Part shown: one piece after another, positions 1 through 52,354 of the stretch
Numbering within the stretch: position 1 is the stretch's first letter
How the letters are laid out: each line of letters starts with the position of its first letter
Source: Nemertoderma westbladi
Lineage: Eukaryota; Animalia; Xenacoelomorpha
Assembly (NCBI GenBank): GCA_032718475.1
Contig: JAUCBJ010000713.1
Coordinates: 1-52,354 of the forward strand
Reading direction: 5' to 3'
DNA: 52,354 bases
Made by a program: the position numbers and the translations under genes
Notes under the pieces: model-generated
Seen by the model: the letters and a program-made list of their open reading frames with translations, nothing else
Database searches by the model: none
What the model was told of the DNA's origin: nothing

Positions 1-1022
1 ATCTTCCTTAAGTGATCTTGTACGAGTTCATAATTGTTTAGAAAACTCCCCTTTTGAAAGTAGGGGCCTAGTGTTATTAATATTAGCGTTGATAGTGGTG
101 CGGTTTTGGTTTTCATTAATAATCTTGTTAGTTAGGTCTGACTGGAACTAATGGTACATAACGCCATACCGGTAGTGATTACGTCTACTCCATGGTCAGA
201 CAGACGGAAGTTTATAATCAAAAGTAAGTTATTTTCCTTAGATTATCTGAATAAAAGCTTAAATCTAAATATTTATTTAAATTTTGATATAACCCATAGA
301 ACATAATTAATATACAGGCCTATTTCTTGTACATATATATTGTACTGTACATTATAAAATGTGGACCAAGCGTTTAAAAATAATACATTATTATACAGTA
401 TAATACAGTAGGTCTACATTATTTCTACAACGCCTTTACACCTAAAATATTCTTTAGTATCGTAATTCAGTGTTACAATAATTTAAATAAGATTGTATGC
501 ACAAATATTAATTATGATTCACCTATAAGAGAAGCCCCTACTTTTTTTTAAATTCATACAATATTATACGATACAAATGATATCAAATATAATAATACCG
601 CACAAAACATTTACGATAATTACTGTAGTTATTCGCACAGTTATATAAATTGTCCACTAGCTTTTTGAAACGATCTATTGTCTAGAGATATTGATTAAAT
701 ATGTACACGGTGACGATGGTGTAATATGGCATGGATGATAACAAAATGTGATTTAACACTCGCGTCAACCCCATGCTACTGTATATATAACAATAAAAGG
801 AATTTGATTTGTAGTGATAGTTGTATTTGTGCTTGGATTAAATAATAACCAGGTAGGCCTATTATATGTAGGCCTATTATTTACCTTTGTATTGAGTTTT
901 ATATTCTATTCTTTGGGTCACGTTATGCCGTTAACCCGGCGAGAGGAGGGGGGGGATTCTATCTCTCCGCGAACTAATATCCCAGTCTTGCAGAATTAAC
1001 AATTAAGGTAAAGGAGTAGACT
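1..1022. repeat. Dispersed ~1-kb repeat, copy 1 (direct copy at ~34983-35828)
   Basis: Long shared blocks, e.g. ttaatcttgttagttaggtctgactggaactaatg and gcagaattaacaattaaggtaaagga, occur here and at 35020-35828, with indels. Probably the non-coding end of a transposon. Confidence 0.85.
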
Positions 1023-1899
1023 AGAGTACCACATTATTCTAACCAAAACAATAAACGAAAGTAAACAGTACATTATGACATCAACTCATCATCGCTCCAA
1101 TTCCTTCTAGGAAACGTCTTTTAAGTTTTCTCTATTGTTCTCGCGTATTACGTGTTCTACGTGTTCTATTGTTATAGCTATTGTTTATGCTAAGTTAAAA
1201 ATTGTTTACCTTAGAGATGTTATACAGTACATTAATAACTATTTCATCAATAATTTTAAATATTTTAAGTTTAGAGTGTTTCATTAAGCGTTAAGAAGGC
1301 CGATAAGTGCATCGTAGACAAACAGTACTGTACAGTATGAACATGACACCAGTCAGCATAAATTACCGTTGGTATTTATGCAAACCTCTCTTACAGGGAT
1401 CTCTCGTTACATAAATTAACTCAGGTTATAACGCTGAAAAAAGCTTTTCATGCAATTATTTAAGTTAATTTAATTAAGTAGGCCTATATACATACAGTTG
1501 TTATAAATTAAAAAGGTAACAAATTTATCTATTTATGAAAACTGTGTAAATTGGGTACGTAATGAACACAAAATTATAGACAATCACCTAGATGGCCCGA
1601 TCCGAATGGCGAAATAAAATTGCCAATTATTTTCTATGACCCCTTGTTTGCTCATTTGACGCCTCTTTTACTATTTTTACCCCTATTTTTTTCGAAAATA
1701 CATTTATGACCTCTTTTCTTTCCGACATTCAGACTGTACTGAAACAACATTCAGACTGTGATGTGTGATTCAGCCAGTAAACTACTATCAGTCCTACTAA
1801 GTATTAATTAAGTAATAATAAATTAAATAATGTACTGTACACTCTACAGTACATTTAGACATTACAAAATACAATTGAATTTCCTATCTCCTATTTCCT

Positions 1900-3986
1900 A
1901 TCTAATTTCCTATCTTTGCTGCTTAGTGCGTCTACACCAGGCAGTAGTAATAAGGTCACTTTTACCAATAACGCAAATTGGGATAAAGCCAGTAGTGAAA
2001 ATATTTCAAAATATTCTCAAACTGTTGATGAACAACTACGTTTATTGCAGTTACCCCTTACTGCTTTAACGTGTTGTGAATTTCATTGTAAGAATATTAA
2101 CCATAAAATGTCCCTAAATTCGTGTTATAGTGATACTAATAATATTATACATAGCTGTACGGCTAAATTTATTCCTCAAAAAAGGGGTAATTCGGTCTCC
2201 AATTGCATTCCTGGTTGGAATTAGTTTGTAAAAGAAAAGCGGGCTGCAGCGCAGGAGGCATTTCATATTTGGTGTGAACAAGGGCTGTCTAGGTTTGGGC
2301 TTGTTTGGGAGGTAAAGAAAAAACGGCCGCGCAATTTAAATTGGCTCTCCGAAATTGCAAACGGGAAGAAGGTGCTTTGCGAGCAGATCGCCTAGCGGCT
2401 TCTTTTATTAACTCCAGAAAAGATTTTTGGAGTTCAATAAAAAAAGGAACAACTACTAAAATGGGTTTAGCAACCTCAACCGGCTCCGCCCACACTGAGG
2501 AAGAAATCGCCGATTTGTTCAAATCTAATTATTATGGTATTTTTAATTCTGTCCCTGTATCTGAAATTGACTCTACTTTTGTGCAGTGTAAGTTTTCTGA
2601 ATGGGACGGCTTCAATAATGTCCATATTTCTGCTGATAAGGTGAAAGATGCCATCAACGGTGGAAAGGCTGCCGGGCCTGATGACATCTGCCCTGAAAGT
2701 TATATTTTTGGCGGTAACCTTTTGTCAGTAATTTTGTGTTTACTGTTCAATTCTTTTATAACTTATGGGTTTTTGCTTTAATCGTTAAGTAGTTTTGTTA
2801 AGTTAACTAGTTTGTTGCCTATTATTAAAGATAAAAACGCTAGTATAAGCGAACGTTCGAATTACCGACCCATAGCCAAAGCTACACCTTTCTCACAGGT
2901 ATTGGAAACGTGTTTACAAGGGCTCATTGTCATGCATTCCAATATATCTGGCAACCAGTTCGGTTTTACAGAGGGCCTAGGTACAGAAATGTGTATTTTT
3001 GCCTTACAACAAACAATTCACTTATTCATTAGTAAAGACTCACCTGTGTATACTGTTTTCTTAGACGCCTCGAAAGCGTTTGACCGCGTTAATCATAGTA
3101 AACTTTTTCGAAAGCTAATTGAACTAGGTGTATCTATCTATTGGTATTGTAAGACTCCTCGCCTTTTGGTATTCTCACCAACTAATTTGTATTAGGTTCT
3201 GCTACTTCTGGTGCATTTTTAGTTTCAAATGGTGTCCGTCAAGGAAGTTTGCTCAGCCCCCCTCTTATTTAACATTTATATGAATGACTTAAGTGTATAA
3301 CTAAACAAATCTAATGCTGGATGTAAAGTTGGAAAGAGTCTTTTAAATCATTTATTTTACGCAGGATGACCTGTGTTTACTGTCGCCGAGTATTTTTGGG
3401 TTACGAGCACTAGTCAAGATATGTGAGCGTTACGGCGCTAAATTTGATATTTTGTTCAATCCACTCAAATCACACTGATTGTATTTTTTGCCTTATCGTT
3501 TTCACCCTGCAGGCGACATCTATCTCAATGGAAAACCGTTAGACTGTGTTAAGCAGGTATCATACTAGGGACACATTATAAGCTGTGACCTTTCTGATGA
3601 AGCAGACATGAATAAAATTAAAATCTTCTTTATTTTGTCGAGGTAATTTGTTAATAGTAGAGTAAATAACTTTAAGGCCATTCTGCGCAAAGTTATATTT
3701 TCCTTGTTAAACAGAGTAAATAATTCAGGTAATACGCTAATTGGTGCTTTTATAACAAATTTTTCAGTGAACTCTGTTCTGATTGATCGGTGGCACAAGG
3801 TGCTTGATCCAAGCTAAACGTAATTATTGAATTCGAAATACATTTGTTGAATATCCTTTATTTCTTATTTTGTGTAATTCTAATTTAATGTGCTGTATTT
3901 ATCTAATTTAGTTTAGTTCAGTCTTGTATGCACAATCAATCGTTTGTGTCCGAGATTATAAATAAAATAAAATAAATAAATAAAAA
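1900..3986 (+). mobile_element. Degenerate 5'-truncated non-LTR retrotransposon (LINE RT)
   Basis: RT motifs across frameshifted ORFs: KAAGPDDI, SNYRPIA, NQFGF, FLDASKAFDRV, GVRQGSLLSPLLF and a frameshifted YADD-like motif. Multiple stops. 3' tail of (AAATA)n at 3958-3986. Confidence 0.85.
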
Positions 3987-5299
3987 TTCGACCAGAAGGA
4001 CTTGCTGTTGAACTTATGAGACCAACTATTATTTGTGCATCTAACTAGGTTTTTACTCAAGAAATTTTTGATTCTTTTAGTACGTCGCTGTGATTCTTTG
4101 AATTCATAGAGAATGGGATCTTTTTGATCTCTACCATTGTCACTCCAGAGTTTATAAAGGTCACGCGTCGCTTTGGAACTGTCCTTTAGGGGGGGAGGGG
4201 GGGGGTGTTAGCACCCCCAAATAGAACCTCACTTTTTTGTGTCTCTGGACCATAAAATTTGCTGAAAATATTTTTTGAGCTACTAAACATCGTCTGGACT
4301 GTGTGAGAATAACCAAACCAAATATTTTTAAAATTGGCCCCATAATGGCTCCATAATGGCCAAAAGTGCCTTTTTGCGCCAAGGGCTATTTCTCCACCAA
4401 TGTTAGTTGAAAATTGTCGAAATATTGAATATAGGTTCAGAAGAACCCTGCATCCAATTCTTCTGAACAAATTTTGCCTGAAATGCTCTGGAGCCTTTTT
4501 AGAACAAAAAGGCCCCCAAAAATGGCTTTTTTGGGCCTTTTTGACATAAAAAGGCTCCAGGGCATTTCCAACCAAATTTGTTCATAAGAAGTATGGAGAA
4601 GGGTAATCTTGACAAGTGTACCAAATTTCAACTCATTTCAGTTAAAATTGGCGGAGAAATAGCCTTTTTCATGAAGAAACGTCATTCTGAGATACATCGT
4701 GTACAGTACTGACTGAGAAATAAAGGAGTTTCTTTACGTCCGACTGTATCCGTTAATTAAACAATCCAATTAATTTCTCCCATTAGGGGCATCATCAGGG
4801 AAATAAACTAAAAAACAGAAATACCGCACAAGGTATGTAAGATGAGGTAGGCTACAGTAAACACAAGAGGTTACATTAACCTATTAGACTAGGATTAGGC
4901 CTAACTATGCATTCAAATAATCAATACCGTACAGCAAAAGGGCCAACCATGGAATACTAAATATACACGGAACCAGATAGATGTCCGATTTCACGAGTCA
5001 TTCTTTTTATTGCTTTAATCTATTGTACTCGATGCATGAATAAAAATTTTGAAAAAAAAATTGGTGGTCATCGATCTCGTTGCCATGGCAACAGACATTT
5101 TTCATTTTTTGCCTTTATTTCAACAACGATGAGTGAAAATACAGTAAATATTGCTTCCAAATTTGTTCAAAGGTTAAAGCGATATACATACACTATAGCT
5201 TCCGTTTCATCAATAAGTTGCCTGATCTGCTCTGTAACCCAGCATTATTTTTCTTATTCCTCCAACAGGCGCTTCAGATCAATTTCCTTCCCTCTTCTC

Positions 5300-7230
5300 G
5301 TCTCTCGTTCCCTCGTCTTGTGTAGCAACCATCAATTCGTTGTTCAAGTGATTTAGTCAGTGTCCAGGTCTCACCCCCGTATAAAAATACACTTTCCACT
5401 GTGGCTCGAAAGAACTTGGTCTTCAGGTGCCTGGAGAGTTCTGATTTCCAGATGGTATCCATTTTTGATAGAGCTACCCAAGCCTTTGCTTTCCTAACTT
5501 CTATGTCCTTTTTCGGTTTTAACTTTGTAGGCTATCTTAAGATCTTCTCTCTTACAAGTAACCTCAGAGTTTTGCCATGGCACATACTGTTTTCGTTTAG
5601 GTTTCTGGGGGATATGCCTCTTAGCTGATTCCTTGTGGGCTGTTATTATATTCTGGTATATTGAATCGGTGGATTGGTCTTCATCCATTGACTGAAGTGC
5701 TTCAAAGCGGTTTTGAACTTCTACTGTATAAGCATCCTTTACAGCATTGTCAGTTCTGAGTTTCTCCCAGTCATAGTTGATTTGCTTGCTTGTCCTGGGT
5801 TTGCTGGCTCTCAAACTGAGTCTGATCTCTGCAGTCACAATTCTGTGGTCCGAACCAATTAGGTTGAACGAGCTGTATGCCTCGCAGTACTCCTCTACGG
5901 GAGTCCATGCTGGGCTCTAACTGCAGAGGACACCAAATCTCTGGATGGCACATTCACAAGAATGCTACGCCGGGTTCATTGTGTCAAGTACAATGCACAC
6001 ATCTCCAACCAGACACTATATAACATTGGAGGTGTCTCATTGGTTCCCCCAAGCTTGACACTAGAACAAAATCGCCTCCGCTTTGCAGGACATTGCTTTC
6101 GCCGTGAGGACCAGCCAGCGCATAATCTTGTACTTTGGCAGCCTCATGGAGTGAGTAAGCATGGTGGACAGCCCATGACTTTCTTGAGACGCATCTTAAA
6201 GGAGACTGGCCTTAAAGATGCGGATGATCTAGCAAATGTCATGGGTGATAGGGAGTTGTGGCGGTGCAATTTTGTTGACAAGCCGGCACAGCATTCTTAA
6301 AAATGCAGCTGCAATGCAGCATGCCGATCCTAGTAGTAGTATGCCTCGCAGTTGATCATGCTATTTCTCCACTTTTTGTTTATAAGGATGTAATCCAGTT
6401 GTGCTTTGGTTCCATTAGGGTATTGAAAGGTCCATAGCTCTTCCCCTTACTCTTTTCGAATGTGTTGTTTGTTGGTATCAATTCACATTCTTCCATTAGG
6501 TCTAAGAGTAAGTACCAATTTCTGTTAGAACTGGTGTTATAGGTGTAACCCTTGATGTCTTCTGGGCCAATTTGCGCATTCAGGTCAACCGCAATGACTT
6601 TAACATTGTGTTTCGGGATGTCCTTAATAAGTCCAGTCAGTTCTTCATAAAACTTGACTGCTTGTTCTGGCTCTGATGCATTGGTTGGACTGTAGCAACA
6701 TATAACTGTTGTCTTGGGATTCCCATCAAATGTTGCGATCATATCCCTGGAATTTATAGATTCGATGTTGTTTAAGGTCTTAAGTGCAAATGGGCTTAGC
6801 AGAATTCCTACTCCACCAATTGATGCATTGGCCGAGTTTCTTACTGCTGAGCTTGTTACTAACGTCCATCCATTTCCAATGTCATTGTACTTCATGGCAG
6901 TGTCTTCATGACAAATCCGATGTTCTTGGATGCAGATGATGTCGATGTTATATTCCATTGCCAGAGCGACCATGTCACCCTGTTTGCTCTGTGCTTTCAG
7001 CGTGCGTGCGTTCATTGTAGCAATCTTTAGTGTCTTTTTACATTTCAACAGGTTGGTTCTTCTTTCTTCTCTGTCTTCTGTTCCAGTAGCCAACTTATCG
7101 ACCTCAGCCTGGTGTACCACGGAGGGACGCGGTCCTTGTTGACCCGGGCGACGACCGAGCCGGTATTTCTCCTGGAGGGTTCTCATACTCATATCTTTCA
7201 GTTGCGGGGTTAAACCGCTTGTGGTCGCAA
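5300..7230 (-). mobile_element. RTE-clade LINE remnant A (APE endonuclease plus internally deleted RT end), interrupted by a younger insertion
   Basis: APE motifs IATMNARTL, IICIQEHR, GGVGILLS, CYSPT, DLNAQIG. Linker ORF at 5494-5838. RT C-terminus FRATVESVFLYGGETWTLTK at 5274-5462. Confidence 0.85.
5889..6338 (+). mobile_element. 5'-truncated RTE LINE 3' end with target-site duplication
   Basis: Encodes RLRFAGHCFR...LVLWQP...DRELWR and ends in a (TAG)n tail. Flanked by the direct repeat gtatgcctcgcagt at 5875-5888 and 6339-6352. Confidence 0.9.
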
Positions 7231-7231
7231 C

Positions 7232-8810
7232 TCGTAGCATTCTTGTGAATGTGCCATCCAGAGATTTGGTGTCCTCAGCAGTTAGAGCCCAGCATGGACT
7301 CCCATAGAGGAGTACTGGAACTACTGCTGCTCTAAATAATCGGACCTTAAGTTTCCGATTAATTCTCGGTGACTTCCAAATCCTGGAAAGCCTATTCAAG
7401 GCTGCCCATGCCTTTCCCTTACGTATTCGAAGGTCCTCACCTGACTTCCGGATCCATGATCCCAGGTAACAGAAGTCGTCCACATGCTCAAGCATACCAT
7501 CCTTTGAGCTTATGCTCATCCGATCAGAGACTTGCTGAGGACTTTTAAAGTTAACTGTCAGAATTTTGGTCTTTCTGGAGTTAATAAAAAGACCAACACT
7601 AGAAGCAGCATGTTCTAATGAGCTGAGGAGCCGTTGGGGTCCCTCTAATGATTCTGAGAATACTCCAAAGTCATCAGCAAAGTCTAGATCAGTTAGGTAC
7701 TTGGCAGGATTTCCTCGACTTCTGGAGCCAGTAGGTGGAGTTACCATCACCCCATCATCATTATGATGATCTAAGGATATAGTAGAACATAGTCAACCAC
7801 AATAATGAACAAGAATGGTGCAAGTGTGTCTCCTTGGAGGACCCCCCATAACACTTCAAATGGTTCTGTGTCACCATCAACAGTAGACACAAATGTTGTC
7901 GAACCATCGTATACTGATCTGATTGCTGCAATAATTTCATCAGAAATCCCATATAATGAAAGTATGCTAAACATACGTGAGCGAGAGACTGAATCAAAGG
8001 CCTTGAAGAAGTCAACAAAGATAACAGCCAGATGCCTGTCTTTCTTTTTTGATAACTCTTCAATTATCCTTCTAAGTGCCAAAATGGGCTCCATGGTCCC
8101 ACGACCTTTACGGAACCCATTCTGATTTCCACGGAGCAGTCTCTCAATGGGATCCCTGATGCGATTTAATAGAATCCTATTGTATAGCTTTGCAGCAATC
8201 GAGATCAATGAGATTCCCCGAAAGGAACCATAGAGTGTTAGGTTGCCCTTCTTGGAAACTGGCACCAACTTATTTGTTTTCATTTCTTGTGGGACTCTTG
8301 TTGTTCGGTACATGTCTACTATGATGGGATAGATGAGCTTTAAACACTCAGCTATTTTAAAGACCTCAGGGGGAACACCATCTACTCCACTGGCACGATT
8401 GGTCTTAATGCTCTTTGCAGCAGCCTTCACTTCTGCAAAGGAGATATCGCCAATGGGAATATCTGGGAGTACAGACTCAGACACTTTTACTTCTATAAAG
8501 TTATCAGGCAATACCCTGTCATTATTGAGGAGCTTTTCAAAGTGGGCCTTCCAACCATTGAGGCGATCGGCTGGTGATTCAGCCTTAACCTTGGTGGTTA
8601 GTTGGCTTTTCCGCCCAGTAAGCAGATTGATCGATTTCCATGCCTGGGGTGATTGCCTGCTGTCGTCAGCATCATTGATGGCATCAACCTGTTGGTTTAT
8701 TAGCTCCTGTAGATTAACAGAGTACTGCCTGTGTGAACAGTGTTCAGGGACCTAGATGCAGCCTTAACTGCATTCTTGGCCGCTGTAGTCTGTTTGAATC
8801 GGGACATTCT
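7232..8810 (-). mobile_element. RTE-clade LINE remnant B (reverse transcriptase)
   Basis: RASGVDGVPPE, FRGISLISIAAKLYNRILLNRI, NQNGFRKGR, FVDFFKAFDSV, GVLQGDTLAPFLF, LDFADD, FCYLGS. Frameshift near 7760. Confidence 0.9.
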
Positions 8811-9444
8811 TTACTGCGTACCTATCTGGGTATCTATCCCAAATATTATCCATTACTGGTATTACGAAAGTTAATCAATCAGCTAGAAGAGTTGTATGTT
8901 TATTAAATTATTTATCTAAACGGAACATTGCTTTAAACATTGTATTTATTTTTACACTTTGAAGTGGTGCAGGTGCATAATGTAGTAAATGGTAGTGGTA
9001 GAGCGGCTATAGAGCACCCGCATCGATTGGAAGAACAGGCGCAGAACAATTACAAGATATATAGTTTTAAGGATCGAAATTGGGGCAATGGATGAGACGC
9101 CAGGATCCGGTATCAGTTTATCATTGATCGCCATCCAACCAAACTTGTTAACAGCCAACAGTGGAGGTGCAGGATCATCAGCAGCTCTCCACAAAAGAAC
9201 TTGCTTACGAGCCCGTTTTACATGTTGTACGGCGGCACTCTGTGTGGGGGGAAGGTTGAATACTTTAGGGTGTTGCTTCTTTGAAGTGAATAGCCTATGT
9301 CGAAGTTCATTCAGAGTATCCGATATGCCACCACCATAGATAGAGGTGTAGTTGTAAATTTACAGCACCCATTCCGCATAATTTAATGGATTTCAAATCT
9401 GACTTCGAAATGCGAGGAAAAGATATGTAATTTGGAACTCCTCC

Positions 9445-10705
9445 TGTAAAAGCTTCTGTGGGATATAACTGGCCCCTTTTGCTTCGCAATCCAGTTTCCC
9501 CCCAGGCGCTGGAATACTCTAAAAAGGTTCTCTAACTGTATATATATTCCCCTCGCCCGCAAGGTACCGTTACAGGTGTTTTAACGGACATAAAAGTCAT
9601 TCTGCTATATACGTGTTTTGGCGGACATGGTAAGGCAAAAAACCTGCAATGCACCAACTACCTTTCACAGCTTAGCCGTGATGATTCATATTACGACATC
9701 TAACAGCTGGTTGCTGACATGGAAACAGCCATTGGACGCATGGTTCTTTGTTTGGCTTGAGCCAATCAGAGCGATTTTTCCTGTCGACGTGTAGCTTTTC
9801 GGCCGATCATAAGGAGAGTGTTCAGTCTTACTGTTTTTACTTGATACTTTGTTGTTATTGCTGTCTAAGCCAGAAACACCGGCTCTAGAGCACCGGCTTT
9901 TTGGGAAGAACTCTAGTAAAACTGCTTAAATTATCGAAAGTATAAACTGTTACCAAACTAATCTCACTAATCGAACGAACTCACTAACTCACTTAATTTA
10001 ACTGCATTAATCATATTGTTTGTACTGTTATTTACCGTCAGTTATTAATTGTACCTATTTGTTGATAGAAATATTGCTCTTTGGATAATACGGATAAATC
10101 ACCCAAATTCCCAATTTTCTTGATACACTACAGGTTAGAGAGACCGGCTATACATAACAATTGCGATTTATATTAATGTGGTGTGTATTGAATCCAATGT
10201 TATTTAGCAGACCCTACGTGAGTCAATTGCTGCTCTCTTTATGTGTGATCAAATATACTGACGGTCGGCAGAATAGTGTGTATGATTGTGATTGGTAACA
10301 AAGTATTTCCTAAAGAATACGCTTTATACTTTAATCATAAGCGGTATCGTTGCGTTTTAGTATAAGTCTTAGTTCTGTTTAAATAGATAAAGCGCCACGT
10401 CCTAAAGGAACTGTTAATATTTCCCGAAAGCCAATAATATCTGTCAGGAATTAATTATTAACGATCTATCGAATAATACAGTAAGTTTACGCTGCAACCT
10501 TACACTGCAATAATAAAATTTAAGCATCCGAATTCAGCCTCCCGGGTGTAGATCCATCGGGTGAATGATCGCGCATGGGCTGACTTCGGCTAATGTTTTG
10601 TGTATTAGCATAAAATATTGTAGTATGCTAAATGTGTTTTAATTAACTAAAAGAAATATAAATTTTGGCAGGTTAAACTGCTAAAGGTCTTCAAAAGCGC
10701 GAACA
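9445..10705 (+). repeat. 5' LTR (TG...CA)
   Basis: Starts tgtaaaagcttc and ends gcgcgaaca. Contains a CCAAT box (~9763), an Inr-like ttcagt (9821) and AATAAA (~10512). Confidence 0.95.
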
Positions 10706-10718
10706 GTAACAGTTTATA
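10706..10718 (+). other. Candidate self-priming primer-binding site
   Basis: gtaacagtttata directly follows the LTR and is the exact reverse complement of tataaactgttac at 9941-9953. No TGG-type tRNA PBS is present (first TGG is ~57 nt downstream). Confidence 0.6.
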
Positions 10719-11054
10719 GTCTTATTGCAGTAGGCAATAAGGTTGCAAAATACCGTAGTGACTGGTAAAACTGAACCGGTACTTTGTAGGTCAGTAGGCC
10801 TAACTGTCATCACCGGTACCGGTACTGCTGTACAAGTACATTTAGTATTATTCGATTTGATTATTGTATACTGGTAGGTCTTAGTACTTAATCAGGGACT
10901 GCAGCCCTGAATTTTTATTGAGATTTTACCTATTTCTGTCGGTTTTATTTCCTAGTAGGCTAATATTGAGCAGAAGGCGTGTGACCCTGCTCAGATTGTT
11001 CAGATAATTGTAGGCTGAGCTGCTGTCTGACTGTTGTTGAGTTTGGAGAGATTA

Positions 11055-11575
11055 CGGCGTGTGTAGAGTTTGTCTGATAAAGTGCCGTTAGTAAGTTGGG
11101 GCAGCCATATGCGGTAAGGTCAATCCCCTCTTAAAGAATAAGTCGTACTACCGTGTTAGAACGCATACTAACTAACAGTTTCAGAGTCTGCATATACTGT
11201 AGTTTATCTAGGCTTGATCGTAGTCTGCCAGTGTTTTAGCCTGAGTTTGTTTGTGTGGTCTGTTCAGGTACCGTAATAGTTATTACTTAAATATTTGTAG
11301 GCTGGATTGTTGTCTAGCTATTTTTAGGTCTGAAGGGATTGCTGCGTGTGTAGAGTTGGTCTGATCAAGTGCCGTTAGTAAGTTGGGGCAGCCATAAGCG
11401 GTAAGGTCAATCCCCTCTTAAAGAGTAAGTCGTACTACCGTGTTAGAACGCATACTAACTAACAGTTTCAGAATCTGCACATACTGTAGTTTGTTTAGGC
11501 TTAATAGTAGTCTGCCAGCGTTTGGTTTGTATTTGTTTGAGTATTCTGTACGGGTAGCGTAATATTTATTATTCA
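11055..11575 (+). repeat. Tandem duplication with a ~287-bp period in the element leader
   Basis: The block gcgtgtgtagagtt...agtgccgttagtaagttggggcagccat...gtagtctgccag begins at 11057 and again at 11344. Confidence 0.9.
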
Positions 11576-12881
11576 GAGTTTATGCGATTATTCGCAACAT
11601 TCATGTCCCCAAGTTTATTCCTACAGTAATTGTGCTTGTTATACATACCGTTATAGTTAAACTAACCCCGGTACTACATCAGGGCTGCTTGGCGTAGGTA
11701 AAGACTGACGACTTTGTGCTTCGGTCACTCCAGCAGATGCCGTGGTTCTTTTAACTGTTCAAGTATATTTAACTACTGATTATTTGTTATACCGGTACTT
11801 GTACCTAATTTAGGGTTTAGTGTACAGTGCTTTCCGAAGTAATTAGTGTAGGCAGTATATTTGTGTTGTAAAGTGGTTGATAGGCACATTCGTTAGCTCT
11901 ATTAGCTTCTGGGTAGGAACAATCCGTGATACATAACGTAGTACCTATAGCGATACGGTTATAGGTCGTCAGGCGGTGGTATTTTCCTATCTGGACAGTA
12001 CAATATATTTACTACTTATTATTTCAAATACCGTAGTACCCTGTCCGTTGTAAGAACCAGAATTCTAACCCTTTGTTAGGCTGGTTTGTAGACTTCCTGT
12101 AAAATTACCCTAAAAATTTCGTACGTAATATTTTGTTGTGTTTAATTAGAGAATTAATCTCACCCGTATCGTAAGTAATTTGTAGTATTAAGTAACTTAG
12201 GTAAATTAGAATTATCAGTTTTAGTGTCAAATAAATAGCACTTCACTGAGAGGCGTTCAGCTTCTGTGTAGTGACTCCCCCAGAAATAATAACATTTATT
12301 TCAAATATTGACAAAAACCCATATAAACGGGTATATAAATATTATAAATCAAATCAAACGATTTATAAATAGTAGGCCTGTCATACAACAACTAGGTCTT
12401 CATATCAGTTGGACTACTGCTTAAATAACGGTAATAAAGTAAGTTAAAGTAACCAAGTAACCCTAAAATATTCAGAAATTCAATTATTCTAAAATAATTG
12501 ACATACCGGTATTTACCATAGGCTTATTATATTTATTCGATAAATTTAGGCTGAAATCATACCGGTACTCTGTAATTAATTCTAGTCCAGAATTATACTT
12601 ATATACTATAAGTGTAAGCTGTATACCGGTATTCACGATAGGCCTATTATATATTTATATATATCTGTGCTAAATTTATATACCGGTACCCTGTGACAAA
12701 CCTAGTTTACAATACTTATATATATATTATAAGCATACCGGTATTCTAATATATTATATATATATCACGCTACACTGAGCAGCAGTATCGGTAATTAATT
12801 ATTAGGCTAACAGTGATACTGAATTACTAGACTTACTTTAGCTGTATTTATAGCCGTAGGCATTCAACTGTGTAAACAAAC

Positions 12882-15800
12882 ATGTCTGACACAAAAAGGG
12901 CACTGTCAGATAGTCTTTTGGAAGGTGTTAGAATGAGTCGTCGACTTGGACAGTGTCTTGAAAGGAGAGAAGACAGAAAAGAAGCGGAAAGAAAAGTAGC
13001 AGCGACAGAAGCAGAAAGAAAAGCGGCAGAGGCAGTGGCAGAAGCAGAACGGAAGACGTCTGAAGCGACTATCCAACTAGAGCTGGAAAACCTTCAGGCG
13101 AAACAAGATTACTTGAAGAAACAAACCAGAAGACTACCTGTGCCCAGTAGGACTGTTCCCGAGTCCGAACCCGTCCTGGACGCCGAGCGAGGTATCAAGA
13201 ATTTATCACCCGTCGTCTCTCGCTCGCCCGCTACTACGTTGGCGACTCCCGCTTCGGCGGTTGAGTGGGTAGCTGAGGGACGACGGGAGATGGGTCTCCT
13301 GCTCGAGCAGCTGAGGGAACACTGTTTGTGCTCCTCTCAGCAGGTCAGGGAAATGGAAGAGACTGTTCAGCAGCTCAAGGGAACAGTAAGGGAAAGTAGG
13401 TTAGAGTTGCAAAAAGTGCAGCAAAGTATCGCACTAGAATGCGACAAATTAGTCAACCTACAAAAGGGAATACCAATAACCCCTGTAACAGTGTGTCAGC
13501 CTGTTAGGTCTGAAGTATTACATGCGCAAGGTGTGGAGCCTACACGCATCTATACTGCTAGTGAAGTAGAAACTCCTATAGCAAACCCTATTAAGGGTGA
13601 TTATACGCCTGTTGTTAATGACATTCCCAATAGACCTGATAATAATCCGAGAAATTTATATACCGATAACTCGATATTCAATAACACGATGGCCCAAGAA
13701 AGTTTTACGCGTCAAATGGCTAGAACCGAAGCCCGTCAAGCGGTAAAGGTTGGAGAGATAGTCAAGTTTAATGGAGATGAGATGAAATGGTTACCTTTTA
13801 ATGAATATTATAAAGATAACATACAGAACTCTGTGTTATCCAACGGAGAGAAACTTAGATTCCTCATCGAGTGCTTGGAAGGACCTCCCAAGTCAATGGC
13901 GTTAAAATTTATTGGACATCCAGATGGATTAAGACAAGTTTGGGATACACTAAACATCAGGTATGGTAATAGGAATAACATAGCTAGGTATTTATATGCG
14001 AAATTAATGGCCCCCCGAAAGTTTCTTAGCAGCGGGATTATAGAGTTTTCCGATGAGATTCAGGAGATCTGTAGACAACTAGATTGGTTAGGTAAGTCTC
14101 ATGAATACCAGAATTCTATGGTTGTAGGAGCCTTAGCATCTACTTTGCCCAAGGGTGGAGTAGGTACACGCTGGGACAAGAAGGTGTTATATACGATGGA
14201 ACAACAACAACGAGACCCTACCATGGCTGATCTCATGTCATTCTTGGATGGCGAAGTGAAATTACAACTCCTAAAGCAATCCAGAGAGAAAACACCGGAA
14301 AATAAGGTAAGTGAGAAACCCGTTTCTAGGAGAAGAGTAACACCGGTGTGTTATACTGATGACGGCGAAAGCCAAGCTTCTCAAGAAGAAGACAGCGGGA
14401 AAGACACCGAGAAATTTTACTATGTTAACAAGACCTCAAAGGACGTAAGTAAATCTAAAGCTCGAACCCATGACAGGAGAGAACAGGTTGCTAAGACTCC
14501 TCTTCAGTTTCCTAACAGAGTACACGGAAGAAAGCCCGAAGAAAGAACTAGAGTGCATAACGTCACCCAAAATAAGGTGAGTAACATTAAACCCAACTGT
14601 GCGCTGTGCGACGGGCCCCACCGTTTGAGTGCGTGTGCGGAATTCCTAAAGAAATCCTTGGTAGACAGACGTGAAGTCATGTGGGATAAGCGGTTATGCT
14701 ACAATTGTCTCAGACGCGGACACCAGCGGCGAACCTGTTACTCCGACATAAAGTGTGCAAAGTGCGGTGCGAAACATCACATCTTGTTACAAAGTGAATT
14801 CGAACGAAACAGCCCGAGTCAGGTAAGTGAGCCCAAATCACATGTCCAATTCAGTGATGTGAACGACACTGACCAAAGTTCTGAGTGGGAAGGATTCTAT
14901 ACGGACGAATTCTCCGACGCCAACGAATCCTGTTACCTAATAAATACCGCAGTGTATCGAGCACTTACTTACGAAAAGGACACCGACAATGAGTTCCCCC
15001 CAACTACCTTTGACAAACAACCATCTTGGAAAGTTCCAACTTCCAACATAGGAATAAGAGAATTTCCTGTAGTGCAAGTGAGAGTTCATGGTCTCTACAA
15101 GAGTTACATAGTGAACGCCCTACTTGACTCCGGCAGCACAGGAACATTCATCGATCAAGAACTAGCCGAAGATATCTTTGCTGGACAACCCAAGTTCCGG
15201 ACTAAATTGAATATGTCAGGAATTATGCAGGTTTGGAAATCTACCCTAACGGCAGATTACTATGTAGGTGAGTTGTCCACCCCCCAGGATAAATTAGGAG
15301 CACAAAGTATAAGGTCAGTAAAAATGGTGGCTATAAAGAACTTCGCTACTACCCAAGCAGACCTTTATAACTGGGACGAGGACGAGTGCATCCAACATCT
15401 TGAGATACCTCGATTCCAAACCGATTATCCTGGAGTGCAAATCCTCATCGGCCAAAACGCGCATGAGGCGCTCGAGACATTGGAGAAACGGCCTGCTCAA
15501 CCGCAGCCATTACAAACTTATGCGGTAAGAACTAGAGTAGGTTGGTACTTTACTGGCCCTTCCCGCAGAACTCTTGAAGAAAGATTGCCACAAGACCGGC
15601 TACTTCAAGTAAAGGATTGGGAAGAGGGGAGCAGTGAAGTGGACGAACCCACTGAGGTAACACCATACTCCTCAGATAATGATGATATTAACTCCAATGT
15701 AGATCAATGGAGACATTGCCTTGGGACGATTAATCCAGCCGACATCGCTTCCAGGGGAGCAACTCCTCAAGAACTGATAGATACTCCAGGCTGGTTAGGT

Positions 15801-16031
15801 GGATCCGACTCCTTAAGTAAAGAAGAAGAAGAATGGCCTCCTCATCTTACCACGGCAGAGAGTAGACAGGCCAAGGGAGCGGAGAAACTAACACAACAAC
15901 TCAATCGCCCAGCTGGTCGTTTATGTTTACTGGAAAGAGACCGAAAACTGTCCGGAAACTATGGAAGGCAAGATACTCTTCCTACGACCACTTCCCTAAT
16001 CCGACAAATATCTAGGGACTCTATAACGTAA
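12882..16031 (+). CDS. BEL/Pao gag-protease polyprotein with vestigial pol fragments (1049 aa)
   Basis: N-terminal coiled coil, DUF1759-like gag core (KFNGDEMKWLPF...EKLRFLIECLEG), three zinc knuckles (CALCDGPHRLSAC, CYNCLRRGHQRRTC, CAKCGAKHHILL) and protease ALLDSGS...ILIG...TRVGW. Followed only by WRHCLGTINPADIASRG and NRPAGRLCLLE. No YxDD or DDE motif. Confidence 0.92.
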   Translation: MSDTKRALSDSLLEGVRMSRRLGQCLERREDRKEAERKVAATEAERKAAEAVAEAERKTSEATIQLELENLQAKQDYLKKQTRRLPVPSRTVPESEPVLDAERGIKNLSPVVSRSPATTLATPASAVEWVAEGRREMGLLLEQLREHCLCSSQQVREMEETVQQLKGTVRESRLELQKVQQSIALECDKLVNLQKGIPITPVTVCQPVRSEVLHAQGVEPTRIYTASEVETPIANPIKGDYTPVVNDIPNRPDNNPRNLYTDNSIFNNTMAQESFTRQMARTEARQAVKVGEIVKFNGDEMKWLPFNEYYKDNIQNSVLSNGEKLRFLIECLEGPPKSMALKFIGHPDGLRQVWDTLNIRYGNRNNIARYLYAKLMAPRKFLSSGIIEFSDEIQEICRQLDWLGKSHEYQNSMVVGALASTLPKGGVGTRWDKKVLYTMEQQQRDPTMADLMSFLDGEVKLQLLKQSREKTPENKVSEKPVSRRRVTPVCYTDDGESQASQEEDSGKDTEKFYYVNKTSKDVSKSKARTHDRREQVAKTPLQFPNRVHGRKPEERTRVHNVTQNKVSNIKPNCALCDGPHRLSACAEFLKKSLVDRREVMWDKRLCYNCLRRGHQRRTCYSDIKCAKCGAKHHILLQSEFERNSPSQVSEPKSHVQFSDVNDTDQSSEWEGFYTDEFSDANESCYLINTAVYRALTYEKDTDNEFPPTTFDKQPSWKVPTSNIGIREFPVVQVRVHGLYKSYIVNALLDSGSTGTFIDQELAEDIFAGQPKFRTKLNMSGIMQVWKSTLTADYYVGELSTPQDKLGAQSIRSVKMVAIKNFATTQADLYNWDEDECIQHLEIPRFQTDYPGVQILIGQNAHEALETLEKRPAQPQPLQTYAVRTRVGWYFTGPSRRTLEERLPQDRLLQVKDWEEGSSEVDEPTEVTPYSSDNDDINSNVDQWRHCLGTINPADIASRGATPQELIDTPGWLGGSDSLSKEEEEWPPHLTTAESRQAKGAEKLTQQLNRPAGRLCLLERDRKLSGNYGRQDTLPTTTSLIRQISRDSIT

Positions 16032-16574
16032 TAACATATGGAGTGGGCGTGTGACTATATCATTTTATATTTGTTTTTATTTTATATTTATGTATGTATT
16101 ATTATGTAATTTTATTATAATCGTTTTCTTTAATTTTATTTAGTAGAATGTTATTTTAGAATATTTGGTAAATTAGTGCAATATATTAGTGTTTATTACG
16201 TATTTAATTACTTACAATATATTTAGTGCGACGGCAAGAAGTAATTATTTTCTCTTTCCTTACTGTCCGTATTATATTATAAATGCGAGACTATAGTAAG
16301 ATGACATGTCAGTACTTCTTAAAGTACAATAAAGCCACTACTATATTTAAGTATTATTGGTAGGCAGAGTATTAGGAATGCAAAGTTCAGATCCTCGTGT
16401 CTCGGCTAAACCAAGCTCTGGGTAGACCTTGGAAACGACTTGCCTCTTCACACTGACATTGCTTCGTGCGATATTGCTCTTCTATCTTATAACAAATAAT
16501 ACATATAGTAGCGTGATGTCCCTCTAACAGTAGCGTAAATCGCAAATAAATCTGTTAAACTTTTGACCATCTGT

Positions 16575-16850
16575 AATTCTAGTCGATTAAGATATCGTGG
16601 CACCCACCGATATACTTGAAAGACAAATTCTAGAATCAGTGGTTAACGTCCCCAGACAAGTTCTGGAATAAATCGGTGCCCATCCTAAATATTAATTTAA
16701 TATTTATTAAAATCTGTAAAATTCAGATCCGTTAACAATTCTAGTCGATTAAGATATCGTAGCACTTACCGATACTCTTAAAAGACAAATTTCATAGAAT
16801 TAAGGATCCTATGTCCCCAGACCTGCTCTGGAATCAAATTGTATCAATTT
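16575..16850 (+). repeat. Diverged ~110-bp direct repeat pair (period 162)
   Basis: aattctagtcgattaagatatcgt...aagacaaatt...gtccccagac...tctggaat starts at 16575 and again at 16737. Confidence 0.85.
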
Positions 16851-17462
16851 AACATCAAATAATAAAATTCACGGGAATAAATTTAAATTCATATTCGAAT
16901 GAATTTCATAAATTGTCATTTGTGCAATTTATAACATTCCCAAAATTCCAGTAATTAATAGATCATGGGAGCGGAGATTCATATTGAGTGTACTAGAGTG
17001 CGAGAATCTCCAATATATAGTCAATAGCCGATAAAATTTATAAAATCATGCATAAAGAGGGTATTGACAACTAAAGAATTACTATTAAATAACATCCCAG
17101 ATCTGTATGCATGAGAATTACCCTAATTCTACCGCTAGTTTTCCATAATGTCACCATGGCAACACCCACGCTAGAATTAGAAGCAAGTTAAAGGAACAAT
17201 AAAAAGCTTGCCCCATTGCGTAGCATAAGAGTATATATAGCGCACTATTAGTATCCAAGGATACATAGTAATAACGTGACATTCTGGAAGACACTGACTA
17301 ACGGACAAATGGCATGCATGTGTGCAGTAAGCAATGATTGTATGGAATTTGTGCGTTTATAGGTGAATGTTACTACTAAAGTGTGTTTACAGTAGCTAAT
17401 CGCAATTGTAAAATAGCCCTAACTCTACCGAGATAACCTCAAGTGGATTCAAGCCTTTGGGA

Positions 17463-17607
17463 CGGACAGTGGTGGGACTTGTGCCGGTTATCGTTGTCGT
17501 GCTGTTGCTACATGTTGGCGTAAACACCGCGACAACGGTACATCGGCGCTGAGAAACCCACTGTCCGGGGGCAAAAAGCCTAGTAGGCAGCGACGCCCGC
17601 TTGCCTA
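17463..17607 (+). other. Predicted long GC-rich RNA hairpin plus small hairpin
   Basis: cggacagtgg (17463-72) pairs with ccactgtccg (17558-67). Inner stems are gtgccggt/atcggcgc and tcgttgtcgtg/cgcgacaacgg. Second stem taggcagcg/cgcttgccta at 17584-17607. Confidence 0.75.
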
Positions 17608-17650
17608 AAATATTAGCTTATATTGATATTAACAAACTCAGATAGCAGAT

Positions 17651-18049
17651 ATGACGGAATTGATAGAAGATGACCTTGGTATTAGAGAGCGATATACTCT
17701 ACCTTTACAAGCGTTTGTGGATAGCTTGATACGCGGTGAAGCCGATCCGACTATTACTGAGGACGATGGTCGTTATATCGAACCGCCGATGTCCCAGGAA
17801 CAACTTACGCGTGAAGCGGACTATAGAAAATTCACCGCTCGCTATACGAATCGCAATGGTACGTATATGGACTTCCTAACTACCGGCCATCCTATCGATC
17901 TACATGATACGGACGATGTATACACCGAAAGGGAAATGGTTCTATTTAAATATCATACCCAGCGGAGTCGTAACGATAAACCGAGAATAGATCACGAAAA
18001 TTATATTCGTAACAGACTGGGAAGACGAACCCATATGTTTAGAATCTGA
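17651..18049 (+). CDS. Extra ORF X1 of the LTR element (132 aa, unknown function)
   Basis: ATG start, coding-like composition, no recognised motif. Overlaps the X2 reading frame. Confidence 0.6.
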   Translation: MTELIEDDLGIRERYTLPLQAFVDSLIRGEADPTITEDDGRYIEPPMSQEQLTREADYRKFTARYTNRNGTYMDFLTTGHPIDLHDTDDVYTEREMVLFKYHTQRSRNDKPRIDHENYIRNRLGRRTHMFRI

Positions 18050-19100
18050 AGAGATTCAGCCCCCCACGTCTCGGAGTAGCGATAGCGACTACATATTGGA
18101 ATGGTATCAAGGTCCACAGTGTCTCACTGCGTACGATTATCGCCATGCCAACTATGTTTCTAGACAACGTTGTCGGCTGTGCGCATCGAGAGACCATATT
18201 ACGTCTATGGACACCAACGATCTTTGTTCCTATTTCCACGAGCAACCGTCGATGGAAATCTATTGTGCATATTGTCGGCTTAATAATTTGCACATTTTTG
18301 CTGTCTGCCCCCAATTTATGACTCAATGCCATCATTGTCAATTAAAAGGACACGCCAGCTTTGATTGTCCCTTTAACCATGATTTAGAGAGCGTAGATGA
18401 AATGATTGTACTACGTTATATCAGAGCTTGGGAAGCGAACGCTGATTTACATTGTGATTCACGCCATCGCTATTATCCTGGACGCGCCTACGAAGGAGTT
18501 TATGCGTTCCATCCATATTTGTTTGCCTCCGTCGAGCAGAAATCGCGCCTATCAAGTTACGAGCTACTGAAGCGCGTCGGAGAATGTATTTCAACCAAAT
18601 TCGTACGCAAATTTCTCAGGAGTGTTAATCCTAGCGACCTTCATTCCTATAACTTAATCAATCATATCCGTCAGGATCCGGACTATGGAGAATTGTTTGT
18701 TAACTCACACCCTGAGTTACAGGAAGTATATCGACGGCCTTACGAATACCGAGCCCGCGAACGCGAGTTGGAAAGAACCATTAAACCAAGGAAGTTTCTA
18801 ACTGCCTATGGTCCACCCACGGCCCTCGTTCAGACCACTCGTAAAGGACCCGTAAGAGCGGCTGTCTTGAAACGAGCTCTCAAAGCCGTTAGACCCCTCT
18901 CCCCGGACGTTGATGTCAATCAACCCGGTACTTCGACCGGCGGATATACCGATCGCAATCCCATACCTTCTGATGCAATCATATTGCACCCTTCACCCAG
19001 GAGTTATAGCCCTCCTCGTAAAGTGGCTCGCCCCAAAGAGAAAAGGACTCTTGCTAGCTTTAAAAAACTGCGTAAACGCCGTCCGCGCAAGAAAGACTAA
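17991..19100 (+). CDS. Extra ORF X2: multi Cys/His zinc-finger protein with a basic C-terminus
   Basis: Frame is open from 17991 (ORF track start is TTG at 18096). Motifs CRLCASRDH, CAYCRLNNLHIFAVC and CHHCQLKGHASFDC (CCHC). Ends in an NLS-like KKLRKRRPRKKD. True start uncertain. Confidence 0.75.
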   Translation: MTKIIFVTDWEDEPICLESEEIQPPTSRSSDSDYILEWYQGPQCLTAYDYRHANYVSRQRCRLCASRDHITSMDTNDLCSYFHEQPSMEIYCAYCRLNNLHIFAVCPQFMTQCHHCQLKGHASFDCPFNHDLESVDEMIVLRYIRAWEANADLHCDSRHRYYPGRAYEGVYAFHPYLFASVEQKSRLSSYELLKRVGECISTKFVRKFLRSVNPSDLHSYNLINHIRQDPDYGELFVNSHPELQEVYRRPYEYRARERELERTIKPRKFLTAYGPPTALVQTTRKGPVRAAVLKRALKAVRPLSPDVDVNQPGTSTGGYTDRNPIPSDAIILHPSPRSYSPPRKVARPKEKRTLASFKKLRKRRPRKKD

Positions 19101-19170
19101 CTGTTTAGAGTATTTACGTATATTAGAAACTGTGATTTTTGTATATTTATAGACTCAAATCCCATTTTCT

Positions 19171-19178
19171 GGGAGCGG
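19171..19178 (+). other. Polypurine-tract-like site
   Basis: gggagcgg immediately precedes the TG of the 3' LTR. Confidence 0.7.
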
Positions 19179-20439
19179 TGTAAAAGCTTCTGTGGGATAT
19201 AACTGGCCCCTTTTGCTTCGCAATCCAGTTTCCCCCCAGGCGCTGGAATACTCTAAAAAGGTTCTCTAACTGTATATATATTCCCCTCGCCCGCAAGGTA
19301 CCGTTACAGGTGTTTTAACGGACATAAAAGTCATTCTGCTATATACGTGTTTTGGCGGACATGGTAAGGCAAAAAACCTGCAATGCACCAACTACCTTTC
19401 ACAGCTTAGCCGTGATGATTCATATTACGACATCTAACAGCTGGTTGCTGACATGGAAACAGCCATTGGACGCATGGTTCTTTGTTTGGCTTGAGCCAAT
19501 CAGAGCGATTTTTCCTGTCGACGTGTAGCTTTTCGGCCGATCATAAGGAGAGTGTTCAGTCTTACTGTTTTTACTTGATACTTTGTTGTTATTGCTGTCT
19601 AAGCCAGAAACACCGGCTCTAGAGCACCGGCTTTTTGGGAAGAACTCTAGTAAAACTGCTTAAATTATCGAAAGTATAAACTGTTACCAAACTAATCTCA
19701 CTAATCGAACGAACTCACTAACTCACTTAATTTAACTGCATTAATCATATTGTTTGTACTGTTATTTACCGTCAGTTATTAATTGTACCTATTTGTTGAT
19801 AGAAATATTGCTCTTTGGATAATACGGATAAATCACCCAAATTCCCAATTTTCTTGATACACTACAGGTTAGAGAGACCGGCTATACATAACAATTGCGA
19901 TTTATATTAATGTGGTGTGTATTGAATCCAATGTTATTTAGCAGACCCTACGTGAGTCAATTGCTGCTCTCTTTATGTGTGATCAAATATACTGACGGTC
20001 GGCAGAATAGTGTGTATGATTGTGATTGGTAACAAAGTATTTCCTAAAGAATACGCTTTATACTTTAATCATAAGCGGTATCGTTGCGTTTTAGTATAAG
20101 TCTTAGTTCTGTTTAAATAGATAAAGCGCCACGTCCTAAAGGAACTGTTAATATTTCCCGAAAGCCAATAATATCTGTCAGGAATTAATTATTAACGATC
20201 TATCGAATAATACAGTAAGTTTACGCTGCAACCTTACACTGCAATAATAAAATTTAAGCATCCGAATTCAGCCTCCCGGGTGTAGATCCATCGGGTGAAT
20301 GATCGCGCATGGGCTGACTTCGGCTAATGTTTTGTGTATTAGCATAAAATATTGTAGTATGCTAAATGTGTTTTAATTAACTAAAAGACATATAAATTTT
20401 GGCAGGTTAAACTGCTAAAGGTCTTCAAAAGCGCGAATA
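19179..20439 (+). repeat. 3' LTR (TG...TA)
   Basis: Same length as the 5' LTR. Only two differences were spotted by eye: aagaaatata/aagacatata and terminal CA->TA. Confidence 0.95.
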
Positions 20440-20766
20440 CCTCCAGAGCTCCCTGTGGACGTCTGCAGTAACTCCATAGCTGTTGAGTGGGAGTCACGAA
20501 GACCATTTGGGGTAAATACATTTAGGTCAAAGTTATCAATCCACGCGCTAATTGGTTGATGGTTTTTGTTAAAATCATCCAAAAATCGCCAGATGAAAAA
20601 CCACGTTCTCCTGTAAATTTTGCAGCAGACTTTCTAAAACGTAGCACTTCATCATAGCTGGCAATATATCCTTGTGAATGTAAGAAATCTATAAGTTCCC
20701 GGCTTCCAAATAGATAATGAAGCTTTATAGCCATCCCAAGTGTTGTCTGGTTATACACTCCACTTA

Positions 20767-20935
20767 TTAGTGCCTGTATAGACTGCGCCGTCAAGGATAC
20801 AGGTTTGTACTTTGCCTTAGTGCCTGTATAGACTGCGCCGCCAAGGATACAGGTTTGTACTTTGCATTAGTGCCTGAATAGCTTGCGCCGCCAAGGATAC
20901 AGGTTTGTACTTTGCATTAGTGCCCGTATAGACTG
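20767..20935. repeat. 50-bp tandem repeat, ~3.4 copies
   Basis: Unit ttagtgcctgtatagactgcgccgccaaggatacaggtttgtactttgca at 20767, 20817 and 20867, partial at 20917. Confidence 0.95.
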
Positions 20936-22550
20936 TATATTCGTGGGGCCCGAAATGAACTATAGCATGATTTCTGATATTGGGCTGACACAGATGTTAG
21001 GTCTATGCCTACGTTTTTTTTATTGTTAACGAGTATCAACTAATATTAAATAGCGAAAAATATATTTTTTTGAACTGTCATGTATGTAGAATAGCATCTT
21101 AGGTACCTATTTTCCAAACTATAGCCAAAACCAAACAATTTTGAAACGCTGAGAGTGATAAATCGAGGAGTTGTTCGAAAATGGTGTACCCCCCCTAAAA
21201 ATAAATGGGATATTTAATAAGGAATATTTACATAAGATGCCTAAGAGCTCTATTGAACGTCTACTGGTCTATTACAGAATTGTTGCCGAAAGGTATGATC
21301 CCGTAAGACAGCGACAAGTGTACAGATGCCTAGCATACGTAGGAGGTAGTTAGGTATAATAAATCTGGAACCGATTTTAAAGATTGAAACCTTGAAAATA
21401 TGAGGAGAGTTCTGGAAATTCACATTTGATACAATTATTCCTTCAATGATCAAATGTCTCTTTCATATTCAAGCAACTAAATTTCATGATAGCCATGTTT
21501 TATGTAAACATAGCTATTATTTTCGACACTGGTTCCATTCTCCTATTTGTCCGTACAAATTTTTTATCGCTGCACTTGTTAATTTTTATATATAATTTCA
21601 ATGTTTTATACTGTAAGTCCTTTTTAAAAAATAATATTCTAGAAGGAATATTAGTTTTGGCTAGAGTTCCGTATTGCACTATATTTTGAAAACATATCAT
21701 TGTTTCTATGGATACGTTGATGAGTTGTTGAACAAAAGAAAAGTAATATATACCGCTACAATTCTAGAACACAAATAAAATAAAAAAAGATTACCTTCTA
21801 GAACATATGCTAGATTTTTTTTTATTTATTTAAAAATAGCTAGTAAATAAAAAAAAAGTATTTCCATCAAAAAATTGTATTTCTATCAAAACATTGTATA
21901 TTCCATAAATCAGTTTCAAATTTAAACATTTACGATTTTTGCATCAATGAAAGTTATACATACAAGCATGCGGCATCATGATAGGGCAGTAGCGGCGGGT
22001 ATGCACTTTAACGATCACCCAACAACGGACAGAAAATTGATTCAGGAAAGATCGATGGTTGGAGAGACAGGGGGGAGGGGGTGGGGGGGGGGGGGGGGTG
22101 CGTCATTTGGCGCAAATCCCATCTCGGCGAATTCATATTTCGTCTCAATGTTAAATTAAGGGAAATGAGCTGTTTACAATGGCACGTTATTCTAACCAAA
22201 ACAATAAATGAAAAATCCAAAAAATAAATAGAAAAGTAAAACTTTTATTAGGCCAAGGATTACGTGCAAAGTCAGACGACTTATTTCCTTATAATGTCTA
22301 CCATAAGTCATATTCGTTGAATTAAATAGTATCAATATAGCAAAAAAAGTGATAAAATATACAGTATATGCATAGTTATTTCCGCCCAAAAATACCACGC
22401 CCCATTTTTAATCAACTCCCCCCAAACAAAACCCTTTTAGAAATGTTTGAAGCCTTAGCAATAAATTACTCGTAGGTGAGTGAAGGTAATGGGGAATAAC
22501 ACACTTATTACCCTATTATTGAGTTATTTTCCCGGTTATTTAACCCGCGG

Positions 22551-22593
22551 GCAGAAAACAACCCGAGGGCGAAGCCCGAGGGTTGTTTCCTGC
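22551..22593. mobile_element. GC hairpin resembling non-autonomous Crypton-like/MITE termini
   Basis: gcagaaaacaacccgagggcgaagcccgagggttgtttcctgc forms a stem with a gggc-gaa-gccc cap. Family assignment is from recall only. Confidence 0.35.
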
Positions 22594-23468
22594 AGTACTG
22601 GTTGTTTACAGGACAGGACATTGAGACCTGTCCTTTATTGATGTAGCGTTCGATTGTACAATATAATCCACATAAATTCATAATAATTTATTCTAAAATA
22701 ATTTTTACAGTTACTGTTGAAAATTCAATAATAGGGTAATAAATATAGTTAAATAAGATCTGAAATATAGGCGAATCAATCTTGCATAAAACACAAAAGT
22801 AATTCGCGATAAATCCGAACCACATTTTTGGGATTTTATACAGTATTACCTTGTTAATGACCAAAAAAGGATTATAAGTCTTTATTTTGCGGAACATATG
22901 GTCATTCTCCCATAGTCCATCTTTTATTTGTGTCTGACATGCACTAAATGTTCCACTACAAATGTTTATGGAGCAAGGGATTTTTGTCATGTTTATAGGC
23001 CTACACATAGTTTCTCACAAAAACCTTTTCGCACTTTTGTCACTATTTTCTCGCTAAGCCAGTCCACAAATACAGTATCATTAGAAACTCCTCAGTCTGT
23101 AGATTCCGAATCTGAAAACCGTTTCAATTTCACCAATAACTTCAGGAGATATTCATCTAAATTCAAAGGCATCCTTTTTCAGACGTAAATTGAAATAATT
23201 CTAATGTTTTTCACTTAATTCTAGAATATTAATTACGCGTAATAATGAAGAAACAATATAAGATTTTTAAACGATCAGCTAAGTGTATTAATGAAGTGTA
23301 ATACAGTAATGTATACAGTTTGTCACTCCATACATCTAATCTAATCTGCTGTATGTCTAAATATCGTTATAAAGATAATAATTAATCGTTTTGATTTGAG
23401 TTGATTTGCTTTTCTACGTCTATCTGTTTGGTTTCCTTTACATCAGTTCGACTTTGAATAGTAAAGTT

Positions 23469-23927
23469 TTATCGTTTTCTTGAGTTCTTTGAACGGTTGC
23501 GTTTTCTTCCCCTAGACTTTGATTGCACACACAGACAGTTACTTATTTCTACCTTGCTGGTCCCTGATAAAGTTTTTCTTATCCCGGCTTCCGGACTATC
23601 ACTTTCACGCCGATAAGCTTTGGGTGTGCAGTAACCTGTACTTAGTGCAACCATCCATTTGTAGACTTGATTGAAGTGCCTTTTCGAGAGATGCGGTCCG
23701 CAAACTCTATACATAAATCCCGCAAACTGTGTGTAATCCCCCTTGAGGTCCAAGTAGCGTTTTATGAGCTGATTCGTCTTTGTTATTCCCTTCCTTTCCA
23801 TCCGCTGGCAGAAAATCGGACCAATACCAGGTACCTTGATGAGTTTGGTTTTGTAAATCTTAGACATCCCTGTTGCTCCATAATCCAACTCCTTTTTCGT
23901 GGATTTGTTTCGCTTTGTTCTACCCAT
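23469..23927 (-). CDS. Barrier-to-autointegration factor (BAF)-like protein with basic extensions, 152 aa, intronless
   Basis: VPGIGPIFCQRMERKGITKTNQLIKRYLDLKGDYTQFAGFMYRVCG aligns by eye with BANF1 [46 protein letters not shown]. Confidence 0.75.
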   Translation of the reverse strand: MGRTKRNKSTKKELDYGATGMSKIYKTKLIKVPGIGPIFCQRMERKGITKTNQLIKRYLDLKGDYTQFAGFMYRVCGPHLSKRHFNQVYKWMVALSTGYCTPKAYRRESDSPEAGIRKTLSGTSKVEISNCLCVQSKSRGRKRNRSKNSRKR

Positions 23928-24653
23928 TTTAAATTGAAAGATTTGAGTTTATGAAATGAATTTGAACTGGTTCCCATAAGATGCTACGATTTTTAAGTTA
24001 CTTACACTACTAGACTAACTACAACCGCTTAAGTGAACTAAATCTACCTACATTTTCCGTATATTCCAGAATATTACAGCTAGAGCTACCACGGATACAA
24101 CTTTTAAAGAAAAATAAATAGAAATAATATTCAATATGAAAGCCAAGAAAACATTAGAATTATATCGATTTACGTCTCAAAATCTACACCGTAGGTAATA
24201 TCTACTTAGACAGTATTTTGGCAGATATTGCATATTGCATTGGTTATACAGTATGAATGACGACTGTATTATTGGTGGAATTTCAGCCGAGTCTTCGAAG
24301 TTAAACAGAATAGGGCCTAAGTTATAATATAGTTCTTAATTTTGGTGAAACCCACATTCGCTTACTTATTGTGTGTACAACATAATAAGTATTGCGATCA
24401 CGTGACCCCTAGGCCTACTGCCCGTCTCTGTTAGTACATAATGTTACATTGTTAAAATTATTACTATTATTACTACTATAACCTATGCTACTGTATACAC
24501 CATTAATTAAAACTCTTATTATGATATTTAATTACTGTATTTTACCTATATCAACGTACTGTATTAACTATAGAATCAATAATAAACATACTGATACTGT
24601 ATAATAATGTTAATTAAATGAATTCGTCAATAGCGCTCGTGATTATTACATCA

Positions 24654-26423
24654 TCAGTGCATTGAATATGTGCTGGACACAAAGTCCACACATCTATGAA
24701 CATCATCATCAGGCCCCTGGTCTCTATTACCTGCCCCTCTATGTATATCGCTGAGAACATCAGGGAGTGGTTTTCCTTTCGTTTCCGGCAGAAACAGAAC
24801 ACCGATTGCGGCGGCCAAACACAAAACTCCGTAAAGGATAGGTGGAAGCGCTCGCCAACTGTGTCCGATGCTAATCAATGGGATTATCGCTGAAGCTATT
24901 AGCGATAATATCATAGAAGTCGACATCATTCTGGAACGGACCTCGGTCGGATAAAGTTCTATCGAATACGTAACCACCATGGCCAATCCGCAACTAATAC
25001 CAGTTTTTCCAGCCATAGCAACCGTTGTTTTTACCCAACCACCTGCGATATCGTCGGGGATCCAGGCAGTGGATAAACAAGAAATTCCAGTAAAAATCAA
25101 AGTTCCGCACATTGAAGGCTTCCGTCCCAGTCCGTTTTGCAAGAAAAATCCTATCGCGGAGCCGACAATTTCAGTTGCGCCAGAAATTATGTTCGTAACA
25201 AAAAAATCTGTAGACAGCGCTGATACTCCTAGGACAAGCCCATACCATGTAACTGAAAGGGCAACCCAAACAAGGCACATAATAAGAATACGTTTCATTA
25301 ATTCAAAATGATACAAAATCTTGTTCAAAATCAAATTGTTGTGAATTACTTTTGGTTTGCCTATCGAAGAGCTTTCTCTATATTGCGACGATGTTAAATA
25401 TCTAGTAATACCTCCTATAGTATCATCACCTATTTGTTTATTATTAATGCGAGCAATTTTCTGTATAACATTCAACGCTTGCTTCCATTTCCCTGTGGTT
25501 GCCAACCATCTTGGCGATTCAGGCCAGACAACATAGAAGAACAGACACATGAAAGGTAATAGACACTGAGATAAGTGAAAATAATACCATGGTAACCGTC
25601 GGAATATGTACGAACAGACAGTGGATAGCATCATGCCTACTCCAATAAATGCTTCAAAAGAGACACCAATAAAGGTTCTGTACTCATAGCCAACGAGTTC
25701 CATGGCCAGGATAGTCCCAATCATAAGGGGGGCTGAATAACTCATTCCCAAAACTATTCGTTGAAATATAAAATAATGTATATTTCCCGGGAAAATAAAC
25801 ATGAAGGATTGACCCACACTTTGCAACAAGAATGCGAGAAATATGGCTTTCTTCCGTCCCCATATATCTGAAATCGCGCTGAATAATCCAGCTCCTGGTA
25901 TTATTGCGAGAATAAATGCCGTTTTCGCAAATTGAAACTCTACATCCTTTTCACAAACGAAATTAAATTCCATGAGGTAGGTGTTTGTGAAGACGGACTG
26001 GTCAAATGACCAGCCATGACGACATTTGATTCGATCCTTATTTTCTACCTGAACATAATTGTTATTTTCAACATTATAGTCGTACATTAGGCAAGATTCT
26101 AAAACACCATCACCATCTTTGGGAATGAATTCTTCAATGTTTATTGATTGATTCTCTCCAAGTTTATCAACAATATACGAAACATCGCAGTGGTAACCGG
26201 TGTGCGCGCTAAGAAACACCATTTCCATGATCAGTAGTGTTGGAATTGACGCACATAATAACACAATAGTGCAATAAACAACAACCCATTGATAGCAGCC
26301 AAATGCACCTATGAGAGGCCAAATATCATCATAAGTGTGAATATGTTTATTTTCATCAACGAATTTATTATTATCTGATCCATTTCCACCTAATTGTGTA
26401 TCGCCATAATTAATTGTTTTCAT
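24654..26423 (-). CDS. SLC22 / organic cation transporter family MFS protein, intronless
   Basis: IGAFGCYQ, Cys-containing first loop (C..GWSFD), SDIWGRKK, ELVG..YR, PESPRWL, ELYPTEVRS, LPETKGKPLP. First ATG at 26423 (ORF track extends to a TTG at 26450). Confidence 0.93.
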   Translation of the reverse strand: MKTINYGDTQLGGNGSDNNKFVDENKHIHTYDDIWPLIGAFGCYQWVVVYCTIVLLCASIPTLLIMEMVFLSAHTGYHCDVSYIVDKLGENQSINIEEFIPKDGDGVLESCLMYDYNVENNNYVQVENKDRIKCRHGWSFDQSVFTNTYLMEFNFVCEKDVEFQFAKTAFILAIIPGAGLFSAISDIWGRKKAIFLAFLLQSVGQSFMFIFPGNIHYFIFQRIVLGMSYSAPLMIGTILAMELVGYEYRTFIGVSFEAFIGVGMMLSTVCSYIFRRLPWYYFHLSQCLLPFMCLFFYVVWPESPRWLATTGKWKQALNVIQKIARINNKQIGDDTIGGITRYLTSSQYRESSSIGKPKVIHNNLILNKILYHFELMKRILIMCLVWVALSVTWYGLVLGVSALSTDFFVTNIISGATEIVGSAIGFFLQNGLGRKPSMCGTLIFTGISCLSTAWIPDDIAGGWVKTTVAMAGKTGISCGLAMVVTYSIELYPTEVRSRMMSTSMILSLIASAIIPLISIGHSWRALPPILYGVLCLAAAIGVLFLPETKGKPLPDVLSDIHRGAGNRDQGPDDDVHRCVDFVSSTYSMH

Positions 26424-26894
26424 TTTATTTAATTGAATTGTAATATACAAAATTATTAATTGGAGAACTGAGCTACTATGCCCAACACGTAGTAAATGTG
26501 TCTAGTTTGAAGAAGAGAAGGTTACCCACCCTTCAAAAGTTGTCTGTAAATGAGATTGAAAGGAGGACGACACATAGGGCCGGAATGACAAGATTGGAGG
26601 AAAGTCAGACCTACACGGAACCACCACCATTTAATTGTATTTCATTAGTAAAATTCACAGAGCGGGACAGGCCAAAAATAAACAACACATAAATCAGGAT
26701 TAAATAATAGACAATGAGTTAGTGCGTTTAGAAGGATCTTTTTCTTAGTGACCAAAAAATAATTGAATATGAATAGTCGCGTACATTTCGGGCAACAGCC
26801 CTTTATCATCTCAATTCAGTTATTGCATGTGTATATAAGTACAGAACAAAACTACTACAGGACACTACTACAGGAGGTTATTCCTTACCGCTAA

Positions 26895-27001
26895 GGGTAG
26901 CACGAACTTAGTTCCAATCGCACACTTTCAAAGGCGAACTTAGTTCCAATTGAGGCGAACTTAGTTCCAATCCCAGAATATCAAAACGATCTTAGTTCCA
27001 A
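26895..27001 (+). repeat. Left subterminal repeat array (cgaacttagttccaat x4)
   Basis: Copies at ~26903, 26935, 26957 and 26987. Inverted relative to the array at 31977-32207. Confidence 0.85.
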
Positions 27002-27419
27002 GTTCCTTACATAGTTCCTGGCTCAGTGTGTTTGAATTCTGGCATTATTACTGTATTCTCTGGAGCACTGACTGACTGCAATCCTTCAGTGAGTCCAGCC
27101 TGGAGATAGACTGCTTATTGATAAACTGGCTACGTTGACTGGCAACTGGCTCTTTGGTATTTGGAACTGGACTGTTAACGATAAACTGGTTTGGTTTGAC
27201 TGGCTCATTGGTGTTTGCAGGTTTGGCTGCTTATGATATTTCTGTATTTGGCTGATACAGATACAATTTAATTTATTTCCGGTGATATTTCGCTATTTAC
27301 AGATTTAGGCCTACTCTTATTTAGGCCTACCAGTATTTGCCCGCGACATACGGTTATATTAATCACTGTTGGCCTACAACAATAGGCCTACTGTATTACA
27401 CCACCGGTACAAACGCGGT

Positions 27420-30400
27420 ATGGCTAAATATCCCACCCCAACGTTTTTGGATGTTAATGCAGAAGACCTTGCACTTGAATTTGGCGAATGGCGACAAGCC
27501 TTTGAGTTCTGGGCAGATGCGATAGACTTGCGTGGTGAGGGACAAAATAGACAAAAGCAGGTTGGGGCCCTTATGACCTGCATCGGTAAACAAGCTCAAA
27601 AGATCGCACTTCAGAATTTCAGCTATACAGATGACAGACCACGAACCCTCGAGAATTTATTGGCAGACTCTTCTCAGCTTATTTTGCTCCCCGGCGAAAT
27701 TTGCTTGTGATGAGACACCGCTTTATGTGTCGGCGACAACAATCTGGGGAATCTTGTGCCGAATATTTTACTACCCTCCGGCAGTTGGCGGGTCACTGCG
27801 ACCTTGATAGAGAGACACCTGAAACACGAATAAGGGATACCTTCATATGTGGCATCCGGGATGATGAGTTGCGGCGTCAACTCCTCCAGCAACCTTCTGA
27901 TTCCACTATTACTGACATTAGGAACCTGGCGGTTGCTTATGAAGCTGCCACATCTGGGCATAAAGAGTTGAGTACAGAACAGAAAAAAGAGTATTTTATA
28001 CTCCAGCATCCATTAGTGGTGATGTTTTGGCTGTCTCAAGGTCATTTTCTCCCCATCGTGCCACCACTGGTAAGTATTATGCTGCTGCTCCACTGGTTCG
28101 TGAACGTGGTATGGATGTAGCTAGGAATCTACCACAACAACCCAGTCAACCTTTGCCTAATTTTGTTCGTTCATGTCGTTTCTGTGGTGGTAGTCACCAA
28201 AAAGGCCACTGTCCAGCATATAATTCCTTTTGCCAAGATTGCGGAGTTCGTCACCACTTCCGTAATTCCCCAATTTGTAAATTTATTGTTTCAGTTTCTA
28301 GACAAGGCTTAGATCGGTATACACAACAGACTATGCGACATTCCACTGGTAGAGTTCACCAGGTTGAACACTTTCCCTCTGACCTCTCTGTGGTGGAATT
28401 AGATGAACCCTACGAATCCGATGGTGAGGTAACTGAATCAAGTTTATCCTATTATGATGTCAACACAGTTAACCTATATAAAATGGTAAATTCCACCCCC
28501 AGTCAACTTATTGAAAAAAACTTATGAAAATTGGAAAATATCACTTTTCGTATCAGGTCCTACATCTGGTCAGAATATCATCTTTCTTGTTGACACAGGA
28601 ACTTATCACTCTATTGTTCCAAGCAAATTTATTGGACCCAGCATAATTGAACCCTTGCAGGGTGAGTTGCTCGGAGGATTTATGTCTTCATCTTCACTGC
28701 CTATTATTGGCAAGGCAACAGTTCGATTGGCATTTGGCAAATGTGAGACAACATCTACCATCTTTGTTGCCAAGAATGCACCATTCGCTTTGCTTGGCCA
28801 AAGGGATATTGAAGATTTACAATTAGTCAGTCGAAACTTCAGTGAAAATAAACTGTATCCTTCAGGTAGGGAAATAGAAAACACTGCAGGTGCTAGTCCT
28901 CTAAACATTGTCAATGCATTCTTACCTCCAATGGATTCACCTGAAATTGAAATTGTACTTAAGCCTGGAATAGTTCCACTTCAACAGCCCCCGTGGCGCA
29001 TTCCCTTCGGCATAATCGAGGAAGTTAAAAGTGAGAGCGCTAAACTTTGCGATGAAGGTGTTATCGTTAAAGTTCCTAACGATGATCCACCCAGTGAGTG
29101 GGTTAGTCCCATGGTGATCACACGCAAACCCACTGGGAAATTGAGGTTATGTCTAGATCTACGTGCTTTAAACAAAGCTGCGGTTAGGACCCGTGTAATG
29201 ATTCCTACACCTGAGGAACTATTTGCTAAAGTGGAAGGTAGCAACTATTTCTCTAAATTGGATGCTTACTCAGGCTTCCATCAATTATGGCCCACTGAGA
29301 AATCATCCAGACTAACAACATTCGAATTGCCATTCGGTACATTTCGTTATATTCGCTTACCATTTGGTGTTTCCTGTGCACCAGAGAAATATCAACAGAC
29401 AATGGTTGATGTTATCCATGATATTAATGGTGCCATTGTCCTTGAAGATGACATCCTTATATACAGTGCAACACGTGAAGGCCATGATCAAATTTTGATG
29501 AAGGTTAAGCAACGTTGCATTGATCGCAATATTAAACTTAATGTTGATAAATGTGAAATTGGCAAAACAGAAATTACTTACTTGGGTCATGTCTTGTCTT
29601 CATCTGGACTGAAACCAGATCCAAAGAAAGTTGAAGCGATTTCAGCACTCCCCCCCACCAACAACTACTGCAGAATGTCGTAGATTTCTGGGAATGGCTA
29701 CCTATATCTGGCTAAATTTGTACCCAATTTCAGCACTATTTCATCACCATTACGACAATTATTATGAGGGAATGTTCTGTTTTCATGGACATCCACTTGT
29801 GACTCAGCCTTTCAGAAGATAAAATCTTTACTATGTGACTCCCCAGTATTGAAATATTACAATGTCAACCATGAAACCATGGTCCAATGTGATGCCTCTC
29901 CATATGGCCTTGGCACAGCTCTTCTCCAATGTGATCCATAAACCAAGCAAACATGGCCAGTAGCATTTGCTAGTAGATCACTAACATCTGCTGAGCAGAG
30001 GTACTCCCAGATAAAAGGGAGACATTAGCTATTGCCTATGGTGTTTTGAAATATAAACAATATCTTCTAGGACTCCATTTCACAGTCCTATCAGACCATA
30101 AACCCTTAAAGTCGATTTTCCTAAACCCATTAGATGAGTGCCCACTTCGGATTACCCGTTTTCTCATTCTTCTACAGCCATATTCATTCACAGTTGAATT
30201 TATTACTGAGTGGAAAGTCAAATCTTCTTGCAGACACATTGTCTCGTGCTCCAATCCCAGGTCCTAATGAGCAGCCAGGAAACCAACAGGCCTTGAACTT
30301 TGATCCCTTTGTTAATGTCATTCTCGAATCACGTTTTGTCAATATTCACCCAGTAGCTCAGGAAACTGGAATATGTCCAGAATTGTCCCCACTGGTTGAT

Positions 30401-31950
30401 AGACTGTTAGACAATTCGGATAACTTCGACAATATACCTTCACCATATTTAGGCAATATTGCTGAACTCTCACTGTTCTTTGTCGATAATCTTCCAGTTG
30501 TGATGCACAGCACCCGCATAGTTATACCGGTGTCCCTTCGATCTCAAATTTTAAAGTTAGCTCATGAAGGCCACCCAGGTATAACAAAAACTACCGAGAT
30601 ATTGAATTCCACAGTTTGGTGGCCCGGAATCACCAAGTCTGCCTCGCTATTAGTGAGCAATTGTCACCCATGTAAACTCTCTCAAGATTTACCATCGCCA
30701 CAGCCTATGCAACAATCTCGTATATTTTTACCATGGGAACGAATCGGGATTGATTGTGCTCAAATAGAGGGCACTAAATGCCTCACTCTTATTGATTATG
30801 GTTCTCGTTATATTGAAGCTACCCCCTTACCTTCTAATAGTTCTAAATCACCCTCCATAATTCGTCAATTGAACTTTATCTTCGCTCGATTTGGCCTTCC
30901 CAGTTCTCTGGTTGCTGATAATGCTGAGGAATTTCGTTCAAGCGCATTTTGGCAGTATTTAGTTTCACTTGGCTGCAAACTTGTTGAAATCTCCTCTAGA
31001 TATCCCCAATCCAATGGGATGATTGAGTGTCCTCACAGGGTTATTAAGAAGATGATGAATGCAACATCAGATGCCCAGAAGGATTCATTCAGTTCTCGTT
31101 TGTCAACTGTATTGTTCACTCTACGAACAACCCCTCACAGGGTGACAGGTGAAGTTCCTTCCCGAGTGCTCTACAGGTTCCTTGGATTGAACCTACAAAC
31201 CCAATTGCCACAAATTCCTCCCCCAGCCGAGCCTCCATTAAGGAAATATATAGAAAACCGTGAGCGCATCGTATCTGACTACAATCGCCGGCATCGATCA
31301 CAACTGTTGGATCCTCTTGAGGTCGACCAAGCTGTCATGGTGAAGAAGTACAATGGCCGAGGTTACAGCTATTTGGGACACCATGTTAAAGAAGTTCGCG
31401 GTGACAAAGTGATCATTCAACCACCTCATGGTGGCCCGCTGATTTCCCGCAATCGCAGATGGCTCCAGCCAGTACACCAAGCCCACTACCATCGGTTTGT
31501 ACCCCCTGCCCACAAACTTCCTCTTCTAACCACCCAGGCTCAACCTGAACTGGTTGTTCAGCAATCATTGCCCACGAATGAGTCTTCACCTGGCGTTCCA
31601 GATGCCCCCCCCCCCCCCCCCCCCCCCCACTCCCAGATGGCCCATTGGATATCACACAATGCCATTATCCCTCCCGTGTACGATCTGCTCCAAAATACTA
31701 TGGGTATGAAAACTAATACGATATTACCAGGACTTGACTCATTCTTTAGGTTTTACATCCGAACTTTATTGTTTGTATATGTACAGTTAGTTGTAGGGAA
31801 GAGAGAGAAAGATGATATATGTGTTACTTTCAGTTCGAAAGAAAGAAAGTAGTGTAGTATATACTACTGGTATTAAATAGGAGTTATCTGTATGTGTTGA
31901 TGGTCTGGTGTACTACTGATTATTATATACCGGTTACCGGCCACACTACA
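27420..31950 (+). mobile_element. Degenerate Ty3/gypsy (Mag-like) retrotransposon gag-pol
   Basis: gag (RRQQSGES...RIRDTFICGI; CRFCGGSH..CPA..CQDC), PR FLVDTG, RT (WVSPMV, LRLCLDLRALN, LPFG, LEDDILI, YLGH), RNase H (QCDASPYGLG, SDHKPL) and IN (HEGH..CHPC, GID, ADN, NGMIE). Several frameshifts and a TAA at 29939-29941. PPT-like 31795-31812 is followed by a TG...CA LTR candidate at 31813-31950. No 5' LTR was found. Confidence 0.92.
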
Positions 31951-31976
31951 CATTCTTCGCCTACTACGATTGCAAC

Positions 31977-32207
31977 ATTGGAACTAAATTCGCTTTCATT
32001 GGAACTAAATTCGCTTTCATTGGAACTAAGTTCGCATCCGGAACTAAATTTGCATGCATTGGGACTAAGTTCGTTTTCGTTTTTCTCTAGTTATTGGAAC
32101 TAAGTTCGCCTAAATTGGAACTAAATTTGCCAAAATTGAAACTAAATTCGTTCCCATTGGAACTAAATTCGCATGGAGGCTTAAATTGGAACTAAGTACG
32201 GAGAATC
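31977..32207 (-). repeat. Right subterminal repeat array (attggaactaa[a/g]ttcg, ~10 copies)
   Basis: Reverse complement of the left array motif, with ~21-bp spacing in parts. Confidence 0.85.
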
Positions 32208-33965
32208 ACCGCTAGTGGAAGGTTGCATGCAACCCCCCACCCACCTGCATCGTTATTGGTTGGTGGTACGGCTGTCTATACGCACAAACTCATTGTCTAT
32301 TAGGATACCACCGGTGACCTGGGCAAAAACCTATTTACAGAAGATTATATATTGCACAGTAAAAATACATAAGATACCATTGATGTAATATGGTTTTTAT
32401 CTTAAATGAGTATGTTATCATCAATGAGAGGTTTATTGGAATTGGGAAAGTTTGTGTACAGACTCGATGTGCAGAGGATATACCCACGAAGCGCTTATTG
32501 GTAACATTCATTAGGAGACATGATCTCAGACATGATTGCAGTATTACGTTAGGAGTAAATCCTATGCGGAAAATAATGCGAAGTGCAGAGCGGTGTGAGA
32601 GAGGATCGGTGAATTGTTTTAAAACACTTGTAGAGTGGATCGTTGCTGCGATACTGTAGTGGCCGACATTTACGACTATGGATGACTTTTCTGTCTTCAT
32701 AATCTAACAAGTTAAGTCTATGTATAGAAAGAGCACCAATATAAAACTGTAGATTAGCAAACACCCGCAATAGAAGGCCTATATCCGGCATAAATGATGT
32801 GAGATATCCAATCCATATTCAATTGAAGTGGTAACCCAGCTTGTCATTGTTGAGGTCATAGATAATGTAGTTGGAAGTTAAAGAAAGTGGGACTAAATAA
32901 TGATCCTTTGTTTTACTCCTATTGTAGTTGGTATCCCCACTGGATCAATTGCATTGCCAAATCGGAAGAATATTATGCCGGTCTGGTAGTAGTCTAGTAA
33001 CAGCCTGTAGATATATAAGGGTAAATTGTCATTGATAATTGTTTGAAAAGGAGGTGATGACTGACTGCTCGTTTAGCCTGAGAATCACGCTAATTGTAAA
33101 GTCCATTCCACGTTTTGCCCGGTATGCCACTTGAAAATCTAATACTTCCAGGGAGTTTAGAAAAGTGCTTGTGGATCCATGCCTCCATAATATTCGCAAA
33201 AATATATTAATGGAACTTAAGGGCCGCTATGGGTGTGGTACGTTGATGTCTTTTCAGCTGTAGGTCACAGCATATGTCCAGAGATGGAGGGAACCTTTCC
33301 CTAATTGAATAGCTCGATTACGTATTTCACGCCTCTTTGACAGCTTCAGTGTGAGTCAAGATCATTTGGTACAGTGATAAGGGCATACATGTGAAGATGA
33401 TCCGAACTGTTGTTAATTCCATCTCTTTGATAGACTTTCCTTTTGTAACAAGTGTCAGGCCAACATCATTGGTAATAATGTGATCGATATGATGCATTGA
33501 TCCTTTTACCAGTTGAGTTGTGACAGTATAACAAGGTCCTGTGATGTGTTGGATTGTATCAGCAGTTACAAGGTTACATTTTTTATCATAATGTACTTGC
33601 CATCCCATTAGAGATCCTATATCGTCATTGCCGTTCAATAGTACAAAATGAATTGCATTCCCATTGAGCAGCAGATGGTAAGCGAGCTTAGCATACGGGT
33701 ACCGCTATCTCAATCGGTGTGTCTGTAGATCTGTCTTTCTGTAGGTCCGTGTTTTTAAACGTTAATAACTTGTTCGATAAATCTAACCAAACTTGTTACA
33801 CATGTTGTTTGGGAAAAGTTTATAAATTTTCCAAACAGAATTTGCGTGGGTCCTTCAGGGGAGCGAGCGTAGCGGGGCTAAGTGAGTATTGTGTTGACTA
33901 TACTATAGTAATAGTAATAATAAATGAATTGTTGTGGGGTGAGTGACGGTGAATTAAATATATAA

Positions 33966-34046
33966 TGTAGATAGGACAATATGATAATGCTCTCCATAGC
34001 GAAAAATTTTCGCTATGGAGAGCATTATCATATTGTCCTATCTACA
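33966..34046. repeat. Perfect palindrome, 40-bp arms, 1-nt centre
   Basis: tgtagataggacaatatgataatgctctccatagcgaaaa-a-ttttcgctatggagagcattatcatattgtcctatctaca. Confidence 0.95.
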
Positions 34047-34982
34047 CTATAGTAATAGTAAACAACCTGGTTTAGCATATTGGTCGATATGTCATTTTGA
34101 TAACAGGTGGTGGAATGTTTTATGCTAGTTATTTTGGTGACCAGATGTACAGGAAGAGTGCCACAATGGGTTGTAATGAAGACGAGTCTGTGTTGACTGA
34201 GTATTGTTTTGACAAGACTCGTAAACCACATGGTTTAGCATATTGGAAGATATGTATGTATTGTATCCATTACTGATAATGGAATGTTGTAAGGTATATA
34301 TTTGATGACCAGTTCGGTCCACGTTGTACCGGACGAATGCAACGAGCTTTGCAGTTGATACGAGTATCCATCTGCCATAAATCAGAAATTACTCGTAGAG
34401 TTTCAAGACTTTGTATAGTTATAAAGGTCGTCAGTCTGTGTTTAATAAAAAAATATTTTGGGAGAAAACAGGACGAGCGCAACGAGGCTAATGAAGGAGA
34501 CGAGTATTGTAAATCTCTATTCTAAAATATCATACTTAACTTAAATAGCCCTAGTTAGTAAGTTTACAAATGACAGTTAAAGCGTGTAAGGGCAATGAAA
34601 TGGACCTCTGTTTTTTAACGCAAACTGAAAGCGTCACTCTTAATATTTTGGGAATGACGGTTTTCGTATATCTAATAGAGATTTGTACACTTTCTTATAT
34701 AGGCTCTCGTGCTGCGAGAAGACCCCACAACGTGTATCTGATGCATACTGTATCCACACATGAAGATGATTGTTCAGTCTGGCAGACAAACCTATAACGT
34801 TGTCTCCATTTATCACATGTAAAACCTTTTCAACTAAATTTCTGAGGATGATAATTGCGATAGGGGCTCATGTAGATCTATTAATTTTCCAGCAAGGTAG
34901 CTGCAAGATAAATCAATTGGTAGAAAGTACATAATCTGCTAGTCCTCCAAATATATTCGTGTCCATCCTTTTCTTCGTAGTT

Positions 34983-35828
34983 TCTTCCTTAAGTGATTTT
35001 GCAGTTTTGGTTTTCATTATTAATCTTGTTAGTTAGGTCTGACTGGAACTAATGATACATAAACGCCATACCGGTAGTGATTATGCCTACTGTACTCCAT
35101 GGTCAGACAGACTGAAGTTTATGAGAGATAATCAAAAGTGAGTTATAGTATTTTCCTTTGTTTTTCTGAATAAAAGCTTAAATCTAAATAATAATTTAAA
35201 TTTTGATATAACCCATAAAATAAATATACAGACCTATTCCTTGCATATACTGTACTGTACATTATAAAATGTGGAAATGAATACGTGATAAATGTTGCGT
35301 TGCGTTGCCACTGAATTACAATATTATATTCCAGTAGATAGATAGAAATGATTATTGACAAGTTAGATACTGTACACGATACAAATAATATCAAATATAA
35401 TAATACGGCACAAAACCTTTACGATAATTACTTATTCGCACAGTTATATAAATTGTCCAGTAGCTTTTTGAAACGATCTATTGTCTAGAGATATTGATTA
35501 AATATGTACACGGTGACGTGGTGTAATATGGCATGGACGATAACAAAATGTGATTTACCACTCGCGTAAACCCCATGCTACTGTATATATAACAATAAAA
35601 GGAATTTGATTTGTAGTGATAGTTGTATTTGTGCTTGGATTAAATAATAACCAGGTAGGCCTATTATATGTAGGCCTATTATTTACCTTTGTATTGAGTT
35701 TTATATTCTATTCTTTCGGTCGGGTCACGTTAGGCCATTAACCCGGGGAGAGGAGGGGGGATTCTATCTCTCCGCGAACTAATATCCCAGTCTTGCAGAA
35801 TTAACAATTAAGGTAAAGGATCAGACTA
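34983..35828. repeat. Dispersed repeat, copy 2 (of 1-1022)
   Basis: Direct sequence match to the start of the window. Confidence 0.85.
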
Positions 35829-37119
35829 CTAAGGTTGTGTAAGGTAAAAAATGTTTCTCAATAAAATTATAATTTTACAGTACCGTATTTATCTATGTAT
35901 ACTGTACTGCCCTTTTTAAATGCAAGTTAAAAAGCGACGGATACACGTTTTTTTACAATTCCACGAATCTTTCAAAACATAATAAAACCCCCAATAATGC
36001 CAGTTGGGCATCAGTCGGATTATTGATGACAACTACAGTATATTAACTACCCGAATCAGTTAAAACATTTACTAATATAGCAAATACTGTATCTTGCATG
36101 GAAGTCTGTAGGCCTATACTGTATTATACAGTACTTCCCCATGCAAGGTACAGTATAATGTAATATCTGCCGGACAATGCAATAACATATTTTTCTATGA
36201 ATTATACAGTAGGAGTATGGTGGCCCATGGCTGCCATTAAAAAAACAAATAGTAAAAAAATAAAATACATATATTAATATTACGTAATATTATATAATAT
36301 ATAATATTATATATAAATAACATATTATTACTATTAATATTTTTTCCACTTATTTATTATTTAAATATTTCATCAAGAGTTTTATAGTGGCAGCCATGGG
36401 CCACCATATAGGAAGCCCCCAATATCAAAAGAAACATACTTCCCCCGGGCTGAGAATAGTATAACGTTCGTTTCACTGCAATTATGGCATAAAACTTATT
36501 TTCCGTCTCGCTCCGCGGAAAAAGAATGGCAACCCGTACAGTACTACTGCCATATAACATTATCACTAAAATAGGGCAGGGGCAGGGCGTTAACCAATAA
36601 TTCAGGTTACTGGCTTACTGGGTTACTATAGTTTCAATTTAATACCTAACTGCCTAACCACTAACACAGTAACACACAACACACTACTGCAATACAGGTA
36701 CAGCACTATAGTCCAGTAGTCAGACAGCACTGCAGTACTGATATATTACATTATTAGGCCTACTCTTTGGTTTTAATAAGGCCAAACAGCGGAACAGCCA
36801 AATCCAGAACTGCAGACAGCCAAATACTTTCAGAGTTTAGACACAACCAGACAACCTTGACACGAGACTGCGAGAAGCTAAGCTAACCACCTGACCACTA
36901 ACGCTAACAATTGAAGATCTATAACGAATTGCTGTAGTCCATCGACGAAAGTAAGGCTGTAAGGCAGTAAGACGAGAAAGCATAAAGAAAGGTAGGTCTG
37001 ACTCTGACAATCTGAGGTCAGTCTGTCAGTCACTCAGTACTGCAGTCTGGCAGTAGCCTAGGTAGCCTACATTCAGACAGTTAGTGCTGTAGTGGCACTA
37101 ACTTAGTGTGACTTTCTTA

Positions 37120-38158
37120 GCTGTAATAAAGGGTCAATTGCCCAATAAAACTAAATTGCAATTATATAAAACGCTTACTATGCCCTATCATAATTATTGT
37201 TGTCAGCTGCTTCCTGCTTGTGACTCTCCATGACAAACATGGTTCAAAGGAACTGCTTTATAAATTTGAAAAGGTACAAAATTACGCATTACGCACTATT
37301 TTTGGGAAGAAACTTGCCGACAGCAGTGGAACGGAGTTGAGGCAGAAAGGCGAAATTCCGTCAGTCCGTGTCCGGTACTCTCTGCAGTTCGAGAATATTA
37401 TGCGCTTATATCAGTATATCATTGTATACTTTTACAAATATATGCAATGCATACCGGTACGCTTACAGAAGCTTTTAAAACTTTGGATCTGCCGTTTTTA
37501 GCAAAAAACAATATTAGGTTAAATCCACGAACTGGGAATATCGTTATTCCAAAATCTAAAAAGAGGTTTGGTCACGATAGTATAATTGTGAAATCGGTAA
37601 AATTATGGAATTCGCTCCATATCGATGTAATCAAGTCACCAAACCTTGCAACTTTTAAACGACATTTTAAAAATAGATTTCTAATTAAATAGCCTACAGT
37701 CGAGAAGAAGTAACTTAGCTGTCGAGGCTCTTTATTGTCTGCCAGGGGGCATGGGGGGGGGGGGGGTAACTGCTCCATACAGCCATAACGAAACCAAGGT
37801 TTCTGCATGGTTCAGCGGGGGTGGGGGGGGGGGGGGTAACTGCTCCATCCCCTCGGGAGGGGGGGGTAGTAATATTTGTGCTTAACTAAATTTTTTTTTT
37901 ATCTATTATATCTACCGGTACTGTACTTACACATGTCTTATTTCCGGTACATGTATTACACTGTTACATACATAGCTGCATAGGAGTAACATAGTTGTTC
38001 CTGTCAGCCTGTACTGCTGTACACTGACGCTATTGTTCCAAATAATCATTTAGTGTGTACAGGTGTATATATACATTGAATGCCCAGTGCAATTTTTTAT
38101 CATAAATTATCTGGTTTTAAGGATCAATAAAGAAATTATTATTAGGTATTATATTATA
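37120..38158 (+). mobile_element. L2/CR1/Crack-type LINE 3' end fragment
   Basis: KLQLYKTL.MPY.NYC, EKVQNYALRTI and KLWNSL...SPNLATFKRHFK C-terminal motifs. Possible tail aataaagaaattattatt at ~38126. Confidence 0.65.
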
Positions 38159-39673
38159 GTGGTCTGCAGTTTAACCCCCTGACTTCACTGGACTTATAAA
38201 TAACTTAATGAATTAGGCCTATTTATATTGATGTCTAATTCAGTAATTTTTGCTAGCTGTGATTGTACCGGTAACGGTAATTGAATTAGAATTGTTGTTA
38301 ATTGTACGGTAAGTGTAATGTATAGCATGGGGTTTGCTTGTTGACGAGACTGACGAGAGGCTATTTCAGTATTTACCAGTTTACAGACGCATCGGTCAAC
38401 CATTACTGACCATAATGAATGCCTAACCCTTCTGCCCTTGCTATAAAAAAAAGTACTGGTATCGCAGTATCCTGGTATCGGAACGAAGCACTTGTTGTCA
38501 CTAATTTTAATTTACCCAAAATTCAATTATTCTGCCCGAGTGTGTTGAGTTATGCAGTGGTATGTACTAGTCAGCTAGTTGGCTGGTTTTTCTGAAATAC
38601 CATTGCGTGGAAAACACAATAGACGAGGTCAGAATATCCGACTTTCGGTTAACTGAAATTAGTGCTGTAGTGACAACTGACAAGGGGTTCTTTTCGCCAC
38701 ACTTTTTTTTATATGAGTCACTATTTAATCTGAAAAATGTAACTTTTTAATAGTATTCATTTCATTGATTGATGTGCAATTTTAACTGTAGTAATGAAAA
38801 CCAGTAAAGAAAACAGCTGTAAGTAATAATTGTCAATTCGATGGTAATTTAATGAATTATCATTAACCTGTTAACATGGTTTAGGCCCCTATACAAATAA
38901 TTGTCATATGATATACCGGTATTATTTTTACGATTTTTAATTGGTGTATGCGGTGTATGCAAATTCTTATAATTTATGGTGAATTGTCCAATTATTTCGA
39001 TTAACAGAAAAACACAATAATATAATAATATCTGAATACCGGTATGTCCTTTCCATCAGATTCCACAGGTATGAAATTAGGTATTCAGCGTATCTATCTA
39101 CAAAAATCCATATCTGTGATTATATCAGATCAAATTTTATTGAAATACCGGTATTAATGATTCGAAATTACGACAACTTGATGCCTCACCCGGGTCTCGA
39201 ACTCTAACCACTGACCGAAAATGACGTACTTTCTGCTCTAAAATAGTGGTAGAAAGACTTTCTGCCACTCTTTTAGTGGTAAGAAAGTTATAATAGTGCG
39301 CGGAAGTACGATTTTCTGCACTGTTTATTACAAAACTTAGTGAAAAAAGTGCATTTTTCAGATAAAATATGTTTGTTTATGCACTAAACGGAGGTTGGGG
39401 CGTTTATTTTTCCCCCCAACACTCCTGTAACCTGCTCCTTCACTAACTGTCCTCCTGCTTTCTTACATTTGCTAGTAGTGTGCTGGTCAGTCAATTCAAT
39501 TTGTGTAGTGGAGGGAGCGCTGGCAATGGGGGTGGGGGGGGGGGGGGGGGGGGGCATATGGTACCGATACTTGTCTTCTTCGTCAAACTACCATATCGCT
39601 ACTTTTTGTGATTTTGATTAAATTATTATATGTACTTCTTTATTACTTTTTTATCAGATAACGCACAGTCATC

Positions 39674-39765
39674 ATGTCGGCGTCGGCTGCTATGAAGAAA
39701 CAAGTTGACCAGCTTAGAACTGAAGCGAGTTTACAGCGAATAAGGATATCTGAGGCTTCTGCTGA
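39674..39765 (+). CDS. GNG: Heterotrimeric G-protein gamma subunit, coding exon 1
   Basis: MSASAAMKKQVDQLRTEASLQRIRISEASA plus GA|gtaagt donor (phase 2). Upstream acceptor ttttttatcag ends at 39657, implying an upstream non-coding exon. Confidence 0.92.
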
Positions 39766-39850
39766 GTAAGTATATAGGAGGAGGTACATTGTATTATTAT
39801 ATCACATATCTAATTACTAAACGTGAACTAGGGTGACTGGGTTTTTTAAA

Positions 39851-41329
39851 ACGTTAGCTGCGGCCCCGAAACCACTGGTTCTTTGTTGCTCGGATTGTGC
39901 ACCGGTGAACAACCATTTCCTGTTCCATGACTGCGGCAGGTTTTGAAGCTTGGCGTTTAGTTAGTGCGGATTATGCACCGGTGAACATTCCTGTGCAGTT
40001 CCTCAACTGGGGATTGTGCACCGGTGTTCAGCAACGTACTTTTTGTTAATTACATTTTGCGGGAATGCCTTTGGGCACCGGTGCTCAAATTCACTATCAT
40101 TGTATTTATAAAACAGTGGAGAACCACCATGGAAAAGAAAAAACCGCATCTCAATAGCTCCGCCCAGTCCAGAGATAGTAGTTTGAATTTCATCTAAACT
40201 TTATATATTTTTTATGATTTTACTCTTACAGGGTTAACAATATCTGCAGTTTAACGACCCCCCACCCCCACCATCAATTATTTGGGTTTTAAAAACATTG
40301 ATAAAGTAAAACAATATAAAATAACATTGATATTGTTACAGCACATTTGTTCATGCATTATAAATTAATACATGAAAAGTAAACAGTTATTGCTTAACTA
40401 ACAATGAACTAAATCAAGTAGGCCCTAGGCCTAATACTGTGGCTATGCTACAGTAGAGCATTTTAAAAATCCCGCCATATTTATATATGTGGAAATATTG
40501 AGCACCGGCGCTCAATCCGCACTGGCACTTGTGTAGTGCGGATTGTGCATCGGTGCACAAACCCAAAGAAATATACATATGAGTCATACAAAGGTCAAGG
40601 TCACAGATACCGAATATGACAACGCTGATGTATTTGAGCACCGGTGCTCAATCCCATAATGCCAAAATAGCTCCGCACTACAGGGTTGTACAGTAGGGCG
40701 GTGCATTTTTTACTTTTTTCCGATTTCATTGTTCTACCGATGCACAAAAGTTGCCAAATGGTAAAAAAATAAGGCAAAAAAAATTTCTTTAAATTTCGTC
40801 TATATCTTCACGGATCCCAAGAGGGTTGAAATATTGTGCCATCGCGATGCACCATAATGAAATTTATAACAATATAACATATTGATGAAAGATCAATGAC
40901 TCAAAAAAAGAACTTCCTGCATTCATCAAATGTCATCAAATGGGTCCAAACTTAGTTAGATACCAAAATTTTAATTTTTGGATCAAGGGAAGTTGTGCCA
41001 CAGGCACATGACCAGAACCAACTCTTTGGCGCAAGTGATGATTATTCTCAATTTTGGTGATGGACAACTTTTAGTTCTCCTACGGCATTATTATTAGGCT
41101 CATTAGAACCGCAATGACCGATTTAGTGGGGGTAGACACCATCAAAACAAGCATAGAGCGAATAGTTCTTGAGATATTACAGAAAATGTTAAGTACGGCA
41201 CATGTCAACATTACTGCCTTAAAAAAACGCACCGCCCTATTGTACATGTAAAGGGCATGTTCACCGGTGCTCAATCCGCAGTAAGAAGTTGACAGGGAGT
41301 AAAACCGGTGCTCAATCCGCAGCTAACGT
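39851..41329. mobile_element. MITE with 13-bp terminal inverted repeat and ggattgtgcaccggtg subterminal repeats
   Basis: acgttagctgcgg (39851-63) and ccgcagctaacgt (41317-29). Internal motif repeated forward on the left and inverted on the right. Confidence 0.75.
40691..41242. mobile_element. Tc1/mariner-type MITE nested in the previous element
   Basis: TA|cagtagggcggtgcatttttt ... aaaaaaacgcaccgccctattg|TA, giving imperfect TIRs and a TA TSD. Confidence 0.8.
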
Positions 41330-41673
41330 GATAATGGTGGGGTACGAGAGGAACTAACTACCTGTGGTTCACGAGATGTAACGATGATGTGATGAGAGTG
41401 ATGATAAATTATATTGAATCGAAGTATCGCTATATTGGATGTATTGGATGGGAAATGTATTGACAGGAATCCAAAGGTGGCTTAACATTAGGGTTAGGCC
41501 GAACTTTTTTTTGAATGAAATTCCTATGGGCTACCCCCCGCCCCCCCCCCCCCCCCCCCCCTCCTCATGTGCCACATAGTGAAAAAATTAACTGTGATAT
41601 TTTTTCAATGTGGTTCAAGTCTACCCGGTGCTGACGCGACCAAAGTTATCCCACTACAATCGCTATCATCAGT

Positions 41674-42990
41674 AAGGTAGCGATAGCGCGTTTTTCCACT
41701 AGACACTTGTGGTGGTCATTGAAGACGATTTATAGTCTGTTAGAAGCGCAATCATTGATTTAGTAGGGGTAGGTGAAACTAAAACTGTAAGAAAATTATT
41801 ATTTCTGAGGTGCATGCCATTTATTCTCAAATTGTAATTATTATACCTTAACATATTATTTTGTGCTGTTATCGGAATAGATCATTCTCATCATTGGTAT
41901 TTTAGGTTTTTAGTGGTTCCGTGTGATTCATTTTGGTCTCATTGGAACCGCAATGGTCGATTTAGTTGTACTGGATGCATGTTTTAAGACCAAATTATCA
42001 GTATTTTGAAGTTATGGCCTATATTTCAGATTACAAGTCAAGATTTCGAACTCATTACGATGAAATAGAATGCGATGTATCTCCGAATATTTCTAATTGT
42101 AGGCTTCTTTAGTGGTATTACGGGTTTCATGTTGTTATGGGCTTCTTGTAACTGTAATGCCGGATTTAGTTAGAGAATAATCATGTTTTAAAACCAAATA
42201 TCAGTATACTTTTGCAGTTATTGCATATATTTCATATTACAAGGATATCACATCTTGTGCTCATTCCGAGGCGATATATATACTATAATGCATTCTCATT
42301 GTAGGCTTTTTAATGGTGCTTTGGATCTAAATCGACCATTCCAGTTCCTTGTTCCAATGAGTCCGAAATGAGTCACATACACAACCACTAAAACCCTACA
42401 ATAAGAATGCTTCACAAAATGCACCGATATATTACCTCGCCATGAGCATAAGATCTTCGCTTGTATGAAATATAGGCAATAACTGCATAAATACTGATAA
42501 TTTGGTCTTACAATATGGTTATTCTGTAACAAATCTAGCATTGCAGTTATAAGAAGCCCAAATGATACCCCATAAACCACTAAAAATGGCTACAATTATA
42601 ATTCTTCTCAGATACTTCGCAATCTATCTATCACACACGATGAGGTCGAAGTCTTGGCTTGTAATGAAATATAGGCCATAAATTCAAATACTGGTAATTT
42701 GGTCTTAAAACATGCCTCTAATACAACTAAATCAACATCACATAACACCACTAAAAACCTAAAATAACTATGATGAGAATGATATACATTCCTATAACAG
42801 CGCAAAATTATTCTGTTTAAGGTATAATAATTAGAGTAAAAATGGCATGCACCTCAAAAATATTAACTTTTTAACAGTTTTAGTCTCATCCACCCCCATT
42901 AAATGAATGATTGCGCTTCGAACAAGCTATAAATCGTCCTCATATGTCACCCAAAGTGGGTCTAGTGGCAAAACGCGCTATCGCGACCTT
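41674..42990. mobile_element. Foldback-like element with long diverged inverted repeats
   Basis: aaggtagcgatagcgcgtttttccactagac / gtctagtggcaaaacgcgctatcgcgacctt. Complementarity continues for hundreds of bp (gaggtgcatgccattt / aaatggcatgcacctc). Confidence 0.8.
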
Positions 42991-44038
42991 GAACCTTTAC
43001 CCATGAGCCAATTAACAGTACAGCCAATTTAAAAAAGTTCGTCAAATTACTGTACATTTTGAAAGTCCAAGCTCTAGTTTAAGAATTTCCTAGGAATTAT
43101 ATTTTCTACAACTGTGCTCGATTAAAGAACGTTTCAGGATAAGAAAAATGACACTGGGATCGATTTCAAAGAGTTGGCCCAACCCATCCAATTTTACTCA
43201 ATACTGTCAAATTTTCACATATTTTAACCAAATTAACCATTTTTTAGTAAAAAATTTCATATATCAAAAGTAAATCAACTTCCTAGGAATTCTATTTTTT
43301 GTATCTTTGGTCATCTATAGAACATGTCAGTCTTATTCATATTCCGAAATTTTCAAGAGTTGGCCGAACCTGGTTAATGTTCAGGTCAAATCTGGATTTT
43401 AAAAACTCAATTACCAGTATAGTTCCGACTATAGTTCAAAAACTAAACCGGTTAAAAATATATGGAGAACAGCAATTGAAAATGCATTAATTTCCCTAAA
43501 CGTAACAATTAAAAATTCATCGAATATGGTCGTGTTGCACCAGAGTTACAACGATTTTTATAATGGCACATCATATTAAACATTATTATTTAACCATTTT
43601 GAAGTTCCCTCCATTTGAATATCAATAAAACGTTTACTTCGTTACGTATAGTACCTATGGCTCTTCCGGTGAAGGTATTAAGGTTCAAATGGGCTGTACA
43701 GTATGCTTATTCTATTATGAGGATGCCAAAGCACAAGATTATGCACTGGGCTGGCTGGTCCTCACGGCGAAAGCAATGTCCTGCAACGCGGAGGCGGCTT
43801 TGTTCTAGTGTTAAGCTTAGGGGAACCAATGAAACACCTCCAATATACTCTATAGTGTCTGGTTGGAGATGTGTGCATTGTACTTGACACAGTAAACCCG
43901 ACGTAGCATTCTTTTGAATGTGCCATACAGAGATTTGGTGTCATATCTTTGAACGTTAATACTTTATAACTCCTATTCAACTGCGCCGATTTAACTGTAA
44001 CAAACACCGACAATTATATTTACAATACAATTATCTGT

Positions 44039-44120
44039 CAGATATATGCTCCAACCTGTTATATGTTTGTGGGTGTGCCAGATATATGCTCCAAACTGTT
44101 ATATGTTTGTGGGTGTGCCA
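44039..44120. repeat. 40-bp tandem duplication
   Basis: cagatatatgctccaa[c/a]ctgttatatgtttgtgggtgtgc x2. Confidence 0.9.
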
Positions 44121-45631
44121 AATTGATACAAATATTTGCGAATTTTTGAACATAGTGATTGCAATGTGACATATTGTAGAGAAAGGCGGCAATTTATATT
44201 GTATTCCCTTAAGTTTTATGCAAAGTGTAGACAGACTTATTGTTTATTAACATAGCCGGGGCTGTCTAGCCAGCACTTTAACTTGGAATAATTGGTTTTT
44301 GTTTTTTTGGTTAGGGTTAGTTGGTCAGGCCCAAACCCTATTTAAAACTGTCATGTAACCCTAAGTCATAAGGTTCTAATCTAAGAAATTTTGTGGAATT
44401 TTGGACCTTTGCCATGAGCCCGCCATGACTTCGGGTTAGAGTTACATTACAGTTTTAATTAGGGTTTCGGGCCGCCATTTCACTTCGAATTAGGGTTTCG
44501 GACCGCCACTCTCGAAATCTGTGGTGAAAATGCTCTGGTGGGGGGGGGGGGGGGGGGGGCATTTGACGCTAGGAGAAAATGCCCGGAGGGGGAGGGGGCA
44601 TTTTCGCCTGTGACAACGGCACTGGGTCTGATATAATGCAATGCATGAGTAAATAAAAACAGCTCAATGTTTATAATTCTTAGAGTGTTGTGTGTTGATT
44701 CTGTAGTCACCGTAAGTGGATCGCCCCCTCTCCAGCAGATACTCATGGATTGCGTGACTCACCTCAAGTCTTACTTAGATAGTCAGTATGAGTATGACTC
44801 ACGGCTACGCCCTGACTCTGTATGTGCGTATTGACTTCTTCCCCTGGTTACTTGTGAATAAACTATGTTATTATTTGTTTATATATAAAAACAATTTTAT
44901 TCTTAAATCGTTACTTTTTGGTTTGAATATACCCCAAAATCGGGAAAAAAATAAGCACTTTTTTCCCGAGGGACAAAAAATATCCCATAGGATTGCATTA
45001 ATTTTAATTTTTTCCCGGCGAAAAAAGCTAAGTAAGAAGTGTGAAAATATTTTTGGTAGAATATCATAAATTTTATTACAGGAATCGAAAGAGCATGAAT
45101 AAAAACCATCCACGCAATCAAAAGTTATTGCAGGTATAGTGTCTGCGCAGTCAGATCATAATTATCCAATATTGCCTATTAAAAGGTGGGCCCTTTTACT
45201 GATGTCATAAATGTTCTAGAATATGTATTGGCATGGGCCATGAGTTGTATGTAAGCAAGCACTGAGCTTTGTGTACAGTAATTCGAATCCTTGTTCATTA
45301 GCTCAACAACACAAACATTCAACTGTTCGTATACAGCCATGGCCTACTATGTACAGTATATAGTAGGCCATGATACAGCATATTACCGTAGGGCGCAGTT
45401 TAAGCAAGGACTTGTAAGACTTGCAAGGACTTAAGCAAGGAAGTAGTCCTTGAGTTTAAGTTATTATTGTCGTACCGGTACGTAAGTTGTATTAAAACTG
45501 CTATTACTGCAACTATTACTGCTGCTGGTTGGTTTCTTGCCAGATACGATTTCAGACTGGAGGAATAGGCAGGAATTCCAAAAACAATACAGCAATAATA
45601 AATAATCTGTACCAGTATTAATAGCATAAAG

Positions 45632-45777
45632 AGGGATCTAAGTTAACCTAGTTAGGATCTAAGTTCACCCAGATATGATCTATGTTCTCAAATATAGCAT
45701 AGGACCTCACTGTATGTTCGCAAAGATCTAAGTTCATAAAAGTCAGGCCCCGCAGGATCTAAGTTCGTTTTACCCCT
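45632..45777. repeat. gatctaagttc repeat array (MITE end) just upstream of Bub3
   Basis: About five copies ending aagttcgttttacccc, resembling the reverse complement of gggtagcacgaacttag at 26895. Confidence 0.6.
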
Positions 45778-45976
45778 AAATACAGAAATAGGCCACCTAC
45801 CGGTAGCTCTGTTAGTCTGTAGCTGTTGCTAATGCAGTACCTACTTCAATACAGCAGTAATAACCTGATACAGTGATAAATGTGAAGAATTCTACACCCT
45901 ACGCCAGTACGCTGTAGTGCTGTACGGTGTGCTCAACTTCTGAACTTAGCGGCCCGGTACCAAGAAAAACAGTAAA

Positions 45977-46963
45977 ATGGAGCCTGATAAGATTGGTGAA
46001 TTCAAGATTTCCCAACCACCGACGGACGGGATATCTTCTCTGCGATTCAATCCCTCGGCCAGACAGTTCCTACTGGTGGCGTCCTGGGACTCGACAGTGC
46101 GACTCTACGACGTGGTCCACAACCAACTACGTTCCAAGTTCCAACACGACGGGGCGGTGTTAGACTGTGTGTTCTCGGACGCCACCCAGGTCTACACCGG
46201 GGGACTAGACTGCTCGTTGCGAACCTTCGATCTAAACTCGGGACAGGGTCGCGCCGTAGGCCAGCACGATAAGGCAATCCGTTGCGTTGACTACAGCGCG
46301 TCTGCGGGTGTCGTTATTACCGGAAGTTGGGACCAGACGGTTAAGTTATGGGACCCCCGGACGTCCGAGAATGTGGGGTCTTTCTCGCAGCCGGAGCGAG
46401 TATACGCGATGGATTCCTGCGGGGAGAGACTTATAGTGGGTACGGCGTCACGCAAGGTGCTGGTATGGGACCTCCGCAATATGGGCTATGTGCAACAACG
46501 CCGGGAGAGCAGCCTAAAGTACCAGACGCGTTGCATCCGCAGCTTCCCGAATGAGGAAGGTTTCGCAATCAGTTCGATAGAGGGTCGTGTGGCTATAGAG
46601 TACCTGGACCCCGCGCCCGAGGTACAACGCAAGAAGTACGCGTTTAAGTGCCACCGGATACGGGAAGGGGCAGTGGAGACTGTCTACCCAGTAAACGCTA
46701 TCGCCTTCCATCATGGGTACAACACCTTCGCTACGGGTGGTAGCGACGGATATGTTAACATCTGGGACGGTTTCAATAAGAAACGACTTTGCCAGTTCCA
46801 TCGCTACCCTACAACCATCGCTTCGTTGTGTTTCTCTCGAGACGGTTCAACTTTAGCTATCGCCACCTCCTACCTCTTTGAGGATCATAACGTTCTCCAG
46901 AAACCCGCCGACGATGCCATCTACATCCGCAGCATAACAGATCAGGAGTGCAAACCGAAATAA
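45977..46963 (+). CDS. BUB3: Mitotic checkpoint protein Bub3 (WD40), 328 aa, intronless
   Basis: PPTDGISSLRF, LLVASWDSTVRLYD, VWDLRNMGYVQQRRESSLKYQTRCIR, SSIEGRVAIEY, KKYAFKCHR, YPVNAIAFH, WDGFNKKRLCQFHRYPT. AATAAA at 47082-47087. Confidence 0.97.
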   Translation: MEPDKIGEFKISQPPTDGISSLRFNPSARQFLLVASWDSTVRLYDVVHNQLRSKFQHDGAVLDCVFSDATQVYTGGLDCSLRTFDLNSGQGRAVGQHDKAIRCVDYSASAGVVITGSWDQTVKLWDPRTSENVGSFSQPERVYAMDSCGERLIVGTASRKVLVWDLRNMGYVQQRRESSLKYQTRCIRSFPNEEGFAISSIEGRVAIEYLDPAPEVQRKKYAFKCHRIREGAVETVYPVNAIAFHHGYNTFATGGSDGYVNIWDGFNKKRLCQFHRYPTTIASLCFSRDGSTLAIATSYLFEDHNVLQKPADDAIYIRSITDQECKPK

Positions 46964-49423
46964 TGGGTTTCTCAAGTTATCCTTAATAGTAAGTCTGCTC
47001 AAGCATTGCATATATTGGTAAACGAGCTAAACTTCATCGATAAAAGCGAGTTAGTATGGTTGTTTACAATCAGCTATACGGAATAAAACTGGAACTGTTT
47101 ACCATTATACAAACTATTATACTAACCAAAGGAACAAACTATTTCTTTTGTTCGATGTTTGATGTAAAAACTTTAAACTTCTGTTCGTATTTTGTATTTA
47201 TAGGATTTAATTTCCTTGTCTATTAAAAAAAACGTGGATATCCGGCTGGAGTTTGCCTTGGTGACTTTTTCAGACAATACATAGAGGGCCTAATACAATA
47301 CAATACAGACAATACAATTTACATTTACTATATAAATTTATGAGAGGTACCGGTATACATAAAGTATATAGAAGAGATAATGCTACCCACTACTCCCACT
47401 CATCCGCTATATACTCCGACTGACCCTACAATTCAGGTAGATTTTCCCCTGGGGATGCATTTTGATTCCCTCATGAGTGCCCCCCCCCCCCCCCCCCATG
47501 TATGTGTATATTTGCAACATCGCAATATACTCCATGTCCTGAAATATAGCGTCATAATTCAGTGGCCTCAAATACCCCCCACCCCCAAACCACCCCCGAA
47601 TATTTTTTACAAATAATAATCGCAATAAGAAATCCATTTTTTATAAAGGTGCTATGCAGAAACTAAAATGTAAGAACTTCTATACTATATCTATACCAGA
47701 TGTAAAATGCATTGCATGCATATGCAATCGGTTGATGGGCCATTCTCACCAAAATTTGCCAAACGGGTGTCCTGAAGCCACAACTTCTGTTTATGGCGGT
47801 TCTAGAAAGTGCTGAAGCGTAGATTTTGTACAATTAATTTCAGCTCAAACAGACATCATGTCTTCCCGTAGCAGAACATGGCCAAAAAATGACATTTCCA
47901 AATGTCCCAGGTCCAAAGTTGTAGTAGAACAAACTGGTATAAAATTCCAACCCAAGGTCATAATAGCCAGTAAACCAAAATACATTAGAAAGCTGGATAA
48001 ATGGAGATTCATTTTCTGCAGTATTTGTATAAATACCATGTAGTTGGTGTCGTACAGCTGCATTCAACATCGTGTCCCACACTTTTCTGATTTTTATGTC
48101 CGACCCTGTAGCTGTAATGGTGCTGATTTCATCTTAACTTTTTAACAGCAATCCTAAAAGTAAATATTCATTTGAAAGCAAATTTTCTCAGGATGACCAT
48201 GTTAAAATTTCATCACATTTGCTTAATTTCCGTCCAAGTAATCGTCTTCTAAGTAGACCAAGGTATATGTGACAATCTCTTTGTCCGGCCCCTGTAATGG
48301 TCACACATTGCCTATTTAAAAGTGATAGAATTACAGATAAGAGTTAGTAAAGATACTGCCAGATTCGTATTTCTCAGCGCTTTCAGGATGTAGGTTAGCC
48401 ACACTTCAAATTATATGTAAACAATAATCAATCACTGTGTCCGGCCCTGTAATTGTGTCGGCCGCCCGTGGTAATGTATGGCTCTGGGATCACGTTCACT
48501 ATGTAATATATATGTTTAATATAATAAAAGTACATCTTTCACTATTCAAAATATAGTTATAGGCGGGGATTATTATACATTTACCAAGAAATCTATGCAT
48601 TACAGGCCGGACAAATCATTACAGGGCGGACTCGTTTTAAATGCCAAATAAATTTTTTCAACGGCGCAAAAGTGTTTGACCATGGTCCCCATTAAATTCC
48701 TGACATCAAGAGCTTTCAGAAAATATATGGGTTTACTATATTCTGTAGACAATTTTTTTTTGAAAAATGTACACCCGTTTTGGCCAATTTTGTTGAGAAT
48801 GGGCCTGATCTGGTTTCGCCGCTCAGCTGTAGGCACCGTAAAAGATCAAACCAGGAAAACATGTAGATTTCGCTAAATGGAAATAAAGTTGAATTAAACT
48901 AACTAACTGTCGTGGCTGTACTAGAGCTTGCGCCATTCAGTCAGCTATCCTACGTTAGTTCGCCAGTCCCATAACGTGACTGCCGATGTGCTTGTGCACT
49001 ACACCCTTCTTGTCCTTTTCATTATCATGCTTGCTTAGCTTTCTTGATTAATACAGGAGGGACGACCCCCTTGGAAATATGCTTCAAAGCTTTCGCGGTA
49101 ACCCCATATCTTATGTTGGGCAAATCCTATTTGGTGTATTGTCATTAAGACAATCCAAGGCGGTATAAAAAGTACAGGAAAAAGTAACAAACTCTGCTAA
49201 ACTCCACAGGTTAATAGCTTATTGTGAAGAACACGCTTCGTACGATGGTTTGCTCTGTGGTATTCCTACTCCAGACAATCCCTACAAAGAAAAGAAGTCT
49301 TGTACTGTTTTATAGATAACTGTACTTCCACTGTTGTGCATTAAGGGTGAGTTACTAGTAATTCATTGAGAATAATGAGTTTAGAAATTAATTTCTCTTT
49401 TGTTTTGTTTAATTTTTTTCTAG

Positions 49424-49526
49424 CCTGCGGGATTACTGCATAGAATACCAAGGTGTAGACATGCTCGTAATAGGTGTCAATAAAGACAACCCTTTTGGGG
49501 AGAAGAAGTCATGCTCTATACTATAG
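49424..49526 (+). CDS. GNG: G-protein gamma subunit, coding exon 2
   Basis: Polypyrimidine tract plus tag acceptor ending at 49423. Joined in frame it gives DLRDYCIEYQGVDMLVIGVNKDNPFGEKKSCSIL*, with the NPF motif and CAAX box CSIL. Total length 64 aa. Confidence 0.92.
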
Positions 49527-50364
49527 TTTAGTATACGAGTGCAAGACTATGATACATTCTTACCCACAGGTATTGGACAAGCACCACACCCAAGAATGCA
49601 CTCAATGTCAAAGCAACTAAATTCAACTAGAATCCCCATTTAGTGTGTTGTGTAGTGAGTGTTACTAAATAATAAGATGAATAATTTCCAAGAACAGCAT
49701 TAGCCCGCATGATAATTTGTTTTACACATACCCTTGTGTTTATTTCCCTATTTATTTTGTCCAAGTAAATAAGTTGGCATGTTTCGTTTGGGTGCTAATT
49801 TATTTTAACAGGTCTTGTTTATGTTTCCCCATTCATGTTTTGTTTATGTTATTTATGTTAGACATAGAGCCTCGCACGAGGGTGCTGGGAATGTTAGTTG
49901 GTTTATTTGTGTGAACAGCCCAGCAGAAATATATTATATACACCCTAACACGGCGAAAATGGATACAGTAATAATTCCACCTCAGTTGTGATTGTATAAT
50001 ATAGTAAATGCATAATTATTGATATATGTAAAGTTGTAAGTATGTACAATTATTAATGGAAGTTAGTTTGTGGCTGTGGTAGAAGCAAGTGTGGCGAGAC
50101 GTGGTAGGTAGTACAGTACAGTGCGTGGTACCGATAGGAACATGAACCCAAGCTGTACAGCCAAACAAAGGACAAATATAATTCGTGAAATAGTACTGAA
50201 TTCTGGCATATTAGGTGGTGGAACCCATGAGTGTTGGTGCGTGTGAGGTGGTGTCTATTTCGTTGCCTTGCGCTGAGCCGTCCTTGCAGCAACTTAGCAT
50301 TGCAGTTAATTTCAAGTTCGTGACTGAAGTTATGGTAAGAGTAATGACGTCAGATTTAAAACAA

Positions 50365-51120
50365 TTTGAGGTAAATCGGGTGTCTCAGTCTGTACTCACA
50401 GATATCCCCATTGGTGACATATCCTTTGCTGAAAACAAGATTGCTGCAAAGAGCATCAATACCATTCGTGCAAGTGGATTAGATGGTGTCTTTTAGATTC
50501 CTGAGTGACAGCAGCTTATTCACCCCCTTATCGTGGACTTGTATTGGGCGGTCCCTCAAGAAATAAAAACAAGTTGGTGCCAGTTCCCAAGAAGAGCAAC
50601 CTAACACTCTATTGATATTTTCGTAGTATCTCATTGATCTCGATTGCCGCAAAGCTATACAATAAATGTAGAGTTATATTAAATCGCATCAAGGATCCCA
50701 TTGAGAGACTGCTACGTGGAAATCGAATCAGAATGGGTTCCGGAAAGGTCGTGGGACCATAGAGCCCAGTCTAGCGCTTAGAAGGATAATTTAAGAGTGC
50801 CAAATAAGTAAGACACACGTCTGTTTGTTATCTTTGTTGACTTTGTTAATGCCTTCGATTCAGTCTATCGACCACGTATGTTCAGTATACGTGGGTGGAT
50901 AACGTCCCCTTGGGATCATGGATCCGGAAGTCAGGTGAACACCTTCGGATACGTAAGGGAATGGCATGGGAAGTATTGAATAGTCTGTCCTGGATTTGGA
51001 AGTCCCATATAATAAAACGGAATCTCAAGGGGCGATTATTTAGGGCAGCAGAAGAAACAGTTTTCCTATATGGGAGTCCATGCTGGGCTCTAACTGCAGA
51101 GGATACCAAATCTTTGGATC
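50365..51120 (+). mobile_element. Decayed, internally deleted copy of RTE family B
   Basis: DIPIGDISFAE..RASGLDGV and LGSWIRKSGEHLRIRKG..LYGSPCWALTAEDTKSLD match 7232-8511. Confidence 0.88.
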
Positions 51121-51299
51121 AATATTACAATGAACAAGTTTTTTTTAATAAGTCGCGTTTTTACTTCAAGTTCTTTAAGATTTTTTGTATTATGGAACTT
51201 TCTAGTGGTTGTAATCAGATATCGACGGTAATTTTATGTTCAATATTTGTAATATGGTTTTAGTCATTTTAACTAGGCAGAAATGTTATTGCTTTAGCA

Positions 51300-52030
51300 C
51301 TTGGGTTGTATCTATTGTACCGTTGTGTGTGTATCATTAGGGTTGTATCTATTGTATCGCTATGGTTGTGTGTGTGTACCAAGTTGGGTTTGTATCTATT
51401 GTATCGTTAGGGTTGTGTGTATATCATTAGGGTTGTATCGATTGCACCGCTAGGGTTGTGTGTGTATCATTAGGGTTGTATCTATTGTATCGCTATGGTT
51501 GTGTGTGTACCAAGTTGGGTTTGTATCTATTGTATCGCTATGGTTGTGTGTATATCATTAGGGTTGTATCTATTGCACCGCTAGGGTTGTGTGTGTATCA
51601 TTAGGGTTGTATCTATTGTATCGCTATGGTTGTGTGTGTACCAAGTTGGGTTTGTATCTATTGTATCGCTATGGTTGTGTGTGTATCATTAGGGTTGTAT
51701 CTATTGCACCGTTGTGTGTGTACCAAGTTGGGTTTGTATCTATTGTATCGCTATGGTTGTGTGTGTACCAAGTTGGGTTTGTATCTATTGTATCGCTATG
51801 GTTGTGTGTGTACCAAGTTGGTTTTGTATCTATTGTATCGCTATGGTTGTGTGTGTACCAAGTTGGGTTTGTATCTATTGTATCGCTATGGTTGTGTGTG
51901 TACCAAGTTGGGTTTGTATCTATTGTATCGCTATGGTTGTGTGTGTACCAAGTTGGGTTTGTATCTATTGTATCGCTATGGTTGTGTGTGTACCAAGTTG
52001 GGTTTGTATCTATTGTACCGCTATGGCTGT
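51300..52030. repeat. Minisatellite, 42-bp unit with a ~40-bp variant
   Basis: Unit tgtgtaccaagttgggtttgtatctattgtatcgctatggttg repeated. Variant units with tatcattagggttg are interspersed in the left half. Confidence 0.97.
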
Positions 52031-52354
52031 ACCGTGGTCTATCTATGTAAGTAGCATCGTGGTTGTTTCGAGCGGGTCTTGCTCTAATTATTACCAATTT
52101 GCACTGTTTTGGGGGTTTCTTAGTGTGGTGTGTGTGAGTTTCGCGTACGCTGTATTATCAATACCGCACTCACACTCTCTATATTATATTCCTTTCTAGG
52201 TGTGTTTTTGTCGTTCAAATTCGCCTAGATGTTACCTTCTTCGAACTTTTCCCTATCTGAATACTGTAAACGCTTACGATGTACCTCTGAGAAAAAATAT
52301 CTACCCTATCCAACGCTACAATACAGCATGCGCACTGCATAGATTCTAATATAT

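Follow-up and report, generated by a model that had tools for sequence, protein, structure and literature searches.

How a BEL/Pao-type retrotransposon without a tRNA primer-binding site (PBS) starts its minus strand is the question raised by the element at positions 9445-20439 (+ strand) of the window, the whole 52,354-nt stretch of DNA that was analysed. As the initial annotation had stated, BEL/Pao elements are described as tRNA-primed: the ICTV profile of the Belpaoviridae (PMC8742986) gives them an 18-nt PBS for tRNA-Arg or tRNA-Gly and tRNA-primed replication. No 18-nt tRNA-complementary site of this kind was found in the element. The self-priming suggested for this family at the outset gained support, both from the match of its primer site to a published sequence criterion and from distant families in which the same pairing is made with different letters. 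We put at about three in four the probability that the element primes its own minus strand with 9941-9953, with enzymes acting in trans and a cut near 9953/9954.

The boundaries of the element were set by self-comparison. The 5′ LTR (9445-10705, +) is 1261 nt long and bounded by TG...CA, and the 3′ LTR (19179-20439, +), also of 1261 nt, ends in TA and holds a second copy of the predicted primer at 19675-19687. Both are flanked by a 5-bp target site duplication (TSD), CCTCC, whose right copy (20440-20444) matches the left one (9440-9444) perfectly. The LTRs are 99.8% identical, with two mismatches (10655A/20389C and 10704C/20438T), the second of which is the single substitution that turned CA into TA; in a related locus (L055), TATA stands at the end of both LTRs. 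Given this identity and the perfect TSD, the element was copied recently with its present site and without a TGG. A short polypurine tract, GGGAGCGG (19171-19178, +), adjoins the 3′ LTR.

Following a 2.2-kb non-coding leader (10719-12881, +) with a 287-nt tandem duplication at about 10995-11571, a gag-protease ORF of 1049 aa (12882-16031, +) is the only ORF of the element with BEL/Pao domains. On the same strand it encodes DUF1759 (PF03564, about 13767-14153, E 1e-13), three Cys-His knuckles from 14598 (aa 573, 606 and 625 of gag-protease), the protease motif LLDSGS at 15120 and, from 15705, a short C-terminal remnant of RNase H that is 47-51% identical to BEL/Pao protein matches. Reverse transcriptase (RT), integrase and most of RNase H are absent from this ORF and from the element, the order of pol being protease and then the RNase H remnant, with RT and integrase deleted. 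At 17633-19100 (+) follow two overlapping ORFs of 138 and 369 aa, counted from stop to stop, which encode CCHC-like motifs and a basic tail; neither matched a Pfam family or any of 71 BEL/Pao metagenome loci, and they are possibly an accessory nucleic-acid-binding gene.

In protein searches, gag-protease was 22-40% identical to BEL/Pao polyproteins, and no relative above about 40% was found. PF03564 was present in all five protein matches of gag-protease, alone or with PF05380/PF18701 in four of them, and both BEL-type RT motifs searched for were present in 75 of 154 protein matches. Scans of viral and metagenome contigs with gag-protease gave no confirmed match, and BEL alignments gave none against viral contigs. 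The initial assignment to BEL/Pao is thus borne out by the DUF1759 gag with its triple knuckle, the polyprotein relatives and the RNase H remnant, together with the TG..CA LTRs, the short TSD and the polypurine tract. Judged from its sequence, the element is a young non-autonomous BEL/Pao derivative, for which no partner that would provide RT was found. Membership of the Tf1/sushi group, which is defined by a Ty3/gypsy chromovirus pol with a chromodomain, was considered and rejected, the proteins being of BEL/Pao type, and any likeness to that group is mechanistic only.

Other features of the window were recorded alongside the element. A broken gypsy-type element at 27635-31852 retains gag-like, protease, RT and integrase pieces, and no LTR pair was found for it; fragments of a LINE-type RT with DUF6451 lie at 6380-8751 on the minus strand. 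An imperfect palindrome of 1.3 kb (41674-42990, 74%) and a near-perfect 91-nt hairpin (33961-34051) are likely fold-back or MITE-type elements. Single-ORF genes encode a WD40 protein (45950-46963, GC 54%), presumably BUB3-like, and an MFS transporter (24654-26501) that we take to be SLC22-like. A tandem array with a 43-45-nt unit and strong strand skew occupies 51295-52075.

The candidate PBS, GTAACAGTTTATA (10706-10718, +), lies at offset 0 from the 5′ LTR end, contains no TGG and is the exact reverse complement of the predicted self-primer at 9941-9953 (+), which starts with TATAAA, ends in AC followed by C and is not interrupted by an intron. Recomputing the pairing reproduced the perfect 13-nt match, flush with the LTR end and without a gap, that had first drawn attention to the site. 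Since the adjacent pairs are mismatched on both sides, the duplex ends exactly at the LTR border; it is A/U-rich, spans 750 nt and has an energy of −13.9 kcal/mol. The reported lack of a TGG-type tRNA site was likewise confirmed, the first TGG behind the 5′ LTR appearing at 10763, 57 nt further on. According to the part of Neumann et al. 2019 (PMC6317226) available to us, a self-primer is recognized by complementarity of at least 10 bases that sets in 0-5 nt behind the LTR, and the present match has 13 at offset 0.

Reverse-complement matches of 13 nt to the LTR were counted at one of 8443 internal positions, namely 10706-10718 itself, and at one of 41,299 flanking positions; when offsets 0-5 were permitted, none of 1195 sampled internal positions gave a match. 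Markov models put the chance of the match between 7e-5 (order 0) and 8e-4 (order 3, for which the training sequence was the LTR with the word in it), so the earlier estimate of about 2e-5 was somewhat too low.

Copies in public sequencing runs were examined next to the window. Part of the stretch was present in seven of the ten runs listed, and contigs of four were compared over 9400-11300: X1 and X3, from organism A (two studies), X4, from organism B, and X7, which covered only six of 30 bins. None of the runs listed is recorded as RNA, although X4 may be of that kind. X1 alone yielded 14,565 contigs over this interval; depth does not equal copy number, and the contigs point to many diverged copies in organism A. 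Contigs of X1, X3 and X4 cover the PBS site, and one X3 contig bridges 10688-10798, from which it departs by six letters and 11 gap positions. The 40 of 179 differences listed all lie outside the two 13-mers. The nearest listed difference, 10719 G>A, lies one base outside the duplex and makes up 99% of the depth in X1. A depth dip over the primer (9912-9975) reaches about half in X1 and X3 and 1.8 in X4, where it is strongest. Separately, an X4 contig returns to 10700 after 10748, with 35 other letters in between, which suggests that the segment of LTR end and PBS is duplicated in organism B. Contigs of three runs carry the site as the prevailing sequence, so it is not confined to this copy.

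These observations bear on the possibility that the match arose by chance, or that a fold-back rearrangement peculiar to this copy put it in the place of a tRNA PBS. Many LTR elements were read in the scan and A/T-rich words lift the chance up to 8e-4; against this, the site prevails in contigs of three runs under two organism labels, the element is young with no other PBS candidate at its LTR end, and the relatives described below follow the same principle. We regard such an origin as very improbable.

Relatives were collected with an alignment of eight polyproteins, which gave the 71 metagenome loci from the best 80 of 571 confirmed stretches. For 11 loci the repeat defined the end of the 5′ LTR, and 10 distinct loci remained once L023 was dropped as a duplicate of L026. 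An uninterrupted match to the LTR of more than 8 nt at the LTR end was found in none of the 11. In six of the 10 distinct loci, a site of 11-15 nt was the complement of an exon junction (GTAAG[T/C]..AG intron) within the locus's own LTR, and each of the six gave 0 matches in 806-876 null positions. With repeat-defined LTR ends, no junction match was found in L059, L066, L037 and L011; L066 became positive once its end was placed at a nearer TA/CA-type boundary. A looser scan took in the 49 loci whose upstream sequence was 150 nt or longer, the intron lying in the LTR or its region, and 21 of these carried a junction-complementary site of 11-15 nt; four independent controls gave 1, 3, 3 and 2 of 49. 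Uninterrupted matches of at least 12 nt in L001, L009, L014 and L028 did not lie at the LTR ends shown and were not counted.

Removal of four near-duplicates from the 21 left 17 distinct junction primers (L006, L012, L014, L019, L024, L026, L028, L034, L036, L044, L046, L047, L048, L051, L055, L062 and L066), with GT-AG introns of 75-423 nt. Their letters vary widely while the pairing is kept. The primer ends in AC in 13 of the 17 and in AC|C in 11, the same end as at 9941-9954, and the offset is 0 in four. Several of the 17 belong to related families, so they do not stand for 17 independent events. The initial annotation had made its proposal depend on complementarity being conserved in relatives: the pairing of LTR and PBS is indeed kept there with different letters, but it runs across a splice junction, and uninterrupted matches do not exceed 8 nt in the 11 loci with repeat-defined ends.

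The gag-protease of these relatives is only 20-37% identical to that of the element. In a tree built by a quick method (72 rows) the element sat on a long unplaced branch, and its protease scored 85 vs 40 bits against two motif-defined groups of unequal size (50 and 21). With no placement from the tree, the link to the junction-primer families rests on superfamily, PBS position and primer end. A splice-junction primer was also sought in the present LTR and gave no match over its three GTRAG donors; a 3-nt extension over the non-consensus donor 9789 was at chance level among 27 GT sites and is lost with the prevailing A at 10719.

The same relatives bear on priming at 10706 by a host tRNA fragment or another small RNA, the LTR match then being a trace or a coincidence. 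CUGUUA within the 13-mer resembles, as we assume, the anticodon loop of tRNA-Asn and was counted for this explanation. No TGG is present at the site, the LTR match extends over all 13 nt and stops at the LTR border, and the sites of the 17 relatives are too varied for one tRNA while each fits its own LTR junction. No tRNA gene was found in the 52,354-nt window. Although priming by half-tRNAs is known in Copia lineages, according to the available part of PMC6317226, we consider a host primer here quite unlikely. TGG does occur in L037 (245-260, offset 0) and in L059 (56-75, offset 1); these two loci look tRNA-primed, and BEL/Pao seems to have sites of both kinds, tRNA-type and self-type.

Folding was carried out with the PBS blocked. 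In all four windows, two structures were predicted and the PBS was left in a loop. The first is a 21-bp outer helix between 10493-10513 (+) and 10722-10747 (+), with −25.3 kcal/mol and pair probabilities mostly of 0.95-1.0; its energy was matched or beaten by 4 of 500 shuffles and 11 of 280 internal windows. The second is a U5 hairpin at 10663-10686 (+), just upstream of the LTR end, with pair probabilities of 0.86-1.0 and 0.43 for the outermost pair. A weak candidate for a third helix, 10566-10574 with 10697-10705 (+; 8/9 pairs), had a pair probability below 0.1 and was not significant, 31 of 500 shuffles being as low. For a three-duplex pretzel of Tf1 type, the central and outer helices are supported, and the inner helix is the one at 31 of 500 shuffles. 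Without constraint, ViennaRNA gave the primer duplex a probability of 0.58-0.67 in one of the five windows containing it, against 0.0 in each of the remaining four; the primer duplex crosses the outer helix and ViennaRNA cannot hold both, so the unconstrained fold is uninformative for the duplex.

One listed variant falls in the 5′ arm of the outer helix, 10508 C>T, and retains a G-U pair. The 5′ arm reaches two bases into AATAAA (10512-10517), in which 10516 A>C is common in the run contigs, and the 3′ arm is present only behind the 5′ LTR; on these grounds the predicted helix may limit early polyadenylation at the 5′ LTR. An outer helix is not general in the relatives, with 2 of 12 at 11 or fewer of 200 shuffles as low, and an Rfam search gave a single match at chance level.

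Where transcription starts bears on whether the primer would be internal or 5′-terminal. Two promoter candidates, both with an inferred function, lie upstream of it on the + strand: TATATATA at 9539-9546, 95 nt into the LTR, and CCAAT at 9762 with the Inr-like TCAGTC at 9822-9827 (9762-9827), which sits 119 nt upstream of the predicted primer. The latter is the Inr-like site placed at about 9824 by the initial annotation, whose expectation that it would make the primer internal now looks the likelier outcome. TATAWA 25-35 nt before the primer is absent here and in all eight relatives with a known LTR start. This, and the fact that junction primers must be transcribed in order to be spliced, favours a start upstream of the primer, which accordingly is probably internal to the transcript and not, as in Tf1, at its 5′ end. 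Given self-priming, we somewhat favour the internal primer; a Tf1-like 5′-terminal primer would be a distinctly less likely arrangement, and a primer that begins an exon behind the AG at 9939-9940 a less likely one still.

The primer itself begins with a TATA-box word that the initial annotation had not mentioned, TATAAA at 9941-9946, one of two in the LTR, and pyrimidine-purine Inr-like words follow 25-30 nt later. Were 9941 a TATA box with a start near 9966-9972, the transcript would lack the 5′ 13-mer. The partner of the PBS would in that case be the 3′ LTR copy at 19675-19687, on the same RNA or on one packaged with it; alternatively, a different primer would be used and the complementarity would act in circularisation or dimerisation. 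TATAAA is a common word, however, at 0.9 per kb in the window, and two other promoter candidates lie upstream. The junction primers of the relatives are A/T-rich, yet they are not TATA boxes and need transcription to be spliced, and a cut at the 3′ copy would presumably remove the R region needed for strand transfer. We consider a TATA box at 9941 unlikely, though it is the chief alternative to self-priming.

Self-priming with 9941-9953 is the reading that we prefer, and it would proceed as follows. Transcription would begin before 9941, the likeliest places being the Inr-like 9822-9827 and a point behind TATATATA at 9539, and the RNA would include 9941-9953 on its 5′ side. The outer helix 10493-10513/10722-10747 and the U5 hairpin would keep the PBS open, and 9941-9953 in the RNA would pair with the open site at 10706-10718, primer and PBS forming a pseudoknot. 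The RT-RNase H of an autonomous partner would cut near 9953/9954; with an internal primer, only this 3′-side cut would be required. Extension would copy 10705 back to 9954, giving a strong-stop DNA of about 750 nt that would jump to the 3′ R region. The family may be an intron-less form of the splice-junction primers of other BEL/Pao families, in which loss of the LTR intron, e.g. by copying an RNA spliced at the 3′ LTR, would have left an uninterrupted primer. More tentatively, and at somewhat less than even odds in our view, a large part of BEL/Pao may have swapped the tRNA for a primer cut inside its own RNA, mostly spliced from an intron, with this family as the intron-lost state.

If this is true, a self-primer requires neither splicing nor a position at the 5′ end of the transcript. 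Each of the three LTR superfamilies would then have acquired self-priming, BEL/Pao along a path different from that of Tf1. Self-priming has been demonstrated only for Tf1-type gypsy elements, and a BEL/Pao self-primer would correct the description at family level and would explain the lack of a tRNA PBS in many marine BEL/Pao elements. The absent tRNA PBS is treated here as a gap in the BEL/Pao family description, given that self-complementary sites occur in 21 of 49 coding BEL/Pao loci. With uninterrupted and splice-junction primers side by side, it becomes testable whether RNase H frees a primer from the interior of the transcript and whether turnover of LTR introns gains or loses splicing-dependent priming. 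Since organism A has many diverged copies, it may be possible to recover strong-stop DNA and the ends of native RNA from it.

Caenorhabditis elegans Cer7 has reportedly been proposed to carry its own tRNA-like primer, for which the literature search gave no confirmation. Self-priming in BEL/Pao was not found in the openly accessible literature searched; terms for primer sites had no match in PMC3118150, PMC6238403 and PMC554778, and the available parts of PMC8220671 and PMC3286476 held nothing relevant on BEL/Pao primer sites. The available parts of PMC6317226, PMC7175516, PMC10085805, PMC4600332, PMC5341516 and PMC3601003 report self-priming for Tf1/sushi, whereas for Tcn1 and the copia lineage TAR it is a prediction. 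What the present element would add, and in our judgement probably does, is a variant form of this known mechanism within a superfamily described as tRNA-primed.

The closest mechanistic likeness is with Tf1/Tf2 of Schizosaccharomyces pombe, Tj1 and the Tf1/sushi group, which, as far as the accessible parts of these sources go, share the absence of a tRNA site and an LTR-complementary PBS directly behind the 5′ LTR. In Tf1 the primer has 11 nt and RNase H cuts between bases 11 and 12 (PMC7175516, in part), and a three-duplex pretzel is required, in which the leader next to the PBS forms a helix with LTR sequence downstream of the primer, as predicted here (PMC10085805, in part). In contrast to Tf1/sushi, the present element is of BEL/Pao type, two of the three pretzel helices are supported, and it has no RT, so that a partner is needed. 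The plant lineages Tcn1 (gypsy) and TAR/Houba/Osr-1 (copia) show the same self-primer criterion in the part of PMC6317226 available, whose coverage of plant gypsy and copia lineages leaves BEL/Pao outside. With the Belpaoviridae of the ICTV profile, the element shares the DUF1759 gag, three knuckles, a DSG protease, an RNase H remnant, a 5-bp TSD, TG..CA LTRs and a short polypurine tract, and it differs from them in having no tRNA PBS. Nearest in primer-site design are the junction-primer BEL/Pao loci (L006-L068), which likewise lack TGG and carry a self-complementary site of 11-15 nt, 0-5 nt behind the LTR and mostly with an AC|C end; in those families, however, the primer exists only after removal of an LTR intron of 75-423 nt, whereas here it is continuous in the DNA.

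Follow-up and report, generated by a model that had tools for sequence, protein, structure and literature searches.

Gag-only parasitic retrotransposons have been described mostly from plants. Non-autonomous elements reduced to gag and protease include the plant TR-GAG elements (PMC4350172; PMC13570524) and the mouse element IAP 1Δ1 (PMC6466679), and no Bel/Pao element of this kind was found in the literature searched. Here we analyze a Bel/Pao element located at 9445-20439 (10,995 bp) of a 52,354-nucleotide stretch of Nemertoderma westbladi DNA (GCA_032718475.1, contig JAUCBJ010000713.1, positions 1-52,354, forward strand, hereafter the window), in which lies the open reading frame (ORF) 12882-16031.

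As far as the available descriptions go, TR-GAG and the plant GAG/PROT-only elements have LTRs, a polypurine tract (PPT), a 5-bp target-site duplication (TSD), an open gag, neither reverse transcriptase (RT) nor integrase, and signs of amplification (PMC4350172; PMC13570524), all of which are shared by the element studied here; those of sugar beet likewise have an open gag/protease. The original prediction drew this parallel, which holds for a Gag ORF without RT, RNase H and integrase and stops there: TR-GAG elements have a plant Copia- or Gypsy-derived Gag, typically measure less than 4 kb, carry one ORF and are often partnerless, whereas the present element is 11 kb long, with a Bel/Pao Gag, further ORFs including a spliced second gene, two in-frame pol remnants and a candidate partner. 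A parallel with BARE-2 of barley had also been proposed. BARE-2 resembles our element in belonging to a two-component system with an autonomous partner, but its deficit is described as the opposite one, gag being absent and pol kept (PMC4350172), which corrects the proposed parallel. Mouse IAP 1Δ1 shares an in-frame internal deletion, one fused ORF, and success despite being non-autonomous; its protein is reported to act in cis (PMC6466679), a mechanism that likely applies here as well.

Self-priming, as presented in the sources consulted, has been described for the Tf1/sushi group of Ty3/gypsy, and some plant Copia elements have been proposed to use it (PMC7175516, PMC6317226). There, as here, the primer-binding position directly following the LTR is complementary to sequence inside that LTR (11 nt in Tf1 and 13 nt in our element). 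Unlike in Tf1/sushi, the loop would be about 750 nt here, the element lacks its own RNase H, and start and cleavage are predicted. [quoted passage not shown]

Layout of the element and its gag-protease gene

9440-9444: left TSD, CCTCC
9445-10705 (+): 5' LTR, 1261 bp, TG...CA
10706-12881 (+): leader, 2176 nt, with an internal duplication at 287-bp spacing, 9 ACCGGT palindromes and 4 ATG
12882-16031 (+): gag-protease ORF, 1049 aa, with a vestigial pol tail
13767-14153 (+): capsid region, DUF1759, residues 296-424; model fits the PNMA2 capsid fold
14598-14783 (+): three Bel/Pao-type zinc knuckles, residues 573-634
15060-15566 (+): aspartic protease with its catalytic D749 within LLDSGS; model fits retroviral proteases
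19171-19178 (+): short PPT, adjoining the 3' LTR
19179-20439 (+): 3' LTR, 1261 bp, TG...TA
20440-20444: right TSD, CCTCC

As originally predicted, CCTCC flanks both ends without mismatch and the LTRs differ at only two of 1261 positions (0.16%), namely 10655 and the next-to-last base, CA ending the 5' LTR and TA the 3' LTR. The latter is the one exception to the Bel/Pao feature set of TG..CA LTRs, PPT and 5-bp TSD. At 10655 the 5' LTR letter is almost private, since in the public run X1 699,447 of a depth of 699,564 have another letter. No DNA similarity was found between the element and 75 fetched loci or the remainder of the window, and an Rfam scan gave one chance-level match and nothing more.

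The 1049-aa frame is stop-free over 12882-16031, as had been claimed, and has the Bel/Pao arrangement of a DUF1759 Gag (E 1.1e-13), three zinc knuckles, then protease. Confident structure models were obtained for capsid and protease, the matches being the PNMA2 capsid and retroviral proteases. The Pao family PF05380 is present in 41 of the 42 homologs found. Relatives encode gag through integrase within one protein; the nearest full-length proteins are only 20-27% identical across gag-protease. Exact look-up of seven window proteins in the protein collection (0/7), a search for shorter proteins with residues 860-1049 (0/458 candidates), a metagenome scan with the ORF (0/55) and a search of viral contigs with the alignment (0/55) were all negative.

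Two pol deletions and the copies that cross them

15689-15698 (+): junction 1 zone, about 510 codons gone (RT, most of RNase H)
15699-15887 (+): remnant, RNase H C-terminus and linker (WRH..NPAD..WP)
15888-15893 (+): junction 2 zone, about 490 codons gone (integrase)
15894-16031 (+): integrase C-terminal tail motif (RPAGRLCLLE, 15906-15935), 31 more residues, stop

When a profile built from 36 full-length Bel/Pao polyproteins (1750 positions) was run, matches to the ORF were confined to profile positions 48-618 (residues 151-898) and 1170-1229 (residues 938-997). The same profile detected neither RT, RNase H core nor integrase in any of the six frames over the rest of the element, while the order protease, RNase H end, integrase tail is kept in one ORF from which RT and the integrase core are absent. 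GW and NPAD are separated by 64 aa, against 556-647 in the polyproteins (median 576, 29 of 36 measurable), and NPAD and the tail by 58 aa, against 514-767 (median 545, 24 of 36 measurable). About 510 and 490 residues are thus missing, in agreement with the prediction of at least two large deletions. The WRH..NPAD stretch is 60% identical to P0030 over 45 aa (E 2e-15); its description as post-RNase H calls for caution, NPAD being usually read as the last motif conserved within RNase H. The tail motif, already noticed as integrase-tail-like, matches at 8 of 12 positions (E 0.16), which is not significant alone, and is taken as real because of its position and of the contigs entering at 15894. 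Both deletions would stay in frame by chance in 1 case out of 9, so that the double in-frame deletion alone is not evidence of selection.

Copies were sought among contigs of the public runs X1, X3, X4 and X5. The element family is large: 97,574 contigs in X1 and 23,928 in X3 lie on the element, covering 30 of 30 bins, with identities from above 99% down to under 90%. None of the run contigs spans both junctions or the whole element. When at least 31 letters were required on either side, four listed pieces crossed a junction (X4 record 19 and X5 record 26 for junction 1, X4 records 22 and 23 for junction 2), at 10.8-14% divergence from the studied copy. No listed piece reaches this threshold in X1 and X3 (best, 108/18 and 29/71); for position 15888, inside junction 2, the contig end lies 29-31 letters away in 38 covering contigs of X1 and 18 of X3, and 24 letters away in 5 contigs of X5. 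The junctions were thus found in four runs, from three studies of organism A and one of organism B. With LTRs 0.16% apart and junction contigs 11-14% apart, the deletions are far older than the insertion, and the deleted element itself was therefore copied. This excludes deletions unique to the locus, and supports the mobilised non-autonomous lineage that had been predicted; for many copies with different TSDs, the junctions common to diverged contigs speak indirectly.

Other contigs leave the element at the junctions. Loose ends were found behind 15676-15688 and before 15699-15700 (X1, X3 and X5 in both cases), behind 15887 (X3, X4, X5) and before 15894 (X3, X5), that is, on all four junction sides, at the places independently predicted by the protein profile. 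Several continue for 190-300 letters into other sequence, called pol by position alone, and one has a depth of 4562 in X3, comparable to near-bridging pieces (4629, 4671). Deleted and candidate pol-bearing forms have similar depths in X4 (960 and 839, values not taken as copy number or expression), and both occur under two organism labels. Contigs leaving exactly at both junctions are what a pol-bearing partner would give, and we regard this form as a candidate. The autonomous element sought as a check on the prediction is thus represented by a candidate in the same runs, homolog, short-protein and metagenome searches having returned no close pol-bearing relative.

Constraint was examined on the best-supported differences (best 40 of 2070 and best 40 of 164), which mix deleted and pol-bearing copies. 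In the ORF, synonymous changes make up 26 of the 55 listed differences, where 27.8% would be expected (p 0.0016), and none of the 55 creates a stop; in the folded regions 6 of 8 are synonymous (p 0.007), and nonsynonymous changes lie mostly in disordered linkers. The two pol remnants are borderline (10 of 21 synonymous, p 0.06), and on the branch leading to the studied copy the excess does not reach significance (7 of 17, p 0.17). None of the 12 listed indels falls inside ORFs, though these fill 47% of the stretch, and the joints within the ORF whose size is known all keep the frame (42, 66 and 84 nt; 165 replaced by 168). Selection is seen family-wide, in lists where deleted and pol-bearing copies are mixed.

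Candidate primer site and probable splicing to the 3' gene

9941-9953 (+): candidate self-primer, reverse-complementary without mismatch to the 13 nt after the 5' LTR
10133-10135 (+): splice donor, exon end 10133, GT 10134-10135
10292-10300 (+): second, shorter primer complement, rivalling the primer helix in folds past about 10750
10706-10718 (+): primer-binding position, no TGG, complementary to 9941-9953
17431-17433 (+): splice acceptor, AG 17431-17432, exon from 17433
17651-18049 (+): 3' ORF a, 132 aa, without known relative; of 5 listed differences, 4 are synonymous
17991-19100 (+): 3' ORF b, 369 aa from stop to stop, with the first ATG at 18207

The original prediction had overlooked two features, a primer site complementary to the element itself and a 3' gene joined by splicing. 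No tRNA-type site (TGG) directly follows the 5' LTR, and no tRNA gene was found within the window. The published self-priming rule, as given in the source, is at least 10 nt complementary to the LTR, starting 0-5 nt after it (PMC6317226); here 13 nt are complementary at offset 0, with no TGG. Such a complement arose in 6 of 20,000 simulated LTRs (p ~3e-4, for a test chosen after the absence of TGG was noticed) and was reached at 0 of 8,420 internal positions. Folds ending by 10740 are dominated by the primer helix (P ~1 in 9/9), whereas in those ending at or beyond 10760 the rival pairing mostly wins (primer helix P 0.00-0.22 in 12/12). Of the 75 loci fetched, 49 were inspected for paired LTRs, and in 11 an LTR end could be used; loci were dropped where flanks were short, a pair was missing or the contig defined the end, except L064, which ends at the contig end and was kept. 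Of these 11 distant relatives, one (L008) follows the self-primer rule, two have a TGG site and eight have neither. The site may be a Tf1-like self-priming signature, with ambiguous support from folding.

A GT-AG joint from the 5' LTR to the 3' zinc-knuckle gene was seen in one run, X4, which is typed 'DNA?' and contains two splice-like joints with short sides (22-23 letters). The transcript start predicted from the self-primer position (~9939-9943) is placed some 190 nt upstream of the donor, which is the arrangement needed for a first exon. ORF a has no Pfam or Atlas match. ORF b, which overlaps it by 59 nt in a different frame, has three CxxC..H knuckles and a basic C-terminus; its Atlas leads are zinc-knuckle/AIR2-like, all below 0.9 and with low recognition, its single-sequence fold is unusable (pLDDT 36), and it has no match within the 75 loci. 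Its sole match in 1.84 billion representatives (P0044), a repeat-rich MORN protein, was rejected.

Proposed propagation of the deleted element

We hold it to be probable that this is a Bel/Pao element without RT, most of RNase H and integrase, whose two deletions are common to diverged copies, whose capsid-nucleocapsid-protease gene has stayed open, and which is likely copied and inserted by enzymes borrowed in trans from pol-bearing relatives. Full-length RNA would start near 9940 and be translated into Gag-protease, and Gag would likely pack its own RNA into particles co-built with the partner's Gag-Pol, which would explain an open gene even though Gag could be borrowed. The partner's RT/RNase H would then begin from a primer cleaved off the 5' end of that same RNA, a step that we consider somewhat more likely than not, and its integrase would insert the DNA, giving the 5-bp duplication. 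From spliced RNA, which lacks the primer site, the 3' zinc-knuckle protein or proteins would be translated, most probably an RNA-binding accessory factor.

A single decaying copy, with deletions made after insertion or by the assembly, is hardly credible: the TA end of the 3' LTR and the private letter at 10655 would suit it, but junctions in contigs of four runs, up to 14% diverged, contradict it. It is improbable, though less so, that the ORF is a passenger of an element mobilised in trans with all proteins borrowed, Gag included, its frame being not yet decayed or refreshed by recombination with pol-bearing copies. The 1-in-9 chance of a double in-frame deletion, the own-branch changes and the inclusion of partner copies in the family-wide differences are all compatible with this; however, 1049 codons are stop-free despite 11-14% divergence of junction-bearing copies, nonsynonymous changes favour disordered linkers, listed indels spare the ORFs, and joints of known size keep the frame. 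The element might also, in a relation that we judge unlikely, form a two-part system in which the abundant gag-protease form supplies the particles' surplus Gag, helping its pol-bearing partner while living off it. Surplus Gag would be needed because Bel/Pao makes Gag and Pol as one protein, as the relatives do from gag to integrase; the similar X4 depths and the persistence of both forms under two organism labels are in keeping with it, and Tf1, likewise self-primed, is reported to reduce integrase by degradation (PMC7175516). Against it, Bel/Pao relatives evidently spread with one ORF, and depth is not equal to copy number. Since such a system is compatible with trans-mobilisation of a gag-keeping element, it is not an exclusive rival.

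Concerning the primer, there is a considerable possibility, falling short of even, that the 13-nt complement is due to chance or to ordinary leader structure, priming being by a tRNA fragment or another small RNA. The dependence of the folds on the 3' end chosen, 10 of 11 relatives without a comparable complement (8 without TGG or complement), the choice of the test after TGG was seen to be absent, and a tRNA comparison confined to TGG, speak for it; its exact abutment on the LTR end in the correct polarity, its low p value and the fit of the predicted start with a first exon speak against. A wider, speculative scheme, which we consider doubtful, would make this a Bel/Pao retroelement in segments: a gag-protease element, long-lived and in high copy number, would give surplus capsid and a pol element the enzymes within one shared particle, both self-priming without tRNA, with a spliced zinc-knuckle accessory in the env position protecting or sorting RNA.

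Under trans-mobilisation of a gag-keeping element, the gag-only strategy would extend to an animal Bel/Pao family, in a deleted form that appears old, abundant and still inserting, and which RT-based classification pipelines would overlook. With this family, the reason why Gag is retained in a non-autonomous element, whether cis packaging or surplus capsid for a partner with one ORF, could be put to a natural test. Should the primer signature hold, Bel/Pao would stand beside Gypsy and Copia as a group with tRNA-independent members, and the orphan 3' gene would represent a splice-made, non-envelope accessory gene.

Anatomy of the element

The ORF at 12882-16031 runs for 1049 codons without a stop, as first noted, and is enclosed in a Bel/Pao LTR retrotransposon of 10,995 bp (9445-20439). 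Two further observations proved correct: the LTRs (1261 bp each) differ at 2 places only (0.16%), and the duplication CCTCC flanks the element on each side. The 42 homologs retrieved for the ORF all belong to the Bel/Pao polyproteins, and PF05380 is present in 41; Pfam places DUF1759 at residues 296-424. On a profile of 1750 positions built from 36 full-length Bel/Pao polyproteins, residues 151-898 correspond to positions 48-618 and residues 938-997 to positions 1170-1229; no other match to this profile was found in any frame of the whole element. RT, the RNase H core and the integrase are thus missing through two large deletions, as had been proposed, of about 512 and about 487 residues by motif spacing. 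A structure model of residues 277-903 is confident for the capsid, knuckle and protease parts, and its structural matches are the PNMA2 capsid and retroviral proteases. The catalytic aspartate of the protease and the knuckle cysteines do not vary among the 42 sequences.

Elsewhere in the window, the following were observed:
27710-31852: broken Ty3/gypsy-type pol (RVT_1, integrase H2C2, rve), divided among several ORFs
6380-8313 (-) and 50380-51119: fragments with RVT_1; inverted copy, 81-90% similar, near the right window end
23469-23927 (-): ORF with a BAF-like domain
24654-26423 (-): intronless MFS/sugar transporter, 589 aa
45977-46963 (+): WD40 protein, 328 aa, 54% G+C
51322-52075: array of 45-nt tandem repeats, giving two overlapping ORFs

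Deletion junctions in diverged copies

Contigs of four public runs were placed on the element. X1, which may be the source of the window itself, X3 and X4 come from three studies of organism A, and X5 comes from organism B. Matching contigs (97,574 in X1 and 23,928 in X3) covered 30 of 30 bins, which indicates a large family, with identities from over 99% down to less than 90%. Crossing of junction 1 (15689-15698) or junction 2 (15888-15893) was defined by at least 31 letters on either side. Among 32 listed pieces (5,249 more lie beyond this list), four qualified, X4 record 19 and X5 record 26 for junction 1, X4 records 22 and 23 for junction 2, and they diverge from this copy by 10.8-14%. None of the listed X1 and X3 pieces, whose contigs are short there, reaches 31 letters on both sides (best 108/18 and 29/71); at place 15888, which belongs to junction 2, 38 contigs in X1 and 18 in X3 nevertheless give coverage well inside their ends. 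Since the LTRs differ by 0.16%, against 10.8-14% in the crossing contigs, the junctions are much older than the present insertion, and therefore the already deleted element underwent reverse transcription and integration. The deletions are not unique to this locus, and the original prediction of a mobilised deleted lineage, rather than a decaying copy, holds.

Both deletions did leave the frame open, but this double in-frame state is explicable without selection (chance 1 in 9) and taken alone is no evidence of it. In lists of best-supported differences, partner copies included, 26 of 55 distinct ORF changes are synonymous (27.8% expected; p 0.0016), none creates a stop, and 6 of the 8 in folded regions are synonymous (p 0.007). 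None of 12 listed indels (of 268) falls inside an ORF, an avoidance weakened by A+T-rich non-coding DNA being indel-prone anyway. Against constraint stand the make-up of these lists and the places where at least 90% of X1 depth departs from this copy, whose synonymous share is not significantly raised (7 of 17, p 0.17).

Primer site and 3' region

TGG is absent directly 3' of the 5' LTR. The sequence there opens with 13 nt (10706-10718) that are perfectly complementary, in reverse orientation, to LTR positions 9941-9953, a match length reached in 6 of 20,000 simulated LTRs and at 0 of 8,420 internal positions. This complement falls within the self-primer calling rule in the available part of PMC6317226, and shares the geometry of Tf1, whose first 11 bases, in the available part of PMC7175516, pair with the primer site, RNase H freeing the primer by cutting. 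In all 9 folds that stop by 10740 the primer helix is the dominant pairing; in all 12 ending at 10760 or later its P is 0.00-0.22, the arm pairing with 10292-10300 instead. Of 75 related loci, 49 were inspected for LTR pairs, which yielded a usable LTR end in 11 distant relatives: one (L008) satisfies the rule, two have a TGG site, and eight (L005, L049, L050, L062, L064, L070, L004, L019) have neither TGG nor a 10-nt self-complement. On balance we lean towards self-priming for this element.

An older Bel/Pao element with LTRs 74% alike, L008, has an 11-nt LTR complement (L008:914-925) starting 3 nt past its apparent LTR end, a match equalled in 8 of 3000 simulations. The leader (10706-12881) has only 4 ATG and 9 ACCGGT palindromes in 2176 nt, possibly dimerisation or factor-binding sites; a further 23 ACCGGT motifs lie within the 31.9 kb to the right of the element.

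Two X4 contigs link the LTR to the 3' region, from 10125 to 17431 (7 letters between) and from 10133 to 17450 (19 letters between). Both joints, of depth 0 in X1, X3 and X5, are compatible with an intron whose GT donor is at 10134 and whose AG acceptor is at 17432. RNA splicing is likely, and is graded no higher because X4 is labelled DNA by automatic guess and the joint sides are short (22-23 letters). Spliced RNA would carry no primer site and is not expected to follow the LTR route of copying. The GT-AG joint leads to a pair of overlapping orphan ORFs in env position:
within 17651-19100, downstream of the joint: ORF of 132 aa, in which 4 of the 5 differences listed are synonymous (p 0.02)
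within 17651-19100, overlapping it: frame of 369 codons with three zinc knuckles and a basic C-terminus

Family, protein and 75-locus searches gave no recognisable relative of either. Two relatives have ORFs downstream of pol, of 299 codons (L011:5397-6294) and of 369 codons (L070:7879-8986), the latter past the 3' LTR of L070.

Candidate partner and proposed cycle

Contigs exit or enter the element behind 15676-15688 and before 15699-15700 at junction 1, and behind 15887 and before 15894 at junction 2 (24 rows shown of 166, plus listed pieces). These loose ends bracket both gaps, placed independently by the protein profile, and some pieces continue for a further 190-300 letters (X3 records 10, 11 and 13; X4 record 21; X5 record 27). 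Run-on contigs are a minority by contig count in DNA-labelled runs: X3 has 4 loose versus 18 crossing contigs at junction 2, and contigs with at least 20 unlike run-on letters make up 0% of the placed contigs in X1 and 1% in X3. As one X3 run-on piece has depth 4562, versus 10-40 for the faintest, the run-on sequence is probably itself repeated; its position makes it a candidate pol. Protein and metagenome searches retrieved no close pol-bearing protein relative.

Anatomy and the sharing of the deletions are the established parts of a scheme that we consider quite probable as a whole: the deleted RNA would be translated, its Gag would favour its own RNA and co-assemble with the Gag-Pol of the partner, whose RT, RNase H and integrase would complete the cycle. 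The cis role is suggested by analogy with IAP 1Δ1, where a fusion protein from an in-frame deletion acts in cis (PMC6466679, available part). A mutual benefit, in which the gag-protease element supplies surplus capsid to its partner, is conceivable because in relatives a single protein comprises both Gag and Pol; we hold it to be unlikely. Under the scheme of borrowed enzymes, the element would work as do plant TR-GAG and gag/protease-only families, going by the parts available of PMC4350172 and PMC13570524. The TR-GAG analogy originally drawn stands in this respect, whereas the element falls outside the TR-GAG definition by size, ORF number and superfamily, and BARE-2, the other analogue, has the opposite structure (PMC4350172).

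The available text of the Bel/Pao survey PMC3118150 has 0 occurrences of 'primer' and 'non-autonomous', and that of the Sinbad paper PMC554778 has 0 of 'tRNA' and 'PBS'; the parts available of PMC3601003, PMC3286476, PMC8220671 and PMC13524379 gave context only. No gag-protease-only or self-primed Bel/Pao family appeared in the literature searched, where subscription journals were thinly covered, the slash of BEL/Pao was unmatchable and supplements lay outside. Given this coverage, and since the first Pao element of silkworm was itself reportedly without RNase H and integrase, absence from print is not established. The element and its deletions are real, and are a variation on an already known type of non-autonomous element.

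Follow-up and report, generated by a model that had tools for sequence, protein, structure and literature searches.

The locus raises the question of why a transposable element that has lost its polymerase should carry a further gene next to its 3' long terminal repeat, and what the product of such a gene might do. The window, i.e., the whole stretch of DNA that was analysed, comprises 52,354 nucleotides of Nemertoderma westbladi (contig JAUCBJ010000713.1), and all coordinates below refer to it and to its forward (+) strand, unless the reverse strand (-) is indicated. Between a remnant of pol and the 3' LTR of a young BEL/Pao-type LTR element located at 9445-20439, there are two open reading frames, ORF X1 (ATG at 17651, stop at 18049) and the X2 frame (17991-19100, 369 codons); we denote their product X. 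We propose, with a probability of roughly 45%, that X is a nuclear RNA-binding accessory protein, comparable to Rev or to CERV of the Cer1 element, which would protect or export the unspliced RNA of the element.

The element is bounded by two LTRs of 1261 bp each (9445-10705 and 19179-20439), with two mismatches between them, and is flanked on both sides by CCTCC, a target site duplication of 5 bp (9440-9444 on the left and 20440-20444 on the right); therefore, the insertion is young. The 5' LTR has the TG...CA ends, whereas the 3' LTR ends with TA where CA is expected. CCAAT at 9762 and the initiator-like TCAGTC at 9822 in the 5' LTR would constitute a promoter, and AATAAA is present at 10512. 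The LTRs slightly exceed the range of approximately 0.2-1.2 kb that is quoted for Belpaoviridae (PMC8742986). By-eye reading found no TGG, the start of the primer binding site (a tRNA-Arg/Gly type is expected in Belpaoviridae), directly after position 10705. The LTR is followed by a long non-coding leader of 2.2 kb (10706-12881) with internal repeats, including a 242-bp duplication (10995/11282), and an acceptor-like AG at 12853, 29 bases before the gag ATG; a spliced RNA may be a source of gag as well. A short purine-rich tract, GGGAGCGG (19171-19178), precedes the 3' LTR.

The first long reading frame, ORF1 (12882-16031, 1049 aa), encodes gag and an aspartic protease, followed in frame by what remains of the end of a BEL RNase H region. 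In Pfam, ORF1 matches DUF1759 (E 1e-13), and the protease and the CCHC knuckles are present but fall below the Pfam cut-off; a search with gag among longer proteins returned no match. The remnant, residues 940-1028, matches the corresponding part of the full BEL pol in L001 (E 8e-8), a pol in which Peptidase_A17 is found at E 5e-40. This is the sole trace of pol, and the domain search yielded no match to RT or integrase domains in the element. The element is a non-autonomous BEL/Pao derivative that has lost pol and kept gag and protease. In plants, non-autonomous LTR elements of the TR-GAG type likewise keep gag and protease, do not have RT, RNase H or integrase, and still amplify. The element described here resembles them in having gag and protease without RT and integrase, but it is an animal element, derived from BEL/Pao, and it has a further accessory gene.

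The X1 and X2 frames show the following features. X1 (17651-18049), likely the N-terminal part of the accessory gene, is mildly acidic and runs for 121 codons up to the break between the frames. The X2 frame, the length of which (at least 369 open codons) was reached in none of 20,000 base shuffles, encodes an acidic linker, three Cys/His clusters, a predicted helical region, a Pro/Ser-rich part and a basic tail. The zinc-knuckle region (18171-18368) comprises two regular clusters and one irregular cluster: CxxC-x4-H-x9-C (18171-18227), CxYC-x5-H-x4-C (18264-18308) and CxxC-x4-H-x4-C (18327-18368). The last two form the tandem pair CxYC-x5-H-x4-CP-x5-CxxC-x4-H-x4-CP (18264-18368), and such a pair was found in none of 200,000 residue shuffles. 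An earlier note on this DNA had listed three clusters including the same tandem pair, and these are indeed present, except that the spacing in the first cluster is x9, not x8. The likeness to the Nanos finger that the earlier note had drawn from this linkage was not borne out: zf-nanos gave no match at E<=10, the PDB search returned no Nanos chain, and the spacing of the knuckle pair of X2 differs from that of the Nanos CCHC-CCHC finger, which we take to be fixed. Similarly, the reported SP/RS-like stretch contains, within 8 residues, just two SP dipeptides and a single RS, and is no RS domain. The basic stretch that the earlier note had read as a nuclear localisation signal is present: the 30 C-terminal residues of X2 include 15 K/R, and the basic tail (19014-19097) is a predicted signal by pattern alone. 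The suggestion that the frames are not env-like also agrees with our results: there is no hydrophobic segment in X1 or X2 (the best 19-residue Kyte-Doolittle values are 0.46 and 0.83, respectively), no signal or transmembrane segment in the X protein, and no N-glycosylation sequon in X2.

Conservation was assessed in sequencing runs. Part of the region 15900-19200 is present in 7 of the 12 listed runs, and copies were compared in four of these, designated runs X1, X3, X4 and X5 (run names that are distinct from ORFs X1 and X2). In each of the four runs, coverage extends to every one of the 30 bins into which the element was divided, and likewise to all 30 bins of the segment 17860-19170. Single contigs with a depth of 7,000-9,000 occur alongside divergent contigs with a depth of 20-40, which suggests an element family of high copy number. 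Among the best-supported 40 of 333 differences, 37 are located in X2 after position 18015; 27 of the 37 are synonymous, 25 are in third codon positions, and none produces a stop codon. When the same 37 differences are read in the two other frames, 9 and 5 are synonymous (the latter with 2 stops); the synonymous fraction expected with a 5:1 transition bias is approximately 0.29. The corresponding counts of synonymous changes are 11 of the 22 listed differences for the gag-protease ORF and four of six for ORF X1 (p 0.057, not significant alone). It should be noted that these rows are the best 40 of 333 and that many come from one divergent contig; thus, they are non-independent, the p-values are overstated, and the counts are no proper dN/dS. 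Despite the overstated p-values, the contrast between the frames in X2 is plain. These results indicate that X belongs to the element family and is under selection, and they support the view of the earlier note that an accessory ORF of a nucleic-acid-binding, non-env type has been kept despite the loss of pol. As a separate observation, a low-depth contig of 558 nt from run X1 matches the RNase H remnant alone (15699-15847) and extends on both sides of it; its source may be a relative with a complete pol, a potential helper.

Two alternative explanations concern the status of X as a single, useful gene. X1 and X2 are in different frames that overlap by 59 bases, and had been described as two ORFs. 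The first ATG of X2 (18207) falls inside the first Cys/His cluster, and for this reason X1 and X2 are likely to be one frameshifted gene. In addition, the loose ends of two single contigs of run X4, at 18013 and 18025, begin at codon starts of the frame of X1, contain no stop over the 30 letters shown, and align with the X2-frame residues that follow; therefore, X1 likely runs into X2 in related copies. The two-ORF arrangement is thus unlikely to be the state of the family, and X1 and X2 are likely a single gene of approximately 480 codons (121 + 361), frameshifted near 18014 in this copy (the approximate place is 18013-18015). It is improbable that the offset represents two products by design, with the dominant subfamily using programmed frameshifting or re-initiation to make X1 as a short protein and X2 as a longer or separate one. 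The frame overlap fits such a design, as do an abundant contig of run X5 (17902-18158), which runs colinearly with the window through the junction, and the interval 17860-18068, which has no indels listed among the differences shown; however, the related contigs stay in the frame of X1 into X2-like residues, the position of the first X2 ATG within a cluster does not suit a separate product, and the depth in run X1 drops approximately eightfold at 18036-18079, a decrease that variation of the junction between copies would produce. The frameshift may be common to a large subfamily. Run X5 also has one-base indels at 18069 and 18371, and many amplified copies may not make the whole protein. Such indels in X2 of some abundant contigs, together with the frameshift in this copy and with knuckles that look like those of a host family, are what could be expected of a passenger, i.e., a captured fragment of a host gene or the gag of a nested transposon that is carried without benefit. 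This is very improbable, because the synonymous excess in X2 is at least that of gag, among contigs that are up to approximately 15-20% apart, X is found along the whole family and has its own likely splice acceptor, and no termini, long repeats or target site duplication flank X. The earlier note had pointed to own termini of a nested transposon, or non-conservation among copies, as signs against an accessory gene; no repeat pair bracketing X was found, and the copies preserve the X2 frame, with an excess of synonymous differences. The idea that X2 is a copy of the gag knuckles of the same element was rejected: the likeness is driven by Cys and His alone (E 0.011).

We next consider how X could be expressed. 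On weak evidence, X is likely read from an env-type spliced subgenomic RNA. Two contigs of run X5 join the LTR (10125/10133) to positions 17431/17450, among the 15 joints shown of 79; the sides of these joints are 22-23 nt, a length range flagged as unreliable, and the type of the run was guessed as DNA. The joints leave the LTR at a likely splice donor, CAG/GTTAGA (10133-10139, the slash indicating the exon end), and reach approximately 17431-17450, next to a likely branch point, CCTAAC, with an AG acceptor (17418-17432). Both joints fit a donor at 10133, and one of them puts the acceptor at 17432, after CCTAAC; the GT-AG intron that fits the joints is 10134-17432, 7.3 kb. The LTR-to-X joints have no depth in runs X1, X3 and X4. 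Among the 12 listed runs, none with the region is recorded as RNA, which is uninformative about expression. The leader of the putative X transcript has no ATG in 9800-10133 and a single 3-codon uORF before X1, the ATG of which (17651) is the first long-ORF ATG downstream of the acceptor. The ratio of the depth in run X5 to that in run X1, per thousand, is 1.55 over the skipped part versus 15.7 over the LTR exon and 24.2 over X, approximately a tenfold difference, and the ratio of run X3 to run X1 is flat (523-658); these ratios are not counted as evidence, because genes cannot be ranked by contig depth and the X region itself served to find the runs. Several other features in this part of the element deserve mention. 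Near-perfect splice donors are found inside ORF1 at 14307, 14577, 14823 and 15268, three of them in repeated KVSE-like peptides; they prompted the consideration of a CERV-like gag-X fusion, which was rejected because no such joint is among the 15 shown of 79. Directly after the acceptor, there is a short hydrophobic open frame without an ATG (17433-17549), which overlaps a small hairpin (17489-17540).

Searches for homologues of the whole protein were negative. No significant full-length homologue of X2 was found in metagenome contigs, among 5.8 billion proteins (of near and shorter lengths), in PDB (with the whole frame as query) or in NCBIfam. The single match to X2 in 1.84 billion representatives, P0001 (E 1.5e-6), was rejected, being a MORN protein with a score summed over eight tandem repeats; two further candidates, L003 (a short low-complexity match) and L002 (a match of 16 residues), were also discarded. 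Likewise, ORF X1 showed nothing significant against Pfam, NCBIfam and PDB (best E 0.14), and an Atlas search with residues 128-270 of X2 returned no usable match. Single-sequence AlphaFold models were unusable (mean pLDDT 37.9 and 42.2), and a Foldseek search with the second of these poor-quality models found nothing at E<=0.001. Neither CERV nor Rev matched X2 among the 5.8 billion proteins, in PDB or in the 1.84 billion representatives, and CERV itself was set against X by description.

A weak signal comes from the knuckles. The top PDB match of the knuckle region (92 aa) is yeast Air2 (E 0.043). The E value becomes 2e-5 with a 41-aa query, but this query was trimmed after the match was known and the score is summed over four stretches of a target with five knuckles; the best single stretch, on ZnK2-3, has an E of 0.65-0.84. 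The likeness to ZnK2-3 of Air2 consists in an x5 knuckle with a canonical CCHC knuckle close behind it, with 14 identities in 38 query residues. As a control, the gag knuckles of the element were searched in the same way, and in this case retroviral nucleocapsid ranks first and Air2 is the last of 20 (E 7.7). The nearest clusters in the Atlas include Air2-like and ZCCHC7 proteins, with a top score of 0.86, which is under 0.9, indicates low recognition and serves as a lead alone. Air2 binds RNA through ZnK2-4, and Trf4 through IWRxY, a motif located between its knuckles 4 and 5 (PMC3384339). The IWRxY pattern is absent from X. Air1, Air2 and ZCCHC7 have five tandem knuckles in addition to IWRxY, whereas X has two or three, is encoded by a transposon and shows no likeness beyond the knuckles. 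Judging from these alignments, the knuckle pair of X has its nearest, if weak, counterpart in the RNA-binding knuckles of Air2/ZCCHC7; X is therefore no Air protein, but it may act through an RNA-binding pair of that type.

These comparisons bear on what X does, and two functions other than RNA export need to be weighed. X could be a surveillance decoy, in which Air/ZCCHC7-like knuckles without the polymerase-binding motif would protect the RNA of the element against TRAMP and the nuclear exosome, or against decay coupled to Piwi, instead of serving as an export adaptor. We regard this as unlikely, with a small but real chance of being correct. The rank of Air2 as the best match of the knuckle region, the opposite order for the gag knuckles, the Atlas clusters and the missing IWRxY are all consistent with a decoy, and the reported participation of exosome adaptors, including dZcchc7, in Piwi-linked decay of transposon RNA (as described in bioRxiv 10.64898/2025.12.16.694471) provides a context for it. 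The low E value, conversely, depends on summation and post hoc trimming, the Atlas scores indicate low recognition, and the number of knuckles differs from five with nothing alike outside them. A more specific version, that a BEL element took or mimicked the host Air/ZCCHC7 RNA-binding knuckles without the polymerase-binding motif and uses them, in a decoy made from the spliced RNA, to hide the unspliced RNA from the nuclear exosome, is doubtful and has a lower chance than either of the other two functions considered here. If true, an animal transposon would encode an antagonist of nuclear RNA surveillance, and the value of this antagonist would be such that a highly amplified family retained it after discarding its own RT and integrase. 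The remaining possibility is slightly less likely than a decoy in general: X would be a packaging or chaperone cofactor, i.e., a second nucleocapsid-like module that selects RNA, or a transcriptional trans-activator of the LTR of the Tat/Tas kind. CCHC knuckles are the nucleocapsid motif, and the X2 knuckle region has weak matches to Copia and MLV nucleocapsids in PDB; the acidic N-terminal part and the basic tail would fit a trans-activator. However, gag already has knuckles, of which X2 contains no copy, and the basic tail points to the nucleus.

The evidence favours, in our assessment, a nuclear RNA-binding role of X over the other proposed functions, and the protection and export of RNA could operate as follows. 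With the likely donor located within the LTR, the full-length RNA would be an intron-retaining transcript with a usable intron of 7.3 kb, and it would therefore have to escape splicing and nuclear retention before it could be packaged. The product of X would bind this unspliced RNA and allow it to survive and to exit the nucleus. X and gag would have been kept while RT and integrase were lost because an element without pol would still need the escape of its RNA, whereas RT and integrase could be borrowed in trans. We infer the nuclear location, the RNA binding and the export function of X by analogy alone.

Known systems offer partial parallels. CERV of Cer1 is a non-env ORF in the env slot that is expressed from a spliced mRNA, has a Cys finger, a nuclear localisation signal and an S-P phosphosite, and is required for export of genomic RNA (PMC10309623). 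The anatomy of X agrees with this point by point (non-env ORF, env slot, Cys finger, pattern-based nuclear localisation signal), but the searches described above gave no match in sequence. Furthermore, Cer1 is an autonomous Gypsy/Ty3 element of C. elegans, whereas the element with X is a BEL element without pol; CERV is described as sharing exons with gag and having a candidate C4 loop as well as a G-like domain (PMC10309623), whereas X, apparently with an ATG of its own, has CCHC knuckles. Env-like genes of BEL/Pao elements, such as those of roo and Tas and the Chuviridae-like glycoprotein in mosquitoes, have been described (PMC8742986, PMC3118150, PMC13524379, each for the cases that it covers); they share the slot, the orientation and the superfamily with X, but they encode fusogen-like membrane proteins, and X has no membrane segment. 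The ORF3s of LTR elements in bdelloid rotifers encode a GDSL esterase or a DEDDy exonuclease and, within the analyses described, show no significant departure from neutrality (PMC5408684); they are thus enzymatic, with neutrality not rejected, unlike X, a zinc-knuckle protein with a synonymous excess. Additional ORFs have also been described for plant LTR elements (PMC7264820). A literature search that lacked Repbase, supplements and most subscription papers revealed no case of a BEL element whose non-env ORF encodes zinc knuckles, which does not establish absence from print. X is a real, selected and apparently undescribed accessory protein, the arrangement of which is of a known kind. Another BEL/Pao element, L001:4853-6802, has a sense ORF of at least 650 codons after the integrase, which is acidic, rich in Ser, Pro and Arg, and without a Pfam match. 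This extra ORF is unrelated to X2 and not homologous to it. Extra ORFs other than env may be widespread among BEL/Pao elements.

The way in which an LTR retrotransposon takes its unspliced RNA past nuclear retention and decay is known for very few elements, and CERV is the sole element-encoded example that our searches found. If the reading of X as an RNA export protein is true, X would be a second, unrelated solution in BEL/Pao, a group whose replication is poorly understood (ICTV profile), and regulators in the style of complex retroviruses would have arisen repeatedly. The retention of X after the loss of pol suggests which functions are not easily borrowed in trans. The apparently strong amplification of the family and the recent date of this insertion make the question testable.

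Several observations were made on the neighbouring sequence in the window. Fragments of an ORF on both flanks of the element, 8952-9359 (-) and 20522-20866 (-), have no Pfam match and look like one degenerate transposon-like gene that was split by the insertion. A fragment of a LINE RT is found at 7771-8751. Three further ORFs were noted: a BAF-like ORF with an extra basic C-terminal tail (23469-23948 (-), SAM_BAF E 1e-6), an ORF for a sugar/organic-ion MFS transporter (24654-26501 (-)), and an ORF for a WD40 protein (45950-46963 (+)), which is presumably BUB3-like; the last two are uninterrupted and apparently intronless. Finally, a decayed element at 27635-31852 (+), which was assigned by eye to a Gypsy-like family, contains pieces of gag, RT and integrase in several frames.
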